In this document: one piece after another, positions 1-64,000 of the stretch | How positions within the stretch are numbered: position 1 is the first letter of the stretch | How the letters are laid out: each line of letters begins with the position of its first letter | DNA from: Chara braunii | Lineage: Eukaryota > Plantae > Charophyceae | Length of the DNA: 64,000 nucleotides | Direction: 5' to 3' | Assembly: GCA_003427395.1 (NCBI GenBank) | Contig: BFEA01000001.1 | Coordinates: forward strand, 12,823,012-12,887,011 | Position numbers and translations under genes: made by a program | Notes under the pieces: model-generated | What the model saw: only the letters and a program-made list of their open reading frames with translations | Told to the model about the DNA's origin: nothing | Database searches by the model: none

Positions 1-355
1 TGAGTAAATTTAAGGTCTGGTGTGGGAAGAACAATCCTCGCCTCGATTGGGTACCGGGGCAAGGTCCCACTTGCACGGATTAAGAGATTCTGGCGTTGAT
101 CTTTGCTATCTAAGGTCAATATCGCTTAATTCGTGTAAGTGGGACCTTGCCCCGGAAATGATGTGGCGAGGTCTCACTCACACGCATTGAAAGAAGAGAA
201 GATAATGACCGTCGATCTTCTTTATCTAGGTACACTCTCTCTTACACCGCCCTACCGTCCTTCCCCAGAACATAAGCGGCCTCATTTTGACTGTACGGGA
301 CCGGAAACCTCGCTTGTGTACATTCATCGTCGGGGGAAGACAGAAGTGGTGTGCG

Positions 356-578
356 ACCTCGCTTCTGGTCGCACAACACCCCCTGCCGTAGATAACCGCA
401 GTTACGATTTGAATAGAACAGTCGATAAGATCTCAATTATGGAACAGCGAAAATACCCACGCCGATGTCAAGACACAGTTTGCAACATACCCCATTTCCC
501 TTCCCCCCTCCCTTCAAACAGGCTTCTTGCGGACGGGGAGAGAAAGAGCTGGCGAGACGGAGAGAGAGAGAGAGAGAG

Positions 579-670
<92 letters not shown>

Positions 671-891
671 AGAGAGAGAGTAAACAACCGGGGGACAGAT
701 GGGGGGAGAGAGAGAGAGAGAGAGAGTAGACGAGCTGGGGACGGATGGGAATTGGGAAGTAGACCTCGCCCCTGGTCGCAGAACGCCCCCTGCCGTAGAT
801 AACCCCAGTTACGATTTGAATAGAACAGCAGATAAGATCTCAATGGAACAGGAAAAATGGCCGCGCTGAGGTGAAGACACGGTTTGCAACA
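356..891. repeat. Imperfect direct duplication (~135 bp; 356-490 and 762-891) flanking a (GA)n microsatellite (~560-726)
   Basis: ccccctgccgtagataacc.cagttacgatttgaatagaacag..gataagatctcaa occurs twice, with a long GA run between the copies. Confidence 0.85.
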
Positions 892-1860
892 TGCATAACC
901 CCCTTGATGATCAAAGCACCCTACATCTTGGAGGGTTTGGGGGAAAGGGAGGGGAAGGACGTGCATCGGTTGTATCATGAAAAAAGTGAAGGACATATAT
1001 GCTGAGGTGAATTGACCAATGTTTCCTGTATTTGATTTCGCAGCAGTTGTTCGGCCGAACTGCAGCACTTCTATCTATCCTCTATCTTGTCTATATGTAT
1101 CTTATCCTATCTTTCTTATCTATCAGGTAGGTCACAATTTACCCTCCATCGAACAAAAATCGTCAATAACGGCAAAAAGAATACCCTTCCGCATGTCCAC
1201 CACTCCATCCGCTGCTCTTCGACCTCTAACACGCGTTCTCGAAATCGGCCAATACAGTAATACTAACTTGGAAAAGAGAACTCAAAAAAAAAAAAAAAAA
1301 CTTCGAAAAAAGAAAGAGCAGATATAACGCACACTAAGTAGAACTAGCAGCAACGTAGGATAACAAATACGATATATTTCGTTGCCAAAGCGAATTCTTG
1401 CTTAAAAACGTTATAATGGCTACGCAATTTTTCAAAACTCAGCTGCGAAGAGCAGGCAGTGTAGCTACTTGTGCGCTATGTGCACAACCCTCCTCCGTTG
1501 ACCAATATGTCAGGTTATACCTGCAACCCTCCTATCCATCCATCAAAAAATTCAACGGCTGTAATTGCATACAGCGCAACAAGTCAGCGAGGTGGTCGTC
1601 ACAGTGTGGCCCTTGCGCACAAATCGAAGACTGTACAGAAGACCCGTGGCAGACAAGAGGAGGGTTGTGGAGCCGGTGAGAAGATGGAGGGGAGGGGAGG
1701 GGAGGAAGAGAAAAAGAAAGTTAAAAGGGAGAGGAAGAGAGTTCATAGAGGGATCGCAAGAGAGTTCATTTCGGCAGATGTGAGGATGGAAAGGCGGGCC
1801 AGAGAAGTGAAGATAGAGGAGGACAGTGATAGAGAGAGAAAGGGATAGAGACACAGAAAT

Positions 1861-1891
<31 letters not shown>

Positions 1892-2719
1892 GGTCGTGTT
1901 CTGCGTCAAAATTGTTGAGCAAGGAGATTGAATAACAAAGGAAGAAGAGGAGGAAACACAGACGTGGCAGAGACATTTCTGGCGTGGATGGTTAAGAGTA
2001 ATGGGATTCGTAAGGGCCATCCCAGATGGGGATTTCCCGCAACAACAAAAAATACCCACATGTACGGGCGCAGCAAAAGGCCATTACATTATTCCATCCA
2101 AAAATTGCGGGGGGGGGAGGGGGGAGGACAAATTTGAGTTCATCATTCATCCCTCCTGTTGCCTTTAGCGATCTCTCTTTGACCGCTTTCTCCTCCCACG
2201 AATTCCCCATGTGTTTCGTCTTCCCTCTTTTGTAAACCAGGCAGGTGACTAATTCATTCACACAGCTATATGGTATACTAGCCAAGATAAAAGACCGCGG
2301 AGCGTTCTCTGTTGTTCGTGAATTGCTTTCTCACCTCGATAAAAGACCGCTGAGCGTCTCGTCTCCTTTTCAGACGAATTCGCAACTAGTTTCCTTCCCT
2401 CACAACAGGAAAAAAAACTCCCTATTTTGTAAACACGTTTTTTAAACCTGGCAGGTCGGCCATTCATTCCCGACTCAGTGTAGCAGCTGAAACACTGTCG
2501 TCGGTTGGATTGTTCGCGCAAGTAGTTCGCGCAAGTAGAACCTGATTTCCTTTTCGAACAAGTGTTCGCGCAAGTAGAGTGTCGTTCGCTGACGACAGGA
2601 ACCCCCCCTATTTTGTAAACCAGGCAGGTCAGCAACTCATTGACAAAGACGGTGTGGAGTAGGTCAAAGAGGGGGGGGGGTCGGGGAGTACGTTTAGTCG
2701 GTAGGATTTGGTTGCTCAC

Positions 2720-3121
2720 CTCCATACGAAGCGTCTCGTTCTCCGCCTGCAGCTGGTCTATCTTGCACTTGAGCGCGTCGTGGTCTCTTTCCAGCTGCTT
2801 CGTTTTCCACCTAGCTCTGCGATTCTGAAACCAGACAGCCACCTGCCTTGGCTGAAGACAAAGCTCTCGCGCTAGCTGCATCTTCCGCTCAGGGTCCAGT
2901 TTGTTTTCCATCTCGAAATTCCGCTCCAGAGAATGCACCTGATCCGCCGTCAAGCGTCTCTTCCTCTCCGCCGGCGCCTCCACCTCGTCCACACGTTCGC
3001 TCTGGTGGTCCCCCGCCAAAGCTCCTGCAGCAGTTGGCGCCGTCGGTGCTCCATTTGCCACGTGTCCTCCTCCCTGCTCGTAAAGATTGTAAATTGTGCG
3101 CTTTTGAGTGCCCGTTCCCAT
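2720..3121 (-). CDS. Class I homeodomain-leucine zipper (HD-ZIP I, ATHB-like) transcription factor, coding exon; downstream exon(s) not resolved
   Basis: [61 protein letters not shown] followed by a heptad leucine repeat. Probable ATG at 3121. Splice donor GAG|GTGAGC at 2720/2719, where similarity ends. Confidence 0.9.
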
Positions 3122-3157
3122 TGTATTAGCCAGCGATGACCTTATCCGATTCGATAA

Positions 3158-3269
3158 CTGCGGTAGAATGGAGAAAAAGGAAACAAACAAGCCGCTTGGT
3201 CGAGGATCAGACCAGAGGAATGACGTCAACGCAAAGCGCTTCCACTTCTTTCGCTTCGCCTGTGCTCAC
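3158..3269 (-). other. Probable short intron upstream of the HD-ZIP start codon (5' UTR intron)
   Basis: AAG|GTGAGC donor at 3269; polypyrimidine tract ttgtttgtttcctttttctccattctaccgcAG acceptor ending at 3158. Confidence 0.55.
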
Positions 3270-4890
3270 CTTTGAATTCTTTTGCCGCCTCCCCACTCCC
3301 CCCCCAACGCCTTTAGAGGGCTCTGCCTTGTCCTCTGACTACCGCCTTTTCCGCAACGTGCCGAAACCGCAGTCGCCCGCNCCCCCCCCCCCCCCCCCCC
3401 TCCCTCCAAGTCGACCGAGGCGGATGAAACGAAGAACAGATAACGAGAGCCAACGGTGGTGTCGTCTCCTCCTCCTCCCTCAGAAGTCCTCTTCCTTCGG
3501 TAGACGCCACGGCCTGCCCACTCTTCGTCCCTCCTCTCCCGTCGATCTCTCGCACAAATCAATCGAATCAATCAAATCAATCAATCAATCAATCGTGACA
3601 CCGAGGTGCCAATCAATCACCAACCCGTCAATCAGCCAGTCCTGATTCGACATGCGTCAGGTCTCATTCATTCAATGGCAGAGAGCGCAGACAAAGGAAG
3701 CAAGCAAAGTGTGATAGAGAGAGAGAAAGAGGGAGAGAAAGACGCCTATGGAGAGGATAAGCAGCACAGCAGAAGGAAAAGGAGAAGGTGAAATGGGAAC
3801 TCGTCCTCGGAATGGTAGAGGAGGATTCAGCGTCCTCGTAATGATTTGTGCAAGTATGCACGCGGAGTGAGGAGGTGAGCAGATAGCCGATAAGCCACAA
3901 CTAATAGGACGGGGTGAATTTGCTTGAGGCAATCCACGGAAATGGCCACGTCGTGCTTGACAGACACACAGACACAGAGAGAGAGAGAGAGAGAGAGAGT
4001 AAAAGGAGCCGGAGCGGCCAATAAATCAAGACAAATAAATAAATGGATGAATAAATAAATGACTAGATTACATAGCAATCACGGCGCAAAGTACTGTCTA
4101 TGTGACAAGAAGAAACTGGAAACCCTGGCCCAACAATCGCCACTGCCCAGACCAGGAAGTCATGGGAGAGAACCATCGGGTCACGGCGAAAGTCGCCGAT
4201 TTTCGTTCGGAAAATGGAACGTCGTTGAGATCTAGAGATCGGGAGAAGGAGAATTTACAAGAAATATCATAAAACAGACAGACGAACGGCCGTTGACTGT
4301 TCTCGGGCAGAGTCTATTATACCCCTCCACTTGCAGACTGACCATCAAAAACGGCCCCCCTTGTCCCTCGGAAACAAGACAATAAAACTTGTGTACCTAC
4401 GGCTTCCCTCCCGCGCTCCTCCCTTTCACCCTCTGCTTCTTCTCAAAGCCCTACTTTGTCACCTTTCAGAAACACCTCCCTCCTGTTCCCTTCACCCTAC
4501 TACACATTTTGGCATCCTCTCTTGCGCTCTATCTATCCCGCCCCCAACTTCCTGCTCTTCTGGACCATGCCCCGCGTCCGGACCCCCCCGCGCCGACTGC
4601 CACGCAAACGGTGGTAGAGACCCCTGCAAGAGAAAAGACGTAAACGAGATGCCCCCCTGTCGCTCACTCGCCCTCCGCCTAGCAGCGCCGATATCGCAAA
4701 TCACTCAATGAGGGAAGCAGGCTGACGACTTCTCCAGAATGGCCTAACCTTTTCTCTGGAGCGCACTCTCTGCTAAAAATAAGTCGACGAATCAGATACT
4801 AAATGCCCAGCCGACACTATACCGGAGCTGCGGTGTGGAGCCATGGACCATGGACTTCGTCCGATTAGTGTATAGCTGTACGTCTATGGC

Positions 4891-5004
4891 AGTGTGTGTG
4901 TGTGTGTGTGTGTGTGAGCGTTTGTGTATGAGTGTGTGCGCGTTTGTTCGTGGGTTGGGTTTTTTGTGTGTGCGTGTGTGTGTATGTGTGTGTGTGTGTG
5001 TGTG
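4891..5004. repeat. (GT)n-rich microsatellite
   Basis: visible imperfect GT runs. Confidence 0.85.
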
Positions 5005-8000
5005 ATGGATGTGTGATAATAGGTGTGCGGCGCGCCGCGAGAGAGCGTATGAATTTTCCTTCCAACTCGAGAGTCTCGCTAACTTCGAAAAAAAAAAAAA
5101 AAAGAGAGAGTCTCGCTAACCAGCAATTGCCGTTAGAAGACGGAGCAGATGAGCAGATGATCGATCAGGCAGCTCCCCAAGGATGCGAGTCGCGACCCAA
5201 TGAGAGGAAAGCCATCGTCTTCTTCGTCTGTCTATGTCTTCCTGGCAGAAAAATTTCCAGCCGCAACTGCCAGGGTGAATTTCTATCTACGAGGTAGGTA
5301 GGAAAGAAAAAAAAAAAGCTTTCCTGTTTGCGTGGATGAAGGGAAATCGCTTCCGCTACGGCAAAGCAACGGGATGCCTTCACGAAAGTAACTGAAAAAA
5401 GTGGGGTAACATGAATGAATAGCCTCGCCAACCACGTATGCTCTCGCTCAATCGCCGCGATCCTTTTCCCCCTTCCTCGATAAATAGAAATGGAATACAC
5501 TGATCGTGAACAAAAGCACCGAGGAGGAGCTTCACGTCCATCCCCTTTTTACTTACCGCCGTCTGCAAAATCGCGTCCGATATACGAAATCAATCAGCTA
5601 TACAACTGCGTGGATGACCAACCAACCCCAACCCCCCCCCTCCCCATCTTTGTCTGTCTGTGTATGCTTCTGTGTGTGCTTTTGTGTCTGTATCGGAAAG
5701 TTTTGTGTCGGTACGTGTGCGGGAGATTTGTGTGTTTGTGTTATAATAGTGTCCGTGTTTGTGTGGGTGCGGTTGCGTTAGGATGGTAGTAATTCCCAGA
5801 GGGAAAGGAATTTGGGTGTGAGATGATCATCCAAAAAAAGTGGTGGGGAGAAGACGCAGTTCCACTGTATCGAGGGATGGGATAGAAGAAGCGCGCAGAG
5901 AGAAGAAAGGGGACACGAAGAGAAGGCGCCCGGTAGGCTTGGTGGCCGAATATATGTAGATATATGGCGAGGGAGATAGAACGGGGTTCTGAGATATGGA
6001 CAGTCAAGAGAGCGAAGTATCGACCGATCTGATGAGCGTCTGTCTGGGCTTATCTGAGCATCCGCGCTCATCTGCGAAGCTCTCCGTGCGCGGTGCCGTC
6101 GCCCCCTCGCTGGCCGAGGGCGTGGTTGCTTTGTCGGCCGATCGTCTCAGTCAATGGCACGCTATGGCCGAAGAGCTGCTCAACAAGACGGAAATGAGAC
6201 GACAACAGCAACCTCACTGAGCGAAGAGAGAAGGAACTGCTTCTGCGGCCTCAGGTCACACGTAATCGCTGATAAAGAGATATGTCTGCCAAGAGTAGTA
6301 GGCGCGGACAAGCCGCGGAACTCGAGTCTGTCAGTTGAGGAGCTAAGAAGAAGGAAGGAGACCAAGGAGACCAAGGCGACCAAGGAGGGCATGGAGCCCG
6401 CTGCCTCAGATGAACGAACACAGAGAGAGACGAACAATGGATGGACGCATCCGTCACGGACGGCGTGGAAGGTAGACGATGCGCGTGAACGAGTTTGTTT
6501 CGCCAAAGAGAGAAAAGGTACGTATACTATCACGGGAGGAGCGCAGATGCGCATGCGCGAGCGCGAGCGCGGCACTACAAAACAAACAGGTGAGAGGGGG
6601 GCGGGGAAGGGAGAGGGGGAGATGGGGAGAGGGGGAGAGGGGAGAGAGACAGGGAGGCACAGCAGGAGCAGGAGCAGAAGGGAGGTGTTCTCCAGAGGAC
6701 GAGAAGGCGTTTGTACAGGCACTTGTCTTTCCATGCAGCGAAGAGACAGCCTTCATCCCGTCTGGGCTTCTTTCGCCTGTTCTTCCAAGATATCCTGGCG
6801 CCCCACGTATCCGTCCCCCGACCCGCCGGCCATCCCAGGGGTCCCGGCGCCCTGCCAATTCATCCTCCTGCTCTTGCCCCCGTTCCGCGGTCTTCGCTCT
6901 GCCTGTGGCCCTGTGAGAGAGCTTCCTGGCCGTCAAAGCCAAGGCCGACACAGCCGGCGCCGTGCGCGCAATTGCGACCGGGGAGGCGCAGCGCGGAGAC
7001 GGTACACAGAGGACTGCGGGGTGCAGCGCAGGTTGGACAGCATCAACCGAGCAAGCACAGAGCACCCACCCCGCTGGCTGCCTACCTCCCCGCCACTGCT
7101 GTCTACAGTGCCCTCGCGTGACCGGCCGGACGGGCGCGAGGGGTACGTAGCACGGCGGGAGGTGACGGAGTAGCTCCCTCCACCTTCTCAGCCAGCGCGC
7201 GACGCGTTCAAAATAGGAATGTTTGAACAGCGGCGGAGGCCGAGAGCGCCACACTGGCACACTGGCGCCTGTCGGCCGGTCCGAGCGGCAGCAGTCGCAG
7301 TAGCAGTAGCAGTAGCAACAGCAGTAGCAGCAGCAGCTGCAGGAGAGGAGCCACTGCACCCGGCGGGCAGGGCAGATAGGGGGGGGCGCGGAAGCGGAAG
7401 AGGAGCCAGCTGTGGTGAAAAGTGAGGGAAGGGAGGGAGGGGAGGAAGGGCGCGTGAACGTGAACTTTGGGCGTGGTGCGTGTGCGAGAGAACCAGCGGA
7501 GCTGCGACAAAGATCGGCAGCGGATTCGAGCGGGCGACGTCAACCGTCGCAGATAGGACAAATCCGTGGCGCATGCAATCGATAGAATTTTTTCGGAAAA
7601 ACAAAAGTGCGGACGCGGCTTCCATCGTTTTCCGCCCCGCGCCCTCGCATCTGCTACGCCTACCTAGGAGGGGGTGGCGCGTGCCGTGCCGTATGTGCAA
7701 AGCGTGCATCTAGCCAGCGGATCGTCGCCCGATAGGGTGGGGGTTGAGGGGCGGAGGGCTGCAGGACGCGGGCCACGGGCTCGTGACTGTGCAGAGCGAG
7801 AGTCCGCAATCGGACGGCAGGGGCTGGCTCGTTCGGCACAGCGCTGAAAAGAAAGTGGCGGCAAGAGACTTTTTGGGGTGCGCACCGGCCGCCTCCAGCC
7901 ATGGGAACCCGCCAAACTCGAATCGATTGGCCAATTTCAACGTGCTGATTCTGGCGCTCGTGACGTGTTCCCCGTCCTATGCAATGTGGTAGAGCCAGGA

Positions 8001-8229
8001 CAGAGAGCCCGTGATTACCTCTCCGTTACCGCTCTCGATTACCTCGAAGGCCCCTCTGTTTGCTTGCTTCAAGCGGCCGCGGAATAGGGGTCTGGTATCC
8101 CGGTTACTATCTATCTGCTGGAAGTGCTGTCTGGACTGACGGCCGCGCTACACCAGATGTGCAAAATGCGAATGAATCTTCCCCTAGAATATGGAAAGAT
8201 ACACAGCTCTAGTTTGCTCTAGTTTGTGT

Positions 8230-8480
8230 CTTTTGTGCACGTGGTGAGTAGTGGAGCGCGGCCCTGATTCCAAACATCAAGGAAATGCAGCTTCCAATTT
8301 TTATTTTTTTTTCCAATTTGTTACCGTCGAAGTAGGGGCTCGCCACACAGCGGGCCTCGCCACACCTATCCCGAAAACACCGATTTGGAGAGAAAATGCA
8401 TAGCCACACCAACTCTCCAAAATCGGTGTCAGAAACATTTTCGACAGTGGCCAGAACTCGGTTTTCAGGAGTGCTCGCGA
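8230..8480. repeat. Fragment of an unclassified interspersed repeat, also present at 22481-22598 and ~43221-43980
   Basis: shared motifs ggcctcgccacacctatcccgaaaac, gccacacc.actctccaaa and ggtgagtagtggagc. Confidence 0.6.
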
Positions 8481-8899
8481 ACTGTGGCGTTCCCCCGCAT
8501 GCAAAGTTGCCACTTTCGAGAGTGGTCCGCGACGGGACTGTCCAGGCTCTGGGAGCGTGCGGCCGGCGCGGAGCGTTCCGCCGTAGCGCTACGGGCTCGG
8601 GAGAGCCGGTCTCGTCGGTCACCACCCGAGCATGAAGCCCGGTAAGGTGACAGTCTCTCAGCATCCTGCGCGGCCACCATAGCCATAGCCGTGCCAACTC
8701 GTTCCACTGTTGGAGTCGGGGGGATATGCGAGAACGTCAGCGAGCCAGCATACAGTTTATCAACCTTAATGCTTTCAGTGAGTATCAGGACATGGCCTTC
8801 GTGCCCTGTCCACCATAAGTACCAGGGTGCATCAACCCTCAGACAACATTAGTGCAGGATTCTACCGGCATCGAAGCCCGCCCGGCCAACATTGACCTC

Positions 8900-9417
8900 C
8901 AGCCATCTGGAGCAGCCCGGCCCACGATCGCGGTCAGGTACACATCGCCACCCCATCTCTTCATCAACTCCCCTCCTCGGCACAACGTCACCCGATACGT
9001 TCAATCCGCCACCTCATCTCAACACCATCCCCTCCATACTATTTACCTTTTCGATCTTGTAAGCCTACCTCTCCCACGATCTCCAAATGTAACCATCTCT
9101 ACACCCATGCAGGAGCCGCTGCAACTCATCACTTCACTTGCCACAGCAGCATAGCATCCTACCACCCCTTCTACTCACAGCCTAGTATTACCCCCCCCCC
9201 CCCTTCCTTCCTTCATGATCGCAACCCCGTCACAATCACAATACCCCAAACCGGTTTTAACCCGCCACCGCACCACAGTACCCCCCCATTCTCACCACTC
9301 GCCTCCTCACACTCTCTCTCTCCCCCCTTTCTCCTACATGATCGCACACCTCCGTAATCAGGAATACCCATCCATCTGTAGCAGCCCGGCCCACGATCGC
9401 GGTCAGGTACACATCGC
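8900..9417 (+). mobile_element. LINE 5'-UTR-derived fragment (~470 bp tandem unit); continues at 22262-22479 after insertion of element A
   Basis: near-identical to the reverse complement of ~42780-43215, upstream of LINE ORF1; sequence resumes after element A. Confidence 0.8.
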
Positions 9418-11729
9418 TGTGACGAACCACTTTCTGTAACACGCGATTTTCTGCGCGGTTGCAATGAGGGGTCCTAAGCTGGAAAGATTGGGCCAATTAC
9501 GGGAGATCGGGATCGGTGTAAAATTGCATCAGTGTCCTCGCTTTTTCGTCCTTTTTCATCGTTTCTTTTTCGAATGGCCAAGCACGGGGGCGGGTGTGTC
9601 TTGGGACGGCCGGTGGAGTGATTGGTCGGATGGATGTCTGGCGCGCCACCACGCGCGCAATTAATAAAGGTTGACGTCGTTTCATTCGGTTCGATTTCGA
9701 TCTTTTGGGCGCGGACATCGCGCGGGAAATTGCTTCGTTCTTTTTGAAATTCCTTTTTAATCTTTTCGAATTTTGTCGAGCCCCCGATGGCTCTCGGAAT
9801 TTCGGATTTTCCTTCTGGAACTTATACTTTTTGCTTTTTCGCATTAGATAGGAATTTAGTAATCCAGTAATTAGGACTTTTTCTGCCGCGCGGCGCCTTT
9901 TGTCTATGCGCTTCTTCATGCGGTTGCAACGGTACTCTAATTAGTGGGCGCCCTTAATCGTGTGTGTAACTATAATTTTGGGCGGGCGTCATTGTAACTG
10001 TATCTTTCTTCTTGCACTTCGTCTCTCCCGCCCTCCCTCTCTTTCTTTTGCTGAAATTTTGTAAGCCGCAGTTTGCATGCTCAGATCGATGCGTGGAGAA
10101 GGGTTACGTCCCCCACGCCGCGGTCGATCATGCAGAACGCAGGCGTTCCCTCTCTAATCCTCACTCTAAAATTTCGGCTGCGCGATTAGTCAGCTCTCTT
10201 AACCCATTGTTGGAAGCTCGGGGTTGCGCGATCAAGAAGGGCGGCACACGAGCGAAGTAAGAAGTGAGTAGAGCAGGAGTTGGGCGACCCGACAGGCTGG
10301 TGCCGAACGCACGAGATTGACGTGGGCCACGGCGGACTGTAGGCACGGGCGAATCCGACGGGTGCGGGAGGACTAAGCGGGGTGACAACTTCGTGGGTTG
10401 GTGCGTGACGACGGATTGTCCGCATCGCAGAGAAAGAGAGAGAGGAGAGAGTTGAGGTCGATGGACGCGAATTTGCTGTTTTATTGTCTCTTCCCCCTCT
10501 TCATCTGTGTACATACATTTTGATTGCGGGTCCGGGCGATTTGCGCGTTCTTATTTTCGTTTCGGCTTTCTGAAATCTAGCCTTGGCTTTTTGCTCACAT
10601 TTGTCCTTGCGATGTCTGTCCTGCTTGCATTATGTGTATGATTGCCGAATGTATGGATGTATGGATGNTGCCGAATGTATGGATGTATGGATGTTATGAC
10701 TGCTTGTCTATCTTTTTGCTGAGAATCCCTGTCCTTGCGTTATGTCTGTGTCGAATCTTCGCCTGCACCTGATTTCACTGTAGATGGGATAAGAATCTCG
10801 CACCGATAGTGATTTTGTTCTCGTTTTTGCTTATCCCGCGATGGGGGTTGCGATATGATTGCATCTTGCATAATCGACGATCCGAAGTCTGGTCCCGCGA
10901 ACGCCGCGCGAGAACACGTGTAAACGCGATCCGAGTCGCGCCCTTACACGCATTCCCGCGCGTCGATTCACTCACCCAAAAAGGAATCACGGCGGAACCA
11001 TCATCCCGTACGAGCACGCTGCGGCGCCACTGAGTCTGCCTGTCCTTCACGTGCTCGTGCGCGGTGACGATATCCCGACCGGCGCTATCCCATGGACGAT
11101 GATACCATGACGCGATCTTGAAGCTCGGACTCGTCCTATGACCCTGACTATTTCACCCCTATAATAAACGAGCTCATAAGGACACGATACCCCTGTCACA
11201 CGGAGAATCGGCTATGTCCGCGGGAATTTCACTGTGCCACCTCTAGCGACCCTCGATGCTCCAATTTCCCTTCTCCCGACCACACCTACTACTTCACCCA
11301 CCCGGGATTTGTTGAGATCACCACCAGTTTCCCTCCTTTCCGCCTTCTTCTCCCGTATCATCAACTCAGTGTCGTTCCGTGGCCGGCCATAGTCCCCTAT
11401 TGGCCCAATACGTTTTGCGTGAACTGTCGACGCAGCGGTGCACAGAGAACCACGGAATTCCGAAGGCCCAACCCAGGTACGCGGCGGCCCCCGACGGCCT
11501 AACTTTTCAGGACCATCTCCACCACGGAGGAATTTTTCCGTAACCCGTCGCCCACAGTGTCCTGGCCCCTTCGGACTGTGAGACCCTTGCGCGCGCCCCC
11601 CCTCGTTCGCCTAATTGCATTCATACCCTTAAGACTCCCCCACTTCCCCCAAAAATCCTTGGCACACCCCTTTTCACACTTCCAGGCCCACACTCCACTC
11701 TGATCAGGAAGTCGCGCTGGGCGTGAGGT
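9418..11729 (+). repeat. Element A 5' LTR (lacks the terminal tgggcgtcaca)
   Basis: aligns with 19925-22250; ends gcgtgaggt immediately before the PBS. Confidence 0.9.
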
Positions 11730-11742
11730 TGGTATCGGAGCC
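11730..11742 (+). promoter_or_regulatory. Primer binding site, initiator tRNA-Met type
   Basis: TGGTATCGGAGCC versus canonical TGGTATCAGAGCC; 141 nt upstream of the gag ATG. Confidence 0.85.
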
Positions 11743-11883
11743 CGACACGTGGCCAGGGTCTTAGGATTGATAGCACGTTAATTAGGTTACCTGGCTAACC
11801 GTGGGCGACCTCGCCCCCGGACCACGCATAGACGCAACCCTATTGTCACCCGAAGCAGATCGACTAATCGACGAGCAGCCAAT

Positions 11884-14800
11884 ATGGCTGCCAACGCGCA
11901 GAACCCGGTTCCGCAACAAATTGCTTACCCACCAAATCAACCTGCCCCACGTGCACGAGCTCCCATGACGCCACCTGATCTCTATTTGTTTGATCCCGCA
12001 CACCATCTCGCAGGAGCATGGCTGGCCACACTTAGAGCCCAACAGTACACTGACAACGAAGCACAGATCAACATTCCGGCTCGAATGGGAGGAGACACTC
12101 ATCATTGGTTTAGTACCTATGTATGGGTGGATCTCACGACCTTCGAGCGGGACTTTATGAACCGATTTGATTATGTCCACCCGGAGCAAGCGCTGTACAT
12201 GATCAAGGACCGAGTGCAAAAACCGCTTGAATCCGTCGCGGAATATCGAAATCGGTTCTACAGAATGTTCGTAAAAACTGAGCGAGGTGAGCAAGTAGGG
12301 AGAGATATGTTCATTGACGGACTCCGCAGCCGGACAGTAAGGGCTCAGTTGTGAAAGCAGTTTTCCCCCATCAACCATACGCTACAACAAATTATAGCCG
12401 CTGCGGAAGAAATGGAACGGAAGTTCGTGGCGAACTTCCTGGAAGGAGAAGATTACCCTAGAGACGGAGATTCGACCGAGCTCGCTCGAGCAAGAGCAGA
12501 GCTGGCCGCTTTACAGAACAAATTTGAAAACATGGGGTTTGTATCAGGACCTGTCACCTATATGGAACAGATAGGCCCCAAACGAGTAATCCTAAGAGAG
12601 ACTCCGAGCATCTCTGCTCATATGATGCCCCCCCCCGTCAGGTCATTACCCTCGCCGCCGGTTGAGGCTCCTGTAGGATCAAACGAATCAGCGGCCATTT
12701 TCGAACTAACCAAAACTTTGATCAGTTTGATCCAAGAAAGTAAAAAGGAGCAGCGAGAGCACAATGCTCGGCTGGAAGCCATGACGAGGAACATGCGACC
12801 CATTGCGGTGCGTGCCCCTCCGATGCAGCAAGGATTAGCCCCAGCCCCTGCTCTCGGGGGAGCTGCGAACAATCTCAATATCTGCTACGCCTGTCATCAG
12901 CCCGGACATCTAGCCCACGATTGCCCCCACCGACCCCCACAACAGCGGATCGGGGTCGCACCTATGGCTGCGGCCCCCATCGCCAACGGACCTGGACGAG
13001 TCGGAGCTTTGATGGAAGAAATAGAGGGTGGGGGAAGTGCCCTGGCTACCTCGGAAGAGGCCGCCGAACTAATCCCGCTAGATCAGTATGCATCACTGGG
13101 ATATCATGGGCTTGGAATGATCGGAACAATCAGACCAGCACCATAACCAAAAGAGGTGGCAGAGTGGCGACCGTCCCTAGGAGAAATGGAGTCGGGAGGA
13201 CCCACCTTCGTCATAGGGGAGATCGATGTATTAAACATCATCCGAGCTTTGGACCATTGGATTCCCCTTCCGATTGGTCATCTGCTCTCGATCTCCGAGC
13301 AAGCCAACGAGCGAATGTTGCAGCATTGCAAAGCGAACCGAAAGCGATTCACCCTTGGCCGAACCCCGAACGTGAAAGCCAAAAGCCCCGCGCCCGAAGA
13401 AAACCCCGCAAGTACTTCGGATCCGATATGGGTAGGTTTAATCCGGAAAGATGATCATTTCCTGCGGATTAAACCAATTCTGTGAAAATCCGCCAAGTAT
13501 GATATAGAAATTTGGGGAATTCCTTACAATGCTATTATAGATTCAGGAGCAACTGTGTTGGCTATCTCACTGAGAGTGGTCGAAAGGGCAGGTAGGAAAA
13601 ACGACTTGATCACGCTTTTTTAAAAAGATCAGCTCGTTTCGGCTGACGAAGAAAGAATTAAAACTCTAGGAAGAATGACCAATGTCGCTTTTCGATTGGG
13701 TAAAGTGCATGCGCTTGGGGATGTCGTAGTACTAGATGTCAATACGTACGACGTTCTTTTCGGACTTCCCGCTCTTGTGGCGTTACGAGCAAACCTGGAC
13801 TTCGAACGACGATCAATCGTCCTCCGAAATACAGGAGGAAAACCCTACGCTGTGCCTATGCGATTGACCCTTCGCACTACTATTAACGTGGTTCCACGGG
13901 TTTCGCCGATGATGGCAGGGACTCTCCGCATGATCTCCTGGGAGAAATCCGCAGAAGGAGAGTCATCAACAGATGATGCGGAAAGCAGTGACGAGGATGA
14001 TCCAGAGATCTTGAAATTAGCACGACAACGTGTTTGTTACCCGCCACCCAAAACGATAGCGAGAACGATGCAACTAACCAGCCGAAAAATCCAAAGGACC
14101 AAGGCGATGATCTTGGGTGAGCCCCTCGTGCAGATTTCGAGGATGGTCGATTCTTTGGAACCCCCTCAAACTCTGTATGAAGGAATCGCCCTTCTCCTCG
14201 CCCGGTACAGCGACAAGAAGCATTACTGTGACATTACGGATCTACCCAAGTCCTTACTAACCTCGGCTAAAGAAGTGAGATTGTTACGCTTGGGGGCGGA
14301 AGCAAGCTCTCTGGACCCCCCTGGGCGTTTTGAAGCGGAAACCGACGGACAAGGGATAAAGATCGCAACTAAGGAAGTGCCGTGGCAGGATGTTTGTGAT
14401 GGGATTACCCCGGAAGGACACGTGGCAATCCGAGAAGAAGATGCTCAGATGATGGCCACAGTGTTCTCCTGGCGATCGGATCATTTATTCATCTTGGCGC
14501 CTCCACCCAACTTGACAAAACAGGCGAACACGAAACAGATTGACGTTCGGAGTTGGGACCAAAAGCCAGCGGTTGGATTGAACCCGCTTCTGGACCCTGG
14601 TCCTTTCCCGTAGTGTTAGTACCGAAGAAGAACGGAGTGATTCGCATTTGCATTGATTATCGCAAGCTGAATGAAATCACGAGATCTGTATCCCCTCCCC
14701 CGGATTGATGATCTGGTGGATGCGATTGGATGCGCTAAATATTTCAGCAAGTTTGATATTCGGCATAGCTTCCATCATATTCTGGTAAGGGAAGAAGACC

Positions 14801-15897
14801 GACCGAAAACGTCCTTTGTGTTGTTTGAGGGCACGTGGCAGTGGGTTCGGTGTCCGATGGGGATTTGCAATGCGCCTGCCACGTTTCAGCGAGCGATGAA
14901 CATGATGTTTCAGAACTTCGTTAGCAAGACACGGCTGACGCAAGGAATGATTAACTTTTGCGTGATCGTGTACATGGACGACATCCTGGTCTATTCGGAA
15001 ACCTATCACGGGCACGCGCAACACATCGAATGGACATTGGGTGCATTGAGAGACGCAAGGTTCAAGATTGCGCTTGAGAAGAGCGAATTTTTCCTCTCGG
15101 AAATTTCGTTCTTGGGCTATGTCGTGACACGTAGAGGATTGCGGCCAGATTCGAGAAAAGTTGCGGCGGTGAAGGAAGCTCCGGTTCCTACGTCACTTAC
15201 GCAGGTTCGAGCCTTCTTGGGACTGGCGTCATACTATCGGCGCTTCATCAAGGGCTCTGCCGCGATTGCATGACCACTAACGAATCTGCTACGGAAGGAC
15301 CAGCCTCTTAGCTGGGACGGGGAGTGCCAGCAGGCCTTTGCAACCCTCAAGGACGCTCTGGCAACGGCCCCTATTTTGATTCCACCGGACCCCTCGAAGC
15401 AGTTTATTCTCATCACGGACTGGCAACCGGAAGCTATTTCCACTATTCTAGCGCAAAAGGGGAACGATGGTCGCGAACACGTCATCGAGTATGCATCACG
15501 AACCGTACCGGACGAACGAAGAAACGACTCCGCACCTCAGGGTGAGTGATATACGGTAGTTTGGGGAATCCAACACTTCCATCCGTATCTCTACGGACAT
15601 AAGTTTCGCCTCGTAACGGATCACGAGCCTCTGCTGGCGTTGAAGAAACTCACCAACTACACGGGCATGATTGGCCGCTGGGCGGTGCGACTACAAGAAT
15701 ACGACTTCGATATCGTCCATCGAAAGACAGAGCGACAAGGCAACGCGGACGGGCTGACACGTCTGCATTGACCTGCCAAGGTACCAAAGGGCGAGGAAAT
15801 TACACCGTGGAAAGAGTCGGACCTGACTAACGAGCCGAAGTACTGACAAGTGGCAGTTCTCCCACGTGGCAAGAAGCAAAACGGTGGCGATGGGTGA
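11884..15897 (+). pseudogene. Element A gag-protease-RT-RNase H polyprotein (disrupted; no integrase in this frame)
   Basis: CCHC knuckle CYACHQPGHLAHDC; protease IIDSGA; RT LPRIDDL, CPMGICNAPATFQ and YMDD; RNase H LITDWQ, LVTDHEPL and NADGLT. ORFs at 11884, 12412, 13156 and 13675 share one frame broken by point stops. Deletion near 14560 relative to copy B. Confidence 0.92.
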
Positions 15898-17620
15898 TGG
15901 AGGTAACCCCACTACCCCTCTTTCTCCCCCTTCCTCCTCGTCTCTCCCCTCCCTGGCTAACAAATTTTGCTATTTTTGCGAAGCCATCTCCCTCGTCTAT
16001 TCGGTCTCCATACGTCCTAACGAGGTGGGATATGCGGATTGGATAGATTGCTAACAGTGTGTTGCCCGGCCCCACAGCTCGTGCATCCACTACAGGAACG
16101 ATAGTAAACCATGGTTGTGCCCCTTGTGCTGGACCGACAAAATTCTGACCGAGGCTCGCTTTTTGGATGCCACGTCAGAAGCATTGGAAAAGACCAGAAA
16201 GTTTAGAAGGGCCGAAGTGTGGACGAATATTGCCTTAATTGCCATCCTAGTAGGTAACCCCCTCCAGGATTTCACCAAGGAAGATCAGAGGAGGGCCAAC
16301 GAAAGGGCTCGGGACTATCGATGGGTAGAAGGTAGATTAGAAAAATGGAAAACGGACGGCAGTGGGATTTGGATGGTAGTGCCGCATCCGTTCATGCGGT
16401 ATGACTGCGTTAAGACAACCCACGAGGAAACTGCGGCTCATTTTGCTGTACGAATCACGGAGTCCGCTATCGACAAAAATGAGTGGTACTGGTCCAATAT
16501 CCGTGACGATGTGAAGTACATCGTCGCCACCTGTCAAGTCCGTGCCGCTGATAAAGCGTCGATTCAGCCGCCAAGGTCGATAGTGCCCACGGTTGTTGAA
16601 CAGCCATTTCAAAGAGTAAGCATGGACACTACCGACATAGCGGTGCCCCCCGGCCCTAATAGTTGCGAATATTCAGTCCTATTGGTATTTGTCGACCATT
16701 TCTCGAAATGGATCGAAGCATATCCTTGTGGCACGCAGCAAGCCACGAAAATAGCACGATATGTCAACCGTTTCCTCGGAATGCATCAGGATACGGAAGA
16801 AATCCTGACCGACAACGGGGCTGAATTTAGGGGAGAAGTGTTAAGGAATCTGGTCCTACATGGCGTCGCCATACGGAACAAACACTGCACCCCACATGTC
16901 ACAATCCAATGGGCTGGTCGAAAACGCTAACCGGATGATAAAGACAGCATTGCGACGAAACATTGAGGCACGGGATCCGAGACCTTGGCCCGATATCGTC
17001 GATCACATCCTGGCGGTCCATCGTGGAATGCCCACAAATCGACAGGGCTGAACCCCTTCCAATTAAGGACCAATAGTGTCGCTTGTGTTTCGATACCAAA
17101 CCTCCCGGATGAGTCTACATTGAACCGACGACCCACCAGGGTCACAACTCGGGACAAGGCCAAACGACACCTAGAGTTAATGGAACGGTCGCTGCCCAGG
17201 CTAGCCCGAAAGCGACAGAAAATGACCAAACTAGCCCAGGGCCGACAGGTCCGGAGCTACGAGGCTCGAAATGGGAATGTGGGTCCACAGCCCCAGTACA
17301 AATTGGGGGACGTAGTGCAGGTGAGGAAATGTGCTTGCCAGGGTAGGCTAGCGCCACGATTCTTCGGGCGATACCGCGTGATTGAGCTCGACCCCAACAG
17401 CGTGGACACTGTGCGTCTCGCCCCTGAAGTCTCTGGCAGCCGATCGGCGCGCCCGATCACCCGCCACATGTCCTATCTTCGCCTCCTCCCCTCTGCTCCG
17501 TCCCCTTCTCCCTCGATCTCTCATTCCGAGGAAGCCGAAGACAACGGCTCTAACTCTCCTCCATCTCCCTTTTCATCTTGCTCCCTCCCTGTTTCCCCGT
17601 CACCTTCGCCATCGCCATGA
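15890..17620 (+). pseudogene. Element A separate integrase ORF with N-terminal PHD finger
   Basis: CYFC...WIDC(Q)QC....H..C...WLCPLC (C4HC3); HHCC HEETAAH...CQV(C); DDE SMDTTD / LTDNGAEF / SNGLVE; GPY/F-like PRFFGRYRVIE. One stop (16052) and one frameshift (~16878). Confidence 0.9.
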
Positions 17621-18093
17621 ACTTTCTGGAGGAGAAAGCCCTCAGCAAAGCATCGCTTGCGCCTCGTGATCAGTTGACGATCCGGCAAGTCCATCATCCC
17701 CGCCTCAGTCCAGATCTTCGGCGGTTTGCGCACTTCTTCTGCACGGAAGGCGTGTATGCAGCAGCGGTGTTCAGAATTGAAGGCCATCCTGACGCGGTGG
17801 TACTGGCCGAGGCAGTAGCAGTTCATCAACGGGCGTTGCCAGGTGTCAGTCGCATATCGGTCGTCATCAACTTCAGTGGCGATCTCTCCACACTTCTTCC
17901 TTTGCGACATTCGACGGTGAAGGCGTCGCTGCGCATGTGGGCGAACGATCTGGTCGCCGAGTGGACTCAGCTGCTGGCTCGCCCCGAGGATACAATCGCG
18001 ACATCACGAGCAATCGAATACGACGACCTTCAGATGTACCAGCACGATCCGCCGGCAGAGCTCCCTGTCCTCGTACCCTTCCCCCATCCCTAA
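17617..18093 (+). CDS. Element A accessory ORF3 (158 aa, unknown function)
   Basis: ATGA overlap with the integrase stop; MNFLEEKAL...VPFPHP; homologue in copy B (27212-26755). Confidence 0.7.
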   Translation: MNFLEEKALSKASLAPRDQLTIRQVHHPRLSPDLRRFAHFFCTEGVYAAAVFRIEGHPDAVVLAEAVAVHQRALPGVSRISVVINFSGDLSTLLPLRHSTVKASLRMWANDLVAEWTQLLARPEDTIATSRAIEYDDLQMYQHDPPAELPVLVPFPHP

Positions 18094-19205
18094 TGAGTCT
18101 CTCTGCGATCTCCGTTTTCGATCTCCCCTCCACCTTCCCCACCTTCTGACAATCCGATATCCATCCTCGCCTTTCCTACTGTCTAAAGCCCCTTGCTGTC
18201 CCCGATATCCATCCTCCCCATTGGGTCCTGTGGCGCGAAGACTTCATCAAGCGTTCATTGTGCTTGGTTGAGGTACGACTGACGTGGATCGAGGACGAAG
18301 CGCACCCGCCTTGCATAGTAGAGCGCCTAAAGTTGCTGTTCATCCAGGCCTGGCGAACCAACGTGGAGGGAGAGCTCCTCGCATTTCTATTCGGTACAGT
18401 GCGGCCCGGTCATCAGAAACTCATCACGCAAGAGCTCACGATCCCGGTAGCGCAGCTGGCGGACGATCTCCCCCTCGACATCATCTCGCAAGACGATGAG
18501 CATCCAATTCCCCATGTACTTTATTGCGCATTGACGCCCTATCTTCAGTGGTCGGCTTGTGTAGAGGGAGCCGCAGAGCGCATCCCGCCGTCGCAGCAAC
18601 AATATCTCGATCCCCGGACGGCTCGCGATCCTGCCTTCTTCAGGCATCCTACGGCGGAGCAGCTTGCGGCCATTCGAGAAGAAGAGGAGGAGGAAGAGAG
18701 TACCGGGAGTGACGAAGACGACGACGGACTGGAAGAAGGCGGGAACAGCGACGAAGAGCTCGGGGAAGAAGACAAAACCCCCGAAGAAGGAAGCTATAGC
18801 GAGCATAGCGAGGGCAAATAGAGCAAAGAAGGAGAAGAAAGTGAGGAAGGAGAAGAGGAGCACGACGAAGAGCCTGCTGGATCGGAGTGGGAAGCCGTGC
18901 CAGAAGAAGTGCTTCGTACGGGTACGGAGGCTGAGGATCCCGAGGCGGCCCTCAAAAGAGAAGAGATCGCGGCCGGGAAGGAGTTTGAATTCGCAAGCGT
19001 GACGAGTTTGCGCACCCACGACGACCCAAGCCGCCATCCGGAGCCGCCCCGGCCTGAAGATGGCGACCTCACAGCCACGACTCCGACCCCATCAGCGAGG
19101 CGACGGAGCCGATCCCCCTCCTCCTCAACCAGTCCCCCAGTTCACCGACGTACCGATACGGGCGATCGGCCTTCGTCCCCGATCACTCTCTCGTCGTCCC
19201 CTTGA
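18093..19205 (+). pseudogene. Element A accessory ORF4 (~370 aa: globular N-half, long acidic tract, RS/P-rich tail)
   Basis: TAATG overlap; segments at 18093, 18258 and 18897 are in one frame with two point stops; homologue in B (26758-25651). Confidence 0.7.
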
Positions 19206-19391
19206 CTACCTCACCCTCCGCCAGCTCACCACTCCCATTACGTTCCCCTCCAATCCGTTTCCCCATGACACCTTCCGCCACTTCTACCCTGCTCGCCTAC
19301 ATTGGTGCATCCCCACCCCTCCATTCGATGCGCCGTCCCAGCCTTCTGCCTCCATGTCTTGCTCCTTAGTGCCGCGTGGCGAGGTCACAAC

Positions 19392-19679
19392 ATGATCGAG
19401 GTTTATTGCGTGATAACGGGGACCATCCCCGCATGCGAAGATCGCGATCGTTTCCATGCGGCACTTTTCCGGACTCTCACCACCCTCTATCCTGATTATC
19501 TCGCATCCCTCCCTCGCACCGGCAATCACTTCCCCCGCTTTCATCGCATCGTTCGTTACCAAGAGCTTCCGGAGACTGTAGCCGGAATGGAAAACCTTCT
19601 GCCCCCCGTACCCATAAACCCTCCACCCCGCCATGCTGCCATGCACCGACTCCCTTTTCCCCTCCTGATTAATTACTGA
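19392..19679 (+). CDS. Element A accessory ORF (95 aa, MIEVYCVITG...)
   Basis: ATGA start overlap and TGATG end overlap; conserved in B from 25460. Confidence 0.55.
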   Translation: MIEVYCVITGTIPACEDRDRFHAALFRTLTTLYPDYLASLPRTGNHFPRFHRIVRYQELPETVAGMENLLPPVPINPPPRHAAMHRLPFPLLINY

Positions 19680-19984
19680 TGCAACCGGTAATGGACGCGT
19701 GTCACGGCGACGGCACGAGAAAGATCCCGTCCTTGGGTCGTCGAGAGCCCAATCTGAGGAATTTGTAGAAGAGCGGTGATGCCACGTTGGATGATGTTCA
19801 CACGCAATCAAACAGTAAGTGGCATAGAAAAAAGTGCTCCTCGTATCGATCAAGTAGAAAAATCGACACGTGTCAACAAGCAAGCAGGAGCTTGCTAATA
19901 TTGGAACCCCCTGGGCGTCACATATGTGACGAACCACTTTCTGTAACGCGCAATTTTCTGCGCGGTTGCAATGAGGGGTCCTAA
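19679..19984 (+). pseudogene. Element A accessory ORF (MQPVMDAC...) reading across the internal junction into the 3' LTR
   Basis: TGATG overlap; open for 134 aa in copy B (25173-24769). Confidence 0.4.
19912..19931 (+). other. Internal end-to-end (att-like) junction tgggcgtcaca-ta-tgtgacg containing a perfect 16-bp palindrome
   Basis: CGTCACATATGTGACG at 19916-19931; identical in B at 24921-24936. Confidence 0.92.
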
Positions 19985-22261
19985 GCTGTGAAGATTGGGC
20001 CAATTACGGGAGATCGGGATCGGAGGAAAATTGCATAAGTATCCTCGCTTTTTCGTCCTTTTTCATCGTTTCTTTTTCGAATGGCCAAGCACGGGGTCGG
20101 GTGTGTCTTGGGACAACCGGTGGAGTGATTGGTCAGATGGATGTCTGGCGCGCCACCACGCGCGCGATTAATAAAGGTTGACGTCGTTTCTTTCGGTTTG
20201 ATTTCAATCTTTTGGGCGTGGACATCGCGCGGGAAATTGCTTCGTTCTTTTTGAAATTCCTTTTTAATCTTTCTCGAATTTTGTCGAGCCCCCGATGGGT
20301 CTCGGAATTTCGGACTTTCCTTCTGGAATTTGTGCTTTTTGTTTTTTCGCATCAGATAGGAATTTAGGAAGTCAGTAATTAGGATTTTTCCTGCCGCGCG
20401 GCGCCTTTTGTCTACGCGATTCTTCACGCGGCTGCAACGGTACTCCGTGTGTGTAACTATAATTTTGGGTGGGCGCCATTGTAGCTGTATCTTTCTTCTT
20501 GCACTTCGTCTCTCTCGCCCTTCCTCTCTTTCTTTTGCTGAAATTTTGTAAGCCGCGGTTTGCATGCTCGGATCGATGCGTGGAGAAGTGTTACGTCCCC
20601 CACGCCGCGGCCGATCATGTAGAACGCAGGCGTTCCCTCTCTAATCCTCACTCTAAGTCCTAGTAATTCCGTGTTCTTCGTGCATGCATGCACACTATAA
20701 ATTTCGGCTGCGCGATTAGTCAGCTCTCTTAACCCGTTGTTGGAAGCTCGGGGTTGCGCGATCAGGAAGCGTCGGCACACGAGAGAAGTAAGAGGTGAGT
20801 AGAGCAGGAGTTGGGCGACACGACAGGCTGGTGCCGAGCGCACGGGATTGACGTGGGCCACGACGGACTGTGGGCACGGGCGAATCTGACGGGTGCGGGA
20901 GGACTAAGCGGGGTGACAACTTTGTGGGTTGGTGCGTGACGACGAATTGTCCGCATCGGAGAGAAAGAGAGAGAGGAGAGAGTTGAGGTCGATGGACGCA
21001 AATTTGCTGTTTTATTGTCTCTTCCCCCTCTTCATCTGTGTACATACATTTTGATTGCGGCTCCGGGCGGTTTGCCCGTTCTTATTTTCATTTCGGCTTT
21101 CTGAAATCTAGCCTTGGCTTTTTGCTCACATTTGTCCTTGCGATGTCCGTCCTGCTTGCATTATGTGTATGATTGCCGAATGTATGGATGTATGGATGTT
21201 ATGACTGCTTGTCTATCTTTTTGCTGAGAATCCCTGTCCTTGCGTTATGTCTGTGTCGAATCTTCGCCGCACCTGATGTCGCTGTAGATGGGATAAGAAT
21301 CCCGCCCCGATAGTGATTTTGTTCTCGTTTTCGCTTATCCCGCGATGGGGGTTGCGATATGATTGCATCTTGCATAATCGACGATCCGAAGTCTGGTCCC
21401 GCGAACGCCGCGCAAGAACATGTGTAAACGCGATCCGAGTCGCGCCCTTACACGCATTCCCGTGCGTCCATTCGCTCACCCAAAAAGGAATCGCGGCGGA
21501 ACCATCATCCCGTACGAGCACGCTGAGGCGCCACTGAGTCTGCCTGTCCTACACGTGCTCGTGCGTGGTGACGATATCCCAACCTGCGCTATCCCATGGA
21601 CGATGATACCATGACCCGATCTTGGGGCTCAGACTCGTCCTATGACCCGGACTATTTCACCCCTATAATAAACGAGCTCATAAGGACACGATACCCCTGT
21701 CACACGGAGAATTGGCTATGTCCGCGGAAATTCCACTGCGCCACCTCTAGCGACCCTCTGTGCTCCGATTTCCCTTCTCCCGACCACAACTACTACTTCA
21801 CCCACCCGGGATTCGTTGAGATCACCACCAGTTTCCCTCCTTTCCGCCTCCTTCTCCCGTATCATCAACTCAGTGTCGTTCCGTGGCCGGCCATAGCCCC
21901 CTATTGGCCCAATACGTTTTGCGTGAACTGTCGACGCAGCGGCGCACAGAGAACCACGGAATTCCAAAGGCCCAACCCAGGTACGAGGCGCCTTGCGCCA
22001 CGTGGCGGCCCCCGACGGCCTAACTTTTCAGGACCATCTCCAGCATGGAGGAATTTTTCCGTAACCCGTCGCCCACAGTGTCCCAGCCCCTTCGGACTGT
22101 GAGACCCTTGTGCGCGCCCCCCCTCGTTCGCCTAATTGCATTCATACCCTTAAGACTCCCCCACTTCCCCCAAAAATCCTTGGCACACCCCTTTTCGCAC
22201 TTCCAGGCCCACACTCCACTCCGATCAGGAAGTCACGCTGGGCGTGAGGTTGGGCGTCACA
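19925..22261 (+). repeat. Element A 3' LTR including the terminal tgggcgtcaca
   Basis: direct repeat of 9418-11729 plus 11 extra terminal bases. Confidence 0.92.
21611..22102 (+). CDS. LTR-encoded ORF (~163 aa, MTRSWGSDSSYDP...), unknown function
   Basis: open in the A 3' LTR; protein-level similarity to 45910-45362 in diverged copy C; ATGA overlap with the preceding LTR ORF ending at 21614. Confidence 0.65.
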   Translation: MTRSWGSDSSYDPDYFTPIINELIRTRYPCHTENWLCPRKFHCATSSDPLCSDFPSPDHNYYFTHPGFVEITTSFPPFRLLLPYHQLSVVPWPAIAPYWPNTFCVNCRRSGAQRTTEFQRPNPGTRRLAPRGGPRRPNFSGPSPAWRNFSVTRRPQCPSPFGL

Positions 22262-24768
22262 TCGCTACCCCATCTCTTCATCAACTCCCCTGCTCGGCAC
22301 AACGTCACCCGATACGTCAAGTCCGCCACCTCATCTCAACACCATCCCCTCCATACTATTTACCTTTTCGATCGTGTAAGCCTACCTCTCCCACGATCTC
22401 CAAATGTAACCATCTCTACGCCCACGTAGGAGCCGCTGCAACTCGTCACTTCACTTGCCACTGCAGCATAGCATCCTATCTCTAGAAATCGTGAAAACAG
22501 GTTCGAGAGGCCTCATCGGCGCACTGCGCTCTCGAAGGGGGCGCTCTCCGCTGTGTCGGAAAAGACCTGCGTTTTTCGAGAGTGCACTGTGGCGGTGCTG
22601 TGACGCCCAACCTCACGCCTGGCGCAACTTCCTGATCGGAGTGGGGTATGGGCTTGGAAGTGCGGAAAGGGGTGTGCCAAGGATTTTTGGGAAAGTGGGG
22701 GAGTCTTGAGGGTATGAATGCAATTAGGCGAATAGGGGGTGCGTGCGCGAGGGACTCAAGGTCAGATGGGGCTGGGGCACTGTGGGCGACGGTTGACGGG
22801 GAAATCCCTCCGCGGTGGAGGCGGTTCTGAAAAGTTGGGCCGTCGGGGCCCGCCACGTGGCGCAGGCCGCCGCGCGCTTGGATTGGGCCTTCGGAATTCC
22901 GAAGTTCTCTGTTCGCCGCGACGTCGGCAATTCACGCAAAATGTACCGGGCAATAGGGGGCTATGGCCGGCCACGGGACGACGCTGAGTTGATGATACCG
23001 GAGAAGAAGGCGGAAAGGAGGGAAACTGGTGGTTATCTCAACAAATTCCGGGTGGGTGAAGTAGTAGGTGTGGTCGGGAGAAGGGAAATCGGAGCATCGA
23101 GGGTCGCTAGAGGTGGCACAGTGGAATTCCCGCGGACATAGCCGATTCTCCGTGTGACAGGGGTATCGTGTCCTTATGAGCTCGTTTATTATAGGGGTGA
23201 AATAGTTCGGGTCATAGGACGAGTCTGAGCTTCAAGATCGCGTCATGGTATCATCGTCCATGGGATAGCGCAGGTCGGGATATCGTCACCGCGCACGAGC
23301 ACGTGTAGGACAGGCAGACTCAGTGGCGCCTCAGCGTGCTCGTACGGGATGATGGTTCCGCCGTGATTCCTTTTTGGGTGAGTGAATCGACGCACGGGAA
23401 TGCGTGTAAGGGCACACGCGGCGTTCGCGAGACCAGACTTCGGATCGTCGATTATGCAAGATGCAATCATATCGCAACCCCCATCGCGGGATAAGCAAAA
23501 AATGAGAACAAAATTACTATCGGGGCCAGATTCTTATCCCATCTACAGCGACATCAGGTGCAGGCAAAGATTCGACACAGACATAACGCAAGGACGCGGA
23601 TTCTCAACAAAAAGATAGACAAGCAGTCATAACATCCATACATCCATACATTCGGCAATCATACACATAATGCAAGCAGTACAGACATCGCAAGGACAAA
23701 TGTGAGCAAAAACCCAAGCCCAGATTTCCGAAAGCCGAAACGAAAATAAGAACGGGCAAACCGCCCGGACCCGCAATCAAAATGTATGTACACAGATGAA
23801 GAGGGGGAAGAGACAATAAAACAACAAATTCGCGTCCATCGACCTCAACTGTTTCCTCTCTCTCTTTCTCTGCGATGCGGACAGTCCGTCGTCACGCACC
23901 AACCCACGAAGTTGTCACCCCGCTTAGTCCTCCCGCACCCGTCGGATTCGCCCGTGCCCACAGTCTGTCGTGGCCCACGTCAATCCCGTGCGTTCGGCAC
24001 CAGCCCGTCGGGTCGCCCAACTCCTGCTCTACTCACTTCTTACTTCGCTCGTGTGCCGACCCTTCCTGATCGCGCAACCCCGAGCTTCCAACAACGGGTT
24101 AAGAGAGCTGACTAATCGCGCAGCCGAAATTTATAGCGTGCATGCATGCGAGAAGAACACGGAATTACTAGGACTTAGAGTGAGGATCAGAGAGGGAACG
24201 TCTGCGTTCTGCATGAGCGGCCGCGGCGTGGGNGACGTAACCCTTCTCCACGCATCGATCCGAGCATGCAAGTCGCGACTTACAAAAATTTCAGCGAAAG
24301 AAAGAGAGGGAGGGCGGGAGAGACGAAGTGCAAGAAGAAAGATACAGTTACAATGGCGCCTGCCCAAAATTACAGTTACACACACGATTTAAGGGCGCCC
24401 GCTAATCAGAGTACCGTTGCAGCCTCGTGAAGAATCGCGTAGACAAAAGGCGCCGCGCGGCAGGAAAAATCCTAATTACTGACTTCCTAAATTCCTATCT
24501 GATGCGAAAAAACAAAAAGCACAAATTCCAGGAGGAAAGTTCGAAATTCCGAGAGCCCTTGGGGGCTTGACAAAATTCGAAAAGATTCAAAAGGAAATAC
24601 AAAAGGAACGAAGCAATTTCCCACGCGATGTCCGCGCCCAAAAGATCGAAACCGAACCGAAAGAAACGTCGTCAACATTTATTAATCGCGCGCGTGGTGG
24701 TGCGCCAGACATCCATCCGACCAATCAATCAATCGGCCGTCCCAGGACACACCCAACTCTGAACCCAG

Positions 24769-27212
24769 TCATCCGGCAAGGGGCGACGAAAAAGACGAAG
24801 AAAAAAAGGGTACTGATGCAATTTTCCACCGATCCCAATTTCCCGTAATTGGTCCAATCTTCCCAGCTTCGGACCCCTCGTTGCAACTGTGCAGAAAATC
24901 GCACGTTACAGAAAGTGGTTCGTCACATATGTGACGCCCAGGGGGTTCCAATATTAGCAAGCTCCTGCTTGCTTGTTGATACGTGTCGATTTCTCTAATC
25001 GATCGACACGCGGAGCACTTCTCTTTATGCCACTTACCGTTCGATTGTGTGTGGACGTCATCCAACGTGACAACACTGCTCTTCTGCAAGTTCCTCAGAC
25101 TGGGCTCTCGACGATCCAAGGATGGGGTCTTTCTTGTGCCGTCGCCATGACAAGCGTCCATTACCGGTTGCATCAGTAATTAATCAGGAGGGGGAAAGGG
25201 AGTCGCTACATGGCGGCATGGTGGGGCGGAGGGTTTATGGGTAGCAAGGGCAAGAGCCTTTCCATTCCACCTACAGTCTCCGAAAGTTCTTGGTAGCGAA
25301 AGATGTGGTGAAAGCGGGGGAAGCGGTTGCCAGTGCGAGGGAGGGACGCGAGATAATCGGGATAGAGGGTGGTAAGAGTCCGGAAGAGTGCCACACGGAA
25401 ACGATCGCGATCTTCGCATGCGGGGATGGTCCCCGTTATCACGCAGTAGACCTCGATCATATTGTGGCCTCGCCACGCGGCACTAAAGAGCAAGACATAG
25501 AGGCAGAAGGCTGGGACGACGCATCGAATGGAGGGGTGGGGATGTACCACTATAGCGAGGCGAGCAACGTAGAAGTGGTGGAAGGTGTCACGGGGAAACG
25601 GATTGGAGGGGAACGTGATGGGGGTGGTGAGCTGGCGGAGGGTGAGGTAGTCAAGGGGACGGCGAGAGAGTAATCGGGGACGAAGGCCGATCGCCCGTAT
25701 CGGTACGTCGGCAAACTAGGGGACGGGTTGGGGAGGAGGGGGATCGGCTCCGTCGCCGCGCTGATGGGGTCGGAGTCGTGGCCTCGAGGTCGCCAACTTC
25801 AGGCCGGGGCGGCTCCGGATCTCGGTTCGGGTCGTTGGGAATCTGCAGGCTCGCCCCGCTTGCGAGCTCTAACTCTTTCCCGTCCACGATCTCTTCTCTT
25901 TTGCGGGCCGCCTCGAGATCCTTTGCTTCTGTACCCGTACGCAACGCTTCTTCTAGCACGGCTTCCCACTCTGATCCAGCAGGCTCTTCGTCGTGCTCCT
26001 CTTCTTCTTCCTCGTCCTCTTCTTCTTCTTCGCTCTGTTCCCCCTCGCTATGCTCGCTATAGCTTCCTTCTTCGGGGCTTTCGTCTTCTTCCCCGAGCTC
26101 TTCGTCGCTATCCCCGCGTTCTCCAGCCCGTCTTCATCTTCATCACTCCCGGTACTGTCTTCCTCCTCCTCTTCTTCTTGAATGGCCGCAAACTGCTCCG
26201 TCGTAGGATGCTTGAAGAAGGCAGGATCGCGAATCGTCCGGGGATTCAAATATTGTTGCTGCGACGGCGGGATGCGCTCTGCAGCTCCATCTACACAAGC
26301 CGACCATTGAAGATAAGGTGTCAATGTGCGAGAAAGTACATGGGGAATTGGATGCTCGTCGTCTTGCGAGATGATGTCGAGAGGGAGATCGTCAGCCAGC
26401 TCCGCCACCGGGATCGCGAGCTCTCGCGTGATGAGTTTCTGATGACCGGGCCTCACTGTACCGAATAGGAATGCGAGGAGCTCTCCCTCCACGTTGGTTC
26501 GCCAGGCCTGGATGAACAGCAACTCAGGCGCTCTATGCAAGGTGGGTGCGCTTCGTCTTCGATCCACGTCAGCCGTACCTCAACCAAGCACAGTGAAAGC
26601 TCGATGAAGACTTCACGCCACAGGACCCAATGGGGAGGATGGATATCGGGGACAGCAAGGGGCTTTAGACAGTAGGAAAGGCGAGGATGGATATCGGACT
26701 GCCAGAAGGTGGGGAAGGTGGAGGGAAGATCAAAAGCGGAGATCGGGGAGAGACTCATTGGGGACGTGGGAAGGGAACGAGGACAGGGAGATCTGTCGGC
26801 GTCTTACGCTGATACATCAGCAGGCCGTCGAATTCGATCGCTTGTGTCGATGCGAGAAGATGGGTCCACTCGGCGACCAGGTCATTTGCCCACGCGCGCA
26901 ACGATGCCTTCACTGCTGAATGCCGTAGGGGAAGGAGCGTGGAGAGATCGCCCCGGAAGTTGATGACGACCGATATACGGCTGACCCCTGGCACTGCTCG
27001 CTGATGGACTGCTACTGCTTCGGCCAGTACCACCGCGTCAGGCCGACCTTCGATTCTGAACACCGTCGCTGCGTACACGCCTTCTGTGCAGAAGAAGTGC
27101 ACAAGCCGCCGATGATCTGGACTGAGGCAGGGATGATAGACCTGCCGGATCGTCAATCGATCACGGGGCGCAAGCGCTGCTTCGCTGAGGACCCTTCCTC
27201 CAGAAAACTCAT
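24769..27212 (-). pseudogene. Element B accessory ORF chain (homologues of A 17617-19984)
   Basis: ORFs 27212-26755, 26758-25651, 25460-~25173 and 25173-24769 with ATGA/TGATG overlaps. Confidence 0.7.
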
Positions 27213-28908
27213 GGCGATGGCGACAGTGACGGGGAGGCAGAGAGGGAGCAAGAGGAAGAGGGAGACGGCGGAGAGTCAGAGCCGTCGTTGTCGGCTTCCT
27301 CAAAAAGAAAGATCGAGGGAGAAGGATACGGATCAGAGGGGAGGAGGCGAAGATAGGACACGTGGCGTGTGATCGGGCGAGCCGATCGACTGCCAGAGAC
27401 TTCAAGGGCGAGACGCACGGTGTGCACGCCGTTGGGGCCGAGCTCGATCACACGATATCGCCCGAAGAATCGTGGTGCTACCTTACCATGGCGAGCACAT
27501 TTCCTCACCTGCACCACGTCCCCCAATTTGTACTGGGGCCGCGGACCCGCATTCCCATTTCGGGCCTAGTAGCTCCGGACCTGTCGGCCTTGGGCTAGTT
27601 CGGTCATTTTCTGTCGTTTTCGGGCTAGCCTGGGCAGTGACCGTTCCATTAGCTCTAGGTGTCGTTTGGCCTTGTCCGTAGCCGTGGCCCTGGTGGGCCG
27701 TCGGTTCAATGTAGACTCATCTAGGAGGCTTGGTATCGAAACGCAAGCGATGCTATTGGTCCTTAATTGGAAGGGGCTTAACCCCGTCGATTCGTGGGGC
27801 GTTCCGTGGACCGCCAGAATGTGATCGACGATATCGGGCCAGGGCCTCGGATCCCGTGCCGCGATGTTTCGTCGCAATGCTGTTTTTATTACCCGGTTAG
27901 CATTTTCGACCAGCCCATTGGATTGTGACATGTGGGGTGCAGTGTTCCGTATGGCGATGCCATGTATGACCAGATTCTTTAACACTGCTCCCCTTAATTC
28001 AGCCCCGTTGTCGGTTAGGATCTCTTCCGTATCCTGATGCATCCCGAGGAAACGGTTGACATATCGCGCGATCTCCGTGGCTTGCCGCGTGCGACAAGGA
28101 TCCGCTTCGATCCATTTCGAGAAATGGTCGACAAATACCAATAAGACTGAATACTCGCAACTATTAGGGCCAGGGGGCACCACTACATCGGTAGTGTCCA
28201 TGCTCACTCTTTGAAATGGCCGTTCAACAACCGTGGGCACTATCGATCTCGGTGGCTGAATCGACGCTTTATCAGCGGCGCAGACTTGACAGTTGGTGAC
28301 AATGTATTTCACATTGTCACGGATATTGGACCAATACCACTCATTTTTGTCGATGGCTGACTCCGTGATTCGTACGGCAAAATGGGCCGCATTTTCCTCG
28401 TGGGCTGTCTTAACCCAGTCATACCGCATGAACGAATGCGGTACCACCATCCAAATCCCACTGCTGTCCGTTTTCCGTTTTTTTAATTTACCTTCTATCC
28501 ACCGATAATCCCCAGCCCTTTCGTTGGCCCTCCTCCGATCTTCCTTGGTGAAATCCTGGAGGGAGGCAATATCAGTCCATACTTTAACCCCTCTAAACTT
28601 CCGGGTCTTTTCCAACCCTTATGACGTGGCATCCAAGAAGCGAGCCTCGGTGGAATCTTGTCGGTCCGGCACAAGGGGCACAACCACGGTTTTCTATCGT
28701 TCCTGTATTGGATGCACGAGCCATGAGCTCGCGCGACACACTGTTGGCAATCTATCCAATCCGCATACCCTTCCCCGTTAGGGCGCATGGAAACCGAATA
28801 TACGCGGGAGATAGCTTCGCAAAAATAGCAAAATTTGTCAGGCAGGGAGAGGAGAGACGAAGAGGAAGGGGGAGAGAGAGGGGTAGTGGGGTTACCTCCA
28901 TCACCCAT
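27209..28908 (-). pseudogene. Element B PHD-integrase ORF
   Basis: intact PHD CYFC...WIDCQQCVARAHGSC...WLCPLC; HEENAAH...CQVC; DDE motifs; frameshift near 28630. Confidence 0.9.
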
Positions 28909-31900
28909 CGCCACCGTTTTGCTTCTTGCCACNTGGAAGAACCGCCACTTGTCCGTATTTCGGCTCGTTGGTCAAGTCTGGCTCTTTCCATGGTGTAATT
29001 TCCTCGCTCTTTGGTACCTTGGCAGGTCGATGCAGACGTGTGCGTCCGTCCGCATTGTCGTGTCGATCTGTCTTTTGATGGACGATATCGAAGTCGTACT
29101 CTTGCAGTCGCACCGCCCAACGGCCAATCATGCCCGTGTAGGTGGTGAGCTTTTTCAATGCTAGCAGAGGCTCGTGATTCGTCACGAGGCGAAACTTCTG
29201 TCCGTAGAGATACGGATGGAAGTGTTGGATTCCCCAGACTACCGCATAACACTCGCCTTGAGGTGCGGAGTCGTTTCGGCGTTCATCTGGCACTGTGCGT
29301 GACGCGTACTTGATGACGTGTTCGCGACCATCGTTCCTCTTCTGCGCTAGAATAGCGGAAATAGCTTCCGGTTGCCAGTCTGTGATGAGAATGTACTGCT
29401 TTGAGGGGTCCGACCGAATCAAAATAGGGTTCGTCGCCAGAGCGTCTTTGAGGGTTGCAAAGGCCTGCTGGCACTCCGCGTCCCAGCTGAGAGGCTGGTC
29501 CTTTCTTAGCAGATTCGTTAATGGTCGTGCAATCGCGGCAAAACCCTTGATGAAGCGCCGGTAGTACGACGCCAACCCCAAGAAGGCTCGAACCTGCGTC
29601 TGTGACGTGGGAACCGGGGCTTCCTTCACCGCCGCAACTTTTCTCGAGACCAGCCGCAATCCTCCACGTGACGTATCCCAATAACGAAATTTCCGAGAGC
29701 AAAAATTCGCTCTTCTCGAGCGCAATCTTGAACCCAGCGTCTCGCAACGCGCCCAATGTCCATTCGATATGCTGCGCGTGCCCGTGATAGGTTTCCGAGT
29801 AGACCAGGATATCGTCCATATACACGATCACGCAGANGTTGATCATCCCTTGCGTCAGCCGTGTCTTGTTGACGAAATTCTGGAACGTCATGTTCATTGC
29901 TCGCTGAAACGTGGCAGGCGCATTGCAAATCCCCATCGGACACCGAACCCACTGCCACGTGCCCTCAAATAGTACAAAGGTCGTCTTTGGCCGAATATCG
30001 AACTTGCTGAAATAATTAGCGCATCCAATAGTATCCAATAAATCATCAATCTAGGGGAGGGGATACACATCTTTGATAGTGATTTCATTCAGCTTGCGAT
30101 AATCAATGCAAATGCGAATCGCTCCATTTTTCTTTGGCACTAACACTACGGGAAATGACCAAGGTCCGGTAGCGGGTTCAATCCAGCCACTGGCTTCGAA
30201 CTCTCGAATTCGTTCGAGAGCCTTTTTGCGTTCAATCAAGGAATACCGATAAGGTTTGCAATGAATCGGGGAGTGATTTCTTGTCTGAATTTCATGTTGG
30301 ATTACTAACGACAACCCAATGTTAGTGTCTGATACACTAATCGCTCCTTGATATTCTGTTAGAATATCCGCAATTACCCGATGGATTTCATCCGGCACGT
30401 ACTGTGGGACGTGCAGTTCGAAAAGTTGGTCCCAGAACCGAACGTCAATCTGTTTCGTGCTCGCCTGTTTTGCCAAGTCGGGTGGAGGTGCCGAGATGAA
30501 TGAATGGTTCGATCGCCAGGAGAACACCGTGCCCATCATCTGGGCATCTTCTTCCCGGATGGCCACGTGTCCTTCCGGGGTAATCCCGTCACAAACATCC
30601 CGCCATGGCACTTTCTTGGTTGCGATCTTTATCCTCAGTCCGTCTGTTTCTGCTTCGAAACGCCCAGGGGGTTCCAGAGAGCTTGCTTCCGCCCCCAAGC
30701 GTAACAACCTCACTTCTTTAGCCGATGTTAACAAGGACTGGGGTAGATCCGTAATGTCACAATAATGCTTCTTGTCGCTATACCGGGCGAGGAGAGGGGT
30801 GATTCCTTCGTACAGAGTTTGAGGGGGTTCCAAAGAATCGACCATCCTCGAAATCTGTACGAGGGGCTCACCCAAGATCATTGCCTTGGTTCTTTGAATT
30901 TTTCGGCTTGTCAGTTGCATCGTTCTCGCTATTGTTCTAGGCGACGGGTAATGAACGCGTTGTCGTAACAACTCCAAGATCTCGGATCATATTCGTCACT
31001 GCTTTCCACATCATTTGACGATTTTTCCTTTGCGGATTCATCCCAGGAGATCATGCGGAGAGTCCTCGCCATCATCGGCGAAACCCGCGGAACCGCGTTT
31101 ATAGTAGTGCGAAAGGTCAATCGCATGGCCACAGCGTAGGGCTTTCTTCCTGTATTTCGGAGGACGATCGATCGTTGTTTGAAGTCCAGGTTTGCTCGCA
31201 ACGCCACAAGGGCGGGAAGTCCGAAAAGAACGTCGTACGTGTTGACATCTAGTATTACGACATCCCCAAGCGTGTGCACTTTACCCAATCGAAAAGCGAC
31301 ATTGGTCATTCTTCCCACGGTTTTAATCCTTTCTTCGTCAGCCGGAACGAGCTGATCTTTCTTAGAAAGCATGATCAGGTCGTTCTTTCTTTCTGCCCTT
31401 TCGACCACTCTCAGTGAAATAGCCAACACAGTTGCTCCTGAATCTATAATCGCATTGTAAGGAATTCCCCAGATTTCTATAGATTTCCACGGAATTGGTT
31501 TAATTCGTAGGAAGTGATCATCTTTCTGGATTAAACCGACCCGTATCAGATCCGAAGTACCTACTGGACTTTCTTCGGGCTCGGCGGCCTCTTCCGTGGT
31601 GGCCAGGGCACACTTCCCCCACCCTCTACTTCTTCCATTAAAGCTCCGACTCGTCCAGGTCCGTTGGAGATGGGAGCCGCAGCCATAGGTGCGACCCCGA
31701 TCCGCTGTTGTGGGGGTCGGTGGGGGCAATCACGGGCTAGATGTCCTGGCTGATGACAGACATAACAGACATTCAGATTATTTGCAACTCCTCCGAGCGC
31801 AGGTGCCGGGGCTAATCCTTGCTGCATTAGAGGGGCGCGTACCGCAATGGGCTGCATGTTCCTCATCATGGCCTCCAGCCGAGCATTGTGCTCTCGCTGT

Positions 31901-32766
31901 TCTTTTTTGCTTTCCTGGATTAAACTTAGCAATGTTTTGGTTAGTTCAAAAATGGCCGCCGATTCGTTCGATCGTACAGGAGCCTCAACCGGCGGCGGGG
32001 GTAATGCCCTGACGGGCGGGGGTATCATAGGAGCAGAGATGTTCGGAGTCTCGCTTAGGATTACTCGTTTGGGGCCTATCTGTTCCATATAGGTGACAGG
32101 TCCTGATACAAACCCCATGTTTTCAAATTTGTTCTGCAAGGCAGCCAGCTCCGCTCTCGCTCGTGCGAGCTCGAGCGAATCTCCGTCTCTAGGGTAGTCT
32201 TCTCCTTCCAGAAAGTTCGCCGCGAACTTCCTTTCCATTTCTTCCGCAGCAGCCATAATCTGTTGTAGCGTATGAGTGATGGGGGAAAATTGCTTACGCA
32301 ACTTAGCCCTTATTGTCCGGCTGCGGAGTCCGTCAATGAACAGATCTCTCCCTACTTGCTCCCCTTGCTGAGTTTTTACGAACATTCTGTAGAACCGATT
32401 TCGATATTCTGCAACGGATTCGAGAGGTTTTTGCACTCGGTCCTTGATCATGTACAGTGCTTGCTCAGGGTGAACATAATCGAATCGGTTCATAAAGTCC
32501 CGCTCGAAGGTCGGGAGATCCACCCATACATAGGTACTAAACCAATGATGAGCGTCTCCTCCCATTCGAGCCGGAATGTTGATCTGTGCTTCGTTGTCAG
32601 TGTACTGTTGGGCTCTAAGTGTGGCCAGCCATGCTCCTGCGAGATGGTGTGCGGGATCGAACAAATAGAGATCAGGTGGCGTCAAGGGAGCTCGTGCACG
32701 TGGGGCAGGTTGATTTTGTGGGTTAGCATTTTGTTGCGGAACCGGGTTCTGCACATTGGCAGCCAT
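28901..32766 (-). pseudogene. Element B gag-protease-RT-RNase H polyprotein (disrupted)
   Basis: [37 protein letters not shown] and RNase H motifs; ends GGDG*. Confidence 0.92.
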
Positions 32767-35173
32767 ATTGGCTGCTCGTCGGTTAGCCGATCTGCTTCGG
32801 GTGATGATAGGGTCACGTCTATGCGCGTTCCGAGGGCAAGGTCGCCCACGGTTAGCCAGGTCGCCTAATTAACGTGCTATCAATCCTAAGACCCTGGCCA
32901 CGTGTCGGGCTCCAATACCAACCTCACGCCCGACGCGACTTCCTCATCGGAGTGGGGTATGGGCCTGGAAGTGCGAAAAGGGGTGTGCCAAGGATTTTTG
33001 GGAAAGTGGGGGAGTCTTGAGGGTATGAATGCAATTAGGCGAATAGGGGGTGCGTGCGCGAGGGACTCAAGGTCAGATGGGGCCGGGGCACTTTGGGCGA
33101 CGGTTGACGGGGAAATCCCTCCGCGGTGGAGGCGGTTCTGAAAAGTTGGGCCGTTGGGGGTCGCCACGTGGCGCAGGCCGCCGCACGCTTGGATTGGGCC
33201 TTCGGAATTCCGGAGTTCTCTGTTCGCCGCGACGTCGGTAATTCACGCAAAACATACCGGGCCAATAAGGGGCTATAGCCGGCCACGGGACGACGCTGAG
33301 TTGATGATACGGGAGAAGAAGTCAGAAAGGAGGGAAACTGGTGGTGATCTCAACAAATCCCGGGTGGGTGAAGTAGTAGGTGTGGTCGGGGGAAGGGAAA
33401 TCAGAGCACCGAGGGTCGCTAGAGGTGGCGCAGTGGAATTCCCGCGGACATAGTCGATTCTCCGTGTGGCAGGGGTATCGCAGCCTTATAAGTTCGTTTA
33501 TCCAAGGGGTGAAATACTCCGGGTCGTAGGATGAGTCTGAGCTCCAAGATCGCGTCATGGCATCATCGTCGATGGGATAGCTCGGGTCGGGTTATCGTCA
33601 CCGCGCACGAGCACGTGCAGAACAGGCGGACTTAGTTGCGCCTCAGCGTGCTCGTACGGGATGACGGTTCCACCGCGAATCCTTTTTTGAGTAGGCGAAT
33701 CGTCGCACGGGGATGCGTGTAAGGGCGCGACTCGAATCGCGTTTACATGTGTTCTCGCGCGGCGTTCGCAGCTCCAGTCTTCGGATCGTCTAATTGCTTC
33801 GTAAGTTTCGATTATGCAGGATGCAACCATAGCACAACCCCATCGTGAGACAAGCAAAAACGAGAACAAAATTGCTATCGGGGCCAGATTCTTCTCCCCT
33901 CTACAGCGGCATCAGGTGCGGGCAAAGATTCGACACAAACATAAAGCAAGGGCAAGGATTCTCAGCAAAAAGATAGACAAGCAGGCATACATCCATACGT
34001 CCATACTATCGACAATCATACACACAATTCAATCAGGACAGACATTGCAAGGACAAGTGTGAGCAAAAACCCAAGCCCAGATTCCAGAAAGCCGAAACGA
34101 AAATAAGAACGGGCAAAAACCGCCCGGAGCCGCAATCAAAATGTATGTACACAGATGAAGAGGGGGAAGAGACAAAGAAACAGCAAACCCGCGTCCATCG
34201 ACCTCAACTTTCTCCTTCTCTCTCTTTCTCTCTGATGCGGACAGTCCGTCGTCACGCACCAACCCACGAAGTTGTCACCCCGCTTAGTCCTCCCGCACCC
34301 ATCGGATTCGCCCGTGCCCACAGTCCGTCGTGGCCCACGTCAATCCCGCGCGTTCGACACCAGCCCGTTGGGTCGCCCAACTCCTACTCTACTCACCTCT
34401 TACTTCGCTCGTGTGCCGACCCTTCCTGATCGCGCAACCTCGAGCTTCCAACAACGGGTTAAGAGAGCTGACTAATTGCGCAGCCGAAATTTATAGCGTG
34501 CATGCATGAGCGAAGAACACGGAATTACCAGGACTTAGAGTGGGGATTAGAGAGGGAGCGCCTGCGTTCTGCACGGTCGGGCCGCGGCCTGGGGGACGTA
34601 ACCCTTCTCCACGCATCGATCCGAGCATGCAAGCCGCGACTTACAAAAATTACAGCGAAAGAAAGAGAGGGAGGGCGAGAGAGACGAAGTGCAAAAAGAA
34701 AGATAGAGTTACAATGGCGCCCGCCCAAAATTACAGTTACACACACGATTTAACTATTCTCCTAGAAGACGAAGTTGAGAAAGTTGGGATTGCGTATAGG
34801 GGTTGTGGGAGTTGTGCTTAAGATTCCCCTGTAATCTACTTAACAAAGTCTACTTATCTTAATCTGCTAATCTACTTATCTTGATCTGCTAGTTGCCAAG
34901 TGTACGGTTATAGCTAAGGCTATTCCTATGACTATATCTAACACAGAGCCTATACGGCCCGTCCTCAGCCTATTGCCGACTGAGGGGAGTGGCGAATCAC
35001 ACTGTCGCTCCCTGCTTGTGTTACTAACACTCTCCTCCCTGCCCTACCCATTGCGAGCTACTGCGCTTGCCGACTGAAACCGAGTGCCCTGGTATGTAGA
35101 GACATGTGTGGTGTGGGGGGGGGGGGGGGTGCAGGAGAGGGAGAGAAAATAGGGGGACTCTATGGCTAGCAAC

Positions 35174-38100
35174 TTAAGATCTAAGCCACGGGGCGAGAGC
35201 CAGCGAGTCTGAGTGAGTGATGGTTGCGAGCTGGTGGTCTCTAACCCATGTAACCAGGAACCAGTGTCTTCCTCTGTGCGAGCGACCCCTCGCTGCTTTC
35301 CTTATCCAATCAACTCTGATCATGACCCTTAACCAAGCCTTGAACTTCTGTATGATGGCTTCATCACTGGTCCATTGCTGCCGGAAGAGTATGTCGTTCC
35401 GGTCTTCCCATATCATCCAGATGATGATGGATCTGACAGCCTGGGCGACATATCCTCTGCCTATATGTCTGAACCAAGTTGCTGGGATGAAACCGCATAA
35501 CACCCATTCTTCGTTCCAGCTCAGGAGCTCGCCCACGAATTGTTGCCAGTGGTCTTGCCACCATATCCATATTCTGTTGGATGCGGGACATGACCAGATT
35601 AGATGCTGGGTGGTTTCCTCCTGTCTGTTTCCGCATCGTCTACATTTTGTCTCCATTTCCATGCCTCTCTCGAACAGCCAAAATGCACTTGGGATTACCC
35701 CATGTGAAAGTAGCCAAAGAAGTGCTGCAAGCTTCTGCGATGGTAGTGCAGGAATTTGCTTCCACAGTGAGGAGAGCTCCCTTCCTGATATATGGGCATC
35801 CTGGGACCTGCTTCTGTTGAGGTTCGCTGCTACTTTTGCCGGGATGTCACGATCTTTGCTGAGAAGAATGCGGCCTAGGCTTGTAGAGTATTGTGCCAGG
35901 TATCTTCTCTGCCCCGGGAATGGTTCCCAGTGGCTGCCCAGCGGGTCGATCCTCATGGCCCTGAGTGGAAGTCCTTGCTGGAGCAGGACGTGCAGTGTAA
36001 TTGCATTTGTTGTGACCGTATGGACGCGGATTTGTTGAAGACCCTGATGGTTATCAAGCAGCACTTCGCTCTCGAGTTGGAGGATGGCGGGTTCAGCCTG
36101 AGACGAAGGGGTTGACCATTTCTGTGCACGCCAGAGTCTGTCATCCAGCTGATCGAGTACGTGGTAGGCTGATTGAGGCTCCTGATCTTCTGAGCTGCGG
36201 TACCATTCCCCCTCCACTGGATCTGTTGAGGTGAGTAGTGCTTGCCAGTGTTGGGGGATAGTTAGGATCACAAGCTGTCTTCTTTCCTCCACTCGTTGGA
36301 GACCACCCAACTTCCGCTTTAACTCCACCGGAATCCATGCTTGTTGTTGCTCGTTCCAGAGGTCCTCCACCCTGGTCACGCCCTTTTCTGTCCATCTCCG
36401 GCCAAAACTCCCGGGGGCCTATGTTGCTGGGAGGAGTGCGCCTTCGCCATCTGTCAGTGCTGGATTCTCGAACAGATTCTGCCTCAGGACCTCTTCGCGC
36501 GTGACTGGGTCTGTGTGGTTTGGTGGCAGCAAGGCTCTCCACACCGTCCAGCAGGCATTTGCCAATGGGGAGCGCAGTTGCTTGCGTGCGTAAGAGGGCA
36601 TAAAGATGCATCTCCAGATGTCCCGAGTTCTGGAGAGATGCAGTTCCTGCTGCAGTATGTACTCCAGGACAACTACCCATGTGCGACAACCTGCCTGTGT
36701 AGCGGCTCTTAAGAGCCATTTAGCTAGCATAGCTAGATTCTGCGTGCGTGGATCCACAATTCCAAGACCGCCCTGTTGTTTGGGAGCTGAGACCTTGGAC
36801 CAGGAGCACTTCGTGATGAATCCCTATTCTGCTTGGGCCGATGGTTTCCAAAGGTAGCGTGCTGCGTCGCCCGTTAGCTGCTTAACTGCTGGCTTAGATA
36901 GGAGACAAATGGCATCAATGTGCCACAGTTGGGAGAAAACAACCGTTGAGATTAACATGGCTCTCCCCACCAGCGATAGCCCCACCGCCATTCTGCATTT
37001 TTGGAGCGCCGCTTGTGTCCTGGCTCGAAGCAGAGAATCTTGTTTGGGACGTGCGTCCCCCAATGATACCTGCAGTCCAAGGTAGCGCTCTGACAAGTTT
37101 GGGGGTATCCTTTTCATTCCCCAGTCAGCGCCCTCGAGTTCGTAGTTCCCTGGGAGAAAATAGACTGATTTTTCCCAGTTAACTTTGGCCTCTGAAAGTG
37201 TGGTATACTGGTCCAGGAGTGTCTTTGTCGCCGTCGTGGATTCCGGTGTTGCCTCTATAGCTAACAGGAGATCGTCAGCGATAGCACCGGTGAGCAGCTG
37301 CCGACCTTCCCCCAAGTCTAGCCCTTTGATGTTTGGCGTGGCACGCAGAGCATTAAGCAATACTTCCATTTGCAAAGCGAAGAGGAGCGAGGCAAGTGGA
37401 CACCCCTGCGTGTGGGAGCGCGTCAGAGAGAAAATGGGTGAGTGGAATCCGTTGACGCAGACTGTTGCTGATGCGTCGTTGTAGAGTTCCTTGACCCATG
37501 ACTGGAAGGCTGGTCCGAAGCCCATGTGCTTCAGGGTGGCCAGGACGAAGGAGCAGTTCACCCGGTCATAAGCTTTCTCAAGGTCTAGCATGGCGACCAT
37601 TACTTGTCTGTTCTCCCGTTGAGTGATCTCCAAGGCACCGATGGCCATGAGCAGGTTCTCAGCGATAGAGCGTCCCTGCACAAAGGCACCTTGATCGGTG
37701 TGTACTAGATCGGGAAGGTATGGTGCCAGCCTGCGTGCGAGTAGCTTGGAGAGGATCTTGTATGATACGTTGAGACGAGAAATTGGTCACCAATTGCGTA
37801 TGTTGGCTTTGTCTCCCTTCTTGTAGATCAGTGTAACAATGTCGAGTTTCATTTCGTCTGCTTGAACTCCTCCTTCCAAAATATGATTGTAGTGGTTGAG
37901 CAGGATTGGTCCAATATGATCCCAGGTAGCTGCGTAATATTCCACTGGCAGACCGTCTGAACCAGGGCTTTTGCCCTTCGCCATGTGTTTCACCGCTTCC
38001 CACAGCTCTTCGTTGGTGATGGGGCTATCGAGTCGGGCCGCTGCATCTGTGGAGAGTCTTGTCTGCGTGTGTTGCCAGAGGTCCTGCTCATCCTTGAGTT

Positions 38101-39418
38101 GTTGCAGCGTGAGATCTGGCTGTCTGTGCGAAGTGAGTATGTCTTGGAAGTATGTCTGGGCGTATTCTCCCATGGTTTCCGAGTCCTTGGCTGGTGGTGC
38201 TTCTGGAAAGAAGGGATGCGCCAACTCTTTGAGTAGAGCGTGTGGTCTGGGGGGGCAGATTCGTCGAAAGGTCTCCTTGGTCATTCTGTCCCCTGTTATC
38301 ACTCCCTGTTCTCGTGCTCGTTTAGCCTAAACTGTTTGTTGCTCTACTTGGAGGTCCTCCAGCTTCTGCATCCACTGATCCCGCCGGTGTTGCGAGAAGA
38401 GTTCCGTCAGCGGTTCCGCTTCCAACGCTGCCTCAGCTTCCGCAATCATTCTTCTACAGTGCTGCTCCTCCTGCCTAGCTCCTTTGACCTGCATGCGTGA
38501 GAACACGTCCAATTCTTTTGTGACAATGCGGAAGCCGACTTGCAGCCATTCATCTTCAGTGTGGAACCAGGACTTGGTTTGTTGCCAGTCTCTCCAATGA
38601 GAAGCATTTCAGTCAAGGATGTCTTGCGAGTTTAACAGTTCAACGTTGAGCCGGAAAGATCCCGGGCCTCTGGCAATCTGGTTGGCTGCTTCAAAGGTGC
38701 CAGTGACCGGTCTGTGGTCTGAAATATTTTTTATGCTGCAGTCCACTCTGGTTATGGCTTCCCAGGACTCTCCTTTGGCAAGCATGAGGTCCAGTCTCCT
38801 CTTCGGGGGAGGCCTGTTGCCGATCCTTTGGTCTGAGAACCAAGTAAAGCCTGCATCTGTTGGATGCAGAGTTCTGAATGTGTCTGTCAGACCTTGCTGC
38901 TCCATGTAGGCCGCCAGCATGGCTGCGTCAGTCTTCCTGGGGCCAAACTCCGACGAATCTAGTCCAGGAGCCAATGTGAGATTGAAGTCACCTGCAAGGA
39001 GGAGGTTATCTGCAATTGGTACGATTGCCGGAAGCTCCTCGAGGAAGGATCTGCGTTCGGCAAGCTCGGAGGGAGTATAGACTGTCATGATAGTCCAAGT
39101 CTCTGTTCCAAGTCGAAGCCGTATCCAGGCCCATTGGCCCCAGATATCGACTTCTTGCTCCAAGATTTCAGCATTCAGGTTACGATGCAGCAATATAGCG
39201 CAGCCTCCCTTTGTGCCGTTTGCTGGGGCCCAAATTTGCGGACCCTGCCACCAGTTGGCATTATGTCGGATCTTGTCCTCGTCTAACTTGGTTTCCTGTA
39301 GCAGCGCGACTTGGATCTTGTTATCATGTATCCACGTCTTCACCCTCGCTTTCTTGTGTCTGCGTGTGGTGTCTCCAAGCCCCCTCATGTTCCAAGTTGC
39401 GATTTTAAGGCTAGACAT
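35174..39418 (-). pseudogene. LINE ORF2: AP endonuclease, reverse transcriptase, C-terminal zinc finger
   Basis: KIATWNMRGL, LLQETKL, AGDFN, RLDLML, SDHRPV; KSPGSDGL, LDLEKAYDRV, QGCPL, IADDL; CRRC...HLIWSC; several stops and frameshifts. Confidence 0.93.
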
Positions 39419-42064
39419 CAAGGGTGGCTGTGGCGGCTAATGTTTGGGTCCGCTGTTGTTCTTCGGTTTGTTGTCTGCCTGTTCTGGGTCTTCTTTGTGT
39501 GTCTTGGTCGCTGACGGTGTCCCAGGGAGCTAGCAGAAGATCACGGAAACCAGCTGAGGAAGGTTGTTTGTCCGTTGCCAATGAGGAGCAAAAATCTGCT
39601 AGCAACTTGGCGTTGATGTCTTCGGTGAGGTATACCTCCTAGAGTTCTGCTGCTTGCGGAGCTGTGAGCCATGCTGAGGGAAGCCAGACTACTCCCTGCG
39701 TGGCCAGGAGGGCTGTTGTGTCGAGTGAGATCTTGGCATCGAGAACCCCAATTGAAAAATGCCAGCTTCCTCCCGCTGATGCCGCCATCGTTTTACGGCC
39801 GATTCGAATACTCTGGAACCAATCTGAATGGAAATCGGTCGTTGATGAAGGTGGCAGTTACTGCCTTCACTGCGTCCTCGGTGGCTGGAGAGGAGGTTAT
39901 TGCTACTGTTGGGATGGCCAGTGTTCCCTTCTCTGTTCGCCTCGCCATGAACTTGGTGCCTTGCGGCGAAAGAGTGAAACAGAGGAGGACCAGTTGGTGT
40001 CTCACCGTGGCTGCCGTTTCTCTACTGCTTGATGGCTCCTGGCTTGCTGCTGCTATCTGAAGCATCGGAGCAGGGGGAAGTGGGCCTCGCGGAAGCGCCT
40101 GATGTGGCATTGCTGCGCTGGATGCGGGTATGGAAAAGAAGTCGACTTCGGCGTCGTCCTCTTCCCTGGTGGTGAACCCTTCTCCGTCTTCATTGATGCA
40201 TCTCTGTTTGACTGGAGTACGCAACGTGAGTCTTGGATCTCTCATTGTAGCATCTGTTGTCAGCGCCTGTTCAGTTCCCTGTGGGAGGTGCCTATGATCC
40301 TCCTCAGGAAGCCCATATGAAGCCACCTGTAGTGCCAGCTGGGATTGCCCGGCCTGCGTCGTCTGCTGGAGGGATTGAGCCTGTGTGTATGTGTGCGCGT
40401 GGGGATGGTTGCTGTGAGAGGGGATGAACTCAGGGTTGGATCGTATGGAGAAAAGTTGGGGTTGAAAAGGTTGCGAGGGAAGAGTGAGACTGGCTGATGG
40501 GTAATAGGCGTCGGGTGCTGATGTGGCTGGTGGTGGGGGTGGGTGTGCAGGGCGGGTGGCATGAAGTTGAGTGGAAGGGTAAGGGAACGAGGAAGCGGGA
40601 TTGTGTAAGGGTGTTCCTAATTGGAGGGGGGGAGGCTGGGTTGGTCTGGAGTAGGCAACGAGGGGTGGGGATCAGAGGAAGGCAGACTTGTGGTGCGATG
40701 CTGGGAGAGAGGTGGAGGGGGGAAGTCGTGACCCTGGCGGGGGGGTAAGCAGCTATGGATGATGCCCCGGCTTGCCAGAGTGTGCTCTGAGTTGGGGGGG
40801 GCAAGTTGTTGCCATGTGTAGGAGGGGGCGGTAGGGGCTGTGTGTGTGAAATAAAGGGGACGAGAGCTTCATGGGGGTTGTGAACATGCATTGAAGTCGG
40901 GGCTGAGATGGGAGGGAAAGGCCCAGAATGAGGTCGGGCCCACGGATGTTGCGGTGGTTGTGGATGCTGGAATTGGTGTTGCGTGGAGGGGGCTGTTGTG
41001 AGTGCAACTGAAGAATGGTTGGGAGGGGGGGCTGAGACTGGCATTGGTACGTGTGGCTGGGGTTGTGTTAGTGGGGGAGTATGGTGTCTATTGTTACAAG
41101 GTGGGGGGGGAGCCCCTTGCCCGACAAATTGACCTCGCCCTCGCCCTCGCCCTCTGCCTCTGCCCGCACACCTGCCCGGTGGCATTGGCTCATTGAAGCG
41201 TGGTCAATCTGGATCGAACTCATCATGGAACCACCATAGACATTTCCTGCAGAAGAGGGTGTCTTGGTTGGCGAATTGGATCTGAAGGTTCTGACCGGTG
41301 GGCCTGCGCAGTACTATCCACTCTTTAAAATTGTGTTTGACTTGGGGTACGCAGTCGATTTTGACGTTTCCCAGTCTGGGCTCGTCATCCCTTGTGTCTG
41401 GGGGATGCATGACTAAGATTGGACCCATCAGACTCTCGACTACGTTACGGAGCGAGAACATAGCTCCAAGAGGTACCCTGAGTGCTATGATGCGGTACTT
41501 TGCGGCTGCTTCAGCGTCCCTCATCTGGTCAAACTCCTGTTGAGTCATCCAGGGTCGGAAGGTGACTTTCACCGGTCCTTGCCTTGATGGGATGAAGTCG
41601 TGGCCCTTTGCAATCATCCACTGTGCGATTCTGTTTGACCTAGCGACGTAGGACATCACGTTTGGGCCCTCACCATGCGTTCGACGTCTTCTCTGTGAAG
41701 GATTGAAGGCAGGGTTTTGGAACCATGCATCCTCATGGATGCGAATGAACCGTTCTTTTTGCGAGATCGAGAAGGAAGCTGCCCGTGAATCAAACACTAC
41801 GATGACTGTTCGTTCCTTTAGCCATGCTACGGTGGCGGCATCTACCTCCTCGTGTAGGTTGAGGTAGCCTACCCCATCTATGATTTCACCGTCTCCATGT
41901 GAGAAAGATGTTTTGGGGAAGAGACCGTCATCGTAGCAGTTGTCCAAGAGCACTTGAATTCGGGGTAGGTCTCCTTGAGGCATGGTTTGGTGCAGCGGGG
42001 TGGAAGAGTGGACAGGTGGCGGGGGTTGGGATGGGCCCGCCGCGTGCGGGTTGGGATTGTACAT
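39411..42064 (-). pseudogene. LINE ORF1 (nucleic-acid-binding region with Cys/His motif, RG/Pro-rich middle)
   Basis: position upstream of ORF2; CRKCLWWFH motif; RGRGRG repeats; fragmented frames. Confidence 0.7.
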
Positions 42065-43220
42065 GGTAGTATGGTGGTGGAAGGGTGGTCGTGATGGGGT
42101 GAGAGAGGGTGGGTATTTGGATCGGATGTCGGTATAGGTCGACGATCGTCTCAGGTGGTTTGGGTCTTGTGTGTGGGATTGGGTACGATCTCGTGTGTAT
42201 GCCTAGTTGGACGAAATAGGTGTATGTGTGGGTGTTTCTGGTGTGGAAGTGTTGCGATCGTGTAGGAGGGGGAGGGGAAGGGGGTGATGGTAGGAGGCGA
42301 GTCGAGGGTATGGAAGGGCGCTGTGTGTGGAGACGGGTTGCGGTAACGGTTGGGGTGTTTTGATTGTGAGGGTGTTGCGATCGTGGGGGAAGGAAGGGGG
42401 GCGAGGGATGGTGCTGAAGGGTAAATGTTGGGGATGGGAGGAGGTTGCGCTGCTATGGCTAGTAGTAGTGACGGGTGACGGTAGTTCCTGGATGGATTTT
42501 GCCGCAGTTTCGTCCAGCGATCGTTGGAGCGATAGACAAACACAGAATCAACTGGGGCTTCGTGAAATAAGAGCGGGATATGCGAGACGGACGGCTGTGT
42601 GAGACGACGATCGTCTTACGTGGCTTGGGTCGTGTGTATGGGAGGGGGTGCGCTCTCGTGTGCGTGTTTGGTTGGACGAAGTGGGTATGTACGTGGGTAT
42701 TCCTGATTGCGGAAGTGTGCGATCCTGTAGGAGAAAGGGGGAAGGGGGAGAGTGCGAGGAGGCAAGTGGTGAGGATGGGGGGGTACTGTGGTGCGGTGGC
42801 GGGTTAAACCGGGTTAGGGTATTGTGATTGTGACGGGGTTGCGATCGTGAGGGAAGGAGGGGGGGAGGGGGGGGTAATACTAGGCTGTGAGTAGAAGGGG
42901 TGGTAGGATGCTATGCTGCTGTGGCAAGTGAAGTGACGAGTTGCAGCGGCTCCTGCGTGGGCATAGAGATGATTACATTTGGAGATCGTGGGAGAGGTAG
43001 GCTTACACGATCGAAAAGGTAAATGGTATGGAGGGGATGGTGTTGAGATGAGGTAGCGGATTGAACGTATCGGGTGACGTTGTGCCGAGGAGGGGAGTTG
43101 ATGAAGAGATGGGGTAGCGATGTGTACCTGACCGCGATCGTGGGTCGGGCTGCTCCAGATAGATGGGTATTCCTGATTGCGGAGGTGTGCGATCATGTAG
43201 GAGAAAGGGGGGAGTGGAGG

Positions 43221-43980
43221 CATTTTCCGAAAAATGTTTCAAAAGGCTGATCGTCAAAAGAAAACTCCCCCTAGCCCACATAGGACATAGGGCCTCGCCA
43301 CACCTATCCCGAAAACGGGGTTTTCAGGAGGGGAAGCATCGCCACACCTACTCTCCAAACCCATTGTCTTGAAAAAGTTGGAGAGCAGTCAGAACGCGGT
43401 TGGAGAGAGCGCTGCCCCTGAACTTTTCAGGAGTGCCTGCCTACAAAGAGGCCGTTTTGGAGAGTGGTCCGAGGCGAACCTGATTTCGGCCCGAATTTCG
43501 AGAGTGTGCCGCAGCGGACAAGCGTTTTGTGACGTTTGCTTCGAGAGAACTCTCGAACCGAGGCCTCGGTCCACCACTCACCACATGCACAAAGGACAAA
43601 AAATATGGCGGTGTATCTTTCCATGGTCTCGCAGAAGATTCATTCTCATTTTGCACATTTGGTGAGTAGTGGAGCAAGGCCGTTGCACCGCGACACTGTA
43701 CTCTCGAAAAACGTCGTTCTTTTCTGACACAGTGGAGAGCGCCCCCTTCTAGAGCGCAGTGCGGCGATGAGGCCTCTCGAACCGTTTTTCGTGATTTCCC
43801 GAGTTCGAGAGCACTCTCGAACATTTTCCCGTTTTCGGGATAGGTGTGGTGAGGCCCATAGCCACACCACTCTCGAAATGTGAAAAAGACAAAAATGTGG
43901 CAGATGCATCCGTCCATGTTCGAGCGGGACATTCATTCTCATTTGTTTGCACATTTCAAGAGTGGTGTGACTATACCCAT
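43221..43980. repeat. Unclassified repeat with ~28-bp internal inverted repeats
   Basis: gcctcgccacacctatcccgaaaacggg (~43292) versus cccgttttcgggataggtgtggtgaggc (~43828); homologous to 8230-8480 and 22481-22598. Confidence 0.55.
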
Positions 43981-44300
43981 AGACTTTTTTTCTTTTCTTT
44001 TTTTTTCTTTTTTTTTTTTTAGCGAGAAGATTCATTATATAAAAAGAACTAGGACCGAGGCCCGGGACCTCACAATTCAACGCGGGATTACTGACACCAT
44101 CAACCAGCTTAGCTTACAGGCAACTGCCTGCAGAAAGTCCTCTGTACTGACTTTCCAACTAATAAGAGCCTATTCTGATGAAGGTAGCACCCACTTTCCA
44201 TTTGATTCGAAGACCAGTTCTTATGGTCCATTCTATGACAGAGCCACCGAGAATAAGTTAGCAAGCTAACTGCTACTACCCCCCTAACCCCTGGGACTAG

Positions 44301-44724
44301 GGGCGTCGTTAGACACTCCTCGGGGACGTGATTCCAAGGATTTCATCTTCGTTCCACCTGTCCTCGGAGATGAAATCGGAAATGAAAATGTGAAAACACT
44401 CTGAGGACAAATCCTTGGGCTTCGAGGATTTCCCAGCCAAATCGTCCTCGGCTCCAAAGGACCTCGTCCCTTTGGGGCCCGAGGATCCGTGTTTCACGGA
44501 GAGGAGAGGGCATGCACGTAGAGAGACGTTACAACCGAGAAGTCTGATCATGGCGGCACCCTATTGGCTGAAAGCCTGAAGCACAACTTTCTTTCTTTTT
44601 TTTTCCCTTTTTTTTCTGACATTGCTCCGAGGATGAGTCCTAAAATCGATGCTCCGAGGGTGAGTGTAACGAAGACGACATCCTCGGAGCCCGAGGATGC
44701 CCCGAGGAGTGTCTAACGATGCCC
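44301..44724. mobile_element. MITE (~424 bp) with 24-bp TIRs, possibly PIF/Harbinger (Tourist)-like
   Basis: gggcgtcgttagacactcctcggg ... cccgaggagtgtctaacgatgccc; many internal cctcgg/ccgagg motifs; TSD unclear. Confidence 0.75.
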
Positions 44725-44882
44725 AAGGTCGGCCCTGTGGACCGGACCCCACGGTCTGGGTCCTGCTTCTACTGACACTCTCCTACAGGCCCACCGCGGC
44801 CCTAAAGCACCGAGTGTCCTAGTTGAAATGGTAACCCTCAAAAGGTATCTTCCCTCCTATCTATCTCTACTGCCTCTACTCC

Positions 44883-45152
44883 TCACTGCTTTAGTAGCCA
44901 TTTAGTTACAATCAAACCCCTGGTGTTGTGTACCCCTGCCAGGTCGTTACCTATTGCCCATGTCCTGAGGAACCACCACAATTCTCTCCTGGGGGCTTTG
45001 CCTTTTCTCGCCCTCCTACTCCAGTCTACCAAAATGGCCTGTCGAATGCCTCTCTTGATTGCCGTCTTGAGTTCGATATCCGAGAATGGGTGGTGGTCGA
45101 ACCGGGACTTGTTCCTATCTGCCCAAATGACCGAACAGATGACCGCCCGTAC
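44883..45152 (-). pseudogene. LINE ORF2 C-terminal fragment (second subfamily), interrupted by element C; its 3' UTR extends left toward the poly(T) at ~43984-44020
   Basis: AVICSVIWADRN...VDWSRRARKG...WFLRTW resembles the C-terminus of 35174-36379. Confidence 0.75.
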
Positions 45153-46010
45153 TGTGACGCCCAACCTCACGCCCAGCGCGACTTCCTGATCGGAGTGGGA
45201 TGGGGACCCAGAAGTGCGAAAAAGGGGTGTGCCAAGGATTTTAGGAAAGTGGGGGTGGAGTCCCAGGTCGAAACTGAGATCTCCTGTGGCAAGTTTTAGG
45301 GACAATGGTGCAAATGGTACACACGGATCGTATCTGGCATCTCTGCCTTCGGGGAAGGGACTTATGGCCTCTGCCAGTGGCGTCGCCGTGGTTGGTCCCT
45401 TGTCCGGCAGGTCGTGCTGCTGTCGGCGTCGCTTGTAACAAGCTTCGGAATCCGACGGGGCAGACCGTAAGCGGAGGTGGTGCAACCGCCGCTCAGCTTC
45501 GGTTCGAGTTCGGCGGATAATCCTGAAGTTTGGCGTGTCTGGTACTGCTGGCAATCCTCGCACGGTGGGCGGGGCCAATAGCGAGCTATGGAATTCCACG
45601 GTACCACCGTGAGCTGGTGATATGGGAGGAGGAGGTGAAAGGGAGGGAAACTGGTAGTGATAACGACAAAGCCCGGGGATATGTAGTATTGAGTGTTGTC
45701 CATATCTGGGTAGTCTGGGCCCCTCGGGTCGCGGGTTATAGCCCAGTGGAAATCCCCCGCGCACAGTCGGTCGTTTTCCGCCAAACAAGCGAATTTCGGG
45801 TTTCTCAAGTTTCCCCGTCGTCTTAGTTGTTCACCTTCCCAGTACTCGCGGTACTCTGGATCCCTCAGGCTTTCACGATCGGTGATCCAAAAGGGACTTT
45901 CCTTGGCCATATCTGGTTAATGAATTCGATTTCCAGCATCCTTTCAATAAATTATGGGTCGACTCATGCAGACGCACGCGTACGCCTGAGCAGGTTCCCT
46001 AGGTCGCGAT
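45153..46010 (-). mobile_element. Element C: 3'-terminal LTR fragment of a diverged relative of A/B, containing LTR ORF 45910-45362
   Basis: begins tgtgacgcccaacctcacgcccagcgcgacttcctgatcggagtgg, as at 22599; its ORF shares PGFV.ITTSFPPF.LLLPYHQL.VVPW..IA.YWP. Confidence 0.85.
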
Positions 46011-46234
46011 AAAAATCGTGTCTTTTTTTTTTTTTTTTTTTTTTCCAAAACAACCCGATCGTCTGCTAGGGGTGCTGATACAAGCAGACACCACTAGCAG
46101 CGACAGGGAGGCTCCATCTATTGGTGGGGAGCAGCACCTGCTGGAAATCGGGTCCAGCGTCCCTGTATTATACAATGAGTGAAGCAGAGGAAGTCTGAGT
46201 ATGGCATTGTCAGTAATCATGATGGACTGGGGTG

Positions 46235-46593
46235 TGAATGACCCAAAACTGCCATTTCATCAAAATGGACATCTTTTATTTTTTGAATGAAATTGAAACC
46301 GAGTTTCTTGGCCGAAAACTCGTCAAAATTTGTTGTTCCTGAGGGTCCGGCGTTTGTAAAACGCTGGACCCCCTGGCTGTACATGGACCTAACTTGAGAC
46401 CAGGTACCTCCAGGCAGTCCTGCCTGGAGGTGCCGGGTCTCAAGCTAGGTCCATGTACAGCCAGGGGGTCCAGCATTTGTAAAACGCTGGACCCTCAGGA
46501 ACAGCAAATTTTGACGATGTTTCGGCCAAAAAACTCAGTTTCAATTTCGTTCAAAAAATAAAAAAATGTTCATTTTGACGAAATGGTCGTTCA
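46235..46593. mobile_element. Foldback/MITE-like near-perfect palindrome (~170 bp arms)
   Basis: centre ctccaggcag-tc-ctgcctggag; arms remain complementary out to ccatttcatcaaaatggacat / atgttcattttgacgaaatgg. Confidence 0.88.
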
Positions 46594-47655
46594 GCGCTTC
46601 ATCAACTCATTTAGTTGTTTATGTACCGTCTATCTATCATTCTTGTCGTTGCTATAAGCTGTTGTATATATGTAGTGCACACCTAGAGATTTCATCTAGC
46701 AGTGCTGTACGAGTTGCCAATGTTGTTGACAGTCTAATACACATCTAAACACTGTGGGTGCCTGTGCAACTGTCCGAAGTGCCCGTGCAGACCACAGTCC
46801 AATGATAGAAGGTGGCTATGGTTGTTGTTGTTTCAGGTGTAAGATTGGATGTAGCCATGCTTATATAAAAGGAAAGATTAGGTGTAGCTGTGATTGTATA
46901 TAGGGTGACAATGTGGTTATTTGTGTCCCTAGACATTGGACTGTAGGCTACAGGCCCACCTTGTTGTTAATGTTGTTGCAGTCGTGCATGGATAGAAATA
47001 ACTGTATTTGTAAATAGCAGTGCGCCACAGGACCGTGTACATGTTAGGAGTTACACTTATTGTGTTTTCCTGCAACCGACCTGCTTACCCACTGGAGCCT
47101 ATAAAAGACCAGCAGGTAAGGCAGCCACCCATTCCCCCACCCCCTCCCTTCGTTTATTGGACGATGCCCCAGATGGGCTGAGGCTGTGTACAGACCTTGT
47201 CGATCCCAACCCCGACCTCGTGGACACCCTGTGACCGGGCAAGCCAACCAACCATTCCCCCACCCCCACCCCCACCCTTCGTTTAGTGGATGGTGCACCA
47301 GAAGAGAAGAAGTTGTGTGCAGTCTTTGTTGATCCTGACATGGAGACCACTCTTGTGACAAGGGCTCTCCCCGCTCCGTTAGCTTCTCCTTTGACGAACA
47401 CCACTTTGTCTCCCAAGTAGCCCAACTCCCACTCTCTTGCTGATGGATTCCCTTTCAATTGAACCTTGCCAATCCTCTTGGTGTGTCAGTTGTCCTTGAC
47501 CGGCAAAGGGAGGGGTGGGAAGGGGTAGTGTAAGGCGGGAGTGATGGGCGTGGTGATGGGTGAAGCGGCGTGGTCGGGGGGTTGCAAAGGGAAACAGGGC
47601 GGGTGAGGGGCTCAAGGGAGGACATGAGAGGGTAGGCGGGTTGATCATCTAGACT

Positions 47656-48790
47656 TCAATTGGGAATGAGGAAGAAGTTCGTCGGTTGATAGTCCACTCG
47701 AAAGTGAGATTGCGGTAGGCGTTCCCACCGGCACTCAGTTGTTGGCCAAGGTTGCCACTGCAGGGAGGCATTGTCGTCCAGGCTACAAAGCCTGTTTCGT
47801 TTGTCGATCCATGTTAGGATGAAGTTATCCGTCAGTTCCTTTCTTTTGGTTGCCTCAAGTTCTGACTTTAGTATTTCCCGCAGTTCTTTGTGGGTTTGCT
47901 GAGTCTTGATTGTAATGGTATCTATTATTGCCATTCGTGCCTGCATAAGTCCGAACGTGAGTTGGTCCCTTTGGAACGAGCATCGCATCCTCCAGGCCTA
48001 CATAAGGACTGTCAGCCTGGTATAGGAGAAAAAATTAGACATGAAAGGTGTTCATGCGTTTCTGGCCTGGGAAAGGTTCCCTAATAGTAGGGAGAGGGTG
48101 TCCCAAGGCAGATGCTCATCCGTGAGGTAGTGCCAAGCAGCATCCCACCAACTACACAGCTGGGAGACCATCGGGCATTCGAGCAAACAGTGCTCGAGGG
48201 TAGCCCTCTTCCTGGGGTACGAGCGGGTACAGTATGAGCATATAGGGGAGAGCGTCCCCTTCTCCTCAAGGTCAGTCCTAGCAGTTAACCAATCCGGCAT
48301 CGGCAAGCATCTGTGAATGAGCTGCCACTGTTAAGCTTTATGGTTTGTCGGTTTGATGTTTGCATAGGAGGATCATTTGAGGTCTTGAAGGTCTTGTCTT
48401 GTAAGAGGGGAGTCTCTCTCCCATCTCCTTAAAATGTTGTCCATGACCGGGACGTGCTTGCGGCCTATCCTATATCCCTTTTTGACGGTGTACTGCCAAA
48501 AGGGCATGGCCGCATGGGGTGTGAGACCCGCTCTCTCCATTTCCATTTTGTTGGGTCAAAGGGCAATAGGAGAAGAGGGGTGGATGGTTCATATAAGAAA
48601 AGGTCATCCTTCGGATCATCCACCACTCTCATTCTAACAAGCAGGGGCAGTGGGCAGGACTTGTCCAGGTCCTCAGATTTCCGCAGTTTGGACCATCGCT
48701 CTCCTGGGTTCTTTGGACAGTATGCCCGTTGTCACGCTCGGTTGTCCCATACCCAGACGCAAGGTAATTCTTGTGTCGGACCTCACGGTC
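47656..48790 (-). pseudogene. Degenerate LINE ORF2 3' fragment (third subfamily)
   Basis: ICSYC...TLEHCLLECP zinc finger and Trp-rich C-terminus. Confidence 0.7.
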
Positions 48791-50246
48791 GTGTCACACA
48801 GGAGTCTTAGGTCATCTTAGCAAAACACCACCCCGACCGTGCGAGCGTGCTATACCTCTCGCGAATCCCTACGACAGGTTATAGATCCCGTGAGGTACAA
48901 CTTACCTCCACCCACGGCAGTTGCCACTATCCCTTAGGTGGGCGTATCCCTGTTGAGCTACCGACCCACGTGCGAAGGTTTTTTAAATACAATCACAGAG
49001 GTAGGTCAACCGATGGCGTTTTCTCGATCGCCGTAGCATAGGCATACACGCGGTAGAACGTCTTAAGACTGACCCATATATCGTACCCCGCGGTGCTAAC
49101 TCCCTCGGACCGACTATCTTATCAAGTCGACTTTTCCAGACAGTCTTTCACGCTTAGCTAACTATGATAATGAAAGTTATTTTCCTTTGTTGACCATACG
49201 AGAAATGTCAAGTCTAAGCCCTTTCTGTAATTTTTAACAAAAATACTGGACAATAACTTTCTAACCATGTTCATAGGTATATATATATAGATATGTAGAT
49301 AGATAAGGGGAGCGAATGAGCGATAGACCTCACTTTCGCAACTGTGGTACCCTGTGTCCGAATATCCCAGATGATTTTCAAAGTTTAGAAAGACAGTTCA
49401 CGGACCAACACCTGTGCCAATGCAAACCACATACATGCATACAGATGCAACACAAAATGCGCTACAAACGTCAACTTTTAGCCCAATCATAGCAAGTCCC
49501 TCACTACCCCAAATCCGAAACAGCACCCGTTCTTACTCCTGACTCAATCGCCTCCGCCCCTTACGTTTCAAAAGACCTTCGAGAGTGACCAGGACAATTC
49601 AGGCTTAGATGCAGGGGAAAGATTTATCTGTCGCTTTTCTGGCTTTATCTTAGGTGTGGGTATCAAGCCATGTGGAGGTTGTGTCGGAATTCTACCGACC
49701 TTTTATCCAATGATAACAAAATTATAATCTCTTACGGTATTTCCGTACTTCTCTCCAAGGGCGATAACCTGTAGACACAACACAGCCCGAAAGAAAGCTT
49801 AACACCCGTTTACCGGGGTCTTAAAGGATTGGTCCATGACCCAAAGGTCAACGCGTATTGGTGACCCCCTTGTTTGACTTTTATCCCTTACCAAACTGCC
49901 AGGATATTGCCTTGCTGATCTAGGTAACGAATATGGTTCATTCCCAGCTCCCTCGACCAAACGACCGTACATAGCTTTCCCTTTTTTAGGTCGTTTACAA
50001 TCATCATATCTTAGTATAAGCAATACCATCAATTCACTTAAGAGAGGAATCATATGATAGAGATCAAATCGAAGTTTTAAAGACGATAAGTCTCTCAGGT
50101 CCAAGATCTCACTTATTCTCCCCTTACTAGAATCTGATGTAGCAAGTTAGTGATGGATTGGATCATTCATATGGAAGCAGATACCCGTTGGTAGACTGAT
50201 CAGGATATACTTATCCTTTATTAGTGTCCGCTTTTGAGGGCAGACG

Positions 50247-51128
50247 GTGGTAAGGCAGGCTTCTCGGAGCCTAGCTCCTCTTACCACGTTAATTATTGTT
50301 ACTATAGTGGTAAGGTAAACTTCTTGGAGCTTCGCTCACTCTTACCACATTATCATATCATTGTGGTAATAAGGCAGACTTATCGGAGTCTCGCTTACTC
50401 TTATCACCTGTTCTTTGTTATTATAATGGTAAGGCAGATTTCTCGGAGTCTCGCTCACTCTTACCACATTATCATATCGTTGTGGTGATAAGGCAGACTT
50501 CTCGGAGCCTCGCTTACTCTTATCACTTGTTCTTTGTTATTATANNNNNNNNNNNNNNNNNNNNNNNNNNNNNNNNNNNNNNNNNNNNNNNNNNNNNNNN
50601 NNNNGTTCTTTGTTATTATAGTGGTAAGGCAGACTTTTCGAAACCTCGCTCACTCTTACCACATTATCATATCGTTGTGGTGATAAGGCAGACTTCTCGT
50701 AGCCTCCCTTACTCTTATCACATGTTCTTTGCTATTATAGTGGTAAGGCACGCTTCTCGGAGCCTCGCTCACTCTTACCGCATTATCATATCGTTGTGGT
50801 GATAAGGCAGGCTTCTCGGAGTCTCGCTTACTCTTATCACCTGTTTTTTGTTATTATAGTGGTAAGGCAGACTTCTCGGAACCTCGCTCACTCTTACCAC
50901 ATTATCATATCGTTGTGGTAATAAGGCAAGCTTCTCGGAGCCTCGCTTACTCTTATCACTTGTTCTTTGTTATTATNNNNNNNNNNNNNNNNNNNNNNNN
51001 NNNNNNNNNNNNNNNNNNNNNTTGTGGTGATAAGGCAGGCTTCTCGGAGTCTCGCTTACTCTTATCACATGTTCTTTGTTATTATAGTGGTAAGGCAGGC
51101 TTCTCGGAGCCTCGCTTACTCTTATCAC
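50247..51128. repeat. Tandem array of alternating ~59-bp units (period ~118 bp), each a stem-loop; contains two N gaps
   Basis: gtggtaag-gcagacttctcggagcctcgc-tcact-cttaccac alternates with gtgataag-...-cttatcac. Confidence 0.92.
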
Positions 51129-51710
51129 CTCTTTGTCGCCCCCCCTTGAGCCCTGGAACGTCCGGAAGCCTTTAAGATCACGCGGGTAGGTCACACGAGA
51201 CTTGTACCTCATGTCTCAAAATCTTCTGCCCGATCCCCGGCTGGGTTAGCTTGGACTTTTGAAAATACGTAGGCATAGGTCAGTCATAGGGTAAGGGTTC
51301 GTTGAGGTAATCCATCATTTCAATATCCGGTCATATCGTGCATAAGTTCTGCAATAACAAGCTATTCGTGAAAAGTGGACCAAGAAAAAAATCCAGTTTG
51401 TCAAAGTCCGCAATGTTTTACATAGAAAACTATTTTTGGTCAAACGCAATGTGACTCGAGGCTCATATGTCACCACAACTTTGAGGAAAACCTAGTTTTA
51501 GCAAAATGGAAAAACTTGTTGAAAAAAAAAAAAAAAAAAAAGGTTTTTATAGAAAATTTGAGGATAGCCACTGTTGTGGTTATAAGAAGAGGTATTCCCA
51601 ATGGAACTGCGAAGACAATGAAACAGGAAAAGGACCTCGGGTGCAGGGGCCCCTGCATGCATAGGGAGGGGTACATGCATAGAGGTCCTCCTATATATAT
51701 AGGGGGCCCA

Positions 51711-52475
51711 CTATATGCATTTAGGGCCGCTTACATGGGGGCCCACAGGGGGGCCCTGCAAGGACCCCCGCACTCCTCCTCTCTTGTCCTTGGGAAAAGT
51801 CCTAGGCCTGCTCCTTAAATTTCTTAAGGGTGCATACTCTTCCCCTTTTCCTTCCTGATCCTTTCTCTCCAATTCATCCTTCTCCTTTCCAATCCACAAT
51901 CCCTTCTCTTGTAGCCTTTCCTTTCTTATCTGATTTTGCCTCAGCAAAGTATATGCAACCTGCAGTTTTATCATTATTCCCTGCTAAGTGCAAGTCTCTT
52001 CCACAATCCCCTTCACTTCCTCGCTCTCACTCCCCTCTGTTCTCTCAATCAACCTCTTTCGTTTTTCCTCATCATTCCATCCCCCTTTCTCTGCAGACAA
52101 CTGCAGGCTGTCTACAAAGTCATCCAGATTCGTCCCATCAAATGTTAGGTTATCCTCAATCTCATCCCTGGGAAAATCCCCAATGAGCTGCCACAATCTT
52201 ACTACGCAGGTCTTCCACCTCAAGCACCCGGCTGCCACTTCTTCAATCTTTTTCTTATATGCTCCCATTCCAGTCACTTTTGAAAGCTTCAACTTGTCAT
52301 CCCACTCTCTCCTAAAGGCATACTCCTCAAAATCCCTCAAGAATATACGCAAGTTATCCCCTGCCCTGTAGACTGGTAATTCCTCCAGGTTCCTTGAGAT
52401 TCCTTGATCCCTCCTCTGCCCTCCCTTTCTCAAGGTTGGTCCAGAGGGACCTGCCATCCTTCCTCTCTGGGCCAC
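51711..52475 (-). pseudogene. Extra gag/capsid-like ORF downstream of family D integrase
   Basis: two similar modules, LPVYRAGDNLRIFLRDFEEYAFRREWDD and LTFDGTNLDDFVDSLQLSAEKGGWNDEEK; one in-frame stop at ~51984. Confidence 0.5.
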
Positions 52476-52607
52476 AACCGCTCCTCCTCAAGGGTCAAGC
52501 CTGCACATAGAGAGGAAGCAATGACAGGTGTCATGATCAGTCATCATCATCAAGGCAACATTTTTCATCATCAATATAAGTTTGACAAGATATCCCTTAT
52601 CTGAACT

Positions 52608-52742
52608 CATACGCATGTATGTATATATATATATGTATATATATATGTATACATATGTATATATATAGCCATATCCATCATGATACATACATATATGTAT
52701 ATATATACATACATATACACATATATATACATACGCATACAG

Positions 52743-52794
<52 letters not shown>

Positions 52795-52800
52795 GCACAT
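52608..52800. repeat. (TA)n-rich microsatellite
   Basis: visible TA/TACA runs. Confidence 0.9.
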
Positions 52801-52859
52801 CCCTGCTCACTTAAGTTCGTTCTATCAATCGGGGCTCACCTCTTCTCTCATTTTGAATT

Positions 52860-55800
52860 TCTTCTGCCTCGACCCCGAAACTCAATCTTCCCTTGGAGTC
52901 TCATCCATCTCTTCCAATTCATAGGCCCCATGAAGTCCTTGTTTCCTGACTCTGAAAGGCCCAAGCCAACGCTTGTTCAACTTTCACGACCACTGCATTT
53001 CCAAAGAATAGTCATAGAGCAATACCACGTCGCCAACTTGCAATGGTTCGACCCTCACTCTAGGGAGTTTGTCCCATCTTTCTTTATCCCTTCCACGGTT
53101 GTCTGCTACCTTCACAGCCGCTTCCTGAATTCTTTCTTCTGTGGCGCTGATCTGCCTTGCCCTGAGGTCCAGCAACTTTTCAAGCATCAAATCATTCTCC
53201 AAGTCCTGTCTGCGCCATGTTTTCAGTAAACTCTCTATTGGAAATGTGGCGTGCCGACCATACCAGAGGGTTGCAGGCGCATACCCCGTTGTTCTTCTGA
53301 CAGTGATATTTTCCACAAAGAATACCGTTCTCAGAAATCTAGGCCAAAGATTCGGCTTCCCATTAGTCCACTTGGCTAGCAAGTTTGTAATGGTACTATG
53401 ACCCCTTTCAACCGGCGCATTTGCCTGTGAGTGAGCCCGAGTTGTGTAGTTACCCATTACTCCCAGTTCTTTCAGCAGTCCTTTCACTTCCCCACACGTA
53501 AACTCAGACCCCCTGTCCATTGTGAACTCTAATACGAACGGATACCTGAGATAGTATTTTTTAATGCACTATGTCAGTGTTGCCCCAATCTTGTTCTTAA
53601 TGGCTCTGCCATCAACAAACCCGATGAGATTGTCATTTGGGTCAAATATATAGTTATACCCGCCGAGTCCTAGTGGCATGACCGATAGGATGCAGAGGCT
53701 CTTTGTACTTAACAGGTGATCATACTTGACAGGGTACACATGACTCACAGTATTTACGAGTCATTTCAAACATTCCTTCCCAATAATAGAGTTTCATCGC
53801 CTTCTTGTAAGTCGCTGCGAAACTTCGATGTTCCCCAACTATCCCGTCATGCAATGCGGCCACGACATTAATCTGACGATTCTGCCCACATGCCACTCGC
53901 CGTGGTGGCCCCCTCTTGTCTCTGATGAATAAATGACCACCTCTTACTACGTAATGATCTCTCATCCGGGGAGTCTTCTCACTAACTTCTTTTTTTTTTT
54001 TATCTCATGAAAGAAGTAACCCCATCTCCAAGTAGAATCCATCATACTCTTCTTTTCGGAATTCTTCCGGAATCTCTCCTTGCTCAAATTCCTTCTCTTT
54101 CTCTTCATCAAACTCGTAATCGTCTCCGATTACTATTTCATCTGCCTTTACCATTCTCTCCTTATCATTAGACTGGACTCGTAGGACGGAATTCGTCAAG
54201 TAGTACATTCTTCCCATCATAGCTACTTGCTCGTCTGCTTGTTGGGTTCCAGCTTCAATCGTTTGCGGTTCATTCATCATCATATAGTTCTCAGCTAAGT
54301 CCGGTTCCATCATCCATTCTGCATTCTCCTCTCCCCATGAGTCCTCCTCTACTCTGGAGTAAGTATTAAAGTAGGCTCCCTCATAAACTCAGGAGGCGGA
54401 TGCCACATTGGATTTCCTCTCCTCATTGCCTTACTTTCAACGAACATAGCCCAACAGTTGACATGAGTGCGCATATCATGTCCTTCCTAAAAAAATCCAT
54501 CTACCGGAGGTGCCTCCTCTCCAGACCCTAATTGATCTTCTTATTCAATTTTACTCATGCCATCGGCCCTATTCCTGTTTTATGGGATACGTTCTAGCTG
54601 AAAATCGAACATCCAGATATAGGTAAGCCATCTGACTATGGTCGGGTCTGAGGGCGAAAAGTTCTTGAGGGAATATATAAGCGTCGTTGGGTCAATCCTG
54701 AGGATAAACCTTCTCCCAAAGAGGTAGTGCCTGAAGATTCTTAGGCAATGCAGGACTGCCAAGACTTCTTTTTTGAACTGTGAGTAATTATGCTCCGTCG
54801 AATTGAGTGTCCGACTTTCGAACCTTAGCGGTCTTTCCTTTCCGCTATGGTCTACCTGGAGGCTGGATCAAAACGCCTCCCAAGGCGGTTGGCCCAGCAT
54901 CGGTTTCAACTATGAAAGGCCGCTCCATAGTTGCATCAAAATTAGGCACTCCCAATACTAAACCTCCTTCCCTGAATTCCTTCGTCAATTCCTCTACCAC
55001 TTCTTCTTTACGGTCTCCCCATTGCGAGTCCTAATCTTTTCGTACTAGCTTCCTCAGATGCTCTGTCTTTGTGGCAAATCTTTCTATGAACCTCCTACAG
55101 AATCCATAGGTTTCAAGGAAGCTACAGACTTCTGCAACATTCTTGAAGGGAATAGGTCATTCTAGGATTTTGTTAGTCTTTTTACCATCAGGTCGTCGAC
55201 CGTGTTCGTTGCATATGTATCCTAGGATGGTTACTTCCTTCACATGATGTCTTGATTTTACGCCACTGGAAGTGAGGTTGTATTCTTCTAAGAGAGATAA
55301 AACTTTTCTTAACCCTTGGACGTGCTCCCATACGAATCTTCTTATCCCAGGAGCTATTTCTGATTCGTCCTTCTCAATAGGTCTCTTGACGGCAAGATCA
55401 TTGATGTATGACTCGATAATTTGAGGACTGATTGGCTGTATTACTTTGATCGTGCTGCGTTGCACCATGGCCACAACGTTGGTCCGCCCTTGGGGTGCAA
55501 CATTCATATGGACTAACCCTCTAGGCGTGTGCATCGCCGTTATAGGACGATCCGCAGGATAGACCGAAAATTTATCATACCCCGAGTAGAGATCAATAAG
55601 GGATACAATCGATCTCCCTGCGCAGGACTCTGACAAATTGAATTGATCAGCATTAGGCAATCCCCCAGCGTCTCTCACGGTCACCGCATTTAACCGTTGG
55701 AGGTCTTATACCCATCTGAGCACCCTATTTGGTTTTACAAAGCAAAACCAAGGAGAAGCATATGGTCTGCAAGAATATCCCGCTACATTCGTACAAATCT

Positions 55801-56934
55801 TCCCATCTAGGTATTCCACCACCTTTCTACGATCTTTTAAATTGAGATACTTAGCTCCCCGAACATTCCACGGTTCATGAGGCACAGTATGAATACGGAT
55901 CATTTCAATTTTGTCAACGTCTAACGTTCCGCGTTGGTCATCATTGAAAGTATATGCTTCATGCTTCTCAAGTATCAGATCCTTTACCAAAGCCTCTTTT
56001 TGCTGCGTGAGGAAACAGGGTTCGCCTATTATCAAATCCTTCTCAGTTTCCTTATTGATGCGACAAAGCCCGTTCTTAGTACACTCTCTCATCTGTCGTA
56101 TCAACTTTCTCTCCTGCTCGTAAAACACCCCTTCTTCCTGACTTACCAGCACAGGTACCGGATGACTTTTCTTGTCTACCGTCTTGTACCGCCTTTAAGA
56201 GCCCTGCTTGAGCCCGCCCCTAAGATGTTGGCCGACAGCTTGTGCATTTGGCATATGTGGCCCCATCATTTGAGGAGGAGGAGGTCGGTAAACAAGAACG
56301 ACTCTCCCTCTTTCTTGATCTTCCTGGATCTTTTTCGCAAGCGCTCTGACGGCAACAGGGTCCGCCATCCTCCAGGCAGATACCAACTTGATTGCGTCAC
56401 TAATACTTGACAGGCTCAATACGAGTCCACTCGCTTCTTCATTGTCTGATTCTTCTTTTTCCTCCCATTCTAGTTCTTTTCGCCTATTCTCTGACTCTTC
56501 AAACGTGTAAGATCCCACGTTGAGTCGGTTCTTCGAGCTGTGGGGCCCGTTATTTCTACAAGTGATTACCTCAAAATTCCCACAGGTGGGATCACACAAG
56601 ATAACAAACATGTTGTCATCATGTTTGTTCATAATGAGCAACTCGGACCTGCACAAGAAGGATCTGCCTAGCAAAACCGGGAGGTCCAAACTTGGCATAA
56701 TGTAGAAGCACGTACGCACCTTCACCCTTCTTATCTCTATTACAACATTAGAAGCAACCCCATGTACCCGGTTTTGCCACTAGCTCCACTGAGGAATCCG
56801 CAATCGTTTTTATCAACTTCCAACCCCAATCTCTCCGCAGTTTCTCCGTTTATGATATTTATTTCTGCCCCCGTATCAACCATGCATGGACACATCTTTC
56901 CTTTTATCATAACATCTATGGACGCCGTCCCCAC
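52860..56934 (-). pseudogene. Family D pol remnants: protease, RT, RNase H, integrase
   Basis: MVDTGAEIN; YASPWFCFVKP, DLYSGYD, YIND; FGRRFILRIDP; HDGIVGEH...CESCVPC; MDRGSEF, ANAPVERGH. Confidence 0.88.
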
Positions 56935-57119
56935 GAACTTTCAGTCCATCTTACTCCCTGCAACGCTCCAGTTGGCTTCTTTGGGAATCAGGTCCCCTAT
57001 TCGAATTGTGACCACTCTTCTGCGTGATAGCGGAGCTTTTACTATTTACGTTAGCCTTGGCGCTAAAGCAAAAATCTCTCTTAGATTTAACAATTCATTG
57101 TAGTCTTCCAACAATTTAT

Positions 57120-59140
57120 TCACCAATCCTTCCAGGTCGACTCCTTCTTCGATCGAGGTCTCTGCTTGCTCGCTGTTTCATCATTCTTTGACTTCCCTTC
57201 CTTGACTCCTTTTTTCCTCCTCTTGGGAATAGTCTCCGCCTGCTTGTCTTCTTCTTCCCTGATTTTATCGCCTTCGTCCTCATTTCCTTCTATCGTGATT
57301 GGTGGTTCTTCCCCAGTCGGCTGGGAGGTCTGAGATTCCGGGTCCTTCACGCCCCATGGTAAATACTTTCGGATATCCAATCCCTTATCTTCCAACTTCT
57401 TCAAATATTCCACGAAGCCTTAGACGTAATCTTTGCATTTTATCCACCAGGTCCTCCATCCTATCAAACTTTTCTCTAACATTGATGCTAACATCCTCCT
57501 CTTCCGCGTCTTCTTCAACGAGGGGAATGTTCTCCTTGTTTTCTTTGAACCCCTTCTTGCTCATTTTCTCCTCTAATTTTGTTATATCTTCCACATGCAC
57601 AACAGGGTCCTCCTTCTCTTGCCAAATTCGAAACATTGTCGGAGTATTGGGGCCAAGTCCGGCCACCCGGAAGGCCTCTTCTCTCGTGCCGCCCAAAATG
57701 TCTGGATCGATCATTTTTCCTCTTTTGTCGAATATATCACCATCTATGTTCGAGGTTATAAGTCCATCACGTTCGTCTAGCTTCCTGACGTGACATCGTT
57801 TTACCGTGCGTCGTTGGATCCCACAGTGGGTACAAATGCACTCACTGTAATCTATCCATCCTCTACCGTACCCTTGTCCGTTCCATTGGCCGCTACCTCT
57901 ACCATACCCTGTGTCGTAGCTTTGATCGTATCCTCGACCATACCCTTGCTGGTATTCTTGTCCCACTTGATTGACACCCACTTGGGGCTGTACCCGATTT
58001 CCACCTTGACCTCCATTTCCTCTATTCCCTGCTCCTCGTTTTCCCGGTCCTTGATTCCATCCTATGTTCCTTCCTCTTCCACGTCCCTGTCCTTGTCCTT
58101 GTGACCGATTTTGGTTTTGACTGCCCTGGCGACTCGACCCTGGTTGATTTTTATTTGCTTGTTGGTTCTGCCCCGAGCCTTGTTTTCCTCCCATATTCTG
58201 GTTTTGCGGCATCATCGGATATGGTCCCTGCGCCGGCCATGGTCCCATCGGGAAATATCCGGATCCATGCACCCATTGGTGGTCCCATGGGCCATTGCCC
58301 AAACCGAGTCATGCTTGCCGATGGCTCTTGGCCATACTGGACTATCGCTTGTTGAGTAACCTGTCCTTTTCCCGAGCCTTGTTTCCCTATGACTACATTC
58401 CTAGCTTTTCTTTGACATTTTGTCAACTTGACTGCTTCCTCTGGATCTCCTTCTTCGATCTCGCCTTCTTCTTCGTTGTTTTCATTCTTCCTCTTCCCTG
58501 ATGCTTGCGCCACTGTTAACACCTTTGTTGGTGATACCCTCTCTCTAAGTTCCTTTATCTCGTTTGCCATGTTGCTCAATACTCCTCCTAATGCATTGTT
58601 CGTTCCTTTGACTGTTCCAACTGCCTTTCTCTTCCTTCGTTCCACTTTGACCTGGTGATGAAACACTTGATCTAAGTCCCCTACCGCGATGTTCCTCTTA
58701 ATAGTTTTCCAAGTCGTTTTCCTTCCCGCAGCTCCTCCTCGAGTCAATTCCATGGCCTCATACCCAGAGAATTTTCCCAGGAATATGACGCACTGCATTT
58801 CTTCGCACAACCCTAGGACCCTTTCGGTTGTCTTGTCAAAGGCATTCGCAAATGCCTCGATCGTGGTGAAATCGTCCCGGTTCATGTTATAAAGGTATTC
58901 CACTGTGAGCAGACCGTCCCCTAATAGAAACTTCCTTTGCATGTCTTTCTTAAATTCTGCCCAATCATCATTGGCCTTCCTTACAACTTCTTCCACGTCT
59001 GGCTTGCACTCCCACCATACATACTTGTACAGCTGAGTAAATTTCTCCGCTGAAGTCAACTGGTTGAAGATCTGTTCAAGTAACTCCAACCAGTGAGATA
59101 CTCTTTCTCCTTTGAACGGGAAGATATCTATTTTTGGCAA
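57120..59140 (-). pseudogene. Family D gag remnant
   Basis: IFPFKGERVSHWLE capsid-like start, Gln/Gly/RG-rich region and degenerate knuckle CTHCGIQRRTVKRC; upstream of protease. Confidence 0.75.
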
Positions 59141-59411
59141 GTTGGACCTTTTTATCGTTCTTTTTCTAGTAGCTTAACAATTTTTGCTGCGGTAATAGGC
59201 GGCGAACCCCCTCCATTGACCTCATCGTCACTCATCTTTCTCCCCTTTTCTTTTCTTCTCTTGTTAAACCGTAGACCCAGTTAAGACACACAAAACAACC
59301 ATTGACCCATCTTCCGTCACTGACTTGATATTCTCTTATTAAAACCCCTATCCTACCAGTTAACAAATCCTCTAAGACATGATTTTTTCCTTTTTAATTG
59401 TTTAGCTCGTC

Positions 59412-60190
59412 CTAAGGTACCCAATCCCCGTGCCAAAAATTTCTAACCATACCAAACAATGAGGGAATATCATCTAGAAAGACCTTGATACACACTTCCT
59501 TACAGAGTTTGCGCCAATACGTCAAACGATCTTCTAGATGATAGGTGCGTAGATACGCATTTACGATACATAGGACATTATAGAAGTCCCTTTTTGCCAG
59601 TTTCGGCCCCATCTCTAAGTACAAACAGTAAATGATATCAAACGCCTCAAACTCGAAACCCATCTCAGGCACTGATTGAGCGGCGAGTACTGCCCGTTCC
59701 ACATTCTCTATTCCCCAAAATGCCTCGTCAATTATAAAGTTGGGAAGGGTAGCTTTAACATTCATTGTTGGATAAGTGAATTCAGTCGCTCATTTTGCCT
59801 CAATCTATCGTATGACCTCTCCTTCTTCCCCCAGTATATCTTTCGTGAAAAGGTTTCAAGTACCAATCCTGCAGCTAGAATACACTTGGAAATCGGTCGA
59901 CTTTCTCCTATCGGAAGGTCAATCACCCGAGCCTTCTGAGGACAGTTGATAGGTATAAGGTCACCCTTACTATCGCACGCCTTTCCTCCGTAGTCCAACC
60001 AGTTTCTACCCAGAGAAAAACTTCGAATCCTATTGGTACTCCACACTATGTATCTATCTCTTCTCCTTCCTCCACCTCTCGCCGGGGTAGCGTTGTCGAG
60101 CGCATCGGCCCCCGCCTTTTCTCGCGAAGAGGCGGGAACCCTCCCGGCTATGTCATGCAAGAGTTTACCAAAAACATTATCAAGAGACAA
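59412..60190 (-). CDS. Two short ORFs upstream of family D gag (60190-59762 and 59765-59412), unknown function
   Basis: same strand as gag, ATGA overlap at 59765-59762, protein-like composition. Confidence 0.4.
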
Positions 60191-62540
60191 CTCGGGAACG
60201 ACGTGAAATAATCCCGCGAACAGCCGAGACGGCTGCGTAGTTGCGTCGTTCTTTCGCCGCTCTAGCCGGGCGCGTCAACTGTACATCCCGCGGTCCCCTA
60301 CGACAGGACAAGTTCCCGCGGGGCATAAGCTTACTTCCCTAAGGGGCTGTCACCACCCTTAGAAACGTATCCCTACCGAGCTACCGACCCACGTGCGAAA
60401 GCTTTTAAATGCAATTGTAGAGGTGGGTCGGCCGAGGGCGTTTGCTCGCTCGCTGTAGTATAGGTACATGCAATTAAAACACCAATTGAACCCGGACGTC
60501 GTTCGTCCATTAAGGCGCTGATCTCCTAAGAAACGAAGCGTACGCCGGTCGACTAGGACGGTCTCAACCAAGTGTGAAACCCACAATATCCTAGGCCCTT
60601 TAGACACCAATCAAAAAAAAGTTAAACGGCCACATATAATTATATATTAAAAAAAAAAATCGACCGTGGTCAATAGGAAAATATTTTCAATCTGAAATAA
60701 TAACAGATAGAATTCAAATCATCATTAGATACATCCAATAACACAGGATCGAAATACAATTCGACCATCTCAGGTCGAACATCACAAAACAATCAGACAA
60801 CCACCAACAAGAAATTGGCTATCGACAATAATATTGAAGTAGCCGACAAGGTAGTCGCACTACCTTGGTTTTGACTTGATGAGATCTACTACCAAAGTTA
60901 TTCATTATAACCCACCGTCGGCTTAAGACTAGACCCATATATCCGTCTTCACACATTTCTAATATTATTCGATGACAGACTGTTTTTCGAATGATTCTTG
61001 ATCAGGTGAATTGCTTGAAGTTTTGCATGCCTCTCCCTCTAGGAAGTGGTCTGGGGTACTCCTCCTCCTCGTCCGAGCACAAAACTTGGATCTCAGAAGT
61101 CGGGCCGTCTCCACCGAATCGGCAAAGTACCCCCCCGTAGAACGGTTCACTCCGGGTCGATAACAGGGTCGGCTCCTAAAGCAACGAACCCCCGCCTCAG
61201 ATGCTTCCTTGAAATATAAGAATGTGTTCATCGCAAGCAGGTTTTAACTGTTCCCGTTTTTTTTTTCTTTTTTCCGTAAGTTCAGGGTACCTTAGACGAA
61301 AAAAAGATAGAGGTGATAAAACGAGAAACATATGGATATGTATAGGTAGATAAGGTCGTTCGGGATAGAATGGGTCAATCTTCGGGAAAAGGACCAAGTC
61401 TGTTTGACCTTATCTGCTTTCTTTATGCAATCGAATTCGTTTTTACAGTGCTGATACTGCATAATTAACATTTTTCAAAACAAGAAAACTTTTTTGACGT
61501 GCAGACAGGTGAGAAGTAAAGAAGATAATCATTTTTCCTTTCCTCAAGTAGCCATGATCAATCTTCTTTGCAAGCACTCTTCTACCTACCTACATATACA
61601 AAAACAACCGCACGTCCAGAAAATCCAGCAATCCACACTCTTGTCAGATCCCACTTTTCACATGGATGACCATACACGCTTTACTCAACCTTTTCTTTTG
61701 AACATTCAAAACAAACAGGGCCAAACAAAGTGTGGGTTCACACAGGTGCAAAAAGGAATCTGAGTCGATCAACTGACCTTGAGTGAAGTGGTGCCGAAGA
61801 AGCGTCCTGGCTCACTTAAGAAAGCCAACCAACAAGCCGTGTGTGCCGCCGAAAGCTGTAGTCTCAAGAAAAATCCTGATAAAACCACCTCCCACTCGCA
61901 CGCCTCATCCGCGGTAACCCAAACGTGAAAATGGCAAGCCGCACACGTCCCAGAAAAACACTCAATCTGGTACCACGTCAGTCCCAATTGGTCTCAAGCG
62001 GTTCCAGATGGTCCCACGTGGTTCTAGGTGGTCCCATGCTGTCAAACACTTCGTCGAATGACTATTGAGTCAAAAACCGTTTCCGCCACACTTCTAAAAA
62101 AAAAAAAAAACGGTGTCGAATCTCAAAACCGCATGCGTCGAGACTGCGCCAAATGGTCGTCCACGTCCTACGTCAGTCCCAACTGAACTCAAGCAGTCCC
62201 AAGTAGTCTAGTCCCACTGCCGCAAGTGTTGGGCAGTCCCAACTACAAAACATTTATCTCATGTGCCGCATAAAAAAATAAACCCGCCTGTCTCGCTCAG
62301 ATTTCGTACCGTCGGATGCCGTTAACCGTCACTATGACACGCTGTTGTTGTCGTACATACCAATAGTAGCAGACCTTCACCAAGAAAAGCAGACGCCGTT
62401 CCACAACAAAAAACTTTCAGCGCCGTAAAAAAATAAACTCCACTACCGCACCGCACGTCCCACCGTCGTGCCACAATTCCATTGTCGTGCCGAACCCTCG
62501 TAAAAAAAAAAAAAAAACAAAAAAAAAAAAAACAAAACAA

Positions 62541-62870
62541 AACGGCAGCGCTTCGCCGTGTTGTACCACCGTAAAAAAGACAGCGCTTCGCCGTGCTGTA
62601 CCACCGCAAAAGACGGCGGCGCTTCGTCGTGCCGTACCACCGTAAAAAAAATGGCAGCGCTTCGTCGTGTCATACCACCGTAAAAAACAACGGGAGCGCT
62701 TCGCCGTATTGTACCACCGTAAAAAGACGGCGGCGCTTCGCTGTGCCGTACCACCGCAAAAAGACGGCGGCGCTTCGCTATGCCTTACCATCGTAAATAG
62801 ACGGCGGCACTTCGCCATGTTGTATCACCGCAAAAAGACGGTTGCGCTCCGTCACGCTGTACTACCGTGA
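62541..62870. repeat. Minisatellite, ~37-bp unit, about 8-9 copies
   Basis: aaaagacggcggcgcttcgccgtgctgtaccaccgta repeated with variation. Confidence 0.9.
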
Positions 62871-64000
62871 CCGTGAAAACGACAGCGTCACTCTTCAAAA
62901 CAAAGTGTCGCCGACGTGTCGTGAAAACGGCAGTGTCATCCCTCAGAATAAAGGTGTCGCGCCGACGCCTTGGTATTTCGGCAGCATAACCCTACAAAAA
63001 TGGGTTATGGTTGCTGAAAATATCGGTCAGCACACCTCCACCACTTGTCGTGCTCCCCATCGCTCCTTGCCAGGCTCCGCTGCCGCTCCTCACCACGTTG
63101 CCGCAGACTCCCCCTACAGACCAGCCTGCCAAGGTGGAGCAGAGTGCTCCAGCCAAGGCTATGGTTGTCTCCTCCTTCGTCGTGCTCCTCCGCAGTCCTC
63201 CAGCTTCGCCGACAACACTCCTGCCTCCTTTTCAACACTCCAGCGATGAGGCAAGTGTGCTGTCGCACACTGGCAGTTGGAGGCAAGTGTGAGGCAGTTG
63301 GGGGACAGCTGCCTCGTTTGGAGTGGCTGAGGAGGGCAGCAACAGCCTTAGCTGCCCCCAGGCAAAATTCGTTACTTGCCTGGGGCCGTTGATCTGAGCC
63401 AGATCAACGAACTGAGGCTATCTCACCTCAACCACACACTTAGGGTGGCAGTTGTACTCAACTGCCCCCCTCTTTTTCTCCCTTTTCCCTGCACTCAGCC
63501 CTACACTGAGTGCAGGTTCAACAGGAAAATGGTTGTTTCCAGCCAAGTTCCCCTCACTGACCCTCCAGTTCACAACTCTGGCCTAAATGACTGCATTCAG
63601 GCCAATACTGCTTGAACTTGGTGCACGGCGTCGACCACGTTCGCGGCCGTGACTGTTCCTTTCTCTCCCCTCTCTACTTTTTCTCTTTTCTCCCCTGCCC
63701 TCCCCTCAAAACGGGGATGGCAGTTGTCAGATTGGGAGAGGTAGGGAAAAAACTCGTGAAAATTCATGAGTTCAAATCCCGACAGGCTCAAAGCGGGGTG
63801 CAAAACGTACCCCGACTTTGATGGATTTTGGAAACATATTCGCTTACTAAAAAAAACTAGCAAAGTTCATGCACATGGCCTAGGTACCTAACTACCTACA
63901 GAAAAAATTTCAAGGCCAAAACAATTGTTTTACGCCACCAAAAAAATATTGGCGCAAAACTGAAAATACAGATCTTCAAAAAAGTCTGATCCCGTTTTTC

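Follow-up and report, generated by a model that had tools for sequence, protein, structure and literature searches.

How an LTR retrotransposon would express a series of genes placed downstream of its polymerase, and by which route ribosomes would reach each of them, is the question raised by this locus. The window (the whole stretch of DNA that was analysed, 64,000 nucleotides) contains two decayed copies, A and B, of a Ty3/Gypsy family of Chara braunii, in which gag, protease (PR), reverse transcriptase (RT) and RNase H (RH) share a single frame and are followed by a separate integrase (INT) ORF, four more sense ORFs, and one ORF inside the LTR. The family is high-copy in this freshwater alga. 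A preliminary description had called the element a plant Gypsy; the Gypsy type stands, but the host is a charophyte alga and not a land plant. The features are as follows:

9418 to 11729, forward strand: 5' LTR of copy A, starting TGTGACG and ending GTGAGGT, without a terminal CA
11730 to 11742, forward strand: primer-binding-site-like stretch directly 3' of the 5' LTR
11884 to 15897, forward strand: gag-protease-RT-RNaseH in one frame, broken in A by stops and a deletion
15890 to 17620, forward strand: separate INT ORF, broken in A and B
17331 to 19059, forward strand: AUG-poor stretch, with 2 ATGs common to A and B beyond the ORF3 and ORF4 starts
17508 to 17530, forward strand: pyrimidine tract and AG, conserved between A and B and 87 nt upstream of the ORF3 AUG
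17617 to 18093, forward strand: ORF3, 158 aa, with a predicted alpha/beta fold and no known family
18093 to 19205, forward strand: ORF4, about 370 aa, with 2 stops in A
19060 to 19679, forward strand: ORF5, in the +1 frame relative to ORF4, start uncertain
19679 to 19984, forward strand: ORF6, 101 codons, crossing into the 3' LTR, with one stop in A
19912 to 19931, forward strand: internal copy of the right end (TGGGCGTCACA), followed by TA and by the start of the LTR, without difference between A and B
19925 to 22261, forward strand: 3' LTR of copy A, ending GTGAGGT TGGGCGTCACA
21596 to 22102, forward strand: LTR ORF, start at 21596 or 21611, 163-168 aa, no known family
22599 to 34750, reverse strand: copy B, 87-88% identical to A, with layout and asymmetric ends as in A
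Cut off at 34750, reverse strand: 5' LTR of copy B
45153 to 45910, reverse strand: remnant of an LTR from a distant relative, carrying the right end of the family and an LTR-ORF homolog

Textbook Gypsy elements carry the integrase inside Pol, are bounded by two identical TG...CA LTRs with a polypurine tract, and rely mostly on spliced or antisense RNAs for their extra ORFs. The Chara family departs from this plan in the place of the integrase, in the LTR ends and polypurine tract, and in the likely expression of its extra ORFs. Its resemblance to Ty3/Gypsy (Metaviridae) lies in direct LTRs, a primer-binding-site-like stretch and a target-site duplication, all of which are present, in the PR-RT-RH-INT order, and in an RT of Ty3 type. 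The gag-pol frame (dN/dS 0.11-0.23) has Pfam matches to Retrotrans_gag, zf-CCHC, RVT_1 and RT_RNaseH, the protease match underlying the domain order being weak (E=0.016), and the best named solved-structure match of the RT is the Ty3-G Gag-Pol chain (E=3e-33), an assignment that rests on the match and not on a tree. Unlike Ty3/Gypsy, INT lies outside the Pol frame, which stops at 15897 in A and B and where nine gene models end, and INT starts with a PHD-like finger (E=0.004, under the curated cut-off), followed by H2C2, rve, an SH3-like part and a Ser/Pro tail; a Pfam search gave no chromodomain match on its end. The five extra sense ORFs, the 5' LTR without a CA end and the lack of an adjacent polypurine tract are further differences.

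The downstream frames are under purifying selection. For the claimed frames dN/dS is 0.20-0.50, as against 0.67-2.25 for other frames (Fisher p 2e-9 to 8e-3), with values of 0.22, 0.23 and 0.35 for INT, 0.20 for ORF3, 0.29 and 0.50 for ORF4, 0.21 for ORF5 from 19392 on, 0.31 for ORF6 (Fisher p=0.006; third-position test p=0.18), and 0.23-0.25 for the LTR ORF in three LTR comparisons. The ORFs are thus separate and conserved, and neither fused nor near a dN/dS of 1, and they are packed as tightly as in a virus genome. The basis of these selection tests between A and B, and of the DNA-level junction counts, is two copies, both decayed.

The preliminary description had proposed six junctions at which stop and start codons overlap, and each of the six is found at its stated place (15890, 17617, 18091, 19392, 19677 and 21611), as is the CAATGA that copy B carries at ORF3/ORF4 (26760-26755). 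Four of them, at pol/INT, INT/ORF3, ORF3/ORF4 and ORF5/ORF6, are real junctions, with the ATG offset from the upstream stop by -5, -1, +2 and +2, respectively, and in neither copy is any of these ATGs preceded by an earlier in-frame ATG within its open frame. An overlap is therefore found in 4 of 5 neighbouring pairs of selected ORFs; with 0.012 ATGs per nt, the chance that one falls in the right frame no more than 12 nt from a stop is about 0.049, from which simple arithmetic gives about 3e-5 for four of five pairs. The C-rich upstream tails that had been described are found in A at INT/ORF3, ORF3/ORF4 and ORF5/ORF6 (40-43 C per 100 nt), but not at pol/INT (23).

The other two motifs are not junctions, although copy B keeps the letters of all five cassette motifs. 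The ATGA at 19392 lies 187 nt past the ORF4 stop (19205), leaving no overlap at ORF4/ORF5, and what ends at 19395 in A is the upstream frame of ORF5 itself, shifted because A and B differ by 4 nt near 19297. The register of a distant family member agrees with that of B and not with that of A, and it leaves no room for an ATG at the place of 19392; from these alignments the Met at 19392 is probably internal to ORF5. Within the LTR, the ATGA at 21611 is present in 4 of 4 LTR copies, but the frame upstream of it has no shared ATG and no significant selection (dN/dS 0.59-0.96), and the motif was rejected as a junction. A coding frame in LTR positions 20000-21370 was also rejected, the low values being scattered over frames and pairs among many tests.

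Beyond their starts, ORF3 and ORF4 are nearly devoid of AUG codons, with 2 shared ATGs in 1,583 nt versus 68 in 5,123 for ORF-defined bounds (p=2.8e-6), or 11 versus 106 when an ATG in either copy is counted (p=1e-4), and none of ten control trinucleotides is depleted in them. As a composition control, D/H/N/Y codons before G end in T or C at ratios of 4:18 (A) and 5:16 (B), whereas other following bases give 32:14 and 32:10 (p about 1e-4 for the difference), a bias that core genes lack (p=0.50, 0.29). In gene models, Met makes up 0.2-0.7% of ORF3 and ORF4 stretches versus 2.7% in RT and 3.3% in Gag, although RNase H stretches are also Met-poor (0.39%), which speaks against the depletion argument. 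The AUG-free INT tail is of low complexity. Start contexts are moderate for ORF3 (gccAUGa), weak for ORF4 (cua/ccaAUGa), and strong at 19060 (aagAUGg), the candidate ORF5 start, which is an ATG in A only and GTT in B; the weak ORF4 context, with a Pro codon before Met, recurs in P0029. The codon at 19060 is D/H/N/Y in 81 of 81 models, as at other conserved Asp positions, and is merely compatible with a start. The ORF3 start Met is found in 15 of 19 gene models overlapping ORF3, preceded by Ala in all three that show the upstream residue, and 51 of 56 models reaching the ORF4 end stop there. Upstream of 19392, in-frame conservation of ORF5 is suggestive and not significant (22 vs 13 changes), with few differences between A and B.

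Leaky scanning, unlike reinitiation, predicts a depletion of AUGs within ORF3 and ORF4, and we lean towards a reading in which INT and the five accessory proteins are expressed from separate conserved frames by mixed routes, ORF3, ORF4 and ORF5 by leaky scanning from one entry point. Because gag-pol-INT is AUG-rich, such scanning could hardly begin at the genomic 5' end, and the entry point would lie near the end of the integrase gene. Scanning of the tungro- and badnavirus type would call for a capped RNA with its 5' end upstream of the scanned ORFs. Entry might be supplied by a subgenomic RNA, either spliced at the putative acceptor at 17508 to 17530 or started internally within the pyrimidine-rich tail of INT, or alternatively by ribosomes that are set free where INT terminates. 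As INT and ORF6 both come after AUG-rich ORFs, they would need true coupling (or, for INT, a +1 shift); coupling is plausible for both, at ATGggTGA and TGATG, respectively, as reinitiation without a calicivirus-type TURBS. Long ORFs without internal AUGs and with their stop and start codons fused are, in the excerpted text of PMC5902531, the leaky-scanning layout of RTBV and badnaviruses.

The preliminary description had instead proposed one genomic RNA, with the downstream ORFs translated by successive termination-reinitiation at the overlaps. The four real overlaps belong to types (AUGnnUGA, AUGA and UAAUG) that the part of PMC3542737 consulted lists for caliciviruses and influenza B, the ORF3/ORF4 overlap is kept in two different forms, and the 9 models that terminate at the pol stop all have D/N-G there, compatible with ATGnnTGA. 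However, TGGGA (the UGGGA of TURBS, expected 40-90 nt upstream) occurs within 100 nt upstream at 0 of 7 sites in A and 0 of 7 in B, by which TURBS was rejected, although the same excerpt mentions reinitiating viruses in which none has been identified; five junction-spanning stretches folded into no more structure than their shuffles. Two of the six junctions are lost, ORF4/ORF5 among them having no overlap, and the AUG depletion is left unexplained. Serial reinitiation over five long ORFs would, moreover, yield very little of the last product unless aided by a TAV-like activator, and none was identified. Calicivirus-type reinitiation of all proteins from one RNA is not supported by these results, and successive reinitiation as a whole is unlikely.

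Shifting by +1 at UGA stops is the mechanism of antizyme. Such a shift at pol/INT (GGG TGA) and ORF4/ORF5 (CCT TGA C) would create Gag-Pol-INT and ORF4-ORF5 fusions, the former allowing the customary packaging of INT. In both cases the downstream frame lies in +1 and stays open through the UGA, the INT frame being open for 63 nt upstream in both copies, and there is no ORF5 AUG at the ORF4 stop, yet in A and B alike an ATG with a good context stands as the first codon of INT at the overlap, inspection by eye found no shift motif of Ty1/Ty3 type, and a stimulatory structure is absent from the ORF4 stop (z=0.07). This reading is quite unlikely. Shifts at these two sites can coexist with leaky scanning of ORF3-4. 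It is also quite unlikely that the accessory ORFs are each expressed from an mRNA of their own, spliced or internally started, and that the overlaps are merely tight packing, as might be supposed from pyrimidine tracts with AG common to A and B at 17530, 18097, 18188 and 19369, and from the excerpts of PMC5408684 and, for barley Bagy2, PMC7264820, in which extra ORFs of LTR elements are typically spliced. Separate mRNAs give no reason for the purge of AUGs inside ORF3 and ORF4, the sites at 18097 and 18188 are downstream of the ORF4 start, and no acceptor-like site for INT lies within 15700-15990. Among the 111 (X8) and 241 (X10) reads, mostly from the LTR and at too low a coverage, no spliced or subgenomic RNA was seen, and there was no RNA splice joint among the matches listed.

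The accessory products give few hints of function. ORF3 (structure model pLDDT 73) has no Pfam, PHROG or PDB-sequence match, nothing at E<=0.001 in Foldseek against PDB and a viral library, and no counterpart of similar length among 536 candidates scored (0/536). Its best Atlas score, 0.81 to DUF4192 with a recognition of 2240, under the 2300 mark, is a lead only, and its best VIA-align Z of 6.1, with many GNAT-like rows, is inside the range of common arrangements, so that an acetyltransferase is not claimed. ORF4 consists of a conserved N-terminal domain, an acidic tract and an Arg/Ser/Pro tail; the single-sequence model of ORF5 (pLDDT 38) is unusable. The LTR ORF, with 44.5% identity to its homolog in the distant LTR, matched no Atlas family (best score 0.80), and no recombinase was matched in ORF3-6 by Pfam or PHROG. 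Maximum 19-residue hydropathy is 1.06 for ORF3, 0.95 for ORF4, 0.32 for ORF6 and 0.82 for the LTR ORF (1.87 for B's ORF5 frame), and with no membrane-spanning stretch the products of the former four are unlikely to be Env.

The ends of the element, which the preliminary description did not mention, are also unusual. The LTRs of copy A are 95.3% identical and flanked by a target-site duplication, TCGC (or ATCGC), but in A and B alike GCGTCACA is missing from the end of the 5' LTR, with family reads in agreement, so that TG...CA is not found on both LTRs. Eighteen reads (run X9) continue from the LTR end into the primer-binding-site-like letters, a putative match to initiator tRNA-Met; run X9 is even on both strands, looks DNA-like, and was left out of the expression count. 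On the other side, 140 contigs (X1) continue past 22261 into unlike flanks, and RNA and DNA reads show that the asymmetric ends are common to different insertions. In place of a polypurine tract, a junction-like palindrome CA-TA-TG precedes the 3' LTR, purines making up 7 of the last 15 nt and the best 12-mer (10/12) lying at -46. The missing 5' end, the palindromic end copy and the absence of an adjacent polypurine tract suggest a circular DNA intermediate, with which these end sequences fit. In standard reverse transcription both U5 ends are copied from one template, and the extra right end would therefore have to be re-templated every cycle.

It is possible, if doubtful, that a DDE-integrase LTR lineage has here converged on a pararetrovirus-like life cycle of DNA circle, separate PHD-bearing integrase and polycistronic cassette. 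Reverse transcription would close the circle via three nucleotides, TGG, in which the primer site matches the internal end copy, the separately translated integrase would open it at the CA-TA-TG palindrome and insert it, and the cassette would give five accessory proteins by leaky scanning and coupling. Integration from a circle has long been debated for retroviruses. HIV-1 integrase is able to cut the 2-LTR junction palindrome in vitro, according to the excerpt of PMC1905944.

Parts of this arrangement are found in other systems, as far as the excerpts of the sources cited here describe them. Tungroviruses and badnaviruses (Caulimoviridae) share consecutive ORFs, fused stop and start codons, suboptimal upstream starts and the absence of internal AUGs (PMC5902531), but in them the ORFs that are scanned lie ahead of the polyprotein on the pregenomic RNA, whereas those of Chara come after pol/INT; Caulimoviridae have no integrase and no LTRs, and here both an rve DDE integrase and LTRs are present. 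The same overlap words occur in caliciviruses and influenza B (PMC3542737), and UAAUG coupling in non-LTR retrotransposons (PMC5902531), but the Chara element is unlike the former two in lacking an upstream UGGGA and in having several overlaps in series, not one. Split direct repeats (A1...B1-A2-B2) in the same order characterise PAT, Ngaro and VIPER (PMC6681497), yet the Chara B repeat is 11 nt only, and where DIRS, PAT and Ngaro have a tyrosine recombinase and no target-site duplication, it has an rve DDE integrase and a duplication, with no tyrosine recombinase by Pfam. Ogre, Athila/Bagy2 and Retand/Grande also have, between pol and the 3' LTR, additional conserved ORFs whose function is unknown (PMC7264820, PMC11963269, PMC6431247), but Ogre has one or two, those of Retand are mostly antisense, and sense extra ORFs in plant Gypsy elements are typically env-like with membrane segments, whereas in Chara four sense ORFs abut in series, with an LTR ORF and AUG depletion. 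No relatives were found in viral and metagenome contigs, and the literature titles listed, outside subscription papers and Repbase, included none on this Chara family, cassette or ends.

The 2018 Chara genome paper reportedly noted large Gypsy elements that contain coding regions without a known function. ORF4 pieces are carried by 118 Chara 'hypothetical protein' models, many joined to RT, and the element accounts for these models. If ORF3, ORF4 and ORF5 are indeed reached by leaky scanning, the cassette would be a non-viral example of the pararetrovirus style of translation, and the re-templated ends of the family would make integration from a circle testable in a natural high-copy element.

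The window contains two copies of one Chara braunii retrotransposon:

9418-22261, plus strand: copy A of the element
22599-34750, minus strand: copy B of the same element

The copies are 87-88% identical across long blocks and both contain stops and frameshifts; paired LTRs are 95.3% identical within A and 92.2% within B. Judged by domain order (Pfam matches to gag, zinc knuckle, a weak protease, RT, RNase H, H2C2 and rve) and by its RT, to which Ty3 is closest among solved structures, the element is a Gypsy element, although it departs from that group in three canonical features. The family is highly repeated, as 46,215 contigs of the X1 set align to A. Copy A sits within another repeat with at least three copies in the window (8899-9417, 22258-22478, 42862-43166), an empty-site-like copy of which lies at 8930-8965, and is flanked by a target-site duplication of TCGC (or ATCGC). 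A decayed LINE-like element (endonuclease, RT, zf-RVT; 35174-42064, minus strand) adjoins the cut 5' LTR of B. Elsewhere lie a homeodomain-leucine zipper ORF (2258-3121, minus strand; Homeodomain E=2e-17, HALZ) that is probably a host gene exon, a distant RT remnant (55082-55675, minus strand; 26% identity to the element's RT), and tandem repeats of ~119 nt (50242-51128, partly N-filled) and 37 nt (62536-62868).

Once codons close to alignment gaps, stops or N were removed, dN/dS between A and B in the claimed frame was 0.17 for gag, 0.23 for the protease-linker, 0.11 for RT-RH, 0.22, 0.23 and 0.35 for the INT finger, core and end, 0.20 for ORF3, 0.29 and 0.50 for ORF4, 0.21 for ORF5 and 0.31 for ORF6; the remaining two frames gave 0.67-2.25 (Fisher p 2e-9 to 8e-3 for the INT parts and ORF3-6). 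The weakest signal is that of ORF6, with a third-position p=0.18 and dN/dS of 1.19 over its 19 codons within the LTR. Gene models that start or stop at the same places support the ORF boundaries: 15 of 19 overlapping models contain the ORF3 Met, 12 of them starting there, 51 of the 56 reaching the end of ORF4 terminate at its stop, and all nine ending at the pol stop (eight found by a search directed at that end) have a D/N-G terminus. ORF4 has 118 matches, every one a Chara braunii gene model (identity up to 93%), which points to that charophyte alga or a close relative as host. The PHD-like finger at the INT start (E=0.004) falls below the curated cut-off; PHD-retrotransposon fusions are reported from other lineages (10.1101/2021.11.30.470311). 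ORF3 has a predicted compact alpha/beta fold (pLDDT 73), for which structure and sequence comparisons gave no convincing match. The acidic tract and Arg/Ser/Pro tail of ORF4 suggest, on composition alone, a nuclear or nucleic-acid-related role, and ORF5, ORF6 and the LTR ORF matched no Pfam or PHROG family.

The preliminary description read six stop/start motifs (15890, 17617, 18091, 19392, 19677 and 21611) as junctions of one cassette expressed by termination-reinitiation. All six are present, as is CAATGA at the ORF3/ORF4 junction of B (26760-26755). At pol/INT, INT/ORF3, ORF3/4 and ORF5/6, each overlapping ATG is the first of its frame in both copies, and the chance of four of five ORF pairs overlapping is ~3e-5 (from 0.049 per junction). 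The ATGA at 21611 is not a junction, the upstream frame being no real ORF (dN/dS 0.59-0.96, not significant). Nor is that at 19392: ORF4 stops already at 19205, and near 19297 a 4-nt difference separates the two copies. The Chara gene model P0054 reads beyond the ORF4 stop, with an ungapped match of 34/70 residues to B versus 5/70 to A, and only ACA, ACC, ATA or ATC is possible at its 19392 position. As P0054 is in register with B and cannot encode ATG there, 19392 was rejected as a junction, its Met being probably internal to ORF5, and the ORF5 frame therefore runs back over the ORF4 stop in +1. A candidate start is the ATG at 19060, 143 nt ahead of that stop, in strong context in A and replaced by GTT in B. 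The corresponding residue is D/H/N/Y in 81 of 81 gene models, which would fit an ATG start but is taken as compatible only, since other Asp positions behave alike.

Packing of the ORFs is thus mostly borne out, but a single termination-reinitiation mechanism is not. Calicivirus-type reinitiation depends on an upstream motif (TURBS), and some reinitiating viruses lack one (PMC3542737). Here, no TGGGA occurs within 100 nt upstream of seven sites in A and seven in B, and five folded junction-spanning stretches showed no structure above shuffled controls, which disfavours a calicivirus-type TURBS. The positive mechanistic signal is AUG avoidance in ORF3 and ORF4, whose bodies hold 2 shared ATGs in 1,583 nt versus 68 in 5,123 nt of gag-pol-INT (p=2.8e-6), or 11 versus 106 counting ATGs in either copy (p=1e-4); none of ten control trinucleotides is depleted there. 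In ORF3/ORF4 only, synonymous T is avoided before G (T:C 4:18 versus 32:14 in A, 5:16 versus 32:10 in B, p ~1e-4), with no such avoidance in core genes (p=0.50 and 0.29). Beyond 19063 ATG density is normal again (7 shared in 616 nt), and the start contexts are, in order, moderate, weak and strong. AUG-poor ORFs, graded starts and fused stop/start codons likewise characterize the leaky-scanning layout described for RTBV and badnaviruses (PMC5902531). The abundance of AUGs in gag-pol-INT calls for an entry point near the INT end; a pyrimidine tract followed by AG at 17530 is conserved in A and B. For ORF3-ORF5, ribosomes would enter near the INT end and then scan leakily past weak starts, whereas for INT and ORF6 coupling or a +1 shift is the best guess, since both follow AUG-rich ORFs; we infer every translation step of this scheme from sequence.

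Runs X8 (~6 in 100 of the run read) and X10 (~13 in 100) placed 111 and 241 reads on the element, mostly at 19844-20900 and, on the assumption of ordinary stranded libraries, sense. LTR end-to-PBS (the primer-binding-site-like stretch) was the only RNA joint among those listed, and these data neither favour nor rule against subgenomic RNAs. Run X9, with 2,104 reads equal on both strands, looks DNA-like. Summed X1 contig depth is ~3- to 10-fold lower across ORF3-ORF6 (17373-19843) than over the INT core; in other subfamilies this region may be more diverged, or the cargo different.

The LTR ORF from 21596 has dN/dS of 0.23-0.25 in three comparisons, and a homolog (44.5% identical) is kept in a distant LTR remnant at 45153. 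A second AUG-free run, C-rich, begins within this ORF, takes in the LTR end and the PBS, and reaches as far as the start of gag (21719-22261 and 11733-11883); ribosomes may get to gag by scanning beyond the LTR ORF. Between the LTRs of A (9418-11729 and 19925-22261), differences in this ORF are of purifying type (dN/dS 0.25, p=0.005), which would be unexpected had the two LTRs been identical when the element inserted; possible explanations are transition bias, gene conversion and the use of two templates.

The ends of the element are asymmetric, a feature that had escaped earlier notice. In both copies the 5' LTR closes with ...GTGAGGT, directly followed by the PBS-like TGGTAT..., and the 3' LTR with ...GTGAGGT TGGGCGTCACA. 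These 11 letters recur directly before the 3' LTR and, with the following TA and TGTGACG, form a perfect palindrome in place of the expected polypurine tract. Reads from the wider family are consistent with this asymmetry: in X9, 18 reads cross at 22253 into the PBS sequence, and in X1, 140 contigs depart at 22261 into dissimilar flanks (agreement 0.33). As 49 further X1 contigs carry different sequence before 19896, the final 29 nt before the LTR appear common to variants with other interiors.

Standard reverse transcription produces an identical right end on both LTRs; the extra right end must therefore, we infer, be templated from the internal copy. In the simplest route seen, a hypothesis, plus-strand priming would occur upstream of the internal end copy, a circle would be closed via the shared TGG, and integrase would cut it at CA-TA-TG. 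In vitro, the palindrome at a 2-LTR junction is cut by the integrase of HIV-1 (PMC1905944). The circle is hypothetical because a template switch on linear cDNA could yield the same product. The repeat order, A1...B1-A2-B2, is that described for PAT/Ngaro/VIPER (PMC6681497), from which the Chara element differs by its DDE integrase.

Known plant Gypsy elements have fewer extra ORFs than the Chara element, mostly antisense or env-like (PMC7264820, PMC11963269, PMC6431247), and no description of the Chara family was found in the openly accessible literature. The element is a genuine, apparently undescribed variant, with ends no less unusual than its cassette.

What the first reader, a model, noticed from the sequence alone, without database searches (positions are those of the whole stretch)
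19912..22261. LTR retroelement with circularly permuted ends: a built-in circle-junction palindrome suggests integration from a circular intermediate
Seen in the sequence: the integrated element ends TGTGACG...gtgaggt-TGGGCGTCACA with a 4-bp TSD (tcgc). The 5' LTR stops at gtgaggt and goes directly into the PBS (11730), with no CA end. The missing 11 bases are instead found internally, just before the 3' LTR, as TGGGCGTCACA-TA-TGTGACG (19912-19931), a perfect 16-bp palindrome joining the right and left ends with a 2-bp spacer. Copy B has the same arrangement (24921-24940; PBS 32908-32920), and diverged copy C has the same right end, so this is a family trait. Established knowledge: canonical LTR reverse transcription gives two identical TG...CA LTRs and cannot add bases beyond U5 that are absent from the 5' LTR. 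Inference: a cDNA starting at tgggcgtcacata and ending at gtgaggt(tgg), if circularised (possibly through the shared TGG copied from the tRNA CCA) and then cut by the DDE integrase at CA^TA^TG, gives exactly the observed provirus. That would parallel the abutted-end circle junctions used by IS3-family transposases rather than the linear retroviral pathway. I do not know of a described LTR family with this layout, but I could not search.
Basis: partly seen in the sequence, partly recalled or inferred. Interest (0 to 1): 0.93.

Follow-up and report, generated by a model that had tools for sequence, protein, structure and literature searches.

The report
Gypsy retrotransposons integrating through joined ends
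A high-copy Ty3/gypsy retrotransposon of the alga Chara braunii keeps its right-hand insertion end inside the element, next to the left-hand end, a layout also found here in moss-like and Chlamydomonas elements, so its DNA copy likely has to join its two ends, probably into a circle, before the integrase would cut and insert it, unlike the textbook linear route.

Summary
Observation confirmed. Copy A (9418-22261) is a Ty3/gypsy element (gag-PR-RT-RH-PHD-like-DDE integrase) with a 4-bp TSD verified by two empty sites. Its 5' LTR runs into the PBS without a CA end; the missing 8-11 bp (X) lie before the 3' LTR as X-TA-TG and again at the right end: A1-internal-B1-NN-A2-B2. Public Chara reads show this across 140-176 right-end contigs per run. 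The same layout occurs in a distant moss-like family (B 114 bp, directly after a clear PPT, spacer GC, 4-bp TSD) and in 14 of 22 classifiable split entries of the Chlamydomonas repeat library, including Gypsy-7a, active in laboratory strains. Two figure legends noted the asymmetry (KnitGypsy-Dnmt3; Gypsy-7a); my searches found no paper on the CA-NN-TG junction or a mechanism. Inference: standard reverse transcription yields LTRs of form B-NN-A, the cDNA ends are joined, and integrase cuts the internal palindrome. Single-LTR insertions with TSDs in the moss-like family fit 1-LTR circles but have other explanations. No circle was observed, the predicted tandem form was absent (0 of 15), and common ancestry with the moss-like clade is not shown. 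TGG microhomology is not required.

The parts
9414..9417 (+). left copy of 4-bp TSD (TCGC) of copy A
   Evidence: empty sites at 8925-8965 and 43100-43140
9418..11729 (+). copy A 5' repeat A1 (2312 bp), starts TGTGACG, ends GTGAGGT, no CA end
11730..11741 (+). primer-binding site TGGTATCGGAGC abutting A1 (tRNA-iMet type; label recalled, not tested)
11782..13146 (+). gag with CCHC zinc knuckle, broken by a stop
13147..16054 (+). protease, RT, RNase H and a C4HC3 PHD-like finger, in pieces (protease hit and finger pattern seen in copy B ORFs 30929-31729 and 28495-28971)
   Evidence: finger by pattern inspection, Pfam only weak (E 0.0048)
16055..17620 (+). DDE integrase (H2C2, rve), frameshifted in A; D,D35E in one frame in B (27566-28618 minus)
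17554..19679 (+). extra 3' ORFs without Pfam match, shared with many Chara gene models
19879..19896 (+). 7-bp-stem hairpin with AGGA loop upstream of X; stem letters differ yet pair in other subfamilies; no purine tract abuts X
19912..19922 (+). B1 = X, internal copy of the right integrase end (TGGGCGTCACA)
19923..19924 (+). 2-bp spacer TA at the centre of the 16-bp palindrome 19916-19931
19925..22250 (+). copy A 3' repeat A2 (2326 bp, 95.3% to A1)
22251..22261 (+). B2 = X at the right end, ending CA
22262..22265 (+). right copy of TSD (TCGC)
22599..34750 (-). copy B, same layout (B2 22599-22609, A2 22610-24927, spacer, B1 24930-24940, PBS from 32920, A1 32921-34750 truncated by a LINE)
45153..45770 (-). 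copy C, diverged right-end fragment; last ~40 bp nearly identical to A and B

Best explanation
This is a Ty3/gypsy retrotransposon whose two integrase ends lie head to head inside its LTR unit as a CA-NN-TG palindrome, so its cDNA is likely joined end to end into a circle that the DDE integrase would cut at that palindrome and insert with a 4-bp duplication. Shown: the integrated layout A1-PBS-internal-B1-NN-A2-B2, the DDE integrase, the 4-bp TSD, the PPT directly before B1 in the moss-like and Chlamydomonas relatives. Inferred from established retroviral reverse transcription: the linear cDNA is [B-NN-A]-internal-[B-NN-A], whose termini are not att sites. Inferred: its right end (A) is joined to its left end (B), by host end-joining or by an RT jump with 0-3 shared bases; integrase cuts 3' of CA on both strands, drops the 2-nt spacer, and inserts a circularly permuted copy. 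Inferred: when B is short (6-11 bp: Chara, several Chlamydomonas families) only the joined junction has a full right att site, so the internal junction is locked; when B is long (114 bp, moss-like family) 1-LTR circles are cut too, giving single-LTR insertions.
For: Layout exact in A and B and family-wide. Right-terminal ~40 bp conserved even in diverged copy C, as expected if att extends beyond X. Moss-like family (integrase 25-33% identical): PPT directly before B1; B after A2 followed by host flank in 18 of 18; A followed by PBS (17) or by B (16); 4 of 4 testable two-LTR copies have a perfect 4-bp TSD; single-LTR copies A1-internal-PPT-B1 at 20 of 34 right-flank groups, 4 of 7 testable with perfect 4-bp TSD, which is the product expected from a 1-LTR circle cut at the junction. 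At 2 of 15 A2|B2 joints there are extra bases ending like the PPT (+1 in L002, +19 in L047), as if the joint is made afresh with the cDNA's left end. Same layout in further families L013, L001, L010. Chlamydomonas library: internal entry ends X+GC with X equal to the LTR's right end in 14 of 22 classifiable split entries; whole-element entry Gypsy-4_cInc has PBS directly after A1, X-GC-TG inside and X at the right end. Biochemical precedent: foamy virus integrase cuts the 2-LTR junction palindrome after CA on both strands (PMC1180852, passages); HIV-1 2-LTR circles can feed integration (PMC4372172, abstract and outline).
Against: No joined junction or circle was seen: no such loose end among the 20 best-supported rows (142 rows hidden; contigs drop rare forms) and no such joint among those shown. 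In the moss-like family a free 2-LTR circle has two equal junctions, yet the tandem product A-B-NN-A-internal-B was found at 0 of 15 intact left ends. Single-LTR copies can also arise by B1 x B2 recombination or assembly collapse; L002 (double) and L003 (single) share 2.7 kb at 99.4% and part just after B1; singles are not significantly older or younger than doubles (p 0.11-0.17). 13 of 15 joints are precise, which fits an RT jump as well as ligation. Chara has no purine tract next to X, so its plus-strand start is unknown. Common origin of the Chara family and the PHD clade is unproven: RT-RH 89/93, not starred; the integrase tree does not join them.
Confidence: 0.6

Rival explanations
1. Third strand jump without a closed circle: RT at the end of plus-strand synthesis jumps to the start of B and copies it onto the right end; integrase then trims the right end and cuts the left junction internally on a linear cDNA.
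For: Joints are mostly precise (13 of 15); first PBS base(s) match the base(s) before B in Chara (TGG) and the moss-like family (A); explains 0 of 15 tandem products; Chara lacks a PPT next to X.
Against: No shared base in Gypsy-4_cInc; G>C at 19914 in about a quarter of depth; still needs an internal cut by integrase; does not by itself give single-LTR copies.
Confidence: 0.22
2. Cut first, join later: integrase cuts the left junction of the linear cDNA, inserts both CA ends while holding the B fragment, and host repair seals A2 to B afterwards (or anneals B1 with B, giving single-LTR copies).
For: Gives both two-LTR and single-LTR products with the same 4-bp TSD; filler at 2 of 15 joints.
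Against: With B of 6-11 bp the released fragment is too short to be a plausible separate att substrate (inference); most joints are precise; right-end conservation extends about 40 bp into A.
Confidence: 0.09
3. PAT/Ngaro-like route: the RNA runs to B2 or is primed otherwise than at the PBS, so B2 is templated by the transcript and the internal junction guides a DIRS-type circularisation.
For: Repeat order is that of split-direct-repeat elements (PMC7192593 passages; PMC5890265 legend); two whole-element C. incerta entries have their A-end string only once.
Against: A conserved tRNA-type PBS abuts A1 in Chara and Chlamydomonas; a PPT abuts B1 in relatives; no tyrosine recombinase hit in 19 ORFs of A and B; TSDs are made.
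Confidence: 0.06
4. Ordinary LTR element with a local rearrangement or assembly error.
For: Copies are old and broken; only one window copy has both ends.
Against: Same layout in A, B, 140-176 right-end contigs per run, three or more metagenome families and many Chlamydomonas families.
Confidence: 0.02

Closest known systems
Gypsy-7a_cRei and related Chlamydomonas Gypsy families (PMC9940879, Fig. 6A legend and Dataset S15)
   Same: Gypsy domain order with PHD between RH and INT; left LTR lacks the last 8 bp of the right LTR; internal part ends X+GC before TG; tRNA-type PBS abuts the 5' LTR
   Different: Paper notes only the missing 8 bp in the passages I saw; no internal junction or mechanism stated. 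Spacer GC, not TA; PPT next to X. Not placed in my trees.
KnitGypsy-Dnmt3 of Klebsormidium nitens (PMC5890265, Fig. 4c legend)
   Same: Gypsy domains with a DIRS-type repeat order (A-coding-B-A-B)
   Different: Carries Dnmt3; legend gives no CA-NN-TG junction, TSD or mechanism; the Chara element shows no DNMT hit. Its sequence was not examined here.
PAT-like, Ngaro, VIPER, TOC1 split-direct-repeat elements; DIRS-1 internal circle junction (PMC7192593)
   Same: A1...B1-A2-B2 order; an internal copy of the joined ends; proposed circular intermediate
   Different: Those use a tyrosine recombinase; this has a DDE integrase, protease, PBS, TG...CA ends and a 4-bp TSD
Retroviral 2-LTR circle junction cleavage (foamy virus PMC1180852; HIV-1 PMC4372172; Panganiban and Temin 1984, seen only as a cited reference)
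   Same: Palindromic CA-NN-TG junction cut by DDE integrase after CA on both strands
   Different: There circles are a side route and LTRs are identical; here the junction is encoded in the element and the provirus is permuted, so some internal cut looks obligatory
Canonical plant Ty3/gypsy lineages (REXdb, PMC6317226), incl. Phygy and Selgy
   Same: Domain order; Phygy and Selgy have 4-bp TSDs, Phygy prefers NCGN, like TCGC here
   Different: Defined by identical LTRs with TG/CA ends, PPT next to the 3' LTR; Phygy uses mainly tRNA-Trp. Relationship untested.
IS3-family circle junctions (recalled)
   Same: Abutted ends with a short spacer in a circle are the integration substrate
   Different: DNA transposons without RT; junction is not stored in the element

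Membership tests
Ty3/gypsy LTR retrotransposon | gag-PR-RT-RH-INT order | tested here: met
Ty3/gypsy LTR retrotransposon | DDE integrase with H2C2 finger | tested here: met
   rve and Integrase_H2C2 hits; D,D35E in copy B
Ty3/gypsy LTR retrotransposon | TG...CA element ends and 4-6 bp TSD | tested here: met
   4-bp TCGC with two empty sites
Ty3/gypsy LTR retrotransposon (canonical) | two co-terminal LTRs, 5' LTR ending CA before the PBS | tested here: not met
   A1 lacks X in A and B and in reads
Ty3/gypsy LTR retrotransposon (canonical) | PPT directly before the 3' LTR's TG | tested here: not met
   X-TA lies there; 7 of 15 purines before X; relatives have PPT before B instead
DIRS order (PAT/Ngaro/VIPER) | split direct repeats A1...B1-A2-B2 | tested here: met
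DIRS order (PAT/Ngaro/VIPER) | tyrosine recombinase, no DDE integrase | tested here: not met
   no YR hit in 19 ORFs of A and B; rve present
PHD-bearing green-lineage gypsy clade (moss-like loci, Klebsormidium, Tetrabaena proteins) | one clade with the Chara family | tested here: inconclusive
   RT-RH 89/91 and 89/93, not starred; integrase tree separates them
REXdb Phygy / Selgy / Chlamyvir | RT-RH-INT phylogenetic placement with reference elements | not testable with these tools
   no named reference sequences available
Circle-junction integration pathway | extrachromosomal joined junction cut by integrase | not testable with these tools
   reads show none among listed rows; needs experiments

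The most novel reading that the evidence does not exclude
A widespread, ancient group of green-plant Ty3/gypsy elements (chlorophytes, Klebsormidium, Chara, bryophytes) integrates obligately from end-joined DNA circles: the att sites are encoded inside the LTR as a ready-made circle junction, the DDE integrase acts as a junction-cutting endonuclease, 1-LTR circles are productive when B is long, and shortening B to 6-11 bp is a lock that restricts cutting to the correctly joined molecule. This would be the natural realisation of the abandoned circle-precursor model of retroviral integration and a DDE counterpart of split-direct-repeat YR elements, testable at once in Chlamydomonas Gypsy-7a.
Probability: 0.4. 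Interest if true: 0.95.

Novelty: new variant of a known kind. Interest (0 to 1): 0.86.

Why it matters
LTR retroelements and retroviruses are taught to integrate only linear cDNA trimmed at its ends, with circles as dead ends. Here the genome layout itself forces an internal cut and an end-to-end join, whichever rival is right. It bears on the old question whether circle junctions can be integration precursors, links Gypsy to DIRS-type repeat layouts, and predicts that LTR-finding tools and LTR-based dating mis-draw or miss a large repeat family in Chara, bryophytes and green algae (single-LTR insertions would be invisible). One member, Gypsy-7a_cRei, is transposing in laboratory Chlamydomonas (86 new copies in CC-4532, PMC9940879), so the mechanism can be tested directly. 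An integrase that cuts and inserts circles could also be of use as a tool.

Tried and rejected
No whole genome was held, so copies could not be counted genome-wide. Pattern scans for the right end in metagenome contigs and for the junction in viral contigs found 0; integrase scan of viral contigs 0. No RNA holder listed as such; raw RNA reads gave no transcript start or end: both strands covered about equally in X19 and many reads ran into host flanks. Search for a joined junction or single-LTR ends in Chara reads: none among the rows shown, most rows hidden, so not evidence of absence. Atlas search of a 3' extra ORF: best score 0.86, a lead only. An 8-bp TSD reading (CACATCGC) was rejected because B, C and 140-176 contigs fix the end at CA. 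A tyrosine-recombinase element was rejected. TGG microhomology as a general requirement was rejected. Age difference between single and double moss-like copies: not significant, two rows misaligned by insertions. The A-end anchor was loose (243 of 276 hits unrelated; middle of the output cut). First trees had only 2-6 outgroups, and one search had mixed rows (L045, L072); with 25 outgroups the quick tree left the Chara family unplaced. Literature searches covered only open-licence PMC and bioRxiv text; Repbase reports, theses and subscription papers were not searchable and may describe the layout.

Full report
Observation. Copy A starts at 9418 with TGTGACG, after TCGC. Its first repeat (2312 bp) ends GTGAGGT at 11729 and is followed directly by TGGTATCGGAGC. 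At 19912-19922 lies TGGGCGTCACA (X), then TA, then the second repeat (19925-22250, 95.3% identical to the first), then X again (22251-22261) and TCGC. The host sequence is itself a repeat, and two empty copies carry TCGC once, so the TSD is 4 bp. Copy B on the minus strand has the same junction, right end and PBS; its 5' repeat is cut by an L1-type LINE. Copy C is a diverged right-end fragment whose last ~40 bp match A and B. The 20-mer occurs exactly twice against 0.01 expected. Because X and the PBS both begin TGG, the part missing from the 5' repeat is 8 to 11 bp.

Identity. Pfam gives gag, CCHC, protease, RT, RNase H, H2C2 and rve in Ty3/gypsy order, and no tyrosine recombinase in the 19 ORFs of A and B scanned. 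Copy B's integrase has D,D35E in one frame, and a C4HC3 PHD-like pattern lies between RH and INT (by inspection). 23 of 24 integrase hits and all 120 listed RT-RH hits are Chara braunii gene models, so the window is from Chara braunii or a very close relative and the family is large.

Family trait. Contigs of two DNA runs laid on 19760-22330 break off behind 22261 into mixed flanks (140 and 176 contigs), behind 22253 into the PBS (55 contigs in X1; 23 raw reads in X19), and before 19925 into mixed flanks (63 and 81) (1409 loose-end rows hidden). Other subfamilies join at 19896-19900 and keep the junction; about a quarter of the depth at 19914 reads C. A hairpin with an AGGA loop just upstream keeps pairing although its stem letters differ between subfamilies. 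No purine tract abuts X in Chara. No loose end for an end-to-end joint or for single-LTR ends was among the 20 rows shown (142 hidden).

Distant relatives. An integrase alignment found 80 metagenome loci at 25-33% identity; 65 form one family whose integrase is 79-85% identical to Sphagnum fallax, Calypogeia and Riccia proteins, with more distant hits in Klebsormidium, Closterium and Tetrabaena, many with PHD and some with a cytosine methylase. This family has A of about 339 bp and B of 114 bp, a clear PPT directly before B1, and the junction CA-GC-TG. B after A2 runs into host flank in 18 of 18 cases; A runs into the PBS (17) or B (16). Of 34 right-flank groups 14 are two-LTR and 20 single-LTR (A1-internal-PPT-B1); 4 loci lacked a readable B end and were dropped, and L024 ends at its contig end. 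TSDs are 4 bp: perfect in 4 of 4 two-LTR and 4 of 7 single-LTR copies (two more match 3 of 4, one 2 of 4). Eight sites seen in two contigs kept their form, but L002 and L003 share 2.7 kb at 99.4% and differ in form, so assembly error may explain some singles. None of 15 intact left ends is preceded by B. 13 of 15 A2|B2 joints are precise; two carry extra bases ending like the PPT. L013, L001 and L010 are further families with PPT-B-CA-NN-TG; L004 has the PPT and a diverging 3' end I could not class; the L014 group showed no such junction.

Literature. [quoted passage not shown] In its repeat library I saw only passages around headers and motifs, from a file cut when stored. Of 22 split LTR/internal entries whose two ends I could read, 14 (Gypsy-2a, 2b, 3, 6, 7a-c, 8a, 8b, 9a, 9b, 10b, 11, N2a) have an internal part ending in X plus GC with X (6 to about 51 bp) equal to the LTR's right end, and 8 (1, 4, 12, 13, 15, 16, N1a, N1b) are canonical. 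These LTR entries include X, so lack of X in the 5' LTR is shown only by the 7a legend and by the whole-element entry Gypsy-4_cInc, where the PBS follows A1, the junction is internal and the right end adds 7 bp with no shared base. PMC5890265 (passages) says KnitGypsy-Dnmt3 has the repeat structure of a DIRS element with Gypsy domains. PMC7192593 (passages) describes split direct repeats and the DIRS circle-junction model. PMC1180852 (passages) shows foamy integrase cutting the 2-LTR palindrome after CA on both strands; PMC4372172 (abstract, outline) argues HIV-1 2-LTR circles can feed integration. PMC6317226 (passages and one table) gives canonical criteria and 4-bp TSDs for Phygy and Selgy. 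PMC8557442 (passages) was not relevant. Ten searches found no paper on the junction or mechanism; only open-licence text was searched.

Mechanism. With the PBS after A1 and the PPT before B1, textbook reverse transcription gives [B-NN-A]-internal-[B-NN-A] (inference from established knowledge). Its left TG lies 8-116 bp inside the molecule and its right end has no CA. The integrated form therefore needs an internal cut at NN-TG and a transfer of B to the right end. One end-to-end join followed by one staggered cut at the palindrome does both and removes the spacer: best model, 0.6. It also explains why single-LTR copies are common where B is long enough to hold a whole att site and not evident in Chara. 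The absent tandem form is unexplained unless integrase works on the terminal junction in cis or tandem repeats collapse. An RT jump that copies B onto a linear end (0.22), cutting before joining (0.09) and a PAT-like route (0.06) remain open.

Phylogeny. RT-RH trees put the Chara family beside the PHD clade at 89/91 (6 outgroups) and 89/93 (25 unnamed outgroups), not starred; a quick tree left it unplaced and the integrase tree, with a long Chara branch, did not join them. One origin is possible, not shown; Chlamydomonas elements were not in the trees.

Earlier notes of this scan report the same layout in two probably moss windows; they are unchecked AI notes and not counted as evidence. Three other look-ups were empty.

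Verdict. Real, family-wide and widespread in green plants; the asymmetry was noticed twice in figure legends, the built-in junction and its mechanistic consequence apparently not. New variant of a known kind; interest 0.86.

Noticed in passing
window 34750-42200, minus strand: L1/Tx1-type LINE (APE, RT, zf-RVT) abutting and truncating the 5' LTR of copy B; copy A sits in a tandem repeat like this LINE's upstream region (8899-9417, 22262-22478 vs 42694-43166).
   Followed up: partly
window 19879-19896: Hairpin with AGGA loop 15 bp upstream of X whose stem covaries across subfamilies; may replace the missing PPT as plus-strand priming or jump signal.
   Followed up: partly
window 11744-11751 and 19866-19873: GACACGTG, holding the palindrome CACGTG, occurs just after the PBS and again about 40 bp before X; possible RNA end pairing or dimer signal.
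   Followed up: no
loose-end consensus: Flank consensus ends in GCGGCGC before the left end and starts ACGC/GCGC after the right end: likely preference for GC/CpG-rich targets, like NCGN of Phygy.
   Followed up: no
window 22251 (run X4): 55 contigs carry an extra T between the LTR end and X: a subfamily with a one-base longer joint.
   Followed up: no
L055 1679-2030 and related loci: The moss-like family has no tRNA-type PBS; the bases after A1 are complementary to position ~167-180 of A (8-14 nt exact in 4 of 8 copies), suggesting Tf1-like self-priming.
   Followed up: partly
L005 2502-2975; P0175, P0181, P0212 and others: Cytosine-methylase-like segment before RT in the PHD clade (PF00145 in P0181; no Pfam hit for the L005 piece), so DNMT-bearing Gypsy may extend beyond Klebsormidium.
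   Followed up: partly
PMC9940879 Dataset S15: Gypsy-5a's internal entry starts with GC plus a partial LTR start, and Gypsy-14a holds two different junctions; Gypsy-1_cInc and -3_cInc show their A-end string once: other permutations may exist.
   Followed up: no
window 17554-19679: Extra ORFs after the integrase, found in many Chara gene models, with no Pfam family and only weak Atlas hits.
   Followed up: partly
window 2258-3265, minus strand: Homeodomain plus leucine-zipper (HD-ZIP-like) ORF.
   Followed up: no
window 50242-51128 and 62535-62874: Tandem arrays with units of about 119 bp and 37 bp.
   Followed up: no
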